A stretch of 64,000 nucleotides of DNA, from NCBI GenBank assembly GCA_950097015.1, contig CATNEN010000007.1, forward strand, positions 12,710,001 through 12,774,000, in the 5' to 3' direction. Positions within the stretch are counted from its first letter, which is position 1; each line of letters opens with the position of its first letter. Position numbers and translations under genes: made by a program. The DNA is from Macrostomum hystrix (Eukaryota; Animalia; Platyhelminthes). The notes below the pieces were generated by a model, which had not been told where the DNA came from, ran no database searches, and saw only the letters and a list, made by a program, of their open reading frames with translations. Below, piece after piece: positions 1 to 64,000 of the stretch.

Positions 1-1059
1 TTTTGCTTCATGTTTTTTCTGTTGCTAGATTTGACTCTTCTGCTACTACATTTAGTACTCACATGAGTAGACATAAATGAATGCGGCGGTATTTATTGGC
101 CATGCGAATATTTCTCCACAATGAAGGTGCATATTTAAATGAAGCATTGCACAGATGCAGCCTGTTGCTGCACACCCAGCAACCCTTCAACGGAGCGGCC
201 GGTTCCAACGGAGCAACGGATTTAGGCATCGTGACTGCGCCAGTGGAGGCCAAATTCAATGAGCAGCTCTCGGTTGGAGTTTTTTTGCTAAGAATTCGCC
301 TATCCGCTCGGCTGGCTGGTAAATTATGAATTCTGAATTAGCAAACTCGTGCCGGATGCTCCCAGCTCCGCATCGCATTGCCGGCTTGCCCGACATTTGT
401 GGAGCTCCGGATCCGCGCCCCACTAATGCCGAATGCCGCAGACCAGCCCTACCCTCGGATTCCCCAGCGGCGTGGCGCGACTCTGAGCGGGTCGCGACCC
501 ACCCCAGCCCGCCGTGTCAGAGCGGAGGGCTGAGGTGGGGCGGATCAACTGATGAGATTCGGCGGGATAATCTGGGCAGGATTTTTCTAGAAGCGATCCC
601 GAAGAGACGAGAAGACAGCACGAAGACTGCTCAAAAAGCAAGGCAAACGGGCTCTGAGGCCCAGTCAAAATGGCCTTCTTCTGCTTCCGGTGCTGGGCAA
701 GAAACACAGAAATTGCGTGGCGACAGGCCGTTGATCCCGAGCTGCGGAAGCGGTGATTTAATTCTGCCCATGCGCCCGCCCACGAGTGCAGGCGGGCTGG
801 GCGGCCTGTACCCAGCGCAATCCCCAGGACAGGCAGGCGGCTCGGACCAATGGCAACGCCGAAGCTGGCAGCATTGGCTGCAGGCACAGCACAGCCCTCT
901 GTCTGCATCCTCTGCTTTCTTAGGATTCCCCCCCGGATCGATTTATGCTTGGCGGGCAGCGCAGCAGGCCAGTGTTTGAGCTGCACTGAAAGCAGTCGCT
1001 GGCACAACATGCATTAGCGAGACACAAGAATAGCAGTAGCAGCAGCAGCAGCAGCGAAC

Positions 1060-4000
1060 ATGAGCTCCCGGCTCAGGTGCTCACAGTCGGCGTTCTTCAA
1101 TCGGGCATTCGAGCTGAGCCACATCGAGGAGGGTGAGCGCCTCGAGGACCAATATGGTCCTTGAACTGGAGCGAATGCTCTGGCTGGAAGGAGCAGTTGA
1201 TAATGCAGCTAGAGAGAGCAGAGGGGAGCTGAGAGAGAGCGGGGGGAGCTGAGAGAGAGCGGAGGGGAGCTGAGAGATAGCGGAGCGGAGCTGAGAGAGA
1301 GCGGAGGGAGCTGAGAGAGAGCGGGGGGAGCTAAGAGAGAGCGGAAGGAGCTGAGAGAGAGCGGAGGGGAGCTGAGAGAGACGGAGGGGAGCTGAGAGAG
1401 AGCGGAGGGAGCTGAGAGAGATCGGAGCGGAGCTGAGAGAGAGCGGAGGGAGCTGAGAGAGAGCTGGGGGAGCTAAGAGAGAGCGGAGGGAGCTGAGAGA
1501 GAGCGGAGGGGAGCTGAGAGAGAGCGGAGGGGAGCTGAGAGAGAGCGGAGGGGAGCTAGAGAGAGCGGAGGGAGCTGAGAGAGAGCGGAGGGGAGCTGAG
1601 AGAGAGCGGAGGGGAGCTGAGAGAGAGCGGAGGGGAGCTAGAGAGAGCGGAGGGGAGCTGAGAGAGAGCGGAGGGGAGCTGAGAGAGAGCGGAGGGGAGC
1701 TAGAGAGAGCGGAGGGGAGCTGAGAGAGAGCGGAGGGGAGCTGAGAGAGAGCGGAGGGGAGCTAGAGAGAGCGGGGGAGCTGAGAGAGATCGGAGGGGAG
1801 CTGAGAGACAGCGGAGGGGAGCTGAGAGAGAGCGGAGGGGAGCTGAGAAGGCTAGGAGCCGGCAGTACTTAGTGGAGGCGAAGGCGCGGGCATGCGGAAC
1901 GGTCCGAGGCCTGATAAGATCACTAGAAAAAGTGATTAAATCAGCGACCTGCCTTTGACTGCACACTAGCTGGAGCAGAAATCCCAAAGTGCGATCGCGC
2001 GGCCCGAGGCAGCAGAAATTCAGTTCCCTCTCCGCAATCACTGGCTTCCCCCTATCCGTGCTCACAGCCCGTGCGCTGCTGCCGCCGGCAATTGCTGCTG
2101 TTGAATGGCTGGCAGCGGTAGGGAAACAGAGGGACTGAGTTCGGGGCCTGCACTGAGCGGAGCGATGCACTTTTAATGCGGCAAGTGCGCCTCCGTCCCC
2201 CAGCTAGACAGGTGGGGCTTTCGGCGGGCTTCGAGACAGCTTTTAACAAAGGCCTGGCGGGGACAAAAGGAATGAATAGGCTTAGGTGACAGACTGCGGG
2301 CTCGGCCTCCGCTGTGAGGCTGCGCGAACTGAAAATTAGCGACACTGGCTGGCCTGTCACTAATCCTTTGAATAAACCAGCTATTCTCACGAATTCAAGA
2401 GGCCTGTAAATGCCCACATACAGTTCCTACTGTAAGAGGACATTGATTGCTCTGCTTATCAAGCCATATGCCTGGTTTATTTGCTCATTCACTTTTCTCA
2501 GTAAAGCCTGAACTGCAACTCACTGAACCTGAACTGCAACTCACTGAACCTGAACTGCAACTCACTGAACCTGAACTGCAACTTACTGAACCTGAACTGC
2601 AACTTACTGAACCTGAACTGCAACTCACTGAACCTGAACTGCAACTCACTGAACCTGAACTGCAACTCACTGAACCTGAACTGCAACTCACTGAACCTGA
2701 ACTGCAACTCACTGAACCTGAACTGCAACTCACTGAACCTGAACTGCAACTCACTGAACCTGAACTGCAACTCACTGAACCTGAACTGCAACTCACTGAA
2801 TTCGCAGAAACCCATTGCCTGGTCGCTGGCCATGATGGCCCTCAGTCAGCTGCCACTGCCGCTGCTAAAGACGCTCTTGCTGCCTCAACGTCGACTTTTG
2901 CTACGGACGCTGCGGGCGTGTCCCGAAGCCCCAGCGACCTACTGCAGGTGGAGCTCCGCTGCGTTGACCGCCGCCGCCGCTCGCAGCAGTCCATGGGCGG
3001 CTGCAGTATCGGTGGAGGTCCCGCTGTGCAGCTGGCGGTGCCGCTGCCCGGAACTCAGGGGCAGCCGCGGGGCAGCTTCTCGCAGCACTCAGCCCGCTCA
3101 GCCCGCTCCTCCATCGCCTCGGACCCCGGCATCCTCATGATGGACGTGCACCAGCCGGCGCACGCCCTGGACCCCAAGTACATGTACCACGCCTTTGTCT
3201 GCTACCACGCCTCGGACAGACAGTGGGCGCTGGGCCTCATCAAGCGGCTGGAGGCCGAGCCCTACTGCTATCGCCTCTGCTACGACATGCGCGACTTCAA
3301 CCGGACCTTCTCGCACATCCAGAATGTTGTCTGCTCCGTGATGCTGAGCCAGCGCGTCATCCTGGTGCTCAGTGGCCAGTTCGTGGCGCACAGCTGGCCG
3401 GAGCTGGAGGACGCCCTGCAGCACGCCTGCCCGCCAGCCGGCCAGCGCAAGCGCAAAATTATCCCGGTCACGCTGGGCGACTCGCTAGAGCTGCCCGACC
3501 TCATCAAGCCGCTCACCGTGCTCAGCGCCAACCACCGCAACTTTTTCGACCGCCTCCTGCTAACGCTCAAGCACGGTGAGTCCAGCCTGCGATTGGCTCT
3601 TGTTATCTGGACCATCTGGAGCTCTGTGATTGGCTTGGGGTTCTAGTAATCTCTAATCCATGAACTATGTACGTGGCCCACGGCCTTGGCCAACCATATG
3701 TCCCTATACTAAGCTTGCGATTGGCCAGTTTCTCTGACAAGATCGCACTCTAGCAGTTCTGAGCCCCGAACGCATCCCGCAGAGAACATCGTGCTGTCCG
3801 AGTCCTCCACGACTCTGTGGTCCGTGACGTCGCACTCAGCCGGCTCGGAGAACGGCCACCTGCTGGTGCTGGCCCGGGGCCGCATCGCCCGCCAGTGGAG
3901 CGCCCGGCCCGAGTTCCGGCACGCGCTGGACCAGAGCCGGCACCAGCCCTCCGTGGAGCTCGTGGACTCGTTTGTGAGTGCGGAACTGCTCAGCCGCCCT

Positions 4001-7000
4001 TTCCCCTCTCTCACCTGTTGCTGCCCTAACTACTTATTGATGCATTCATGTCTCAGATAGCCTGCCTGCCACACTGGATCTCTGCGGCTTTCAAACTGCC
4101 TGCTTTGTCTTCCACTCTCCCAATGCAGCTCGTATCAACCCATTCCCTTCCCGACCATTGCTTCATCAGTTCTGAGCATAACAACTGCTACTAAAATGCA
4201 GCGGGCCAGATGCTGCTCCCCACAGAAACTCCTTGCCAACTCGCTAATGGCGATACGCAACAGCTCACCCAGCTGCTGCTGCTGCTGCTGCTGCTGCACT
4301 CGGAACCGCTCAGAGCTTGCAGAACACGATGAAAGAATGGAGGGAGGGGGCGAGTGAGCCAGGGAAGCTGGGGCAGCGGAGTCGCTGCAGCGGCATATTA
4401 GTGCACGCCCCCCAAGCCACATCGCATCGCCTCCGAAACCAGCCCCCCCTGCTCTGACGGAGACGCGGAGTTGGGGAGGCGTCTCAGAGTCTGCAGGATG
4501 GGGCCGGCCAGACCCGCATCTCACAGGCTCAGCCGCCCAGCTTCTTCTGTACAGGGCGGCCACGGAGACGAAGATCGCCCGGAACCCGCTTGCCCGGCTT
4601 GTTTTCGTTGGCGGCCATAAAATTTAACCCGGGCCTAATGGGATTAAGGAGGCCGTGAAGCTGGTGCGTCTGAGAGTCTGAGAATGCGCCTGCTTGTGTG
4701 CTCAAATTCGCAGTCCCGCTGAACAGCTGATCAAAGTTCCAGAAACTGATGCGACATTGACAGCCAGGTAGATGGAAGCCCACTTCGCTGACTCCTGAGC
4801 ACACACGCACACAGATTCTGTACGCAGGCACACGCTCACACAGGTGTACATCTGCCCTGAATTTCTTATCGTCAGGCAGTGTACACACTAACTGTGCCTT
4901 GGATGTACACACTAGCTTGCACGACAAGCCGCCCATGCGTCTCTCCACGACTGCGCCACAAATTAATGTGGCCTCACCGCGGAATCGAGCTCAGGACCTT
5001 GGTGCGAGAGACAGACGCGTTAACCGCTCTGCCACTCACCCCCTAGTCAGTGGGGTGGTATTAAGTGTGGGTGCCAACACTTAAGTGGGGTAAGATAAGT
5101 CTGCTAATTTATAATACACTGTAGGGTCGATAGTTTCAATACTTCCGGATCAATTTAGACCCAACTCTGCTAGTCCACCCTGAATTGAAGCCCAACGGAA
5201 AACCGACTTCCAGTTCAGCGCCGCGGACCTCGGCGCCATGATGTCGGGCATCTTCAGCGACGGCCAGCAGCTGGACTGGCGGCTCTCGCACTGCCCATCG
5301 CTCGCCTTCCTGGCGCTGCTGTTGCTGTGGATTCTCGCCATCCTGGCCGTGCTGCTGCTGCTGCGGGAGCCTGCCAAGTGTGAGCTGCCGGCACTGCTGC
5401 GTCTCCCTTATTGAATAACTGAGGCTTGCCCTGTAACAGGCTTTGGCAATTCCTTGCAGACATCTTGTTTGTGCGCCTCGGTGTCTTCGTGCTGCCCGCC
5501 GTACTGCTGCTGGCCGGCTACTTCATCCGGTGGCGCTCCTTCAACTTCCATAAGGAGGAGGTGAGGTGGCTGTCTGGCTGGAGTGATCTGCCTGTCCTAC
5601 AGTGGGGTGGCTGTCTGGCTGGAGTGATCGGCCTGTCCTACAGTGGGGTGGCTGTCTGGCTGGAGTGATCTGCCTGTCCTACAGTGGGGTGGCTGTCTGG
5701 CTGGAGTGATCGGCCTGTCCTACAGTGGGGTGGCTGTCTGGCTGGAGTGATCGGCCTGTCCTACAGTGGGGTGGCTGTCTGGTTGGAGTGATCGGCCTGT
5801 CCTACAGTGGGGTGGCTGTCTGGTTGGAGTGATCGGCCTGTACTACAGTGGGGTGGCTGTCTGGTTGGAGTGATCGGCCTGTACTACAGTGGGGTGGCTG
5901 TCTGGCTGGAGTGATCTGCCTCCATAAGGATATGGAGGGCCTGTTTGGGAGGGCCAGTCAGAGTAGGCAGGGCCGGATTGTGAGGCTGCGAAGCTGAGAT
6001 GATGGCCTCATCAAGCGGAGCAGGCAATGGAGCTGCTGTGCCAGGCCTGCCGCGCCTAAAATTCACTTTAGGCTTCCCATTCCCTGAGCAGCTCGGGGGC
6101 GCCGGAGCTGGCTGTGTGGCCGGCTCAGCGGCTGGGGAAATTTGGCAGTGCGGGAAGTCAACGCGGGCCAAGTTAGAGTAATTGATCCACCATCAAGTTT
6201 TCCTCGGCACAGTCGCCGCGCTTCGCCCGCCTCAATCATTGAGAATCATTGAGAATCATTGAGAAGACGGGGCCGGGGGAGAAAGTGGCCGGGAAAGGCT
6301 CGCGCTGGGCAAGTCAAAGCCGAGCATTTCATCTGCAGCACTAGTGAGGCTTCTCTATCAAGAGAGGCATCAGGAGAGGCACGGCCTCTAAACCTCCCAT
6401 TTCTCGTTTGAATCCCCCGGCCGCACATCCGATGGGCTTGAAGGGAGGCCAGGAAGGACTTGGGCGGGACGCGGATTGCAGTGGCCGGCCTCTGAAACCC
6501 GCAGCTATCCAGACGGATCTTCATGAACACGGTGCGGGCCAATGCCCTGCTCTATGCCAGCCGGCGGCCCTTCATTGTGTCTACCTTCCACTTCAAGAAG
6601 GACGACAGCTACCAGGTCAGGCCTCGCTTCCGTCCAATCATGCTCAGAATCGCTGCTGTGAGGTCACGGATCTCAACTTGCCTTTCCATTTCACCCCTTC
6701 GCTGCAGGTTTTTCTGATGTATTACAACCCGGAGGAGTGCGTGGTGAGTGGTGGGACTGGCTGTGACATTCGCGGGCTTTGTTACTGCCTGATTAAAAGT
6801 GCACTGGATTGCAAATCTACCCCCTTGCAGCTTCGGGTGTTTGAGTAGACTGGATTGCTAATCTACCCCATTGCAGCTTCGGGTGTTTGAATAGACTGGA
6901 TTGCAAATCTACCCCCTTGCAGCTTCGGGTGTTTGAGTAGACTGGATTGCTAATCTAGCCCCTTGCAGCTTCGGGTGTTTGAGTAGACTGGATTGCTAAT

Positions 7001-10000
7001 CTAGCCTATTGTTGCTTCGGGTGTTTGAGTAGACTGGATTGCTAATCTAGCCCCTTGCAGCTTCGGGTGTTTGAGTAGACTGGATTGCTAATCTAGTCCC
7101 TTGCCGCTTCGGGTGTTTGAGTAGACTGGATTGCTAATCTAGCCTATTGCAGCTTCGGGTGTTTGAGTAGACTGGATTGCTAATCTAGTCCCTTGCAGCT
7201 TCGGGTGTTTGAGTAGACTGGATTGCTAATCTAGCCTATTGCAGCTTCGGGTGTTTGAGTAGACTGGATTGCTAATCTACCCCTTTGCAGCTTCGGGTGT
7301 TTGAGTAGACTGGATTGCTAATCTAGCCCCTTGCAGCTTCGGGTGTTTGAGTAGACTGGATTGCTAATCTAGCCTATTGTTGCTTCGGGTGTTTGAGTAG
7401 ACTGGATTGCTAATCTAGCCCCTTGCAGCTTCGGGTGTTTGAGTAGACTGGATTGCTAATCTAGTCCCTTGCCGCTTCGGGTGTTTGAGTAGACTGGATT
7501 GCTAATCTAGCCTATTGCAGCTTCGGGTGTTTGAGTAGACTGGATTGCTAATCTACCCCCTTGCAGCTTCGGGTGTTTGAGTAGACTGGATTGCTAATCT
7601 AGTCCCTTGCAGCTTCGGGTGTTTGAGTAGACTGGATTGCTAATCTAGCCTATTGCAGCTTCGGGTGTTTGAGTAGACTGGATTGCTAATCTACCCCCTT
7701 GCAGCTTCGGGTGTTTGAGTAGACTGGATTGCTAATCTAGCCCCTTGCAGCTTCGGGTGTTTGAGTAGACTGGATTGCTAATCTAGCCTATTGTTGCTTC
7801 GGGTGTTTGAGTAGACTGGATTGCTAATCTAGCCCCTTGCAGCTTCGGGTGTTTGAGTAGACTGGATTGCTAATCTAGTCCCTTGCCGCTTCGGGTGTTT
7901 GAGTAGACTGGATTGCTAATCTAGCCTATTGCAGCTTCGGGTGTTTGAGTAGACTGGATTGCTAATCTAGTCCCTTGCAGCTTCGGGTGTTTGAGTAGAC
8001 TGGATTGCTAATCTAGCCTATTGCAGCTTCGGGTGTTTGAGTAGACTGGATTGCTAATCTACCCCTTTGCAGCTTCGGGTGTTTGAGTAGACTGGATTGC
8101 TAATCTAGCCCCTTGCAGCTTCGGGTGTTTGAGTAGACTGGATTGCTAATCTAGCCTATTGTTGCTTCGGGTGTTTGAGTAGACTGGATTGCTAATCTAG
8201 CCCCTTGCAGCTTCGGGTGTTTGAGTAGACTGGATTGCTAATCTAGTCCCTTGCCGCTTCGGGTGTTTGAGTAGACTGGATTGCTAATCTAGCCTATTGC
8301 AGCTTCGGGTGTTTGAGTAGACTGGATTGCTAATCTACCCCCTTGCAGCTTCGGGTGTTTGAGTAGACTGGATTGCTAATCTAGTCCCTTGCAGCTTCGG
8401 GTGTTTGAGTAGACTGGATTGCTAATCTAGCCTATTGCAGCTTCGGGTGTTTGAGTAGACTGGATTGCTAATCTACCCCCTTGCAGCTTCGGGTGTTTGA
8501 GTAGACTGGATTGCTAATCTAGCCCCTTGCAGCTTCGGGTGTTTGAGTAGACTGGATTGCTAATCTAGTCCCTTGCAGCTTCGGGTGTTTGAGTAGACTG
8601 GATTGCTAATCTAGCCTATTGCAGCTTCGGGTGTTTGAGTAGACTGGATTGCTAATCTAGTCCCTTGCAGCTTCGGGTGTTTGAGTAGACTGGATTGCTA
8701 ATCTAGCCTATTGCAGCTTCGGGTGTTTGAGTAGACTGGATTGCTAATCTACCCCTTTGCAGCTTCGGGTGTTTGAGTAGACTGGATTGCTAATCTAGCC
8801 CCTTGCAGCTTCGGGTGTTTGAGTAGACTGGATTGCTAATCTAGCCTATTGTTGCTTCGGGTGTTTGAGTAGACTGGATTGCTAATCTAGCCCCTTGCAG
8901 CTTCGGGTGTTTGAGTAGACTGGATTGCTAATCTAGTCCCTTGCCGCTTCGGGTGTTTGAGTAGACTGGATTGCTAATCTAGCCCTTTGCAGCTTCGGGT
9001 GTTTGAGTAGACTGGATTGCTAATCTAGTCCCTTGCCGCTTCGGGTGTTTGAGTAGACTGGATTGCTAATCTAGTCCCTTGCAGCTTCGGGTGTTTGAGT
9101 AGACTGGATTGCTAATCTAGCCTATTGCAGCTTCGGGTGTTTGAGTAGACTGGATTGCTAATCTACCCCCTTGCAGCTTCGGGTGTTTGAGTAGACTGGA
9201 TTGCTAATCTAGCCCCTTGCAGCTTCGGGTGTTTGAGTAGACTGGATTGCTAATCTAGTCCCTTGCAGCTTCGGGTGTTTGAGTAGACTGGATTGCTAAT
9301 CTAGCCTATTGCAGCTTCGGGTGTTTGAGTAGACTGGATTGCTAATCTAGCCCCTGCAACAGAGGAAGCGCGCTCTCGCACTCCAGGAGTACATTCGGCA
9401 GATTCTGCTGCGAGTGCGGACTGTCGAGTACAGGAAGCTGGCGAGCCTGCTGGCGGTGTACACCCTGGACGCCGACTACCTGCGAGGAGTGAGTGCTGGC
9501 GCATTCTTGAGTACGAGCTACAGCTTGAGTACACTGAGCTCCAGACTCTGCGATGTTGAATTCGATCTTTTTTTTAGATCCATTCATTTAGCCTCACCCC
9601 GATCCATTCACTGGGGAAATCGAGCGGGTGGAGATTCTCCCAGTGGCAAGCCCTTGGCACAGCGTGGGTTGAGAGCAGCGAGGCACCCAAGTAGAGAATG
9701 AAGGAACGCGGGAGAGTGCGATGGAAGCTGGGATCAAGATAGATTGTTCCCACTGAAGCCTATTCTTCACTGAGTGCCGCGAAACTTCGATACCCGGGTG
9801 GCCAGCTAGCCAGAAAGTCTTGAGCCGCCCGCCATCCGTCATCGGGCAGCTCCTTACAGCTGTCCTTCTGTACTTTCTTCTAAAAGGTATTTCCCTGCAC
9901 TAGAACCATAGCCGAAGTCCACCTTTGTCAGGATTTAAATTGGTGCACAAATAGGCAATGTCTACTCTCGCAACCCCCGAAACGCTGGCTCGGCAGCACC

Positions 10001-10404
10001 GGCTTGAAGAGCGGATCGCCGTGATGATGTGCGGCGCCTACGGCCTGGAGCTGGCCACCAAGAAGCTTCCGGCGCCTATCGAGCAGCGGCACACGCGCAA
10101 GCGGCAGTGCCTGTGCCAGTTCGTGGAGGAGTTCCTAGCCGCCTACCTGCCCATGCTGCAGCACTCCGAGTCCTTCACTGTGCAGCACATCCGCACTGTG
10201 TTTCTGCGCTACCTGAACTGCACGATCTTCCCCGACCAGGTGGTGGTGGAGACCCTCGGCTTGGTGTGTCCTAGCGACCTGGAGGCCGAGGATCTCACGC
10301 GTGAGGGGAAGCGCCGGCGGCTGGAAGTCAACTCGAAGGAAGACAAGATTGACGACCCCAGCGTGGCGGCACCGATGTCGCAGGATCAGGAAGAGGCCGT
10401 GTGA
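1060..10404 (+). CDS. TIR domain + TMEM268(DUF4481)-like two-TM fusion protein, ~651 aa, 9 exons: 1060-1132, 2808-3575, 3783-3973, 5214-5379, 5460-5560, 6505-6615, 6708-6743, 9387-9488, 9997-10404
   Basis: All introns are GT..AG with matching phases, total 1956 nt (652 codons). Exon 2 has TIR motifs YHAFVCY, LCYDMRDF, SQRVILVLSGQFVAHSWPELE, IIPV. Later exons give ENGHLLVL, two hydrophobic helices, ANALL, QVFLMYYNPEECVEYI and AVMMCGAYGLELATKKLP..RHT..CLCQFVEEFL, collinear with TMEM268 as recalled. The exon 4, 8 and 9 acceptors are less certain. AATAAA at 10597. Confidence 0.78.
1209..1848. repeat. GA-rich ~21-bp minisatellite (GAGAGAGCGGAGGGGAGCTGA) in intron 1 of the TIR gene
   Basis: Directly visible tandem array with 20-21 bp units. 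Confidence 0.95.
2507..2800. repeat. 21-bp minisatellite (CCTGAACTGCAACTCACTGAA) x14
   Basis: Near-perfect tandem array ending just before the CAG acceptor at 2805-2807. Confidence 0.95.
5566..5920. repeat. 41-bp intronic minisatellite (GTGGCTGTCTGGCTGGAGTGATCGGCCTGTCCTACAGTGGG), ~8.5 copies
   Basis: Period 41 (5566, 5607); starts immediately after the exon 5 donor. Confidence 0.95.
6803..9357. repeat. 46-bp intronic minisatellite (TAGACTGGATTGCTAATCTAGCCCCTTGCAGCTTCGGGTGTTTGAG), ~55 copies
   Basis: Period 46 (6846, 6892); fills intron 7 of the TIR-TMEM268 gene. Confidence 0.97.
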
Positions 10405-11116
10405 GAATAGGCGGGGCCGATGCAACGAGTTTTTTTGGAAATGCAAAATTTGCCAGCTAGGCTGCGTGAATCTGGATTATGTTTTGAGAGGAAGGCACAA
10501 ATGAAGGCTTAAGCTCAGACAAACCCGAAGTACATGTACTTTTTCGCCTCGCTTTCTCATTGTATATCTCGTTTTTGTGGTTTTCTAACGTTGGCAAATA
10601 AAACTCTTGATCGCTTGCACATTCATCGCACCGCGAATACGCATTTCTCGATGACGGTAAAATCTAATCAACTTTCATCTCAAAACGAACAGAACTTTGT
10701 TCGATCGAAGCAATATTGCACAAAGCCTACACAAAGCAGTGTTTGAGAACAGTTAGTGGCCTTCGTTCTTATAAATCAAACGTACTGTAGGTATCTACAT
10801 ACACGTGATTTCTCTCTGCCTGAAGCTGCCATAAAAGCAACAACTACATGTTGCATTTTAAACTCTTGCTGACGGGAAAACTTTACCTTGAATGTTTTTG
10901 CGAAAATTGTCCTAGTATACTATGATTTCATTTAAAATTAGGGGAAGTAAAATCCGACTGCAAGTCTCTAGCTTGAGAAAAATAATCATTATAGTATGAC
11001 TCTTGTAGCTAGGTCCAAAAATATAACTCATATAAGTTGTGAATAAATGTATTTAGATCAAGAAAATATTGTTCTAGTCGTAATTAGGGTTACTGCTGCA
11101 TATAGAGGAGCATGTA

Positions 11117-12420
11117 CGAGGGGTGTCCCAAAAGTTCCCAGAATTTCTATTACAGTTCTTCAATGCAGCTATGAAATTTTAAATCCATGGTGTCAAATTA
11201 AAGGGAAATTTGTCACATTGAGGCTGTAGTTGAAATCATGTTGATATCATTTTTCGTTCATGCGCTGCAACGAAAAGTGTCTGAACAAGTCAGTTCTAGT
11301 GTTACACATCCTCAAATGTCTAGTGTTCATCTTTTTCATCATCAACTTTCTTGGAAAAAAATCACTTGAATTCGTGCTACTAATGTGCAAGAAACACGTG
11401 GCAATGTCTATGGCAAAAACCAGTAAATTTGCTTATCAGGGTCAATGGTTCCTGCGCAAATCACTTTACTAATTGCTCGCTGTTGGCTGGAGATTTCTTT
11501 CAAAGATGAGTTCTCTTCAGAGCCTTGAGAGTCAACGGGCGCGAGTTTTTGCCCTGTGGTCGGCAGGATGGAGTGGAGACAAAACAGCGGAGCATCTTTT
11601 CTCTATCAGGGGATGACCAGCCACGCTCTGGCCGCCCCTGCACGTCGGGTGGCAAGACATCCTGTCAACGGGTCCACTCCATACAAGACTCCCTGCATGT
11701 CACCACTGATCTGAATCTCTCAAAGATCTCAGCCCGTTGGGTCCCCCACCTTCTCACATCGGAGCTCAAGGCACAACGAATGAGCGTCGCCAACTCAAAC
11801 ATCGAGCTCATTCAGAGGCAAGGTGGGTGGGATGACTTAGGCTAGCTGATCACCTCCGGGGATGAGACATGGATCCCATTCTTTGATCCTGAGACAAATG
11901 AAGAAAGTCGCATCTGGGCAAAGAAGGGGTCAGCTGCCCCTGTGAAGGCTCGGTGAGACCAGCATTCGAGGAGGGTCATGTTGACCCTCTTCTTTGACCA
12001 CTCTGGTCCACTGACCATCGATTTTCTGGAAGAAGGGACAACGATTACTGCGGACCGCAACATCGCTAGCCTGACCAGACTAATTGGGATGATGTGCGAA
12101 ACAAGGGGCGTCAATCTGGTGAGAAGCCGCGTGCTTCCTGCACCACGACAACGCTCAGCTGGAAAGACAATGGAGAAGATTGACCAGCTGAATTTTGAGC
12201 TGCTGCCTCATCCGCCTTACTCGCCCGATTTAGCACCTGCGGATTCGCCATCTTTCCTCAAACGAAGAGGCTTCTTCTTCGGGGTCGGGTGTTTCAGAAT
12301 AGCAGAGAGCTCTAAGCACTGACTCGTCACATCTTCTTGCACGAAATGCCTCGTTCTTTGTCTTCTGAGGCCATAAACGGCATGCGTTTAAGGTGGCAGA
12401 AGTGTGTCCTGTTGAATCAG
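11117..12420 (+). mobile_element. Degenerate mariner-type (D,D34D-like) DNA transposon, transposase pseudogene, right TIR not found
   Basis: TA|CGAGGGGTGTCCCAAAAGT left end. Transposase motifs across stops and frameshifts: DDQPRSGRP, SARWVPHLLT, TSGDETW, MLTLFFDHSG, HDNA, HPPYSPDLAPAD, RWQKCV. Confidence 0.9.
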
Positions 12421-13261
12421 GACTCGCCCCCATTCTCTTCTCTTCTTGGGGAGAAGCCCCAAGGCTGGACTCGTCGATTAGATTTTAAATGTGACTGGCG
12501 AATGCCACGAAAATGACAAACCTGTTGATGCATTGTTCAGAGTTTCATTATTCGATGTTTAATGATTATCGATTGAAGACATTGAGGATGTGTAACACTA
12601 GGGCTGACTTGTACTGACACTCTTCGTTGCCGCGTCTGCCTGCGAATGTCAAGCTGGCTCCCAAAAATACACTACGGAGATACGAAACACACTTTAACAT
12701 TGAATAACCCGCAGACGCTTTCATGAATCAGTCTGAAATTTTACACATCCAATCAACTCGATTGCATCAGAGGTTTTGTAAATTTTCATTGCGATTGATG
12801 CAGTAGAAGTTACTTTTTGAAAGTACAAGAATATACACTGCGGAGATAGGAACAAACTTCAAAGCTGTGTAATTCTTTTATGCATTGACAAAAATAAATT
12901 ATATTTATTTTGGAACGTTATCTTAGTTGCATCAGAAGATCTTGTAAGTTTCGCTGTAATTGAATGGTTATTTTTTAAGTTACAATACTCTTGTTTGAAT
13001 GTAAATGTGAATGTGAATGTCAATCGGGAAATTAATACGTTATTTTTCCTTTCTAAGATTTTAAATAATTTTAAATATTGCATTTTATGTAATTAACTTG
13101 CTATCACTTCTGTTATTTCCTCAAAGAAGAAAAGTAATGGACATAAATAACAAGACAAAGTTAATAGTAGACTTGTCAGATTTTATAAATATTGCTAATT
13201 GTAGCACTTATTATTCTTGGACAAGAAATAGCAGTAGTGAACTAGGCCTAGTGACTAGTGA

Positions 13262-13788
13262 CTATTCCGTGGGAATAATTTCCTGCTTATCCGCACGTCA
13301 CACTGTAGAGATAGCTGTCCTATCTTCAGCTATACACTTAGAAGGCTTGAGCTATAAGATTAGAAAAATACATACTTCAGTTGTATTCTTTTAAATGTAT
13401 AAATAATCGAAATATATATTTTATAAGCCACCGTATTGGGTAACTACTTGTGAAAAAAGCAGAAAACTTTAATTTGTTTACTTGCTTTTAAAAACTGGAA
13501 GAAAAAATGAAAATTGCAGTCATGATAAAAAGATAGATGATAGGACAGCTATCTCATCAGTGTGCCGTGCGGATAAGCAGGAAATTATTCCCACGGAATA
13601 TGTTGAAGATAAGACAGCTATCTCTACAGTGTGCCGTGCGGATAAGCAGGAAATTATTCCCACGGAATAGGTTGAAGATAGGACAGCTATCTCGTCAGTG
13701 TGCCGTGCGGATAAGCAGGAAATTATTCCCACGGTACCATAGGAATAAGACAAAAATTATTTCTACGGTACCGTGGGGATAAGCACTG
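13262..13788. mobile_element. Remnant non-autonomous TIR element: one ~60-bp unit (13262-13328) inverted against a tandem 60-bp array (13533-13788) ending ...GGATAAGCACTG
   Basis: 13262-13328 is the reverse complement of the GATAGGACAGCTATCTC..GGATAAGCAGGAAATTATTCCCACGGAATA units. The motif and terminus resemble the TIRs at 51245/52478. Confidence 0.6.
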
Positions 13789-15195
13789 CCATAAGCTAAA
13801 CAATGATCATCAAGCATTAATTAAGCAAAGCAAGTTGGTTGCCTAAGTCAAACTCCTAACTAGTCTCCTAAACTCTTAACCACTAAGTACAAAGCTTCCT
13901 ATACCACTCTGGCATTAAAACAGTGGGCAGTTAAGACATTCAGTGAATTTTTTTCAATTAATTCTGAAGTAACCATTGCTCTTTGGCTGTTAGTTATTAT
14001 TTAAATAAAGATGAATGTTTAGTTTAAGTTTTTTAGCTTTAAATGGAAGTGGAAGTCTGTGCCTCTATAATTTTAGTATTTTTGTATTTCTAGCAACTGA
14101 ATTAGAACAGCATTTGCTTTTGTTTCAGCCATGTGCTAAATCTAGGTTCACAGTCTTGATTTTTACTAGTGATAGAGCCAAATTTTTGCATTCTGATCCA
14201 GAATCTGAATATTTGGACATTATTTTGCCAAATTCTTTGGATTTGGATCCAGATAGATTTTTCCAAACATCCAAATGTGTACTCCAAAAAATTACAAATT
14301 GTCTCTTTAAGCACCCAGAGTCCAGATCATGTTGAGTGCACACCAAAAGTGAAATAGAATTTGATTTGCATACCAAGGTTAAACAGCAATTTTTAATCGC
14401 ACACTAGTGCATGCTAGTGTGGCCTGCAGAAACATGTAGATTAGGACAAAACTGATAATTCTAATTTGTAAAAGACATAAGATATCTTTTAAATGTATAT
14501 TAAAATGTTAGGTAAAAAAGTCTGGAAACATAATTATTTAAAAAATAAAATAAACAATTTTGCTAAGTGGCTACTTATAGTAACTTGTAAAATTTTTTGG
14601 CCAAAATTATATTTGAATTTTTCTTTTTTTGCTGATTGCAAATGTATTTAGGTTAAACAATACATTTCCTTGTGCTGTGCTTTTCCAAGACATTTCTGTA
14701 TAGGCCTTTGTAAATTTAAATGCATTTTTACAGAAAGCATGTACCTTTTATCAAATAAAAGTGTGTCATTTTATAATTCCTATTTTGTACATCAAATTCA
14801 AGTTTTCAAGCAGTAGTGCCCAGGGACAAATAGGCAATTATTGCCAATAGTGGAGCTCTAGCTCCTAAAAAACTATAGAAAGCTCACCCACTGCATCCAC
14901 ATATAGATCCATCATAGATCCAGCACGCCACATTGAATTGTCACTAAGTTCTGTCTAGGTGAGCAACACAAGCAACACAAGCAAGCCCAAAGGACCTTTA
15001 TATATGTTTATAAACATGAATGCATAAACATATGAATTTATAAACATGAACTCTATAGTTAATCTGTTTTGTATATGATTTTATGTAGAATATAAGAATA
15101 TGTTTTTTACATTGCATCTCATTCATATCACATCACATTTTTTATCAGCTAAATTTATACTCAGAACTGAGCACTAAGCACTACTCAGTACCTAA

Positions 15196-15997
15196 CATAC
15201 ATGCTCAACTTCAAAATTTCATGCATCCAGTGCAACTTACTTTTTGTCCAGATTTGCAACTTACCTATATGCCACAGTGGCCATAGTGACTTAGTTCCTC
15301 CTGATTGCGACTTAGTTCCTCCTGATTGCGACTTAGTTCCTCCCGATTGCGACTTAGTTTCTCCTGATTGTGACTTAGTTCCTCCTGATTGTGACTTAGT
15401 TCCTCCCGATTGCGACTTAGTTTCTCCTGATTGCGACTTAGTTCCTCCTGATTGCGACTTAGTTCCTCCTGATTGTGACTTAGTTCCTCCTGATTGTGAC
15501 TTAGTTCCTCCCGATTGCGACTTAGTTTCTCCTGATTGCAACTTAGTTCCTCCTGATTGCGACTTAGTTCCTCCTGATTGCGACTTAGTTTCTCCTGATT
15601 GTGACTTAGTTCCTCCTGATTGTGACTTAGTTCCTCCCGATTGCGACTTAGTTTCTCCTGATTGCGACTTAGTTCCTCCTGATTGCGACTTAGTTCCTCC
15701 TGATTGCGACTTAGTTCCTCCTGATTGCGACTTAGTTCCCTCAATTGCAACTTAGTTCTTCCCGATTGCAATGTAATTTTCAATTTGTATATGACTTTTC
15801 TTGTCATTTTCTCTTTGCTTCTCTCTCCTCTTCCCCCCTCTCTCTTTTCTCCCTCCTTTCTTTTCTCTTTCTCTTCCTCTTCTTTCTTTCTTCCCCCAAT
15901 TTTAGTTTTTTGTGTTTTCGATTTTGTGACTTACCTTGGCAGGCGGCCATTTCACCTGTCTGGTTCAGGTGGGTCAAACGGGTGTTGGATGTGTATG
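15196..15997. mobile_element. Non-autonomous DNA transposon (CATACA..TGTATG ends, 8-bp TSD; hAT/P-like) carrying an internal minisatellite
   Basis: Perfect TSD GTACCTAA at 15188-15195 and 15998-16005. Ends are CATACATGCTCAAC / GTTGGATGTGTATG. Internal and subterminal similarity to 50944-51219. Confidence 0.85.
15288..15770. repeat. 21-bp minisatellite (GACTTAGTTCCTCCTGATTGC), ~23 copies, inside the element above
   Basis: Visible tandem array. Confidence 0.95.
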
Positions 15998-16592
15998 GTA
16001 CCTAAGCTCTGAAGGCTTGCTCTCCTTGATTATATTTGCCACAAAAAGTGGTATATTCTATATCCTGGAAAGCCCCAATTAAATTGTTCACAATATCTTT
16101 TAACTGACATAAATATTGTTACCAAATTTTTGGGCTGCTTATGTCTCTTGTTAAAAAAATGAAGTACTACATTTGGACAACACTGTATCTGCCTTGCCTG
16201 TATTCATATTCCATCTGGGCATATAATTTTTTTCACAGTATTTTTATGTGGACTTTTTCCTACAATATATTATATAGTTTTTTGTTGCATCTGAATTCCA
16301 AGCAAGGTGCTACCAATTCGCTTAGCTTTCAGTTACATAAAAATTATTTCATCTAAGATCCTGCAAAATCCAAGTAGAAAAAATATGACTTCGTATATCA
16401 GTGTTTAGAAATACAAGCATATAAAAAGGCAATTAGAACTATAGTTTAACTCATTTCAATATTTAAAGTATTTTTATGTCAGGCAAACTAACAGTAATAA
16501 TAACTTTTTGTGTCATAAAAGCTTTTGAATTTGTAAGAAATGATTCTTTTTAACTTTCCAGGTTTTCTCTGGCACTTTGTGGTAATGTAGAA

Positions 16593-19500
16593 ATGTCTTC
16601 AATATTTCTGGGGCAAATAGCGGCCCTGGATGGGCTTCGTTTTGAGGAACGAATGAATTTCTACGAGCAGCTTTCTATGCGACTGATGAGCAAGAATCTT
16701 GTAGATGAGCTCGCTGCAAGTTCAACTGAAGGCCGTGTCAAGTTTTGGAGTCAGTCATTGCAGAACTTATCGCGCTCTGCCTATCAGGACTTTAACCAGC
16801 TCAAGAAAGTCAGCGACCAACGAGGGCCACAACATGTCGTTGTAGTTAGAAAAAAGAAAGCCATCCTGGAAGCCATAAAAAAGCTTTTCAGCGGATGTCG
16901 CTCTTCTGGTTGTGCAAAGAACACGGAAATTGTGACCTTTTTTATAACAGTTTTATCCGACTCCAGTCTACGCGCAATGATAGGAGAGGACTATGCTTCG
17001 TTTCTCGATTCTTGTGTGTTCAGCTGCAAAGAATTTGTTTGCCATGTGTCAGACTCCGTGATAGAGAGCATTCACAATAGTCTCCAGGCAAGGTTGGAGA
17101 CAAAGTTTTGTTCCAAGTATTTGTCACTGTTCTCTCAACTTGTGATTTTGAGTTCTGAGCGTAGCTGTCTTTTTGTAGATGCTTCAGTGCTTGCGAATTG
17201 GCTAGTTGCCACCGTTCAGGACAAAGACGAACGACTATTCCATCGAATGATCAATGCCGTCGACTGCTTGATATCTCATGATTACTTTGCTGTCTTTTTT
17301 TCTAAGATATGCGCCTTCGCGCAAAGTCTATTTCGGTGCTACGAGCAGTTCTTTTCGTCATTCATGACTACGACTCACGAAGCTGTCTGTTCCTTCTTCT
17401 ACCAGTTTTTTAGCGCACTGGCTACCAATCGAGAAGTACAAGAGAATTGCACTGAGCTGGTGCTTGATCTGCTTAATCTGCAGCAACCCATGTTGCGACT
17501 AATCATTCATTTGCGTGAAGAAAAATTTGTTTCAAGTGTTCGATTCCACAGAGCTGACAAAGCCAACGACTTTCCAGTCTTCTACCGTTTGCTTGCCTTG
17601 CTAACCACCTCTGGACTAAGCCATGATGGCACACTTGGCACAGATGCAGCACTTTGCCACCGCAACAAACGGCCAAAAAGTTCTTCTGCTCTAGAAGAGG
17701 CATGCGACAGCATTGAATCTGCGAGCACTGACGACGTTGCTATAATTCTTGACTTGAAAAGGATTCGTGGCCTACTTGAGACAAAAAGTGTACCAAACGC
17801 AAGTGTGAAACGTCTTCAGAGTACACTTACCCAGATTCAGAACATGCATAAAGTCGATGTTATTGTATCGCTACAAATTAGCCTTTTAATCGACTGTCTT
17901 CTAAAGTGGAACGTTCAGTTTGATGAGGACTTCATGGAGTCAATCTGGAAATTTTCTTTTAGCTTGATGTCTAGAAAGAGTTTCCGGCAACAATCTTTTT
18001 TACTTTGTGAAGCTCTCTCGACATCTTTCATTAAGGACGCAAATTCTGCTGTCGTGAGCTGGCTTCTATTTGCTTTTGAACAGAGTCTTTCCGCAAGACC
18101 AGCTTATATTCCGTTGAAGGATTTTTGTCACATTGTTAATGTTTGCACTCGACAAATAAATCGAGATGCGCCATGTGACAATGCGACCGACCGAAATTGC
18201 TTTTGCTTATCCGACTCAAACCTACTGAAGATCTCTGAAGTCATCGAGTCTACACTCCAGGACTGCAAACCATCTAACTTTAACGAGTTCGTCGACATAA
18301 CGATTTCTTCTGCGTTCCTTCACTGCTGCAACATGATTGCGAATGAAGAGGTTATTGCTCATACTCTCTCGTCGTTGATCAGGACTGGAAACTGTCTGAG
18401 TGATAAATGCGACCTCTACTACTTTGCTGACCAGCTTGGAGATTTCGTCAAAGTTTTGCAACCTTTTCTAAACAGTGGTGCATCTCAGCTCATCAGATCA
18501 TTTCTCCAGGAAGCAAAAGTAATGTTCTTCAATCTTCTGACCACGAATGGCGTCAGTGAACGAGACTCAACCGTTTTAAGGCTTGAAGACGAAGTCGACT
18601 TTTCACCATCATGTGACGACACGCTTTCTGCTAACGATTTCACTTCACCATGCAACTTTGCTGTCAATAGGCAAGAACGGCTGCGCCACTCTCTTCTTAA
18701 AGCCTATCTTCGACTGACAACTTCTTTGAACTATCAAAACTATGAAGAAGTCACGGAAAGCTTAAAAGTCATTACCCAAGGCTTAAGTTTTCAAACCCGC
18801 AGTTCTGACTTATACTCATTTGTCGTGTTTTTTGTGAACGATTTTATTCAGTTTTCTTCATCAACTGCCAATGCGACAAATCAGTATATCATGACAACAT
18901 TTGATCTTCTCCGCTGTGGTTTTCGAAACTTCAGAAAGAATCAGCAAGTAATAGCGCAATTTTGCGAAATTCTAGCGCATTTTATTGAGAAGCTGGGAAA
19001 AACATCTCACGAAAGGCAGGAGAATTATTTAAATTTCTGTCAGGAGCTCCTTATTGTGATTATTCTAAGCCAAAATGATGTGACTTGTTGCACATCCTTG
19101 CTAAAATCGTTGTCCCATTGTGTGGTTCGCATGTGTAGGCAAAGGCCGGATCTGCTTTGTCGAGAATTCAAGGGCAAGACCTTGTTCTGCTTCGCTCTTG
19201 AACTAGTTGGACATTTTTGTCAAAGCATTGCAATGACTGCTTCAGATATTCTGAGGTGGGTTGATTGGAAGGACCCTGCTCAAAGCAACACAGTGATTGG
19301 ATTTATTAAAGGGCTGTTTTCGATTGAAGTTTCTGTTGAGGATGCAGATTTTTTAATCGATTTAAAACGCTTCAGGGTTTCGATCGCGCAACATGCATTG
19401 ACAGTAGTACTTACAACATCGCCATCATCAAAGCGTGGTCGACATTTAAACTCTGTTGTTCAGATGCATCAAAGTGGATTGCTCGATTTTAAAAGTGCTA

Positions 19501-22500
19501 AAAATGTCATCGAAGCTACTGTTGCAAGTAGCCGTGACTACGCAACCAAACTATACATCATAGTTTGCCTGTCAGAATGGTTAGCGAGCAACAAACTTTC
19601 TCTGTTTCCTGTCACAATTTTTGATTACTCTTCTGTCCAACAGTTCGTTTCGGAGTGCCTTTATGAGTGCATTAGCGCCGCTGTTCAAATTAATTTGAGC
19701 GTTCAACAAGTAGCTGACATCGCATCCCAACCTGCAAAGCAGATACTTAAGTCCTGCCAAACTTCTGTATTTGCTCCCACATTCACGCGGTGCTTTCTTA
19801 GTAAAGATGCTAGCTCTGTGGGTCGCCTTAAGACCGCGATCAGCTTCCCTAACGGCCGCGATGAATCCACTTGCCGAGATTTAGGAAGATTCCTCATGAC
19901 TGCTTGCTGCTTTTTGCCTTGCAACCTTGCTGTCGAAGGGAATACAATTGAAGAGCTCATCAAGTTTTGCTGTTTCTCTATATCGAATAGTCAAACTAGC
20001 AATCCCCTAGAACCATTTGTAAAAGGTGGATCAGTGAGTGATCTAGTAACGAACATTTGCTGTGCGTCTATCGAGTTTTGGAGTACGTGTGATGAAGAGT
20101 TCAGTCTAGTTAGTCTTTTAAGCAGCTGCATTGTTCTTAACTATTTAGTGAAGCTTTCAACTAACAATCCTAATTTGTTTACGCTCTTGGACTTTCGCCA
20201 GCTTCTTAATGTTCTTTTAATGGCTGCACAGAAACTAGCTGGTAATTCCAATGTATCCAACCGACATGCAGTACTGTCTTGCTTTGATTCGACTCTCTTG
20301 GCAATCACTACTTTATTGGAGAACTCTGTGCTTCCAGAACGTTTTAACGGAAGCCTAATTGTCGTAAATGTTCTCGCCAATCTGCGTCAGAATACCATGA
20401 CCAACTCTCAATTGCATCAAATATCGAAAATTTTGAGTTGTTTTCTAAGACTTTCGAATGAAAGATATTGTAAAGAAATAATTTCTGAGCTCGATTTGCC
20501 TATGCTCATAGCAGAGAGCTCACTCTGTGGTTCGATCTTTTCTGCTCTGGTCAGCAAAGCCAGTATTTTCAAAGTCATAAACGCCGTTTTTAATTCCTAC
20601 TCATCGATTAGCGTCAGTTCCTATTTAAAGTCGACTGGCTGGTTTGGTTTCGTTACAGCTCTAGAGCAGAGGCTTGAAGCATCTGAAACAGTTGAACATC
20701 ACGAAATGATTGTTCGAATCGCTAAGGCTTTCCATCAAATAACAGTTGACGGAGTTATTAAAGATTACAAAAGCTTTGATCTGGCTGAATCGACCTCGCA
20801 CACGATGTTATCTGCAAAGCTTATGTGTGGAGGTTGTCTTTTGCACAAGAACTGTCAGTTTTCTCAGCAGCTATTTGTGATTAAAGTTCTTATCAATAGC
20901 ACATTTAGCCAAGTTGTGGAAGAAAAAGAGGCCGCAATAGTGTGCTTGCAGAAATTAATGCAGACTGATCTAGCTAGGTCTGCTGTAAAGCACACGGAAG
21001 ACGCTGAGGTTCGAGAAATTTGCCGAGCTATTTCGGCCCTGGGCCCTATCTGCCAGGAAAGGGAAGTACGGCGCAGGTGTGATTGGATTTCTCAAAGCGC
21101 AACGTTAAACGATGTAATATCAACATTAACAAATCATCATTTGCCTTTTATTGTTTGGATTGAAAATGTTATAAAAACGATATTCAAGACCCATTCTTTG
21201 TCCAGCAGTTTTGTCTTGGAGCTGCAATATTTGGTTGGTTTTTCAGTTCGGTTCTGCGAATCGATATTCTTTTGCGTTCTTTCAGAATTTCTTTTGCAAT
21301 CACCATCGAGTGGTATCGAGAACTTTACGGAAGCGCTGTCAAGCTTTCTAGCAAATTGTCGATGTGAACGGAAATTACGGCAGTTGACCTCGTTTATTCT
21401 GTTGCTTCATTCGTCTAGAATGTTCAATGAAACTAGTCCGGAGCAGGATCGAGTATCTTTACCAAGCATACGCATTCCGTATCTTAAAGCTAGTTCTGCT
21501 TCTCTTCGGCTAAATGATGCATATTTAGCCAACCTTTTTTTGGAGTGCCACTTTTCTTCAGTTCTCACTCTTTCAGCCGAAGCTGAGACAATTCTTCTTA
21601 CACTGGTCAGCCACCTAGCCAACGAAGACGCAGTGCTAGGCTGTCAGCGCTTATTAAGCGACTACAAGACACCTCTAAATCTAAAGCACGAGCTACTCGG
21701 ATTGGAGTTTTTCGCAACTTCGGAAGAGCGAAAAGACTTTCTTGGATGTTGTCTGCAAAACTTTTCTGTTTGGACACAGCCAGATGTAGCTGGACATTCA
21801 ACGCTTTCTAATCTACCATGCGCTCGATCTACCGAAGGAGAATTTTGGAGTCATTTAAATCTTGCGAACGAGTATCTGCTTTCTGGAAATCATATGTCAG
21901 CATCGCTAATTTTAAATACTCTGGACAAAGCATCGAGTGACTTTAATCAAGTTTTTGTTGATAGCAATAGGCTTTTATTTGATTTCGTCGAGAAGCGCAC
22001 TGCTTTGAGCTGCTTTCGCCGTCTGCTAAACGCAATCGATGATAAAAGCCGTCAGGATTTGTCACTATTTTTCCTTTCCTATGCTGAAGAACAAGCGAGC
22101 AACTTCCAATTCTGTAAGCATTACAAGACATTAGCCGTTCATTGGAATTTAAATAAGACGATCCTGCAATTGTCTAAACCAGATTGCCATAACCTGCAAC
22201 AATTCGTTCACCACTGTGTTATTCTCAAAGACATATTCGTATCACTAAATTGTACAAACAAAGCGCAGTCATTCGTATCTGCTCTTTCGAGCAAACTATC
22301 TACCCAGTATTTGCCGGATTTCTTATTGCACCTAGTAAAGTTCGAAGAATCAAGTTTGTACTGGGAGACGGGCGAGAAGGATGTCGCATTGCTATTAGGC
22401 AAGCGTTGTTTAACGGCACTTGAGTCTTTCGCTACTGACAATATCTCTGTCGATGCCTATCTTAACGTAGTCCGTCGTTATTCGCAGTGGCTAAATGAGA

Positions 22501-24593
22501 GCAAGTGTGAAAGTGCTGACTCAATACTTGAAGACTACCTGCTCCATGCCGAACGTAAGGCAGGCACGGAGAATTTAACAAACTCGAAGTTACATTATGC
22601 AATTGCTGAATTTTCCGATGCACAGTACACATGTCTTGAAAATTACACTAAGTCTCAAGAATTTCAAGCTTGGTGTTCCGTCACGAAGCAATCCAAAGAG
22701 AATGCAATTGAGCTGATACAGGCTGGAGAGAAATCAAGGTTTACAAGTAGCCTAAATAGGCAGTCAAGAATTGACGACGATCGCATCGCTGACATTCAAC
22801 AACGCAAAGCCAGTTATCTTGTCTATACTGTCACAAACCTATCCAAATGCCTCATTGGCGGTGATACTTTCGACAAGTCTGTTTACAGGTTTGTTGACTT
22901 GTGGTTGAACAACACAGATGACTCAAAAGTGGCTGATAATGTCTACGCAACGCTTAAAAAAGTGAGACTTGACAAATTCATTCCGCTATTTCCACAACTA
23001 TCCGCTCGTCTGTCAGATTCTTCTGAAAAAAGCAACTTTCAGACCACTTTGAAGATTTTTTTACTTCGCGTTAGTTGTCTACATCCGCACCATACACTAT
23101 ACAATCTATTTGCACTAGCGCATGCCAACCTAGATAGCTCACTCACTGCGAAGGCCATGCAGACACCCAGGACGTCACTTGCGTCTAGCAATCCTATAGT
23201 TGACAGAGGAAAGGCAGCGGAAAAAATTATTAAGCAAGTTTCCACATTCAATGAGTCCTTAAGCGTCATTGTTAAGCTAGTGCGTCGATTTTGCTACACC
23301 TACATTGAACTGGCAAATGTGCAGCTTCAAAATGATGGGAAGTCTAAGAGTGGCACTCTCACTTCCCTGAATACTAAGTACGATCTAACAGCTCTTCGAG
23401 ATGTTTCTGTTTTACACATTCCAACAGTAACCTTAAATATCAACCCGCAAGGAAATTATCCAAACATTCTCTACGCTGTTCAATTTATTGACAAATACAG
23501 CACCGCCGGAGGAATCAATCTGCCGAAGATTATTAGCATCCAGTGCTCGGATGGAGTCGTCAGGCGCCAACTAATAAAAGGCAACGATGATATGCGCCAA
23601 GATGCTGTGATGCAGCAAGTTTTTACAGCGGTTAATCGCCTCCTTTGTGACAGCCCGGCAGCATCAAGACGTCAGCTGTACTTATCAACGTATAAAGTGG
23701 TTCCCATGAGCCAACGCAGTGGCATTGTTGAGTGGTGCGAAGGGACTATACCTATCGCAGCGTACCTTGCTCAAGGCTCAAAATCTGCTCACGTCAGGTA
23801 TCGACCAACTGACCTGACGCCGAATGCGGCACGCACGGCTATGGAAACTAGTTCAAAGACGAGTGTTCAAAATCGGATCACGACCTTCAAAGACATTTGC
23901 AGCAAATTGCAACCCGTGTTTCGCTACTTTTTCTTTGAACGATTTGTTGAGCCGCGTGAATTTTACCTCAGACGACTGACTTATACTCGCAGTGTAGCTG
24001 CATGGAGTATGGTTGGCTACATTCTCGGACTCGGGGATAGACACCTGAATAATATACTCGTGCACAACGAGACTGCCAATCTGTTCCACATTGACCTGGG
24101 CATCGCATTCGACCAGGGAAGACTATTGCCAACTCCGGAGACTATCCCGTTCCGCTTGACTCGCGACATCATTGATGGTCTTGGTGTGTTAAGGGTTGAA
24201 GGCGACTTTCGTCGCGCCTGTGAAATTACTTTGGCTTTACTACGTTCATCCACTGATGTCATCCTCACAATCTGCTCCATCTTGCTTCACGACCCACTTT
24301 ATCATTGGACGCTGAGTCCGGAGCGAGCGAACGCTCTGCAACTGAACATTTCCAAACCTCGACCGCGCTATGAGCACCTGGTTGGCCCAGGGGACACAGA
24401 CATCAAAGACGCTAGCGTCCCACAGCGCTCCCTTTTGGCTGAGCGTGTAATGCTTCGGCTGCGGGAAAAGCTCACCGGCCGGGAGGACAACTTCTCGCTA
24501 AACGTAGAGGGCCAAGTGAGCTACCTGATTAAGCAGGCAACTGACCAGCGGAACTTGGCGCTTGTGTTTCACGGTTGGCAGCCCTATTTGTAA
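16593..24593 (+). CDS. ATM: Serine/threonine kinase ATM/Tel1 (PIKK), 2666 aa, single coding exon
   Basis: Kinase motifs GGINLPKII, KGNDDMRQDAVMQQVF, TYKVVPMSQRSGIVEW, YTRSVAAWSMVGYILGLGDRHLNNIL, HIDLGIAFDQGRLLPTPETIPFRLTRD. FATC end VEGQVSYLIKQATDQRNLALVFHGWQPYL. TAN-like N-terminus. AATAAA at 24809 and 24821. Confidence 0.95.
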   Translation: MSSIFLGQIAALDGLRFEERMNFYEQLSMRLMSKNLVDELAASSTEGRVKFWSQSLQNLSRSAYQDFNQLKKVSDQRGPQHVVVVRKKKAILEAIKKLFSGCRSSGCAKNTEIVTFFITVLSDSSLRAMIGEDYASFLDSCVFSCKEFVCHVSDSVIESIHNSLQARLETKFCSKYLSLFSQLVILSSERSCLFVDASVLANWLVATVQDKDERLFHRMINAVDCLISHDYFAVFFSKICAFAQSLFRCYEQFFSSFMTTTHEAVCSFFYQFFSALATNREVQENCTELVLDLLNLQQPMLRLIIHLREEKFVSSVRFHRADKANDFPVFYRLLALLTTSGLSHDGTLGTDAALCHRNKRPKSSSALEEACDSIESASTDDVAIILDLKRIRGLLETKSVPNASVKRLQSTLTQIQNMHKVDVIVSLQISLLIDCLLKWNVQFDEDFMESIWKFSFSLMSRKSFRQQSFLLCEALSTSFIKDANSAVVSWLLFAFEQSLSARPAYIPLKDFCHIVNVCTRQINRDAPCDNATDRNCFCLSDSNLLKISEVIESTLQDCKPSNFNEFVDITISSAFLHCCNMIANEEVIAHTLSSLIRTGNCLSDKCDLYYFADQLGDFVKVLQPFLNSGASQLIRSFLQEAKVMFFNLLTTNGVSERDSTVLRLEDEVDFSPSCDDTLSANDFTSPCNFAVNRQERLRHSLLKAYLRLTTSLNYQNYEEVTESLKVITQGLSFQTRSSDLYSFVVFFVNDFIQFSSSTANATNQYIMTTFDLLRCGFRNFRKNQQVIAQFCEILAHFIEKLGKTSHERQENYLNFCQELLIVIILSQNDVTCCTSLLKSLSHCVVRMCRQRPDLLCREFKGKTLFCFALELVGHFCQSIAMTASDILRWVDWKDPAQSNTVIGFIKGLFSIEVSVEDADFLIDLKRFRVSIAQHALTVVLTTSPSSKRGRHLNSVVQMHQSGLLDFKSAKNVIEATVASSRDYATKLYIIVCLSEWLASNKLSLFPVTIFDYSSVQQFVSECLYECISAAVQINLSVQQVADIASQPAKQILKSCQTSVFAPTFTRCFLSKDASSVGRLKTAISFPNGRDESTCRDLGRFLMTACCFLPCNLAVEGNTIEELIKFCCFSISNSQTSNPLEPFVKGGSVSDLVTNICCASIEFWSTCDEEFSLVSLLSSCIVLNYLVKLSTNNPNLFTLLDFRQLLNVLLMAAQKLAGNSNVSNRHAVLSCFDSTLLAITTLLENSVLPERFNGSLIVVNVLANLRQNTMTNSQLHQISKILSCFLRLSNERYCKEIISELDLPMLIAESSLCGSIFSALVSKASIFKVINAVFNSYSSISVSSYLKSTGWFGFVTALEQRLEASETVEHHEMIVRIAKAFHQITVDGVIKDYKSFDLAESTSHTMLSAKLMCGGCLLHKNCQFSQQLFVIKVLINSTFSQVVEEKEAAIVCLQKLMQTDLARSAVKHTEDAEVREICRAISALGPICQEREVRRRCDWISQSATLNDVISTLTNHHLPFIVWIENVIKTIFKTHSLSSSFVLELQYLVGFSVRFCESIFFCVLSEFLLQSPSSGIENFTEALSSFLANCRCERKLRQLTSFILLLHSSRMFNETSPEQDRVSLPSIRIPYLKASSASLRLNDAYLANLFLECHFSSVLTLSAEAETILLTLVSHLANEDAVLGCQRLLSDYKTPLNLKHELLGLEFFATSEERKDFLGCCLQNFSVWTQPDVAGHSTLSNLPCARSTEGEFWSHLNLANEYLLSGNHMSASLILNTLDKASSDFNQVFVDSNRLLFDFVEKRTALSCFRRLLNAIDDKSRQDLSLFFLSYAEEQASNFQFCKHYKTLAVHWNLNKTILQLSKPDCHNLQQFVHHCVILKDIFVSLNCTNKAQSFVSALSSKLSTQYLPDFLLHLVKFEESSLYWETGEKDVALLLGKRCLTALESFATDNISVDAYLNVVRRYSQWLNESKCESADSILEDYLLHAERKAGTENLTNSKLHYAIAEFSDAQYTCLENYTKSQEFQAWCSVTKQSKENAIELIQAGEKSRFTSSLNRQSRIDDDRIADIQQRKASYLVYTVTNLSKCLIGGDTFDKSVYRFVDLWLNNTDDSKVADNVYATLKKVRLDKFIPLFPQLSARLSDSSEKSNFQTTLKIFLLRVSCLHPHHTLYNLFALAHANLDSSLTAKAMQTPRTSLASSNPIVDRGKAAEKIIKQVSTFNESLSVIVKLVRRFCYTYIELANVQLQNDGKSKSGTLTSLNTKYDLTALRDVSVLHIPTVTLNINPQGNYPNILYAVQFIDKYSTAGGINLPKIISIQCSDGVVRRQLIKGNDDMRQDAVMQQVFTAVNRLLCDSPAASRRQLYLSTYKVVPMSQRSGIVEWCEGTIPIAAYLAQGSKSAHVRYRPTDLTPNAARTAMETSSKTSVQNRITTFKDICSKLQPVFRYFFFERFVEPREFYLRRLTYTRSVAAWSMVGYILGLGDRHLNNILVHNETANLFHIDLGIAFDQGRLLPTPETIPFRLTRDIIDGLGVLRVEGDFRRACEITLALLRSSTDVILTICSILLHDPLYHWTLSPERANALQLNISKPRPRYEHLVGPGDTDIKDASVPQRSLLAERVMLRLREKLTGREDNFSLNVEGQVSYLIKQATDQRNLALVFHGWQPYL

Positions 24594-25257
24594 TTAAGCA
24601 GTAGAACTAGCTGTACGCATCTTGGCTCATTGGCAGGTTTTTTACATGTTTTTGTGCAATTACATTTTAATCACTAACTGTTCTTTGTCATGTTTTTCTG
24701 TATGCTTTATTTTTCATTTTTCTTTTTCTGCCTGAGAAAACACTCAGATTTGTATTTGTTTCAAGCCCCTATTAAGTACAACTTTTATGAGATAAGGCTG
24801 TTCATAGGAATAAAGACAAAAATAAAGCTTGTAGTCAGAAAAACCTAGGTAAGAAAGAAAGACTTACAGTGGGTTTTTAGGAAAAGTTAAGCTTATTTCT
24901 GCGTTTAGGATTGGAATGTGCGCGATTCACATAGCGCGAACTGTACCCGTCTCTGCTCAATTCAATTAATATCATATATAAAAATCATAAAAATGTTTTA
25001 TTTTACATTTTTGCGACTCTGTTAGCCTTTTAATTCTCCTAATTCTGCACTTAGTGATTTTGAAAGTAATTTCTGTGAACTTTTGGAATATCCCTGTTGG
25101 ATTTGCAGCTGTTCTTATGCATTTCTAGTGCATCTACATGTTTTCGTTCACCTTTTTGAATGTTAGCAAGCATTGTGCTCTTTCTTGTATTTACTTTAAT
25201 ATATGTGGACAGTCAAGTTGCTGCCACCAGTCATTTAGGTCCAAGTGACCAGTTCAA

Positions 25258-26186
25258 GGACTCCAGTCTCTAAATGGCAATCCTTAGGACCCTGGACTCC
25301 CGTCTCTAAATGGCAATCCTTAGGACCCTGGACTCCCGTCTCTAAATTGCAATCCTTAGGACCCTGGACTCCAGTCTCTAAATAGCAATCCTTAGGACCC
25401 TGGACTCCAGTCTCTAAATTGCAATCCTTAGGACCCTGGACTCCAGTCTCTAAATAGCAATCCTTAGGACCCTGGACTCCAGTCTCTAAATAGCAATCCT
25501 TAGGACCCTGGACTCCAGTCTATAAATAGCAATCCTTAGGACCCTGGACTCCAGTCTATAAATAGCAATCCTTAGGACCCTGGACTCTAGTCTCTAAATA
25601 GCAATCCTTAGGACCCTGGACTCCAGTCTCTAAATAGCAATCCTTAGGACCCTGGACTCCAGTCTCTAAATAGCAATCCTTAGGACCCTGGACTCCAGTC
25701 TCTAAATAGCAATCCTTAGGACCCTGGACTCCAGTCTCTAAATAGCAATCCTTAGGACCCTGGACTCCAGTCTCTAAATGGCAATCCTTAGGACCCTGGA
25801 CTCCAGTCTCTAAATAGCAATCCTTAGGACCCTGGACTCTAGTCTCTAAATAGCAATCCTTAGGACCCTGGACTCCAGTCTCTAAATAGCAATCCTTAGG
25901 ACCCTGGACTCTAGTCTCTAAATAGCAATCCTTAGGACCCTGGACTCCAGTCTCTAAATAGCAATCCTTAGGACCCTGGACTCTAGTCTCTAAATAGCAA
26001 TCCTTAGGACCCTGGACTCCAGTCTCTAAATAGCAATCCTTAGGACCCTGGACTCTAGTCTCTAAATAGCAATCCTTAGGACCCTGGACTCCAGTCTCTA
26101 AATAGCAATCCTTAGGACCCTGGACTCTAGTCCCTGAACAAAAATTCATGGGACTTTGTACTCCAGTCCCTAAATAGCAACCCCTA
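25258..26186. repeat. 36-bp minisatellite (GGACTCCAGTCTCTAAATAGCAATCCTTAGGACCCT), ~25 copies
   Basis: Visible tandem array. Followed by GGTGGAACCCTG, which resembles a hAT-type end (weak). Confidence 0.95.
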
Positions 26187-26239
26187 GGTGGAACCCTGGC
26201 TTTCAGTCCTTAAACTAATATTTTTAATCAAGCATCTTA

Positions 26240-26358
26240 CGAGGGGTGTTTCAAAAGTAACGAGAATTTAGTCATAACTTTTTATTGGATAAATTTTTTA
26301 ACTTGAAATTTTTACCTTGCAATTACGAGTACTTTCGTTTCTTTTGAAACACCCCTCG
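26240..26358. mobile_element. 119-bp mariner-type MITE
   Basis: Perfect 18-bp TIR CGAGGGGTGTTTCAAAAG / CTTTTGAAACACCCCTCG with TA on both sides. Confidence 0.92.
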
Positions 26359-27251
26359 TAGATGTTAATTTTTATGCCGTTCTAAGAATCGGCAGAGCAA
26401 TGAAGCCAACAAATTATAAGAGTCACTAATAATGCAAGTGACATTGTCATTAACGTTTTTTGTATTCCTATTCCAGCTGCCATTTTGCTTTGATTTTTGC
26501 TCTTCCCGCAAATTTTCTTCTTGCTAATTCTTTATCATTTAATTTACCTTATTTCAATCATAAATAAACAATGTCGGTGCTTGCTCTGCTCAATTCTAAG
26601 AGCCCAATATTCGTATTCTTGCTCGTATTTTTGTCGTCGTTTTTTCAATTATGTTTGTGCCAAATGAAAATATTTATTCTACTATTTTTTTGCTGTGAAA
26701 CAACTGAATTCTCGGCTTGCTTATCATAATCGCAGTCAGCGTAGTTTTGTGTACGGGCGTAGGTAAATCACAGATAACTAAGCAGTTATTTAAGTATTTA
26801 TTATTGGCAGTTACTTATTAACATAAATTAAGAACAGTATACAAGATATACAGTCGTATACTGTATATGACATCACATCTGGACAATACAATAACAATTG
26901 AAGCTTCTCACAGGTAGGAATATATATTTTTTATTGTACAATAATTTTTCATCTGCTGAGTCGGCCTCTGATTTGGTAGTTTTTCACATAATATTAGCTG
27001 CGTAAAAAATGCTACCTATCTGTTTACTCTTAAATCATTGATTGGAAGAGGTTGCACATAAAACTGTTAATGATTACCTGTTGGTCGGGAGGATTGTTGA
27101 GGGGACACTAGTGAACAAGGCCAGAATTAGTTTTTATCGAAACTCCGGGAATTTTCTGCATGTTGAAAATCCAGGGTTTGAGGAGCAGGGGATTAATTAT
27201 CAATGAAAATAAGGATTTTATCCTGCTGTCTAGACTCTGCCAAGCCAAGCA

Positions 27252-28467
27252 TCAGCGGTTACGGCTGCGCCGCTCGGCGATGATGGTTGCCGATGATGAG
27301 TTCGATATGGCCATCACCTCATCGCAAGTAATGGCATCGGTTGAACTGGACTTCGGGCTGTTGCTGGACACATCGATGGTCTCGGCGAGGCTGATAGCTG
27401 ACATCTTGCTCGCCACCTCCTCAGAGGTGTTGGGTTTGGCTGCTGGGGGCACCCGGTACCATACTTGCTGGCGCATTGCCGGCAGGCTGCTATTTCGAAC
27501 GGGCTGTGCCATTAGCGGCTGGTTTTCACCTGCCAGCGACTGCTGCATCAGAGAACGAGGCAGGTCGATTGTTTCAAACAGGTCAGTGGCAAGCACTGCG
27601 TGCTGGCTGACCATCGCTGAATCATTAGATGGCGGAACTGCCTTTCTTCCACTAAAACCACAGACGCCGCTTCCACCGGAATCCTTAAATCCACCACCGC
27701 CGAGGTCACTTCGGACACCACCTCTGCCGCCGCGGCGCAAACGCTGCTGGAACGATCGGGGCTGCCGGGAGGACTGCCAATTGACGGGTTGGCCGGTCCG
27801 CTCCAGCTTCTGCCTGGCCTCGAACAGCTCGCGCTCCGTTCGGCGCTCTCGGTGCTGCACAGTCTCAGCCAGCCGGCGCCCCTCTGACACGGCGAGACGC
27901 GCTTTGTGCACCTCCCGACGGGCCTCTTCTCGCAGCTGGTTGGTCTTGTTCGCTGCCTCCTCCAGGCGGTATTCTGCGTCCGCCAGCTTCTTTTCCTTCA
28001 ACAACAGTGCCCTGCTCAGACTGGCAGTTCGTCGGGACAAACAGCCCAGCTCGTGGCGTTGAAGCTTGTCCGCAGTACGCAGATCGTCTCGCTCAGTGCG
28101 TAGTCGCTCGTAGTCATCCAGAAGGTGCCTAAATTTATCGCGAAATTCCATTGTAGAAAATTTTGTTTAAGATTAGTGACCGACGCAAATAATGCTGCTT
28201 AAAGACGGAACAGTATATCTCACAAGCTCACTTGAACAGCACCAGAACATCTTCTCCGGAAAACAGCATCGCTGCTTTGCATGCCAAATGTTTTCCCAGC
28301 CGCAAGCAATCTGGCAGCTCGAAACCCAGCTGTTGCAGCCGCTTGGACATGACGCCCACAAGGCACACAGCCAGGTGCTCGGGCGTTTCCGGGCAGGCCT
28401 GCAGCTCCTGCTCTCGAATAGACAAAAGAGTGGAGCAATACGAGTCGGCTGTTGCGTCGGAGTCCAT
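27252..28467 (-). CDS. Coiled-coil protein, ADIP/SSX2IP(Msd1)-like (CEP135/CEP70-type N-terminus also possible), ~370 aa; exons 28467-28232 and 28128-27252
   Basis: Donor AA|GTGAGC and acceptor TTTAG|G are phase-2 compatible, giving LFK-HLLDDYER; total 1113 nt. KRLQQLGF, VLVLFKHLL and QHRERRTERELFEARQKL flank a long coiled coil as in the ADIP domain. Confidence 0.6.
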
Positions 28468-29509
28468 TATATTGCCCTTTAAAATTAATGTTAATTTGTT
28501 CGATAAACTGGCGGTGAAACTCACTTCGTTTTTATTCGTTCAATCACCCTCGACCCTCGTAAAAGCGCTGATGTCTATGGAAAAATTACCGACATCATTC
28601 GGACATCGGATTACGAGTCGTAGAATTTTAAGACTTCTTTTAAAAGACATTTTTTATATTTGTACATATCTAAGTCGGGCTAGCTCCAGAGACTTAAGTG
28701 TAAGCTGCCGAGGGAGATGCAGATTGGTGCCTCCGAAGATCACGCAGGATGAAACCAGAGTTCAGTTCCATTTGCCAGTTTTTTACTTTAGCTACTTTAC
28801 TTTTAGCTACTTTAGCTACTTTACTTTAGCTACGAACGAAAAAGTGACTTTTAGATTGCAACAATGAGAACGAAAAATATGTACTCGTAACAGTAGTCTT
28901 TGGGCAGACCTTATTGGACCAGCATGCATAGCGCATTGCAGAAATCTACATTTCGTGCAACCAGCCCACTTAACAAGCTTGGTCTAAAACAAGCAGCTCG
29001 TGCTTTCTTTTGTATCTTCTGCAAGTTGAGTTTATTACTTGGTTGCGACGGACAAAGCATTCTATGCAGAGAATTGTGCTATTTTAGAAGACAAGAACGG
29101 CATACTTGCTAAAATAACTTTTTTGCACTGGGCATTAATAAATTCTGCTTTTGCAAAATACGCTTGCAAACACCTAAAGCGGGCTTTCTTTGGAGTAGAG
29201 CATCGAATAGCCACCCAACTAGAAATAAAAAATGCACATTGCAAGTACCTTGTTAGATGCATGGCATGATATTCTGCACATTTGTTCAGTTGTTCGAGTT
29301 TGTAAATAGGTCATTTCTATTTTGCACGGGTAAAATAAGCATTTTTAAACCAAAAATATCTTGAAAATCGTGATGTTAATTGTTCCTACTAATTGGAGCT
29401 ATCCAAGCTAATGGAGAGTTATTTAATCGCTTTGTACCGAGCTCGATGCCCGCTTGCCAACCGGCAGTTCCAATTACCTAATTCCACGTTGCCACAGCTC
29501 ACTCGCAAC

Positions 29510-30031
29510 ATGCCTTCCCGAACAAAGGGATTCTCGCCCTTCAACTGGCTGCGACTCGGCCGCTCGCGCCACCTGCTGGACTCCGGCCACATCATCAGCA
29601 GAGACCAGAGTTGCCAAACCGATGATGCTACGCTTAGCGATTACTCCGGCAACGGATCTACAAGGCCTAGCCTATGCAGCAGTGACACACAGTTGAGCGC
29701 GAGCCTGAACCCAATGCCGCCATCGGCTGGCGGTGCTGAGGCCCAGCAGCTGCAGAGCAACAGCGAATATCACATCGTTAGCATTAAATATGCGCTACTG
29801 ATGGAGCAGAGCAGAACTTACGAAGCCATGAAGAAGAAAACAGATCCGAAAAAGAAGAGGCTGCATAATAGACGGTCGTCGGATTGCAATTATTCGGACG
29901 TGGATCTGTCGAGCGTCTGCAGGCGCAGTGGGACCTTGGCCTGGATCTGGGATGCCGGAGAGAGCGACTTCGTGGACTACAGACTGGAGCGCCGGCGGCG
30001 GAAGCGGCGGAATAGAGAAATCGGGTGGTAG
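29510..30031 (+). CDS. Hypothetical protein (~173 aa), low-complexity and basic
   Basis: GC-rich ORF island in AT-rich DNA, ATG preceded by a CACAG acceptor-like site, divergent from the coiled-coil gene. No family recognised. Confidence 0.4.
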   Translation: MPSRTKGFSPFNWLRLGRSRHLLDSGHIISRDQSCQTDDATLSDYSGNGSTRPSLCSSDTQLSASLNPMPPSAGGAEAQQLQSNSEYHIVSIKYALLMEQSRTYEAMKKKTDPKKKRLHNRRSSDCNYSDVDLSSVCRRSGTLAWIWDAGESDFVDYRLERRRRKRRNREIGW

Positions 30032-33000
30032 TGGTCACGAAAAGGAATAATTAACTTTCTGTATTGCTACTCGTAGTTAATCTATACTGCGCCATCAATG
30101 CTTTGGACAGCTTCTATACCTATCTTAAACGCTAGCTACAGTTGTGTCAATTAAGTACTTCGCCTCTAATAAGCGATGAATACCCAGTTTTGGTTGGATT
30201 GTATGTTGCTCAACAATTAATGTTGCCCAGTTGTAAAAAGGGTGTTACCAGTGTTAGCAGCTGGGGTAGAAGTTTGGGTATGTGAGGCGGCTCCAGTCCA
30301 TGGACCAAATTAAACGGCTATAGCATGCACAGAATCACGAATATGCAGATTATATTACTCACGAACGAATTACAATCGAGTCTGTAATCTAAATTTCTCG
30401 TTTTTAGTCTTATCTATTATTAATTAGACATTCATTGTACTCATCATACACATATAAATATACACATCATTACTTTTATTATTTCTACTAAGTTAGTAGC
30501 GTAATTGGAATTCACTATCTCAATTTTATTAATAAAGAATCCTAATGATTGCGCAAATAATTGCAACAATTTCAATAATGCTCGCAATGGTATTGAGCTG
30601 CAAAATAGCACCAGGTATATAACAAATCTGCAGAACTAGGGCTTATTTCGTTGCTTCTTGAGATCTTTAACAAAAACTGAATTTCGAGAATTTATTGTTT
30701 TATTTTTGCAACGGAGAACATTGCATAAGGGCTAGGGGCTCTGGTCATAGTCGATAACTCATATCGAGATGATACTGAGTCAAAGGATGGTAAATGTAAG
30801 TAGCCAGTATAATAGCAAGGGCCTATACAGCTTTATTATTTATTAGATCAGATATAATTGTATCTATTGTTTTTAGCTGACTCCATCAATTATTATACAC
30901 AACTACAAGTCATAAGACCTGCTCATTTGTAATAATCTGGAATCGGCTTCAAGAATCTTTGACTTACGAGCATAAGGTAAGGTAAAATAATATAACGAAC
31001 GGAAGTAGAACATTGCCATTATTAAGACAGGCGGCCATAGCCTATAGGCCTAGCCAGTACCACACAGCAAGCTACATGCCTGTCTATGATAGTTTGCTAA
31101 CTATTATAATTCACTTAGTATAAAGGTTGAAGACGCTCTCTACAATTATTGAAGCTGAGCCTAATTTCATGCATTTTAGTGCTGTAATAAATTATGGATT
31201 CTGGGTGCTGTTTAATATGCCTAGGCCTATATTTAGGCTTAGGCTTTAGCTATGTGACCATGTCAGTGGAACCACTGTCAGTGACTTGTGCCTTGTGGTA
31301 CCGAGTTTGTAGCCATATTTGATTTAATATAGACCTAGCTAGTTAAATTACTTTTTAAGCAATTTAATTAATTATAGGGCCTAATTTTAATTCTAATTCA
31401 ATTCAAAAGTGAGCAGAATTCACTGTGGAATTGAATTGAACAGTTGAATAGTCAACTGTTTGACTCATACTAGGCCTATACTCTACTAGCTGTCTGCATG
31501 CAAACCCGAAAGAATTGTCAGCTAGAGTTAGACTGAGCTATATGAAGAGGCAATATATTGATTATAGACTGTCCTAGCCTTCAATTCTAGTGATACTGAT
31601 AATACTTTTGCTAGGCCTATATGTGGTTTAGTTTTATTTGGCTGAAAACCTTCCTTAAAGAGCTTGTCAAACATTAATTAGCTAGGCCTATAAGTTAGTT
31701 ATTCAAATAACTAAAAGAATATTTTTAAGCTAGGGTAGCTACCTATAAAATGTTGGTCAAATGGTTATTTAGCATTAGCTAGTTAGCTATATTTAGCTAT
31801 AAGACAAAGAGTGGTGACTTTGCTTTGCCTAGCTATTGTTCAACTTTTGTGCCCAGCTAGCTACAGTCATAGGCCTAGGCATGTGTAATACTTGGGCTGA
31901 CACCCATATTGGCATAGCAGTACTATTATTAAAAGGTTAATCATAATAAAACTTAATGCTATACTCTTATACCAAAACTTTAATGCTCACATTTCGTGTC
32001 CTTAGTGTGGTAGTTTTTTTAATCTAGCTAGGCCTAGTAAGGTAACTAAATACTATTAAAATTTTGGCAATCTTCAAGAATTATATGCTAAACCCAAGTT
32101 CAAATGAAATTGTAGATAAGCTTTCAATAGATAAGCTGGACTAGTTGTGCCAGACTGATCTTTAAGTCCTTGTGGATCAACACCTACAACTGAAAGTCTT
32201 TGTAGTCCCTAGCAAAGCTACCAAAATACTGCTCATTTGTTTGACATTGAATGTGCATCGCATTGTCACCTACTGGACAATGGCTGCAGGTGTGTTGGTT
32301 TTGAATTAAGCAATATGTCACTAGCCAACTGATTAATGCAGTTGAATATTTTCAGATTTTTAGAAATAGACATTCACTTTTTTTCTTGATTGCCCCAGCA
32401 GATGGAGATTGTTTCCTTGGATCCCATGTCATGACACACTTTTGCACAGATCTTAGCAAATGATTCTTGAAGCCAAAGTTTTGAATGTCTAGTTAATAAT
32501 CTATGAGTATAATTGTAGCCAGATTCAAAATACTAGGGCTCTATAGCCTATTGCACTGTATGTGTGTCCTAAGCAACTAATAACTATTAGGCCTAACTAT
32601 TATAGTGTCAAGTTAGCTATTATTTTTCATTAGGCCTATTTAAATGTGTTTTACTTTTAACTCTTAGTAGTAGCTAGATGTTTATGTATCTATATTTTGT
32701 TTTTTTATTATAAATTAGTGTTATATAATCACCATGCAAGCAGTAATCAACAAGCAAGACTGAATTGTGCATTTGCATGTGAAGGTGACCTTACTATTGT
32801 CTGCTACAGTGGACTTAAAAGTGGTCATGTCTATTTTCAAGAAAATTTAGTTGTGAGGCTGTTAAAAGCTTATCTTCACCATAGATAATTGTCATGCCTC
32901 TGTGTCTTATGGATTTTTTGTGGGCCTTTCAGCAGGCCTATGCCCTAGGGTATATGCCCTTTACACTTACTGTAAACAAGCCATTCACCAACTGTAGTTG

Positions 33001-33435
33001 AAATCTTGAAAGTTTTTTAACATGAATTTCAAAATCTGCTTGCTGCTGGTTGGTTAGCCTGCCAACTCATCCATTTCATGGGGCTGCATGCCTAGAAATC
33101 AGTACCCAAGCCTTGCTTGGTAGATAATCACATGGTCTTAAATTTACACCACATTACTGTCCAATAGAGATAAAGTTGTTACTGCACAGACTGAATGTAC
33201 AGAAAGCTGCAGGAAACTGTTCATTGATGTTTATTGACTTGCCTGGCTCAGTGGCTGTACTTCTGCTGCATGATGCTCTTCGAAATGTCGGAAATGCTAG
33301 GCAGATAAATTTTTATGCATAAAGTTTGGTCTCTGTCCAGAATTTTGTTCTATAAGTCAGCAAAAACATAATGGCATCAGCAACTGGCGCCCCTTTCCCT
33401 ACGTTTTGCCCGCCTCAGCGCCACATCCTGCTGCC

Positions 33436-35662
33436 ATGGGCAACAGCAACAATGCCTGCAGGCGCTGCCTTCGCGGGGAGGATGAATGCGCCGGCAACGA
33501 TGGCGCCTTCGACTTCGGCTCCCGGCTGGTTGTCGCCGTTGACGACGTCTCGGAGGTGGCCGCGACGCCTGGCTCGGAGGCGCCCGGCAACTCAGCCGGC
33601 GGCGGCACCTCGACGGAGTCGGAGTCCCTGGTGCCCTGCGGAGGCACCACACGCCTGCTGGCGCACGCCTCCTTCCCCTTCACTGCGGATGAGGCCAGTC
33701 TTGCCTGGCTGCGCTCCAACAAGGTGGTGTTCGTCATGCGGGGACTGCCCGGCTCTGGCAAGTCCACATTGACCCGCCTGCTGCACCAGCTCTACCCCAG
33801 CAGCGTCATCTGCTCCGCCGACTCCTTCTTCACCGACCCGGTTAGCGGGGCCTACAACTTCGACGCGGCCAGGCTAAAGGACGCGCACCAGGCCTGCAAC
33901 AACCGGGCATTCGAGGCCATGAGCGCCGGCCAGTCGCCTGTCATTGTGGACAACACCAACGTGCGCCGCTGGGAGTTCCAGTTCTACATAGACCTGGCTG
34001 TGCGCTTTGGCTACGTACAGTTCACTGTTTTGCCCAAGACTCCCTGGCGGTTCGACGCTCAGGAGCTGGCGAGGCACACGGTAAGGGGGTGCGCTCCAGA
34101 TTCACCACCTGCCATGCATTCTGCACCCCATTCTTCCACCTGATATACATTCTGCACCCCATTCTTCCACCTGATATTCTGCACCCCATTCTTCCACCTG
34201 CCATATATTCTGTAATCCGACTGTTCTATCTGGTATATTCTGCGATTCCACAGTTCTATCTGGTATATTCTGCAATCCAACAGTTCTATCTGGTATATTC
34301 TGCGATCCCACAGTTCTGTCTAGTATATTCTGCGATCCCACAGTTCTATCTGGTATATTCTGCGATCCCACAGTTCTATCTGGTATATTCTGCGGTCCCA
34401 CTGTTCTATCTGGTATATTCTGCGGTCCCACTGTTCTGTCTAGTATATTCTGCAATATTACAGTTCTATCTGGTATATTCTGCGGTCCCACTGTTCGATC
34501 TTGTATATTCTGCGGTCCCACTGTTCTGTCTGGTATATTCTGCAATATTACAGTTCTGTCTGGTATATTCTGCGATCCCACAGTTCTGTCTGGTATATTC
34601 TGCGATCCCACAGTTCTATCTGGTATATTCTGCGGTCCCACTGTTCTGTCTAGTATATTCTGCAATATTACAGTTCTGTCTGGTATATTCTGCGATCCCA
34701 CAGTTCTCTGTTATATTGTGTTAAATCATGCAATTCTGTGCAGAAGCACTCGGTGCCCCTGGAGGTGATCGAGCAGCGGCTTTCTAGCTGGGAGGCCGCG
34801 CACCCGATCTACTACGCCTGGTTCCTGCAGTCCGCCGACGCAGCTCGCCTGTTCCGACTGGCTCGCGACTTCCTCGCCTGCCTGGGCTCCGCGTCCGGCG
34901 CCCCTGGGCCGCTGCCGCCGCTACCTACCGAGGCCACTGCAGCTGCAGGCGCTGCCTGTGCTGAAGATTCAGCATCGCCGAATGCGATTCGGCATAGCCG
35001 GAGGAAGCTGAAGTCCAAGTCCAAGTCGCACAGGCGCCACCAGGCAGCGTCGCCAACGGAAGCGGCGGCTGCCTCGCTGCCGCTGCTGCACGCCACCGCC
35101 AGGTTCTGCGGCCGGCGGGGCGCCAGCCAGCAGGAGCTGGTGTCCCAGATTGACTATCACAACAGGCCGGATGTGCAGGCCGCGCTCGGCCGCGTCTTTC
35201 CCGCGACCGTGACCGCCATCTTTGCCACGCCGCGCTCCGTTGGATTCAAGGTTCGTCGCTTGGCTTTCACTGTTTTCGCTACATATCGGCTGGCATATGT
35301 ATGTCAATTTTGATTCCTCCCAACCACTGCAGATGGACCTCACTGCGGACCAGCTTTCACTGTGGGACAACGATGCCTCGGAGAAGGACCTCCGGGGCGC
35401 CTCTGCCGCCGCTGCCTCCCGCCTGCCTCGCGGCTCGCGCGCCCACGTAACACTGGCCACGGCAGCGGGAGTGCCAGCCGTGCAGGCCGGCCTGGACCTG
35501 CTGTCGATACTGATGGAGGCCTGCGAGCGGCCTGAGCCCGGACCTGACGAGCTCGTGCTCATGACCGAATGGGGCTTCGCCCGTGGCTGCGGCCCGGAGG
35601 CCTGTCTGCTCACATTGGATGATCCGATTGCTCTGGACACCATGTTCGCGTCCTCCTACTGA
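33436..35662 (+). CDS. CNP: 2',3'-cyclic-nucleotide 3'-phosphodiesterase (CNPase): polynucleotide-kinase-like P-loop domain + 2H phosphoesterase, ~493 aa; exons 33436-34080, 34744-35250, 35333-35662
   Basis: MRGLPGSGKST, CSAD, DNTN, PKTPW, KHSVP; PIYYAWFL; two HxT motifs LHATARF and GSRAHVTL; AVQAGLDLL. Phase-0 GT-AG introns, total 1482 nt. Confidence 0.88.
34100..34708. repeat. Intronic minisatellite: ~27-30 bp ATTCTGCACCCCATTCTTCCACCTG units grading into 30-bp TCTGGTATATTCTGCGATCCCACAGTTCTA units
   Basis: Fills CNP intron 1. Confidence 0.93.
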
Positions 35663-37529
35663 CAGTAGTGCGACTGGCAGACAGGCGACTTTTTCATTTA
35701 TTCGTAAACCAGCAAGGCCGCGAGTCAGTCGACCAACCTCAACTGCGCATGGAAACGCTGGCCTTGGATTGCCACCGCAGACAGTGGAATCAGTCTGCAG
35801 CCAGTCAGAGTGGACTTGGGTTGCTAGTCTACATCCAGCTTGAATTCGGCAGTGAACTCTACTGTTTTCTAAGGACACTATTCTTAATGCTTAGCTTCTC
35901 GAACTGGTTTTTATACACAATGTTTTCGATTTAGATGATTGCATTGTGCATCGCCTTGTTTTTTATTCTGGAAATATATACTTCTGATCTTTTTACAAAA
36001 AATAATTTGTTTTAGATTGCTCTCTCTGAAAGTCACGCCTAAGCGGACTTGTTTATTGGTTTACTAACTCAATTGACTTCATCTGCTAAAAATGGGATAA
36101 AACTGTGAAATCTTAGGCCTTGAAGTTCAGGCAGAAGCATAACTCGTATTGTGAGGCTCGGTGCTCTTATAGTTCTGAATGCCACGGCTATCAGATGACC
36201 ATGTCTGAGCAGTCTTGCCACCCTTGTTGGCCTCAACAGTTCAGGCAATATGTACTTTTTCTGTTTCACTCTGGCAAGCAAGCCCCTCTTCATTATTCTT
36301 TGAGACCATGGGACTCTGAATTCCACTAATTCCCTCCTTGGTTTAGTGGCCTTGCCATTCCTGACCTCGGCGGCAGCCCATTGTGGGCCGTTCCTCGCCT
36401 CCTCTTCGGCAGGCCTCGTTAGCACAGCCGGCGCCCCGGAGCCTAAGACTGTATGTGGGATCGGCTTGCATTCCAGCTCAAATCTGAGCAGATTCTGTGC
36501 TGCCTCTGCTGTACCGGTGGCTACTATATATAGCAGGAGCGCATTGGGCACTGGAATGGCTGGGTTCCGGCTGCCCAGCCTTCAAATGATGCCCACTAAT
36601 CCGGTTTCAAATCTAAATTGCAGGCGCTTCTTTCACTGCGGATGCGCCAGAAATATTTGCGTTCTTGGTGGCAGAGCTGCAGTGCAATCTGGATATTGGG
36701 CAGTTGAGTAACCCTGGAGCAGGCTTTCTGCCGCGAGTCTCCAGGCCAGGAAGGCAGCCCAGTAGCTGAGCAAAAGCGCCTCTCGCATTCAGTTTGATGG
36801 ACAGGTCGCGAAATGAGCTGCTGCGGGCATCTCCGGCTGAATAATGCTGAACAACTACAGTTGGTGCATCGCAACAAAGTAGCGACAGGCGAGGCTCTGT
36901 GGACAAGAATAGGAAAAACACTCGCGCTGAACTACTCGCGAGAAGAACCATTAAAGTACAGCCTGAGCAGACTGCTCTCGCATCTCCTTTCATTCGATTT
37001 CTTTTGCCCTGAGATGGCGAGACTGACGACTAACAGCGGCTGTCGAGGTGGCCAGTTGGAAGATTGCTTCCTCACGCTTGAGGGCCCACAAAGACAGGCA
37101 ATCTTTGTTCGGGCGTCGCGTCTCCTGTCAAGTAATTTAAATCATGGTCAAAGCTCGAATTTAGAGCTAGTCTCGAAATTTTCAGACCGCCCAAAAGGTC
37201 CTTTGATGTAGCGGACGTGCCTTGCAACTGTAAGGGTCAGGGTCTCTCGCATTCTACTATTGATTTTGGCTTGTAAGACGTCTGCTAGATTTCCAAGCCA
37301 GACTGATGCGCGTTGATAATGCATACAGAATGTATTGGGCCTGGCCGGGAGTCAATATTCAAAAAGGCACGCGTTGTAAAATTATTTTTATGAACGATTT
37401 ATCACTAATTTATCTGTTATTTAATATAACAATAAAATAATTTACCATCTGCCTGAAAGTGTCATGCTGCAGCTTCATTGAATCCATTGTGTAATACTTT
37501 TGTATCTGAATTTCGGAGCGCACTTTCTG

Positions 37530-38253
37530 AGCAGCTCAGATGGGCTTGCGTTCGCTAGTACCTGTTTGCTGAGCGACTCTACATCAAGCAGCTCAGGTGG
37601 GCTTGCGTTCGCTAGTACCTGTTTGCTGAGCGACTCTACATCAAGCAGCTCAGATGGGCTTGCGTTCGCTAGTACCTGTTTGCTGAGCGACTCTACATCA
37701 AGCAGCTCAGATGGGCTTGCGTTCGCTAGTACCTGTTTGCTGAGCGACTCTACATCAAGCAGCTCAGGTGGGCTTGCGTTCGCTAGTACCTGTTTGCTGA
37801 GCGACTCTACATCAAGCAGCTCAGATGGGCTTGCGTTCGCTAGTACCTGTTTGCTGAGCGACTCTACATCAAGCAGCTCAGATGGGCTTGCGTTCGCTAG
37901 TACCTGTTTGCTGAGCGACTCTACATCAAGCAGCTCAGGTGGGCTTGCGTTCGCTAGTACCTGTTTGCTGAGCGACTCTACATCAAGCAGCTCAGATGGG
38001 CCTGCGTTCGCTAGTACCTGTTTGCTGAGCGACTCTACATCAAGCAGCTCAGATGGGCCTGCGTTCGCTAGTACCTGTTTGCTGAGCGACTCTACATCAA
38101 GCAGCTCAGATGGGCCTGCGTTCGCTAGTACCTGTTTGCTGAGCGACTCTACATCAAGCAGCTCAGGTGGGCTTGCGTTCGCTAGTACCTGTTTGCTGAG
38201 CGACTCTACATCAAGCAGCTCAGATGGGCTTGCGTTCGCTAGTACCTGTTTGC
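37530..38253. repeat. 57-bp minisatellite, ~12.5 copies
   Basis: AGCAGCTCAGATGGGCTTGCGTTCGCTAGTACCTGTTTGCTGAGCGACTCTACATCA in tandem. Confidence 0.95.
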
Positions 38254-38718
38254 TTGCACATCAGCTGGCCAGCCAAGGTCTTGGCAACTTCAAATGTTTA
38301 AGTATCGACAGCCGCGATGTCGGCCTCAGCGCTGTGGCCTCAGCGCAGATTGACAACGCGGGCTGGTTATCAGATTAGCCTAGGCCTGCCAGCTGCGGGG
38401 GTTGCTGAACGCGCAGCCCAGCTTTGTCCGTCGCTCTAGGGAATTTTGGGATTTCACAAGTTGCACTCTCGCCACCGAACGTCATAAAAGTCTGCAGGTA
38501 CGGATGGTAAACGACCTGCGCTAACACCTGCAGGAAGCCACCCCCAAAAACTGATGTGAAAAACAGCCTGGTGCTGTTGATCAAGATGAAGACAAGTCAG
38601 ATACCGCGGCGACCATCCCAGCCGTTCTGGGGGCGGATCTATAGCAGCGGCCCTCACTGGCAAACATTGTCTGGGACTGAACACACCCTGCCAAAGTACA
38701 CACAGGGAATCACCTGAG

Positions 38719-38930
38719 CCCGACATCGTGCTGTAGACACCAGCTTAACCTAGATGAACTTGGTGAAGTTCTGATCAACCTAATGTCTGAGATAGAATGC
38801 GTACAACTCAAGCCTGCTCAAACCCGACATCGTGCTTTAGACACCAGCCTAACCTAGATGAACTTGGTGAAGTTCTGACCAACCTGATGTCTCAGATAGA
38901 ATGCGTACAACTCAAGCCTGCTCAAACCCG
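38719..38930. repeat. 104-bp tandem duplication (2 copies)
   Basis: CCCGACATCGTGCT...CAAGCCTGCTCAAA at 38719 and 38823. Confidence 0.9.
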
Positions 38931-40552
38931 AGCTGAATTCCTCAGCTCAGATAACGATCGCCAGACTGCTCATGCACTCCGCTCCCCGCCGTGTGTTTTT
39001 AATCCGCGCTTCCATTCAGCCGGCACACTAGCACATACTGGAGTATAAACAGTCGATTAAGAGCGAGTGGCACTATGCGGGCTGCTTCCAGGGGGAACAG
39101 GCGAAGGGCACAGCGAATGGTCCATGACCGCGCGGAGACTTTGCGGATTTGGCAGGATTGGCTCAGCTGAATGCGCCTGATTTACGAAGGGCCTTCTGTG
39201 CGGCTGGGGCATTGTTGCTTGCAGTTTTCGGCTGCTGCCTGTTGTGCGACAGCCGGCACAGCGGCTGCAATTTCTTTTAATCTTTCCGATTCGTACTCTC
39301 GTATGTACTCGTAAAACTGATACTTTGGCAACTCTGCTGAGACTTTCTGGGTGCTAAGGCTACGAAATTCGAATTCACAAATTCCAAATAATTCTCCTGC
39401 ACTTTTACCTGCGGCTCGAATTTTGAGTCCATTGAAAATAAAGCCAGTCCGAGCTCTTGTCTTGGCCTTTTTACCTGGCTGAATAGTGCTAGACAGATTC
39501 GGGGAAATCGAGGCTCCACGCGAGCAGAGCAGCTCGGCGGGGCTCCGCTTCAAAAGCGCCGCGAAAAAAATTAAAGAAATTCCATCCAGTACTTTGTTCA
39601 ATATATTTTGCTTGCATAGTTGCTACTCGTTGGCCCTTCAAATGCCTCGAATTAATATACTTTATATGTGCATAAAGTAATTTTTCTCAATCGGAATTAG
39701 CGGCTTCTTTGTGAGTCTCATTGCTCGCGACTAAATGCTTCCCGCGCCCCGGGGACCCAAGGGTTGACAGCTCCACGAGAACTGACTGCCCGCAGAGCTT
39801 TCCCAGCACCTGAGCACGGATTATGCTGCTCAATCGCCTTCAAAAGACTCCCAAAACTGGTCTAAATTCGCCCTAATCTGACAAGACTCAAGGCTGAAAA
39901 ATGAAGATAGCATTCTGCAGCTTTTATTGGTCAAATTAAGGTGATTATTGAGCTCCGGCAGTTGCCCCTGTTCTGACAGCCGCATTCACTCACAGTGCCT
40001 GCCATACAGCTACAGGTTCCAGCTCACAGCGATGCCGCATTCAATAACAGCTTAGCTAGCTCGGGCCTTCAGGAATTTAGTCATGTGATCTAAAATGCTT
40101 ATGCACTGTAGCTGTCTTGAATCCATTGCACTGACTTTTGACCCAGTGAAGTAAAGACCGAACTCGAGCTCCGACTTTGCTGGCGGCTGAACTCGCCGAG
40201 TCACCGGCTATCGGCAGCATCAAAGGAAGGCTGGCCTTCATGGCCCGTGTATTTTCTCAATCCGAAATGGGCTGGTATATTTTACATAAAGAATGGCGCA
40301 GAAATGGAAGATGACACCATGGCCAGTGCCAGACTCAGAACCCCTGGCCCCTCAAAGCAGACGTTGGGTAGTGAGCAGCACAACAGCAAACAGAGGACAA
40401 GGCCACGTGAAAAATAGATTCGCACGCAAATATAAACTACAAAGTATATGCAATACAAACTGCTGGGCAAGCATTTCAGGGACCACTCGCCGCTGCTCAC
40501 ATCAAAGCTGAAAATGCACTTTATGAGTGTTCGGCCCCGGACTGGTCTCTGA

Positions 40553-41378
40553 GTGGACTGGGGAGAGTCAGGACTGTGGACTGGGGAGAATCAGGACAGT
40601 GGACTGGGGAGAGTCAGGAGTGTAGACTGGGGAGAATCAGGAGTGTAGACTGGGGAGAATCAGGAGTGTAGACTGGGGAGAATCAGGACAGTGGACTGGG
40701 GAGAGTCAGGACAGTGGACTGGGAGAGTCAGGACAGTGGTCTGGGAGAGTCAGGACTGTGGACTGGGAGAGTCAGGACAGTGGTCTGGGAGAGTCAGGAC
40801 TGTGGACTGGGAGAGTCAGGACAGTGGTCTGGGAGAGTCAGGACTGTGGTCTGGGAGAGTCAGGAGTGTGGTCTGGGAGAGTCAGGACTGTGGACTGGGA
40901 GAGTCAGGACTGTGGACTGGAGAGAATCAGGACAGTGGTCTGGGAGAGTCAGGACTGTGGTCTGGGAGAGTCAGGACTGTGGTCTGGGAGAGTCAGGACT
41001 GTGGTCTGGGAGAATCAGGACAGTGGTCTGGGAGAGTCAGGACTGTGGACTGGGAGAGTCAGGACAGTGGTCTGGGAGAGTCAGGACAGTGGTCTGGGAG
41101 AATCAGGACAGTGGTTTGGGAGAGTCAGGACTGTGGTCTGGGAGAGTCAGGACAGTGGTCTGGGAGAGTCAGGACAGTGGTCTGGGAGAGTCAGGACAGT
41201 GGTCTGGGAGAATCAGGACAGTGGTCTGGGAGAGTCAGGACTGTGGACTGGGAGAGTCAGGACTGTGGACTGGGGAGAGTCAGGACAGTGGTCTGGGAGA
41301 GTCAGGACAGTGGTCTGGGAGAGTCAGGACTGTGGACTGGGAGAATCAGGACAGTGGACTGGGAGATCCCGGACAGTG
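40553..41378. repeat. ~22-bp minisatellite (GTGGTCTGGGAGAGTCAGGACA)
   Basis: Visible tandem array with 22-24 bp units. Confidence 0.95.
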
Positions 41379-42301
41379 TTGATTGAATCATCTCTTCATA
41401 CCTAAGCCTTGCGTTGTGCAAAATTATTAAACCATTCAGATCTGCAGGGAAACGCAAGTCGGAAGCGGCAGTTAAGACATTGGAGTGCACAGTGCAGCCA
41501 GGGGTCGGCAATCTCCCATCACTCGAGCCTTTGCTCTGTCGTTGGCGTACCCTGCCTGCTGTCAAACGAGCCGGAGATTCGTTCTTATCCCATTAGGATT
41601 AGAAAATCCTAACCTCCATTTCATCCCATTGAGGCTTCAAAATTCGGTAATCCCGCTTCATGCTAAATCCTGATCTCATCTGATAACACTTGAAATCCCT
41701 TGGAGAGACATTGTCCCGCTAATTTTCAGGTGACATGCTTTGCCTATAAGTTCCTTATGCTCAAGCTGCACTTGTGTGCTCAGTAATAAACGCCGCTAAA
41801 GTGTGCAATTTCCCAAATCAGCTGTCCCAGAGACTGAATCGATCCTCATCAGCTCGACATCCCGCGCTTTCGGTTCACCGCGGCTTCAAAGACCAGCAGC
41901 GGCTGAGCCATCGAGCGGACAAAGCGAGTTAAGCGAAAAGCAATTAGAGCCGGGACTCTGTGCTGCTGTGGGACTGGCTGGCGATGCCTAGCCGCATATA
42001 AACAGATGCGGAGCGCCGATTGAGAGTCGCAGACTCCGCTGGGCTGAAGCGGGGCTGAGGTTGGAACTGGGGATCAGGAGGACCGGCCAGAGGGAGATTC
42101 CCACCTAGCATGTCAGCAGGCTATGATCCAATGCCACAGTTTCATAAATTCGAACCTGCCGTCCAATGCGGACACGTACTGTACTGAAGGCAGTAATACA
42201 CGCGCACTGAAAGCCACATGCTGCAACGAGCTGACCAGTTTGATAGCAGATCGTATTGCAGAATATTTTGAGGCTGCAATGTTTCACACACACGGGCATT
42301 C

Positions 42302-42604
42302 TCACAGCGTTGTTTCAATTTCATAGTTTAAATAAATCTTCATTTGCTGCCGCAACAACAGAATTTGCTGTTGTTGTTGCTGCTGCTGTTGCTCCTGCTG
42401 TTGCTGCTGCTGTTGCTGCTGCTGTTGCTGCTGCTGTTGCTGCTGCTGTTGCTGCTGCTGTTGCTGCTGCTGTTGCTGCTGCTGTTGTTGATGCTGCTGC
42501 TGTTGCTGTTGTTGCTCTTGTCGTGGTTGTTGTTGCTGCTGCTGCTGCTGTTGTGGCTGCTTTTGTTCTTTCTTCTGCTGCTGCTCTTGTTGTATTTGTT
42601 GCCC

Positions 42605-42649
<45 letters not shown>

Positions 42650-44695
42650 CTGCTGTTGTTGTTCGTGTTGGTGCTGGTGCTGCTGTTCTTGTTCTCGAAT
42701 GTCTTGCTGCTGTTGTGGCTGCTGTGTCTGATGTTTGTGCTGCTGAAGATGAAGGCTTCCATTCTGTTGCAGCAGCAGCGGTGGCGACTCAGTTCGCTCC
42801 TGCTGTTCCAGACGCAGCCGCCGCCTCTGCATCAGCCGAAGTGGCGGAGTGGCGACAGTACGAAGCGGCTCTGCAGTGCCTATTTGTGGTGACCCCTCCA
42901 CAATGCGTGTTGAGAGCGGTGTTGGAAGCTGCTGCTGCTGCCCGCTGGTCTGGTTCACAACATTATAGAGAAAAGCAGCTGACAGCACGGCGATCTCCGC
43001 GAGCTCGAATATGGTGATGACACTGATGCCAACCCACAGGCCCAGGATGCCGCCGATGTCTGAGAAGAGCTTCTCGAGCTCGTAGCTGCGCTCCTCGATC
43101 AGCATGCGCACCGTGAGCGTCTTCGGGTAGACCCGCACCTGCACCAGCGTGTTGCTGACGAACCGCTGAAGGTCCGTGCAGTCTGTGTCCTCCAGAGCTG
43201 CGGGGTCGTAGTTGGGGTGGGTGTCCTCCCGGCAGCTCGACACGTTCCGGTTGGATATGCCCAGAGACGTGACCAGCGCCGCGGGTGGCGTCAGGTTGCC
43301 CACCACGGCGATGTAGTCGGATAGTATGCTGCCCAGCTTCTTTATGCGGATGAGGCTGCCGCGGCTGGCAAAGGAGCGGTCCGGCCACTCGGCCAGCGCG
43401 ATCGCGGACGAGTATTCGCTGTACTGGCACTCGTTCAGGCAACGGGAAGGGCTCTGCTTCTGCGAGAAGTTGTAGGCGCACTCGGCTCTCGCGAGCCGTT
43501 CACCAATTTCCGGAAACTTCTCGATTGTCTTGGCACCAATTACCTTGACGATGAGGGCCGCGTACTTCCTCTTGCGCTCCTCGGAGAATATGCGCCACAT
43601 GCTGAGCACCAGGTTGGAGATGCTGGTGAATTGAGTCTTGTTGAAGCGACGCATGTCGAGGATGTCGTGGCAGTAGTCAGCCTTCAGCAGACGAGTCTCC
43701 TCTGCGGGCAGGAGACCCTCGATGGTGCACCGGCATGTCCTGAGCAAGTTCAGAGCGTCCTCGTTCTCGACGCAGCTGTACAGGCGGTCCTCGTACTCCT
43801 GGTGCAGGCGCAGGAACGGGTTCCAGAAGCGGCGCACGCCAGCCGGTGCGCAGGGCCGCGTATTCGTGTTAGCCAGGCGGATTTTTGCCTGCGACAGGGC
43901 GAAGTCAGTGCGCATGCCCACTGGGGCGGTGATGCCAAACTCGTGCGGGTCTGGTCGGGTGCCGCGCTGATGAACAGTCACCTGGAAGCCCTTGCTCTCC
44001 AAGCCAGTCGCCGTCTTCATGATGCGGTCCTCCTCGAAGTTTGCGTCCACCGAGGGTGGGTAGAGGACAAGGATGAGGCCCATCTCCGCGCCCGCCTTCT
44101 CCAGCTGCCGCGATGCTGGCTGGAATGTGTAGCAGTTACCGTACTCTCTATCGTAGTACAGAGTAAATTCACCGTGGCTGCATGGCTTCTGGTCGAACTC
44201 GCAGTATAACACAAAGTCCTGGGCGCGGGCGCTGACCTCGGACATGTTGAACATGTGACCGGAGGCTGTGTAAATGGCCTTGAGGAACTTCTTGCTCTCC
44301 CAGCCAAACTGGTAGCCCAGCATTGTCTGCACCACCTGCGAGTAGCGGCTGAAGGCCCGGTCCTTTGTGCGTCTGTCGTAATAGGACACGTTGTAAAGAA
44401 AGAACTTCTTCAGCATTGTGTCGCAGATCGTGACGTCCGGGAACTCGAAGCCGTTGACCTCCTGGCGCACTGTGGAGCTGACAGGATAGCTAAAGTACAG
44501 TTTAATCAGCGTTGCCGTGTGCATGGTGACGCCGCAGACGGCGCTGACGAAAATCACGAACCAGACAACGCGCACAGTCCAGTTGGAGTCCTGCTGCACC
44601 AGCTTGTTAACGCCGTGGGCAGTAGAGCTGCCAAGCAGCTGGCGCAGCCGGCCCAGCAGAACCTTGCGGCGGCCAGGCTTAGTCGTGTCCGGCAT
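42302..44695 (-). CDS. DEG/ENaC family sodium channel, FaNaC-like, 797 aa, apparently intronless, polyQ C-tail
   Basis: STAHG pre-TM1 motif, TM1, FPDVTIC, YGNCYTF, GFQVTVH, Cys-rich thumb, and TM2 LFSDIGGILGLWVGISVITIFELAE with a GIS filter. Confidence 0.92.
42365..42725 (-). repeat. CAG/CAA trinucleotide tract encoding polyQ
   Basis: TGC/TGT repeats on +, in frame with the channel ORF on -. Confidence 0.9.
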
Positions 44696-47398
44696 TTCCC
44701 GCGGCGCCGCCTACCGCCAGTTTGTTTTTGCAGTTTTCAGCCGGCTTCTCTATGGCCCCGGGCGCTTCACCGCGCTTTCTGCAGGGAAGACGCACAGTTA
44801 CTTCGTACTATTCTTTCGATTCGCTGCAAAACAGCGGGCCAATCAGAGAGGGCCGCTCTGAGCCTTACTGAAGCAGGGGACTGCTGCGAGGTCTTTCCAA
44901 CAGAGCAGTGCGAGTATGGCTTCCGCAGCGCGTCAGCACTGGATTCTAGCAGCGCAACTGTAAGCCAACTGCGCTGGGAAACGCTCTGAGGGTGTGAGGC
45001 GACTCATGCGTTTTTGAACGGCTGAGCATGTAATTAACACCTGCCTCCAACTTGCCTGCCCTCCCCTGCTGAGCTGGCTGGTCTCAGAGTTTAGGGGTCT
45101 CAGATGAATCGATTTCGGCTTGACCTCCGCGGTGACTGGGAGGGCAACGGCTGGCTGCCGCCGGGGCTCAATTGAAGTCAGTGCAAACAATCGTTGGTCT
45201 TGAGGAGCGGCGCAATGGGCTGGGAGTTGGAAGCGGGCCAGACAGCGAGCAGTCCTGGCCTGGCCCCCATTCTCCTCATGGACGAGCTGTTTAGTTTAGC
45301 TCCATGCTGGGAGCTCAAGCCCCGCAATGGTAGGCGCTGCCGTCTGCCTGCGATGGGGCAGGGAGGCGAAACCGGAGACCGCACTCGGCTGCTGGACAAG
45401 AGGAATGCATTCCCGGCCAGTTGTTGGGTCTCCAAGCCACCCCGAGTACAGCTGAAGAGATTCATTTTAGTCAGCCCCGCGGCTGCAGTGGGAGAAAGTG
45501 TTTTCTATGAAAACTTTTCGGGCCCAGAAATACTTACCGGCCAGCCACTGGCCTCGGTCTTGGCTTGCTTGTGAGAGCTGAGTGCCCGGACTCTCCAGGG
45601 TGCGGCATCGGATTCTCCCGGGACCTGTTAAAATGCCTCCCCATCGATTTGAGACAGCCAAGTGCATCGCGCTGCATCCGCCTCCGCTTTGGCCTGCTCA
45701 AACCTCCAGCGGAGATAAGGATGAGCAAATTATGAACAGGACGTGAGCGCGGCCACCACAGCAACCTATTTGTTGACTCTCAACTACTATTTACCTACTC
45801 CAGCTCTAACTCTGACATTTATTCTATAGGCTTCTACCTGACTAGAATTAATGAACTTGACTTGCAAAACTATAAACTTGGGCTTAGTTATGCATGAATG
45901 TCTTCTGCAAAGTGAGTTGACTCACTCGTCCCAGACTCTTTGTTCCTTTGCAGTCGCTCTTTTTTACCTGCCTTTCGTCTCCGCTCCCGCCCTCTCAGTG
46001 GCATCATTACTAGCTGCCAAAGGTCAAGGAATGAGACCGAATGTCATGCACCACCTTGCCATGAGCAGCCAATCGAAAGGCATGCAAAACTCAGATATAT
46101 TTCCAACAGTTTTGAGGTAATAGGATTTGGGATCTGCAGCCTGCAGTTTTGCTTTGCCAGCGCGCAGCAGACGTCTGGTTAGAGCAGCTGTCGAAAATAA
46201 ACTTCAGAAAACACTTCGCAAGGCTGAATTCGGTCCGGTAACAAAGAGCCCGGTGGCAATAAAGCTTCAGAGGCCACCTTTTCCTCACCTGAGAGGCCGG
46301 GAATCTCGGTGCGAACAGCATTCCTGCGCCCGTCCATAAAGGGAAGTCCTAAAAACGTTGCAGCCCTCTGACAGGCGCTGGGTTCTAAAAGCAGGTTGAA
46401 AACAGCACTGAAAGCTGGCGAGCATCGCGGGCTTCTGCTACTGCAGCTGCGCGCCCTTCTCTCGGCTTTCTCGGATCCGGGCTAAGAAATAAAGGCCTAA
46501 AAGTGCAGCGGAGCCAGTTCCGGCAGACATCCAGCAGCTGAGTTGACATGTTGACAGCCGATGCGGCGTGTTCTCAAGAAGTATTGTACTTCCGTCTCCG
46601 AAACTATGGGGAACCCGGATGATTGGTATCGTTGACCTACTCGCGGGCCCAGCCGTCCGTGTGCTGCTGCAGTCTCCCGGGAAATCAAGTCTTCCTGCAT
46701 GCCTGCTGTATCTGGGCTGAAATCAGGCCAGCAGGAGACAATCGATGCTTAACAGGGCAGGCGCTGCAGTCGTTTACCAGATGCTTACCCTGGTGTGTCG
46801 AGCAGCTAAATTGAGCAAATAATGCTCCTTTTGCTCTTGACGTCTGCCTAACCGTCTGCTAATCAGAGAATATCCGAGCTGTGCTTCTGTAAAACTAAAG
46901 TTCTGCAACTTTTTGTCTAGTCAGATTTTTTACGAGGTATTCCGCCTGATAGACAGATTGTCGGAAAACATGAAAAAAACTGGATTGTTGGAAGCAGCGC
47001 ACTTTTGTGACAGATCAAATGGAAGCGTGGAATGTCAAGCTGTGTTTCCGAACCTTTTTATGATCGACAATTTTTGTAGTGGTCCGTATCTTTTAATTGC
47101 TGAGTTTTTTCCCTCTAGCAACAGTTGTTGCAGACGAGGAGGAAGGGGATACCGGCCTTTTTAACCGATGCTCCCCTGCTCTAGCATGCGCGCGGCTATC
47201 CGCTTTTCCGATATATAGACCCTGTATTTAATTGGTTATTCTAATGTACGGTAAAAGCCTGAACTGAATTCACTAGCCCTTCACGGATCGAGCGTTGAAC
47301 AGACTCAGTAGAAAAGCCACGTCCAGCCTGGTCAGGGCCTCCAACCTCCAACCACCTGCAGTAATGGATCCACTGGAGTCCCTAGGAAACCGGTTTAA

Positions 47399-48147
47399 CC
47401 AGTACCCCCTGCGGCAGAGCCCATCCACGCACTGATCCGTGAGATACCAGTACCCCCTGCGGCAGAGCCCATCCACGCACTGATCCGTGAGATACCAGTA
47501 CCCCCTGCGGCAGAGCCCATCCACGCACTGATCCGTGAGATACCAGTACCCCCTGCGCAGAGCCCATCCACGCACTGATCCGTGAGATACCAGTACCTCC
47601 TGCGGCAGAGCCCATCCTCACACTGATCCGTGAGATACCAGTACCACCTGCGGCAGAGCCCATCCTCACACTGATCCGTGAGATACCAGTACCCCCTGCG
47701 GCAGAGCCCATCCACGCACTGATCCGTGAGATACCAGTACCCCCTGCGGCAGAGCCCATCCACGCACTGATCCGTGAGATACCAGTACCCCCTGCGCAGA
47801 GCCCATCCACGCACTGATCCGTGAGATACCAGTACCTCCTGCGGCAGAGCCCATCCTCACACTGATCCGTGAGATACCAGTACCACCTGCGGCAGAGCCC
47901 ATCCTCACACTGATCCGTGAGATACCAGTACCCCCTGCGGCAGAGCCCATCCTCACACTGATCCGTGAGATACCAGTACCCCCTGCGGCAGAGCCCATCC
48001 TCACACTGATCCGTGAGATACCAGTACCTCCTGCGGCAGAGCCCATCCTCACACTGATCCGTGAGATACCAGTACCTCCTGCGGCAGAGCCCATCCTCAC
48101 ACTGATCCGTGAGATACCAGTACCTCCTGCGGCAGAGCCCATCCACG
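47399..48147. repeat. 48-bp minisatellite, ~15.5 copies
   Basis: CCAGTACCCCCTGCGGCAGAGCCCATCCACGCACTGATCCGTGAGATA in tandem. Confidence 0.95.
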
Positions 48148-48693
48148 GGCTGAGAAGCTCTTTCCAGGCAAAATTGAGGCCGGCCTTCAAGCAGAGTTTG
48201 GAACATGGCAGAGCGCGAATCAGCCAGCAGCTCCAGGACCAATCCCACTAACGAGTGCCAGCAAAGAACTGCCATGCGAGTCCCATGCGGACTGATAATT
48301 CCACACCACTTGTAACTGCCAATTCTGAGACTGGGAAGCCACATCAATCACTCACAAGAAGCATATGCGGAGGTCTGTACTTATGATAGCTTTTGAGATC
48401 GAGCTCACTGCCTCGGCGATTCGAACTCAGATTTCTCTGCGATAAATCACTCTCTTCATTATAGAGGCCTGTGGCTGCTGATGTGTGCTCTTATTTGCTC
48501 GAATTGGGAGCTGCAACTCGGAGGTTTTGCGTAATTATACTTTCCAAGAAACAACAGGATTCACTAACATCAGAACTCTGACCAAAGTTTGACCAAATGA
48601 ATCTTATGCTCGCAATGTACCATCCAGCAGAGTTCAACTTTTAATACTTTTTCGATTTCCTATCTCACGGAGAGCGGGCTATCATTTACAAGG

Positions 48694-49175
48694 CAGCTGC
48701 ACATCCTACATTCAGCTGCACATCCTACATTCAGCTGCACATCCTACATTCAGCTGCACATGCTACATTCAGCTGCACATGCTACATTCAGCTGCATATG
48801 CTACATTCAGCTGCACATCCTACATTCAGCTGCACATCCTCATTCAGCTGCACATGCTACATTCAGCTGCACATGCTCATTCAGCTGCACATGCTACATT
48901 CAGCTGCACATGCTACATTCAGCTGCACATCCTCATTCAGCTGCACATGCTACATTCAGCTGCACATGCTACATTCAGCTGCACATCCTACATTCAGCTG
49001 CACATCCTACATTCAGCTGCACATCCTACATTCAGCTGCACATCCTACATTCAGCTGCACATGCTACATTCAGCTGCACATGCTACATTCAGCTGCACAT
49101 CCTACATTCAGCTGCACATGCTAACTTTCAGTTGCACATGCTACATTTAGCTTCACATTCTACATTCAGCTGTAC
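48694..49175. repeat. 19-bp minisatellite (CAGCTGCACATCCTACATT) with shorter variant units
   Basis: Visible tandem array. Confidence 0.95.
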
Positions 49176-49588
49176 GTCTAACACACGGACACTCAACCTC
49201 CAGTTCCACATACCCATCTCACACCTCACATGCGTGAAATTTTAACAGAATTTGTCAAGTGTATCGAAAACCAGTTTTTATCGGAAGAATGCCAGAAACG
49301 AGACGCAGAAATAGCGAAGAGAAGAGTGACTACCGCTGAAATAGTTGGAACTGCTGTCGGACTAATGAGTGTCGGGGCAGGAGTAGCTGTTGCAGCTCTT
49401 GTAGCGATAGCTGCAGTCGCAATGTCTGCGTTGGGAGGCTTGGTGGTGATATCGAAAGAAAGCAATGTTGATGATGAAACGAAAAAATAGATTTAAAAAG
49501 TCGTGGAAAAAGTGCAAAAATTACTTGAAGAAAAAATGGGAAGAACAATTCTCCCCACCTCGGTGTTGCGAGACTCCGTGTTCCATGC

Positions 49589-49904
49589 AAAGGAGGCGTT
49601 TAATTCATTGTCAAGGCGAGTCATTGCGACCATCATGCGCGCGTACCATGTGCCTGAGCAGCTGGTGACGGCTGTGATGGCACTGTACCAGGAGACCAGG
49701 GCGGCAGTTGGGACTCCAGAAGGCCTGTCAGGCTTTTTGACACGTCCTCTGGTGTGCTGCAAAGGGGCACCTGGCGGCCCTTTCCTGTTCATCCTGGTCC
49801 CGGACTGGGTGCATCGCATCAGTCTTCCTGATGACTCCGATGGCTTTCTGATCTGCCGCAGAGCGAGCAGGCGACGTCCTGAGACGAGAATCATTGCGTC
49901 ATGA
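49589..49904 (+). mobile_element. Non-LTR retrotransposon (LINE) reverse transcriptase fragment, frameshifted
   Basis: KEAFNSLSR (KAFDSV-like), AYHVPEQLVTAVMALY, then GVLQG (shifted frame) and PFLFILVPDWV, typical LINE RT subdomain motifs. Confidence 0.8.
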
Positions 49905-50943
49905 CTTCGGACACGTGGAGGGGGATGCAAGCAAAAATTGCAATGTCCCTAAATATTCTGCAGCCTTATAATTGATTGCAGTGGATATGAAAAGCTTTCT
50001 GGTCGAAAAAGTAATGTAAAGGAAGAAAACCCCTATTTTAATTTTTCTTTTACTTTACTACGACCCAGGTTGCATATTTGCAATACTTTAGTGATCGATC
50101 TTGTCGCGGCCTTTTTACGATTATTAATGAGTGTTTATGCCTAATGGTAGCGTCTGATATACCTGAAACGTGCGAGCAAACTAAAATTTTGAAAGTCTAA
50201 AATATTAAAACTTAATAAAGCTCGCTCTACGTAAATTTACTTACAGCTGGCTTATTTGGAACAAATTTTTTTGCAATTTAATAAAAAGCATAAAAGATTG
50301 TTAAAACAAGCTGCTAAAAATAAAAATATCTCTCTAAATAACAAGTTCAAATAGTTGCTTCCTTTTAGCCGGAATCACGGTTAATTAAGTGAAGTAAACA
50401 TGTATGGAAGCATAATGTACTTTTCATTTCTATATTTATTTTTGCTAATAATTACTTATCATTCGTGTGTTACGGGCCTCCGTCATTTATATATTGCAAT
50501 TCTTTGCTTTATGTATATTGCAATCAATAGTTCTTACTAAAACATACTTTACTTATCTTTAGTTATTCATACTATTTGTTGTCGTCTTTTATGATCAGGT
50601 TCAAATGAAGGTCAAAGTATAATTTTATTAACTTGGAAGCCTAAACAAGTATTTACTCATTTAACAAAAAACTATCATTTTTGCTTCATGGGCATTACTA
50701 GTTTCACGCGAGTTCACAATCACAAATAATCACCAGTTGCATCATCATTTTATTACCAAACCTTTATGTTTCTATTGTATCCATCATTGCATTACACTAG
50801 ATCAATAAATGATCTTGGCAAAAGTAGCTGCCCTACCCTTTCAATTTTTGGATTTTTGTGTAGAATAATTTAGGTAGACTTAAGTTTTAGCTTTCCTCTT
50901 GCCCTTACAAAGAGTAGATAAATGAATGTGATACTATATGTAT

Positions 50944-51219
50944 CATACATGCGCAACCTCCCAAATCTTAGCCGGCGACTTAGTTTTTGCTCTCATTTGC
51001 GACTTAGTTCATTTCATTGCTCTATTTACGACTTAGTTTGCTCTCATTTGCTCTCTTTTTCTCTCCCCTTTTTCCTTTTCTTCACGCCTTCCTTTTTTGT
51101 CCCTTGGTCCCCCCTTTGATTTTTTTGTGCTTGGTCTATTGGTTTTTGCAACTTACCTTGCTTGGCCCTCGTTTCACCTGGCCGGTTCGGCCGGGTCGGC
51201 CAGATGTTGCGCATGTATG
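50944..51219. mobile_element. 276-bp non-autonomous DNA transposon, same family as 15196-15997
   Basis: Perfect TIR CATACATGCGCAAC / GTTGCGCATGTATG and perfect 8-bp TSD ATATGTAT (50936-50943, 51220-51227). Three GACTTAGTT motifs inside. Confidence 0.9.
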
Positions 51220-51244
51220 ATATGTATTTTGTATGTATGGAAAT

Positions 51245-52478
51245 GCTTATTCCCATGGTCCCGTGCCGATAATTTCAGTTTTATCCACACAGATCTGTGC
51301 AGATAATCTCTGCCTATCCACACGGCAGCTTATTTTGCCAATAACTTTAAGAACTTTAAGCACATATTTTACAGGAACTGTGTAGCAACTTTCATGTACT
51401 ATATACAACTGGCCATACATGTTTTCTAGAACCTGCAGTAGGCCTAGTGCCTCTTTTAATTATGAGCAATGCACACATTTAATTTTGAATAGGGTAATGT
51501 ATCATCAACCAAACAAGAATGTGTATTTTTTTAACTTCAAACCTTAGCTACAGATTTTCTATTTAAGATATGATGATCAATCAAAAGCCAAGTTATAGAA
51601 AACAGTTACATATTTCTAAAAAGTATATGCTTTTGCTATTTTGTCAAATAGAAAAAAGTTATTCCTGCTTTTTATCTAAAACCGAGCAATGATTTTCATG
51701 TATCTTCAAACCAAACAGAGAATTTGATGTTTGGTTTTACAATTTGAGTGAGTGGTTTAATCTTATTTTAAGGAGTGAACTATCATGAATTATGTCATTT
51801 GAAAGCATTTTTCATGCTCTATAAATAACTACATTTATGGTCATTTAATTGGTAAGCAACCACATACAATCTTTGTCTAAAGTACATACTGAAAAAATGT
51901 TGTTAAAAAGTATGCTTTTGCAATAAAAATTTCTACTGAAACATCAATATCTTTCTTTCCTCTTAATGCTTCATTGCACATCATGCCTCAGCTTGTAGAT
52001 AATTTCTTCAACTTTCAAATTAGTTGTTCTGTGAAACACAATAGCTTGTTTCTGTCTTGCACGAGACCAAGGAAGAAGTCAAAATTCTTGTTCGGTTTTG
52101 AAGATACACTGTTCGGTTGATGATACATTACCCAATCGTTAATTTCGAATAATATGTAATGTTGCTAACAATTGCATGAGAAATCACAAAAGATTTAGTT
52201 AGTTTTTATTATAAGTAATTAAAAAGGATAACATTAATGTTGGTTAATGAATATGTAGGTCAAAATGTAGAACACTGTTGTAACACACTGGCAAATTTGT
52301 TGATCTACTGGCTTGAGGGTTCAACAAAATGTTCGAACCTGAAAGGGCCTCATTTCAGGCCTAGGCCTAGGATATATAGGATTCATACAAGCTGTCGTGT
52401 GGATAAGCAGAAAATTATTGGCATGGATCCGTGTGGATAAAATTGAAATTATTGGCATGGGACTGGGAATAAGCTCTG
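51245..52478. mobile_element. Non-autonomous element with ~85-bp imperfect TIRs
   Basis: 51245-51331 is the imperfect reverse complement of 52389-52474. No clear TSD. Confidence 0.75.
51492..52133. mobile_element. Nested MITE with 24-bp TIR GGGTAATGTATCATCAACC(A/G)AACA
   Basis: Inverted repeat at 51492 and 52110-52133 with one mismatch, inside the previous element. Confidence 0.75.
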
Positions 52479-52813
52479 CCGTTTTGTATTTAGCTTAATT
52501 GTGAAAGTGTGCATTTTTAATATTTTAATTCCTACTTTTCTGAGATATCAGGTCTTAATTATTTAACAGAAATTATTTGGCTTTCAGAATCAAATTTTAT
52601 ATGTGTGAATTTGGAATATTTTAGTTCCTTAATTTCTTTATAATATAAAGAATAATATAATAATATAATTATTGGTCCTTATAATATTGGTCCTTAATAG
52701 CCTGAAGGAGGTGTGGCTTTAATGTTTACTTATTTAATATTTTGATTTGTAAAGTAGACTTCCTATTAGCATTGTTATAAAACAAAGACCGAAGGTAAGG
52801 ATGATTCACTAAT

Positions 52814-53147
52814 AGACAATTTGGAAATGGACATTTTGGTAACAAGACAGCTACATTTACGTAGCAGTACATTTTAGTAACATTTAAAGACATTTCAGTA
52901 ACATCCTTCAGTGTATCTAATTTCTAAAGATTGTAAGCACATTGGTCTTTAGCTTACAATATGTAGTTACATGTTACACAAGAGGCAACCATGATTTGGG
53001 TATGTGAGGGGATACTTCAAAAAATATAGTGGCATGTTGGATAATTGATTGCAGGTTACTTAAATGTCTTAGCATGTTACCATAATGTACTGAGTGTTAC
53101 TGTAATGTACCTGTCTTGTTACCAAAATGTCTGTTGCCAAATTGTCT
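52814..53147. mobile_element. Foldback-type MITE with ~95-bp imperfect inverted arms
   Basis: AGACAATTTGG..ACATTTTGGTAACAAGACAG versus CTGTCTTGTTACCAAAATGT..CCAAATTGTCT. Confidence 0.7.
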
Positions 53148-54037
53148 GCTCCTAAAATAAGATGTTAAAACCAAAAAATTTTTACTCAAATTTACAATGA
53201 TAATAGGCCTATGTTTGTTAATGTATGCAACATATAGGGCTGTCAAGAATATTTCACCAATTTCTATTTCATTGATTTAATGAGAGGTCAAAAAATCTCA
53301 GGTAAAAATAAAACATGTATCAAGCATAGTTTGACCATATACAATAGCTTGGATTTCAGTTGCCGAAATTGTATGCAAATACAACTTCAGCTTATTTCAG
53401 TGTCAATTAATAGTTAAAAAGAAGATTGATTTAGTAAAACAATCAACATGAAAGTAAATGTTTTAAGAATATGAGAGTTATAAAATATTATTATTGTTTT
53501 ACTTTATAAAATTTTTAATTTTGATTTAGGAACCAGTATTTTGTTTCTATTATGATTGAGAAATCACTTTCAATTTTCTTTTAACTTTTGAAATGTCACT
53601 ATTATATAATTTTATATAATAAATTTGAAGGAATGGTTATAAGCTTTTGTTATTGGAATTTTATTGCTTGTGTATGGCTAAAGTATATTTAGTTTTTTGA
53701 AAAGTCTACAATTTTAAATGATTGCTCTTGCTAATTCAATTGGAATCTAATATATAACTCACTTGGATCTAAGCTAGCTAATTAGAAAATTATAGATCTA
53801 ATAGAGTAACTATATGTTTGATTTAACATTTCCTGCATTTGTAGCCTAGTATATGAAATTGTGGAAACCCTCTAGTTTTGAAAATTTAATTATTTTACTA
53901 CATATAATTACTTTAACATTTTAGCAAGTTAATAAATAAATTTTTACAAGATTTGATTAATGTGGCAATGCATGCATTCATCTATGGTGAAGACATACAA
54001 GAAAGAAATAAAAATCTATGATCCATGATCTGCTAGT

Positions 54038-54375
54038 CAGGGGTCGGCAAACTCCGGCCCACGGGCCAGATGCGGCCCTCGAAACTCCCAAATCCGGCCC
54101 GTTGCTCCTTCTGACACCTACAGTATACAGTTTTATCTTTCCCCTGTCTTATCTCTCCCGTCTCTCATCTCTCCTGTGTCTCATCTCTCCTCGGTCTCGT
54201 CTCTCCTGTGTCTCATCTCTCCTCGGTCTCGTCTCTCCTGTGTCTCATTTCTAGTGTGTCTTATCTATTCTGTCTCATCTCTCCCCCTATCTCATATTTC
54301 TACAGTCAATGTGGCCTGCTGTCGTCTTTTAGGTTATCTCTTTGGCCCGCTAGCTAGTAAGTTTGCCGACCCCTG
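54038..54375. mobile_element. hAT (Charlie-like) MITE
   Basis: Perfect 16-bp TIR CAGGGGTCGGCAAACT / AGTTTGCCGACCCCTG, subterminal GGCCC motifs, near-TSD TGCTAG(A)T. Confidence 0.9.
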
Positions 54376-54680
54376 TGCTAGATCAACACCCATTTGGACA
54401 ATTTGCTGTGATATTGCTAACACCCATATAAGACCTTTGGCAACATCCTTTTCTGGGTAGCACACTACTACATTATCTGATTGTATGCCGTCTCAGATGC
54501 TGTGTTTTATTTATTTATTTGGTAGATGGTTGTTGGTTGTCTTCACTTGGTTGAAGACAACACCATGTCTTCGAGCAGTTATCGGATCTCTCTGATTCTG
54601 GAATTAAAGTTATTTTAAGCTTGCTCAGGGGGATTAATTTGAAAGCTCTCACTTTGTCCACAGACTCGTGGCCTTCTTCA

Positions 54681-55746
54681 ATGACGCTGCCGCCGCCACC
54701 GCCTGCTGTGGACACGCTGGCTGGCCTGCGCTCGCTGCTACGTGGGCCCAGCCGCAGCCGGGAATACAACTCTTACTCGGGCAAGATTCACACACTCAAG
54801 TGGAGCAGTGACGGCTCTCGCCTGGCCACTGGCTCTGTTGACCGCGTCGTGAACCTGTTCTCTCTGGACTCTGGACGCCTCGCCAAGGATGTCACCTTCA
54901 AGGGCCACACAGGCAGCGTGGACCAGCTGTGCTGGAACCCCTGCCAGCCCAACCTGCTGGCCACCGCCAGCTCAGACAAGTCGCTGCGCCTGTGGGACGC
55001 CCGCACGCAGCACTCGGTGGCCACCCTGGTGCTCCGCGGTGAGAACATCAACGTGACCTGGTCGCCAAACGGCGAGTGCATCGCCGTGGGCAACAAGGAG
55101 GACCTGGTCTCCTTCGTTGACGTCAAAACCCGCAAGGTGGCCCGCGAAGAGCAGTTCAAGCTGGAGGTGAACGAGGTCTCCTGGAACTGCACAGGGGACG
55201 CCTTCTTCATGACCACCGGCGTTGGCAGTGTCCAGGTGTTCTCCTACCCCGACATGCAGCTGGAGACCGTCTTGCAGGTGAGTCTTATTCTCCAGTGCTG
55301 ACGTTTCAGTGACTTTTTCCCAGTTTTTTTTAAGGCTGCTCTGATCCCGTCCGCAGGCGCACCCCACCAACTGCATCTGCCTGGACTTCGATCGCACCGG
55401 GCGCTACTTTGCCACCGGCGCCGCCGACGCCCTGGTGACCATCTGGTCCGCCACAGAGCTGGCTCCGCTGGCCACATCCGGCCGGCTCGAATGGCCGGTG
55501 CGCACCATCAGCTTCAGCCACGATGGGCAGCTGCTGGCCGCCGGCTCCGAGGACCACTTCATCGACATCTCGCACTCGGCCACTGGAGAGCAGGTGCTGC
55601 AGCATTCCACTAACAACTCGTCCTTCACATTGGCCTGGCATCCCCGCTGCTACCTGCTAGCCTACGGCGCCGACCGCGACCCCAAGTACCACGACACCAG
55701 GGACGCTGCCTGCGTCAAGACCTTCAGCGTAGCAGTAGAGACCTGA
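54681..55746 (+). CDS. THOC3: THO complex subunit 3 (TEX1), WD40 protein, ~328 aa; exons 54681-55277 and 55357-55746
   Basis: GHTGSVDQLCW, GENINVTWSP, IAVGNKED, EEQFKLEVNEVSW, AHPTNCIC, RLEWPVRTISFSHDG, SEDHFIDI, FTLAWHP match THOC3. Phase-0 intron. Confidence 0.93.
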
Positions 55747-56297
55747 TGAACTGCTGCGGGCCGTCTCACACCCGGAGCTTGCGATTGGCTGCAATTTGGC
55801 ATCGCTACAACTTTTATAACATTATAGAACCGAGGCCAGATTCTCTGCTAATAGCTGGTTTTTATTATTCGATGTGTACCACTGTCCTCTTGTGCTCTAT
55901 ACTATACTTAATAGTAGCAAATATTGTGCATTTCAACTAAAGCCATCCTCGATGTCATCAGCGCTAATTATCACTGCAGACCAGCAATGTCCATCTCTTA
56001 TCAGGCTGCTTTGCGTGTCATATAGAGAGGCCATCTTGACATGTCCGCTTAGCCTGCTCACGTATAAAATGTTTTTATGAACCAAGTGGCAGGTGATCAT
56101 TTCATTGTCCGGTGAAAGCCCTGCTGTTGTTAATCACACATAGTTAACAGTGACACCTGCTTGTTCCTAAAAAATGAGCAGTGGTGGATCATGTGCCAGT
56201 GCCTGCGCTATGGCAGTAGTCAGCTGTGCGTTTTTCTTCGCTTTTTTGTTTTTGCATCCTGCTAAGCTCGGTAGTATTAGCGCCTAGGCGGGTTATG

Positions 56298-56646
56298 GCA
56301 CCTGGGGCTGGTTAAAGGCTGGTCAGAGCACCTGGGGCTGGTTAAAGGCTGGTCAGAGCACCTGGGGCTGGTTAAAGGCTGGTCAGAGCACCTGGGGCTA
56401 ATTAAAGGCTGGTCAGAGCACCTGGGGCTGGTTAAAGGCTGGTCAGAGCACCTGGGGCTGGTTAAAGGCTGGTCAGAGCACCTGGGGCTGGTTAAAGGCT
56501 GGTCAGAGCACCTGGGGCTGGTTAAAGGCTGGTCAGAGCACCTGGGGCTGGTTAAAGGCTGGTCAGAGCACCTGGGGCTGGTTAAAGGCTGGTCAGAGCA
56601 CCTGGGGCTGGTTAAAGGCTGGTCAGAGCACCTGGGGCTGGTTAAA
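56298..56646. repeat. 30-bp minisatellite (GCACCTGGGGCTGGTTAAAGGCTGGTCAGA), ~11.5 copies
   Basis: Visible tandem array. Confidence 0.95.
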
Positions 56647-57066
56647 CCTTAGGTTAATGATGACCTTAGGTGTAACAAGTATGGAATTTGAGTAAATGAA
56701 GTTCGGAATTTGTGCTGTTAGTTAGCTGTAGCCAAGGCTATAATAGCATTGTAAGGTCATCAGCCTACAGCCGAAATTCTGTACAGTCGGCGCTTCCAGC
56801 CTGTCACTACATAGTCAAATCTGCTCTCTTCCTAAATTGCTGTCCCATGGGGATCAATACCAGTGCGACTGTGTCCTACAATCATCCTCACTCCCAATTT
56901 CTTCCCCTCCACCGCTCTCGAATCCCACTGGCTCCTAGGCGCGCAATTGCTTCAGTTCGCAGGAAATTGGTTCTCGGTGCATTAGGGCTTTAACCACATC
57001 TTCAATATCACCTGGGTAAAACACCTGCCGCTGGTTTGCTCCCTTGTTTCAGAGCCGGCAGCCACA

Positions 57067-60000
57067 ATGCGCTGGCGCTACCTGAAGTACTATTTGCCTG
57101 TCTTCTTCCTGCTGCTGTTCCTGTTCTACAACATGCTGGACCGCTCCGTCCCCACCGACTCAAGCCAGATCTCACAGTCTGACCTGGCCAACATGGAGGA
57201 GCAGGTGCGAAAGTTTGAGTCGCAGCTCAAGCTGACCCGCGAGGCCCTCCGCCTCATCCGAGAGGCTGTGCAGGAGATCACGGCCGGCCGGTCAGGCAAC
57301 GCCAAGATCGATCGCCTGCTCGCCTTCCTCAACGCCAACGGCGAGCTGGCGGCGGGCAACGCCGCTCTGGCCGATCTGCACGGAGCACTCAAAGGCGCTC
57401 TGGAGCCGCCTCCGGGAGCCGGTGCTGCGGCTCAGCTTCCGCAGCAGCAGCAGCAGCTGCCCCTGCCGCAGCTAGCGGTGAACGGCTTGAGCACCTGCCC
57501 GGCGCCATGGTCCGCCCTGCTGAGCCGCCAGTACCGGGCAGACCTGCCTATGTCCCGCCTGTACAGCGAGATCAGCTTCGATAATCCAGATGGCGGGCCT
57601 TGGAAACAGGTGAGCACGGCGGCTCTGGGATTCCTCTGTGAACTGAGGAGTCTGTCTTGTCCCAAACCAAACAGTACGTGACTGCTTGGCTTTAGCTGCT
57701 TGGAATCGCTTCTTCAATGGGCACTCAAACCCCCCCCCCCCGATTCCCCAGGGCTGGCAGGTGACCTTCGATCCGAGGCGATTCACGCCGGCCAACAAGC
57801 TGCGCGTGATCGTGGTGCCGCACAGCCACAATGACCCCGGCTGGCGCAAGACCTACGAGGAGTACTACCGCACTGAGACTGTCCACCTGCTCAATGGCAT
57901 GCTCAGCAGCCTTCCCGCCATGCCCCGCATGACCTTCATCTATGCAGAGGTGTCCTTCCTGTCCATGTGGTGGTCTGAGCTGTCCATGCAGCAGCGGGAC
58001 AGCGTCAAGTCGCTGATCCAGTCCGGCCGCCTGGAGATCGTGAGCGGCGGCTGGGTCATGCCGGACGAGGCCAACAGCCACTACTTCGCTCTGGTGGACC
58101 AGCTGATCGAGGGCCACCAATGGCTGGAGAAGCACATCGGCGTGAAGCCCAACTCGTCCTGGCAGATCGATCCGTTCGGCCACTCCAGCAGCCTGTCCTA
58201 CATCTACCGCAAGGCCGGCTTCCGGCGCCAGCTGGTACAGCGGGTGCACTACTCGGTGAAAAAGCGCCTGGCTCGCCAGCACCAGCTCGAGTTCCGCTGG
58301 AAGCAGCTGTGGGACCCCCAGACTGCCGAGCCCGGCTCCGACATCCTCTGCCACATGATGCCCTTCTACAGCTATGACATCCCGCACACCTGCGGCCCGG
58401 ATCCCAAAATCTGCTGCCAGTTCGACTTCCACCGCCTGCCCGGCGGCGCCGTCACTTGCCCCTGGCACGTGCCGCCGCAGCAAATCAGCGACGCCAACGT
58501 GGCCTCCAGGGCCGAGGCGCTGCTGGACCAGTACAAGAAGAAGGCCAGCCTTTTCGGCACCAATGTGCTGCTGGTGCCGCTGGGTGACGACTTCCGCTAC
58601 CAGGGCCAGGAGTGGCAGCGCCAGTACGAGAACTACGACAAGCTCATGGCCTACATCAACGGCCGCGCCGACTGGAATGCCAACGTCAAGTTCGGCACGC
58701 TGTCTGAGTACTTCGACCTGCTATCTGCTCAGAATGCCAGCTTCCCTTCACTAACAGGTGCGGCCTGTTAAACTGCTGTGCCCTGCCAGTCTGCACTGTC
58801 AAATCTTACCCACCTCACAATTTTCCCTCCCATCTCATCGCCTTTGTAGGCGACTTCTTCACCTACGCGGACCGCGACGACCACTACTGGAGCGGCTACT
58901 ACACCAGCCGGCCCTTCCATAAGCGCATGGAGCGCACCCTGGAGCATTCGCTGCGCTGCGCTGAGCTGCTCTTCACCTACGCCATCGGCCGCGCGCAGCG
59001 AAGCCACCGACGGCCCGCACTCAAACCCGCGCACCTGTTTGAGTCACTCACCACTGCCAGGTAGGCTGCAGCCTGCCATTTTTAATGCCTCCTAGACTGT
59101 CACTCTGAGCTGCATACGCTGTCACTCTAAGCTACATGGTCTGTCACTCTGAGCTGTACGCCTTATCACTCTAAGCTGCATAGACTGTCACTCTGAGCTG
59201 CATACGCTGTCACTCTAAGCTACATGGTCTGTCACATTTAACTGCATACTCTGTCACTCTGAGCTGCATACGCTGTCACTCTAAGCTACATGGTCTGTCA
59301 CATTGAGCTGCATACCGGGTCACTGAGCTGTCACTCATACCCAGCCATTCTTAATACCTCCGTCACTCTGAGCTGCTTACCCTATCACTCATTATTATAC
59401 CATGGGCATTCTTAATGCCCACCCAGGTTTTTTAAATTTTTTTGAAGTGCAACACATTAAGCGCCTGAATGTGTTGACTGCATCTCAGGCCTATTCAAAG
59501 TCATCTTTCATTGCCGGTGCAAATCCCTCATTCGCATCCGCAGACGAAGCCTCGGCTTGTTCCAGCACCACGACGGCATCACGGGTACCGCCAAGGACGC
59601 AGTGGTGATTGACTACGGCCAGAAGCTGCTGACCGCGCTGGCCAAGGCCCGCCTGGTGATGCGACGCTCCGCCCAGTTCCTCCTGCTGCCCGCCACCTAC
59701 AGCTCCGAGTCCCCCGAGCTGCTCGCCGACTTCGAGTCCCGCGAACGGCACGACGCCCTGCCTGAGCCAAACGTCATCGACATCCGCTCCGGCGGCAGCG
59801 CCCGCATTGTCGTTATCTTCAACCCCTTGACTCGAGTTCGCAAGGAAGTGGTTCGCATGGTTGTCAATGACGCCCAAGTTGTTGTCAAGGATCATGAAGG
59901 CAAGGAGCTGCCAGCCCAGCTGCTGCCGCAGTTTACGGCCGACTGGTCTAGCATTCGCACTGACTGCTTCGGCTTCGCTGTGCTGCTTCGCCTGGAGCCT

Positions 60001-61370
60001 CTGTCACTCACCCGCCTGTTGATCAGCCGCGGTGCCAGCACCGGCCTGACAGTCTCCAGCCTCGCCCACACCGGCAGCGGAAACCCCCTGCAGGCGCCAG
60101 CCCCGTTCTCTGCGGCCACTCGACCGAGCAAGCTGAGCCTGGAGTCCGACCACCTCAGTGTCGAATTCGACCCCGCCACCGGCCTCCCAACAGAACTGAG
60201 CAACAAGAAGCTCGGCGGCCGCCACTTGCCGCTGAACGTCAAACTTTTTACTTACGGCGCCCGCGGTGGAGGCGAGCGCAGCGGCGCCTACCTGTTCCTG
60301 CCTGACGGGCCCGGCCAGCCCGCGGCCGACCAGCCCGGCCCCGTCACCAAGGTGTCCGGCCCGCTTGTGTCCGAAGTGCACCGCCAGGGCCGCTTCGCCC
60401 GCACCGTCACGCGGCTCTACGCGAATCCGGACTCGGCGCAGGGCGCCGCCCTGGAGTTCGAGAACCTCGCCGACGTGCGCGGCAACTCAAATCTGGAGGT
60501 GGCTGTTAGGCTAGACACAGGTCTCGGCCAGCGGACCTTCTACTCGGACATCAACTGCCTGCAGCTGGCTAAGCGCATCTATTGGGACAAGCTCCCGTTG
60601 CAGGCCAATGTCTATCCCATGCCTTGCCAGGCCTTCATGCAGGTAAGAGGCTGTTGTGTTTTTCGGTCTTATGAATCTGTTGTGTGCATCAGTCTGTTAT
60701 CCACGCCTTTGAAACTCCCCTCACCTCCATGCAGTCCAACGGAGTTCGCCTCTCGGTGGTTGCAGCCCAGCCCATGGGGGTGCACAGCCCAGCCAGTGGC
60801 AGTCTGGAGCTATTCCTGGACCGCACCCTGGCACAGGATGACGGCCTTGGCCTGGCTCAGGGCGTAGCCGACAACCGACCAACCCCCAGCGCCTTCCGCC
60901 TGCTGCTGGAGTCCGCCTCCGGCCCAGCCGATGCCGACGGAGACCTCGGCTTCCCCAGCGCACTGGCCACCCTAAGCCTGGACGCGCTGCTGCATCCGCC
61001 CGTGTCCATGAGCTCCGCCCGGCCGGCTGCGGACACCGAGCTGACCGGCTCCCCCGGCCGTTTAGCGCTCACTCCGTCTGCCGGCCTGCCCTGCGATCTG
61101 CACCTGCTCAACCTGCGCACCCTGCACAATGAGCGCACGGCCCAGCTGGCCCTGCATAGGCGCGGCGTCACCTGCGCCTTCCCCCTCACCACCGACGAGT
61201 GCCGCGTTGCAGCCTCCGCCTCCGTGCCCCTGGCCGGCCTCTTCTCCGACCTTTCGCTGCTGTCCGCCCGACGGAAGTCGCTCAGCCTGCTATACGACTA
61301 CGGGCCGATCAACGAGGCTCTGACTGTGGCGCCCATGGAAATTGAGACCGCGGAGGTGGAGCTGGGCTGA
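57067..61370 (+). CDS. MAN2A1: Golgi alpha-mannosidase II (GH38), ~1164 aa; exons 57067-57609, 57752-58757, 58850-59060, 59544-60642, 60735-61370
   Basis: N-terminal type II TM and stem; [95 protein letters not shown]. Phases consistent, total 3495 nt. Confidence 0.95.
59096..59390. repeat. Degenerate ~22-bp repeat (CTGTCACTCTGAGCTGCATA..) in mannosidase intron 3
   Basis: Imperfect tandem units. Confidence 0.8.
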
Positions 61371-62121
61371 GCTGGGCTGGGCTGCCCCGGTGCAGCAGGC
61401 ATTTCTTTTTCCTCTGCCCACACCTCCGATAGGGTCAGTCCCTGACACATGACTCAGATCGGGTCAAAAAATGCCACTACAATTCAGTAGCTATTTGTTG
61501 TTATCTTTCTTGAGCGAAGCGTTACAAAAATTAAAATTTAGTTTTTTTTTCTATTTGCTCTGCTGCAGCTAATATGGCACGAGTATTTACTATTCAAATG
61601 TACACTCTAGTATTGATCGGTCCCCGTTTGTCTGCTGCACCCCAGATTGCCTTGGTTTTTGTTCATTTTTAGTACTATTTCCTTGGGCCGGTTCGCTGTT
61701 GTTTTGACCTCTATTTCACCTGCTCCCGCCTGACACGCCTGTCCGTGCCAAACTGCTCGGCCTCAGCAATTGTCTACCCTGAGCCACAGCAAGCTGGGCT
61801 CCACAATCTGAGCTTTTCTTCTTTGCTGCCTTGTCTCTGTGTACTTTGCGTACCTAGCGTTAATTATCACCTGCTGCTTCTGTAATTAGCTGTGCTTTTT
61901 GCCTGCCTTTTAACCTTTTTGAAGCCGAAAGTGGCATAGATTCCTTGTTGACTAAATTACTTGTTGATTATATTGCAGTCCATGCAGATGTGGCTTTGAG
62001 CCTAGCAATACAACACTTCGTTCGATGAGTCACAGATGTGACAGCAGTGACATGCTTGTGGGCCACTTGCCTTTGTATTTTCATTTCACACATTTTCTCA
62101 TTAATTTCTAGGTTTGATTAT

Positions 62122-63822
62122 GACTCTCAGATGTAGTAAAGACTCAGGTGCAGCAGGGACTCTCAGATGCAGCAGGGACTCTCAGATGCAGCAGGGACTC
62201 TCAGATGCAGCAGGGACTCTCAGATGCAGCAGGGACTCTCAGATGCAGCAGGGACTCTCAGATGCAGCAGGGACTCTCAGATGCAGCAGGGACTCTCAGA
62301 TGCAGCAGGGACTCTCAGATGCAGCAGGGACTCTCAGATGCAGCAGGGACTCTCAGATGCAGCAGGGACTCTCAGATGCAGCAGGGACTCTCAGATGCAG
62401 CAGGGACTCTCAGATGCAGCAGGGACTCTCAGGTGCAGCAGGGACTCTCAGATGCAGCAAGGACTCTCAGGTGCAGCAGGGACTCTCAGATGCAGCAGGG
62501 ACTCTCAGATGCAGCAGGGACTCTCAGATGCAGCAGGGACTCTCAGGTGCAGCAGGGACTCTCAGATGCAGCAGGGACTCTCAGGTGGAGCAGGGACTCT
62601 CAGATGCAGCAGGGACTCTCAGATGCAGCAGGGACTCTCAGGTGCAGCAGGGACTCTCAGGTGGAGCAGGGACTCTCAGGTGCAGCAGGGACTCTCAGGT
62701 GCAGCAGGGACTCTCAGATGCAGCAGGGACTCTCAGGTGCAGCAGGGACTCTCAGATGCAGCAGGGACTCTCAGGTGGAGCAGGGACTCTCAGGTGCAGC
62801 AGGGACTCTCAGATGCAGCAGGGACTCTCAGGCGCAGCAGGGACTCTCAGGTGCAGCAGGGACTCTCAGGTGCAGCAGGGACTCTCAGATGCAGCAGGGA
62901 CTCTCAGGTGGAGCAGGGACTCTCAGGTGGAGCAGGGACTCTCAGATGCAGCAGGGACTCTCAGGTGCAGCAGGGACTCTCAGGTGGAGCAGGCCGACTC
63001 TCAGGTGCAGCAGGGACTCTCAGGTGCAGCAGGGACTCTCAGGTGCAGCAGGGACTCTCAGGTGCAGCAGGGACTCTCAGATGCAGCAGGGACTCTCAGG
63101 TGGAGCAGGGACTCTCAGGTGGAGCAGGGACTCTCAGATGCAGCAGGGACTCTCAGATGCAGCAGGGACTCTCAGGTGCAGCAGGGACTCTCAGATGCAG
63201 CAGGGACTCTCAGGTGCAGCAGGGACTCTCAGATGCAGCAGGGACTCTCAGGTGCAGCAGGGACTCTCAGATGCAGCAGGGACTCTCAGGTGGAGCAGGG
63301 ACTCTCAGGTGCAGCAGGGACTCTCAGATGCAGCAGGGACTCTCAGGTGCAGCAGGGACTCTCAGGTGCAGCAGGGACTCTCAGGTGCAGCAGGGACTCT
63401 CAGATGCAGCAGGGACTCTCAGGTGGAGCAGGGACTCTCAGGTGGAGCAGGGACTCTCAGATGCAGCAGGGACTCTCAGGTGCAGCAGGGACTCTCAGGT
63501 GGAGCAGGCCGACTCTCAGGTGCAGCAGGGACTCTCAGGTGCAGCAGGGACTCTCAGGTGCAGCAGGGACTCTCAGGTGCAGCAGGGACTCTCAGATGCA
63601 GCAGGGACTCTCAGGTGGAGCAGGGACTCTCAGGTGGAGCAGGGACTCTCAGATGCAGCAGGGACTCTCAGGTGCAGCAGGGACTCTCAGGTGGAGCAGG
63701 CCGACTCTCAGGTGGAGCAGGGACTCTCAGATGTAGTAAAGACTCAGGTGCAGCAGGGACTCTCAGATGCAGCAGGGACTCTCAGATGTAGTAAAAACTC
63801 TCAGGTGCAGCAGGAACTCTCA
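62122..63822. repeat. 19-bp minisatellite (GACTCTCAGATGCAGCAGG), ~89 copies
   Basis: Visible tandem array with A/G and C/G variant units. Confidence 0.97.
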
Positions 63823-63835
63823 TCGCTTTGCTTGC

Positions 63836-64000
63836 AGGGACTCTCATAGCTCTCACGGAGGCTCTCATTGCTCTCACAGGGACTCTCAAAGCTCTCACAG
63901 GGACTCTCCTGGCTCTCACAGAGACTCTCATAGATTTCACAGGGACTCTCATAGCTCTCACAGGGACTCTCATAGCTCTCACAGGGACTCTCATAGCTCT
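63836..64000. repeat. 21-bp minisatellite (CAGGGACTCTCATAGCTCTCA), runs off the window
   Basis: Visible tandem array sharing a CAGGGACTCTC core with the 19-mer array. Confidence 0.9.

Follow-up and report, generated by a model that had tools for sequence, protein, structure and literature searches.

Does the TIR domain encoded at this locus of the flatworm Macrostomum hystrix belong to a protein that continues into a membrane module, and if so, what is this module and what might such a protein do? The question was raised by an initial annotation, which described a nine-exon gene with phase-consistent splicing in the 64,000-nucleotide stretch of DNA analysed here (the window). We did find such a gene at 1060-10404 on the forward strand: it has nine exons, all introns are of the GT..AG type, the phases are consistent, and once the exons are joined the reading frame runs through ~651 codons to the stop. 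The sequence blocks singled out previously (REPAKY, ANALL, QVFLMYYNPEECVEYI and EERIAVMMCGAYGLELATKKLP..RHT..CLCQFVEEFL) are all there, in the proposed order and frame. The gene is present in a single copy in the genome. Its features are as follows.

1060-1132, forward strand: putative exon 1, predicted; ATG at 1060 and 24 further codons, GT donor at 1133, end in phase 1, which fits exon 2
2808-3575, forward strand: exon 2; low-complexity N-terminal region, then a complete TIR domain; AG acceptor and GT donor
3194-3532, forward strand: TIR core, residues 129-241 of the exon 2 translation; Pfam TIR_2
3783-3973, forward strand: exon 3; encodes the flexible linker and, with the NGHLL motif, the beginning of the DUF4481-like module; joints 3575/3783 and 3973/5214
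5214-5379, forward strand: exon 4; presumably cytosolic segment and membrane helix 1 (~5301-5363), ending in phase 1 within the 6-residue loop; based on the joints 3973/5214 and 5379/5460 and on a hydropathy peak
5460-5560, forward strand: exon 5; membrane helix 2 (~5462-5527), then a basic RWR..K flank; joints 5379/5460 and 5560/6505
6505-6615, forward strand: exon 6; ANALL / RPFIVST block, predicted strand 1 of a beta hairpin; joints 5560/6505 and 6615/6708
6708-6743, forward strand: exon 7; micro-exon VFLMYYNPEECV of 12 codons; joint 6615/6708 (far side ~40 letters)
9387-9488, forward strand: exon 8, predicted; helical segment KL..L..VYT....YL; AG/GT, phase 0/0, aligning with all orthologues
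9997-10404, forward strand: exon 9, predicted; C-terminal DUF4481 signature ER.AVM..Y....LP...QRHT...CLCQF.EEFL..YL, then ..YLNC and the stop

Intron 3 (3973/5214) is 1240 bases long. The open reading frame at 326-979, upstream of exon 1, had no family match and was not coding-like, and tRNA and Rfam scans across the window found nothing. Conservation of the N-terminus encoded by exon 1 was not seen in the alignment with orthologues.

Splicing that links the TIR exon to the membrane exons in one transcript chain is seen in transcript contigs from three runs (X1-X3) of a single study; these contigs are short assemblies, not single molecules. The joint 3575/3783, one of the two junctions that had been proposed for testing the gene model, was present in all three runs, as were 5560/6505 and 6615/6708; 3973/5214 was found in two of the three and 5379/5460 in one. 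The contigs are confined to exons and form an overlapping chain from exon 2 to beyond exon 7, with bridges over exons 2-3, over 3-4-5-6, and over 5-6-7 and further. Within exon 2 they cover 2942-3574, the first 134 bases being uncovered. For the last two joints, 6743/9387 and 9488/9997, the latter being the other proposed junction, the support consists of the collinear alignment of the orthologues and of the length of a 1044-nt contig, which is compatible with exons 5-9 plus a 3' UTR.

The shortness of the contigs could be held to favour a different interpretation, namely that a TIR-only and a TMEM268-like gene lie side by side, or that an artefact of assembly or prediction joined them. This is extremely improbable in view of the GT..AG joints leading from exon 2 into exons 3 and 4 and the contigs bridging the exons; moreover, the transcript-contig joints listed include none that enters exon 3 or 4 in competition with these. 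The same fusion, collinear with the window model, also occurs in independently predicted proteins of seven species and in one transcript-derived protein. We thus regard it as nearly certain that a single protein contains, in this order, an N-terminal region, a TIR domain, a linker and a divergent TMEM268 module. It must be noted that in the family and sequence searches described below the exon translations were used one by one; the joined translation was used in checking the phase, in hydropathy and local alignment, and for a tree.

The translation of exon 2 scored above the cut-off with two Pfam models, PF13676 TIR_2 (40.4 bits, E 5e-10; cut-off 28) and PF01582 TIR (27.0 bits, E 4.6e-6; cut-off 21.3). 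The closest solved chains by sequence were TLR2, TLR1, MyD88 and oyster TIR-STING, all with E ~5e-6. Folds were compared on the AlphaFold2 model of the Lineus orthologue (38% identity with the window protein), whose residues 80-213 are predicted, mostly with pLDDT 80-95, to adopt the TIR fold. With the complete model the fold search returned TIR matches only. The modelled TIR matched Hydra TRR-2 (rmsd 2.1 over 122 residues) and the MyD88 TIR with Z 16.3, and SARM1 with Z 13.1; in Foldseek, TLR1/10/6/2 ranked at the top and the E-values of SARM1 were ~1000 times weaker. By sequence and modelled fold, then, the predicted TIR domain is nearest to scaffold-type TIRs (TLR1/2/10, MyD88, Hydra TRR-2) and not to the enzyme-type SARM1. 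The Death domain, which in MyD88 lies N-terminal to the TIR, had no Pfam match in exon 2 or in any orthologue.

These comparisons bear on the possibility that the protein is a membrane-bound NAD-consuming effector, in which the TMEM268 module would cluster on a signal and the TIRs brought together would cleave NAD+ in the style of SARM1, plant TIRs or bacterial TIR-STING. The best Pfam model being TIR_2 would suit such an enzyme, since this model also covers bacterial and SARM1-type TIRs, and the TIR of oyster TIR-STING is among the closest solved sequences. Moreover, a Glu stands four residues after the conserved Trp (Trp+4), which we take to be the place of the catalytic Glu in SARM1 and plant TIRs, in the window protein, both nemerteans (Lineus and Tubulanus) and the Logan member. 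This residue is not diagnostic of an enzyme because the TIRs of TLRs carry Glu there too, and in all five mollusc members the position is occupied by Gln. Although the modelled TIR fold is shared with SARM1/TIR-1 (Z 11-13), the window protein has neither ARM nor SAM, and SARM1 ranks below the receptor and adaptor TIRs both by sequence and by fold. We consider an NAD-consuming effector quite unlikely.

The TIR core motifs YRYH.F.S, LSERV..VLS and W...E are well kept over deep divergence, which suggests that an interaction of the TIR domain has been under selection; the motifs do not tell an activating interaction from an inhibiting one. The Pro-Gly of the BB loop is used in TLR and MyD88 signalling. 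It is missing throughout the fused family, including the window protein, and the BB-loop region of the mollusc clade is unlike that of the flatworm/nemertean clade, so the choice of partners may be unusual.

What follows the TIR domain had been described as a TMEM268/DUF4481-like module. The linker between the TIR domain and this module has ~20-25 residues. By hydropathy the window model contains two hydrophobic segments and no more (residues ~373-394 and ~401-423), separated by the 6-residue loop REPAKY. A TMEM268 protein is expected to have two adjacent helices, with a loop of a few residues, some 60-90 residues into the domain, and the window model agrees with this. The DUF4481 domain of human TMEM268 spans 38-328, with one helix at 104-126 and the other at 130-152 (PMC6748091). 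In the alignment with the orthologues exon 3 falls on their NGQ(V/L)L block, and the block RL.VF..P...G....RWR in exon 5 and the block N..L(Y/F)....P in exon 6 are conserved across the family. In the model of the Lineus orthologue the linker is disordered, the NG-motif lies within a beta strand, the exon 6 block corresponds to a strand at 386-392, and the N- and C-terminal parts of the module are both predicted to contribute beta strands.

Exon 9 of the window weakly matched DUF4481 (PF14800) at profile positions 256-293 of 293 with 15.7 bits and E 0.01, a score obtained with a single exon and lying below the cut-off of 25 bits; exons 3-8, taken singly, are too short and had no match in Pfam. 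Two oyster orthologues exceeded the cut-off, the Saccostrea protein (P0027) with 26.5 bits and the C. virginica protein (P0029) with 27.1 bits, and in both of them the helix pair and the middle region correspond to profile positions 67-189, a second stretch being matched in addition. Lineus (23.5), Tubulanus (16.7) and M. gigas (15.5-16.3) stayed below 25 bits. In seven other family members the C-terminal signature corresponds to profile positions ~246-293, and the pattern RHT-x(4-5)-CxCQ is found in exon 9 of the window, in all family members and in a copy on contig 9 of the same genome. The Atlas clusters nearest to residues 225-540 and 225-445 of the Lineus orthologue were TMEM268/DUF4481 clusters; these we use as leads only.

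The copy on contig 9 is a separate DUF4481 locus without a TIR domain, whose last exon scored 30.8 bits, over the Pfam cut-off; its other exons were deduced from splice motifs and sequence, and had no match in Pfam. Both genes appear to share a phase 1 break within the inter-helix loop, a phase 0 break behind helix 2, a micro-exon of 12 codons with phase 0/0 (in the contig 9 version, VAVLYFDPEPCL) and an NG-motif exon entered in phase 1, if the exons deduced for contig 9 are right. In both of them the last exon is in phase 0 and begins ~32 residues ahead of RHT. These matching intron positions and phases argue for common descent of the module with a canonical DUF4481 gene. Since the HMM of the family module detected only the last exon of the paralogue (E 2e-6), as did tblastn, the case for homology of the upstream part of the module draws on the matches in oysters, on the architecture and on the breaks between exons. 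Taken with the C-terminal motif and the Atlas leads, the evidence supports the assignment of the membrane module as a divergent DUF4481/TMEM268 module, as had been suggested from the bare sequence.

It is useful to compare the fused family with TMEM268 itself, which represents DUF4481 in vertebrates and arthropods. The two have in common a probably cytosolic N-terminal part with an NGQ-type motif, an adjacent helix pair whose loop is very short, the signature RHT...CxCQ at the C-terminus and, as a further block, Y(F/Y)(D/N)..(E)C. They differ in that the TMEM268 clusters of the Atlas have DUF4481 only, whereas the fused family carries a TIR domain and a linker in front; its module is strongly diverged, as seen from the scores of the last exon of the window gene and of Lineus, and continues C-terminally into a longer conserved extension, ..F..YLNC...P.....LG.

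Orthologues with this architecture are present in NCBI and UniProt from oysters, abalone, octopus and two nemerteans under the label "uncharacterized protein", and the full-length ones from other species align end to end with the window protein. A phmmer search of 1.84 billion representatives with exon 9 gave 16 matches, the best being the Lineus orthologue (E 6.7e-28). Canonical TMEM268 proteins of other species were not among the matches of this search or of the word index, which comprised the fused family and unrelated TIR proteins only. The fusion, we infer, was already present in the common ancestor of flatworms, nemerteans and molluscs; its probable origin is the placement of a TIR exon, in phase 1, before a TMEM268-type gene. 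The initial annotation knew of no characterised protein with this architecture. This still holds insofar as we found no paper on the TIR+DUF4481 design, although the bivalve TIR survey of Gerdol et al. 2017 might include the family under a label of its own; the design itself, however, was already in the databases, uncharacterised, from molluscs and nemerteans. In most members only the two TIR models are annotated because DUF4481 scores there below the Pfam cut-off, so standard annotation conceals the TIR-TMEM268 design.

Turning to the topology, neither a signal peptide nor LRRs or another ectodomain were found in the window protein by Pfam searches of the exons and inspection of the sequence. 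Together with the loop of only 6 residues, the basic flank behind helix 2 and the beta strands that both parts of the module contribute in the Lineus model, this suggests that both termini are on the same side of the membrane, presumably the cytosolic one, in agreement with the earlier proposal of cytosolic termini and no ectodomain, and a protein with both ends in the cytosol would not sense extracellular ligands. The 'receptor', 'sensor' and STING-like 'oligomerisation module' parts of that proposal found no support. A true surface receptor, sensing an extracellular ligand directly as TLRs do, would account for a membrane-bound protein with a TIR domain, and flatworms, reported to be without canonical TLRs (PMC10279657, PMC7958881), would offer an open niche for it. 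The closest TIRs belong to the TLR/IL-1R group (TLR2/TLR1 by sequence, TLR10 and TLR6 also being near by Foldseek on the Lineus model) and to Hydra TRR-2. In TLR/IL-1R proteins, however, a signal peptide and an ectodomain precede a single helix, and the TIR comes last, with LRRs in the ectodomain of Toll-like receptors; the window protein starts with the TIR domain, continues with two helices instead of ending on a TIR behind a single one, and has no LRR or Ig domain and no BB-loop Pro-Gly. Judged from these sequence features, a surface receptor with direct ligand sensing is close to excluded.

The absence of an ectodomain, together with a TIR of the TLR/MyD88 type, makes a membrane-anchored TIR adaptor or scaffold the most likely role, and not a receptor. 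Taken as a whole, the explanation that we find somewhat probable is that of an expressed single-copy gene whose product combines a TIR domain with a TMEM268 module and acts as such an adaptor or scaffold; for the adaptor mechanism in particular our confidence falls a little short of even. The TMEM268 module would fix the protein in the membrane and would attach to the cytosolic tail of another membrane protein, in the way that integrin beta4 and CD11b are bound by TMEM268 of mammals, and the tethered TIR would assemble, via TIR-TIR contacts, with the MyD88-like adaptor and the diverged Toll-like receptors of the worm. TRAM (TICAM2) and TIRAP/MAL offer an analogy of working, not of membership: they too have a TIR at the cytosolic membrane face and no ligand-binding ectodomain, and the modelled Lineus TIR resembles them in fold (Z 14.5 with TIRAP, 13.2 with TRAM) at a low sequence similarity of 13-16%. 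The anchors of TRAM and TIRAP are of the lipid type, a myristate or a PIP2-binding motif, unlike the predicted two-helix hairpin with a ~200-residue conserved cytosolic domain of the window protein. In oyster TIR-STING (PDB 6WT6/6WT7), likewise from a lophotrochozoan, an N-terminal TIR is joined to another innate-immunity module. Its TIR is close to that of the window protein by sequence (E 5.2e-6) and to the Lineus model by fold (Z 15.2); its partner is the STING cyclic-dinucleotide binding domain with a known ligand, whereas the partner in the fused family is DUF4481.

Part 104-342 of human TMEM268 binds the cytosolic end of ITGB4, and mammalian TMEM268 stabilises ITGB4 (PMC6748091); it also binds and stabilises CD11b and affects anti-infectious immunity, and the authors connect Tmem268 loss with stronger TLR signalling by way of CD11b (PMC11169502). 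These observations would also suit a protein that acts mainly like TMEM268, regulating how integrins or other membrane proteins are turned over, and whose TIR, instead of relaying a signal, is a decoy or negative regulator sequestering TIR adaptors in a SIGIRR-like manner. The missing BB-loop Pro-Gly, needed in productive TLR signalling, speaks for such a decoy, but the well-conserved core motifs of the TIR fit a selected interaction, activating or inhibiting alike. We consider such a regulator unlikely and prefer the membrane-anchored adaptor or scaffold.

Invertebrate TIR-domain proteins are numerous and mostly uncharacterised. Flatworms, reported to be without canonical TLRs, nevertheless keep TIR proteins and downstream kinases (PMC10279657, PMC7958881), which makes a self-anchored, conserved and expressed TIR protein a candidate organiser of TIR signalling at their membranes. 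Little is understood of TMEM268 in mammals, where it has lately been tied to integrin stability and defence in sepsis (PMC6748091, PMC11169502), and its ancient fusion with a TIR domain leads to the prediction that TMEM268 touches the TLR/MyD88 machinery. The conserved fusion hints that TMEM268 and TIR signalling work together. As it has been kept since before the split of flatworms, nemerteans and molluscs, one may speculate, with considerable doubt, that the two are working partners in animals generally and couple integrin-type receptors to MyD88-type adaptors. If this were true, TIR signalling would have in TMEM268 a membrane platform so far overlooked, which could account for the altered anti-bacterial responses and cytokines of Tmem268-null mice, and the fused protein could be a main membrane entry of TIR signalling in flatworms, which are reported to lack standard TLRs.

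The gene at window 1060-10404 on the forward strand encodes a TIR domain of the receptor/adaptor type, joined covalently through a flexible linker to a hairpin membrane module of the TMEM268 type. The initial annotation had proposed a phase-consistent gene of nine exons, and this model was borne out by the sequence: every intron starts with GT and ends with AG, the phases are compatible, and the spliced frame of 651 codons is uninterrupted up to the stop at 10402-10404. The peptide blocks quoted in that annotation were all found, in the order claimed. For exon 4, whose exact start had not been given, 5214 is the sole phase-0 acceptor compatible with the frame. The gene is present in a single copy in the genome.

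Exons of the TIR-TMEM268 gene, placed by splice motifs and phase (window positions, forward strand)
1060-1132, +, exon 1, predicted
2808-3575, +, exon 2
3783-3973, +, exon 3
5214-5379, +, exon 4
5460-5560, +, exon 5
6505-6615, +, exon 6
6708-6743, +, exon 7, peptide VFLMYYNPEECV
9387-9488, +, exon 8, predicted
9997-10404, +, exon 9, weak DUF4481 match

Immediately 5' of the ATG at 1060, positions 1020-1059 contain acceptor-like AG sites (aatag, cag repeats), which could, judged by their sequence, be a candidate 5' acceptor for leader trans-splicing in this worm.

Transcript contigs from three sequencing runs of one study (X1, X2 and X3) were compared with window 2801-6800; it must be noted that these contigs are assemblies and not single molecules. 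Each run contained about one quarter of the sampled words, which equals the exonic fraction of the stretch. The contigs lie on exons only and intron depth is zero except at one repeat, which identifies them as transcript assemblies. All five joints found are GT..AG joints exactly as predicted: 3575/3783, 5560/6505 and 6615/6708 in three runs each, 3973/5214 in two and 5379/5460 in one. The first of these, suggested in the initial annotation as a check on the fusion, shows that the TIR exon is spliced onward. Single contigs link exon 2 to exon 3, run through exons 3-4-5-6, or span exons 5-6-7 and continue further; another links exon 3 to exon 4 and continues 8 letters beyond 5379. Within window 2801-6800 the contigs of the three runs listed no competing joints into exon 3 or exon 4, and their coverage of exon 2 starts after its initial 134 bases. 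A contig of 1044 nt begins in exon 5 and extends 855 nt beyond exon 6; this tail, which runs past the compared stretch, is consistent in length with exons 7, 8 and 9 (36+102+408 nt) followed by a 3' UTR of about 300 nt. Read support is limited to window 2801-6800, thus exon 1 and the joints 6743/9387 and 9488/9997 are predicted.

Tandem arrays occupy several of the introns: a 21-nt GA-rich unit repeated 31 times (window 1207-1848), a 21-nt unit repeated 14 times and ending 7 bases ahead of the exon 2 acceptor (2507-2800), a 41-nt unit in 8.8 copies beginning at the exon 5 donor (5561-5921), and, in intron 7, a 46-nt unit repeated 55 times (6803-9355), every copy of which contains the acceptor-like 'ccccttgcag'. 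No use of intronic arrays in splicing was seen in the transcript contigs of window 2801-6800. The repeat with transcript coverage lies in intron 3 (4778-5045, approximately 270 bases), where the three runs all show coverage by hundreds of contigs, with summed depths in the thousands. These contigs have many variant joints and loose ends, which points to a multi-copy element with high expression, possibly SINE-like; neither ARAGORN nor Rfam gave a match at 4778-5045.

The TIR domain was recognized by Pfam in the exon 2 translation (TIR_2, 40.4 bits, E 5e-10; TIR, E 4.6e-6; both over the cut-off). Its closest solved sequences are those of TLR2, TLR15, oyster TIR-STING, MyD88 and TLR1 (E about 4e-6 to 3e-5). 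The BB-loop Pro-Gly is absent across the whole family of fused proteins, and in the mollusc clade this loop is unlike that of the clade formed by the flatworm and the nemerteans; these sequence features suggest that the TIR may have unusual partners or may play an inhibitory role.

A phmmer search with exon 9 returned only 16 matches among 1.84 billion representative proteins, and further members were found by profile search. Full-length relatives are known from Lineus longissimus (XP_064626799, 540 aa), Tubulanus polymorphus (550 aa), Octopus bimaculoides (XP_052833621/22), Haliotis rubra (XP_046558206), Saccostrea cucullata (LOC134252490), Crassostrea virginica (LOC111118802) and Magallana gigas (K1R0M7), to which a transcript-derived protein (P0006) can be added. 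Nearly all are named 'uncharacterized protein' in the databases, and every one has an N-terminal TIR. The spliced window model is collinear with them from end to end, with 38% identity to the nemertean proteins over about 530 columns. The aligned blocks comprise, in the N-terminal part, the TIR, the linker, NGQ(V/L)L, both helices and N..L(Y/F)....P, and in the C-terminal part (Y/F)(Y/F)(N/D)...C, KL..LI.VYT, ER.AVM..Y....LP...QRHT...CLCQF.EEFL and YLNC.

By hydropathy, the whole protein has only two strongly hydrophobic segments, encoded by exons 4 and 5; they are separated by REPAKY, and the second is followed by the basic flank RWRSFNFHK. Human TMEM268 has the same hairpin plan of two close helices (104-126 and 130-152, within a DUF4481 domain spanning 38-328; PMC6748091). 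The claim that the module resembles TMEM268/DUF4481 was sustained by the relatives; in the fused gene itself, exon 9 alone matched the last 38 positions of the profile below the cut-off (15.7 bits, E 0.01, against 25 bits). As this match alone would be thin, the identification rests on the orthologues: two oyster proteins score above the Pfam cut-off (26.5 and 27.1 bits) with two aligned stretches, of which the better (profile 67-189) takes in both helices and the middle region, and in seven other members the C-terminal signature matches profile positions of about 233-293, mostly 246-293 (E 4e-5 to 0.014). In a language-model look-up with the Lineus module, whose scores serve as leads only, the three nearest clusters were all TMEM268/DUF4481 (score 0.85 with 195 of 256 features shared when the last 95 residues were included, 0.83 with 191 features without them).

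The AlphaFold2 model of the Lineus orthologue (22-row family alignment, mean pLDDT 75) consists of a confident TIR (80-213), a disordered linker (214-232) and a mostly confident module (233-540). In the module the NGQ motif lies on a strand, helices 301-323 and 332-381 contain both membrane segments, and five helices come after a beta hairpin (386-404); confidence is low in the RHT loop (470-479). Two fold searches with this model returned TIR domains only. VIA-align Z scores were 16.3 for both Hydra TRR-2 and MyD88, 15.2 for TIR-STING, 15.0 for IL-1RAcPb, 14.5 for TIRAP and 13.1 for SARM1, and the top Foldseek ranks were TLR1, TLR10, TLR6 and TLR2. The position of SARM1 below the scaffold TIRs speaks against an enzyme-type, NAD-cleaving TIR. 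Flatworm, nemertean and Logan members retain a Glu at the catalytic position, but all five molluscs have Gln in its place, and together these points make the enzymatic reading the weaker one.

A six-frame genome scan with PF14800 identified a second locus on contig 9 (1494000-1503999, L004; 29.1 bits), where the exon concerned scored 30.8 bits by hmmscan. The locus holds this genome's canonical DUF4481/TMEM268 gene, which lacks a TIR. Only splice motifs and open frames were used to place its exons, and the first exon was not found in L004.

Inferred exons of the TIR-less paralogue (L004 positions)
98-201, exon
458-614, exon
839-936, exon
3691-3780, exon 6 equivalent, least certain
5787-5822, exon
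5910-5972, exon
about 6152-6346, optional exon
8959-9141, exon

Apart from the last exon the paralogue has no significant sequence similarity to the fused gene, thus the argument for paralogy rests on gene structure and not on scores. In the inferred structure the NG-motif exon is entered in phase 1, the helix 1 exon ends in phase 1 within the inter-helix loop, the helix 2 exon ends in phase 0, a micro-exon of 12 codons (VAVLYFDPEPCL, phase 0/0) is the counterpart of window exon 7, and the last exon starts about 32 residues upstream of RHT. These break points and phases are those of window exons 3, 4, 5, 7 and 9. The 46-nt array of intron 7 and an array of 40-nt units within the last intron of the paralogue (L004 7150-8940) have a 15-nt core in common, TAGATTAGCAATCCA, in opposite orientations. 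This core has more than 5,100 copies across the genome (reversed control, 0), in tandem arrays whose units vary in length (22, 40, 46 nt and other sizes); it is a minisatellite core dispersed through the genome rather than a feature peculiar to this pair of genes.

Elsewhere in the window, an unbroken ORF of 2666 codons (16593-24593, +) encodes a PI3K-related kinase (Pfam PI3_PI4_kinase, E 3e-52, C-terminal FATC); an intronless gene of 8 kb is striking beside a neighbour with eight introns. Another unbroken ORF, of 797 codons (42305-44695, -), encodes a DEG/ENaC (amiloride-sensitive sodium) channel (Pfam ASC, E 2.9e-62). The ORF piece at 59557-60864 (+), with the middle and C-terminal domains of glycosyl hydrolase family 38 (alpha-mannosidase), probably represents a single large exon within a longer gene.

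The six-residue loop, the lack of a signal peptide and, in the model, the strands contributed by both the N- and C-terminal parts of the module argue that both termini should face the cytosol, in agreement with the initial annotation, which had envisaged no ectodomain; so oriented, the protein could not bind extracellular ligands. In mammals, residues 104-342 of TMEM268 bind the cytosolic part of integrin beta4 and shield it from degradation (PMC6748091), and TMEM268 likewise binds and protects CD11b, with an effect on bacterial clearance (PMC11169502). Given these interactions and the predicted cytosolic orientation of the ends, the simplest reading is that the fused protein most likely serves as a TIR adaptor or scaffold anchored in the membrane: its DUF4481 module would position it next to a partner membrane protein, and the tethered TIR would recruit other TIR proteins. 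Surveys describe flatworms as being without canonical TLRs (PMC10279657), and TIR proteins do occur in them (PMC7958881).

The initial annotation knew of no characterised protein with this architecture. This holds in so far as our literature search, whose scope did not extend to a 2017 survey of bivalve TIR proteins, found no paper pairing DUF4481 with TIR or TMEM268 with a TIR domain, and a broad TIR survey leaves the TIR-TMEM268 design unmentioned; uncharacterised orthologues, however, are already in public databases, and the precomputed Pfam lists of both oyster proteins show both domains. TIR proteins of the adaptor type are known, and what is new is the conserved membrane module attached to the TIR. 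The TIR-TMEM268 family is real but uncharacterised, and is here extended, with transcript support, to a flatworm.
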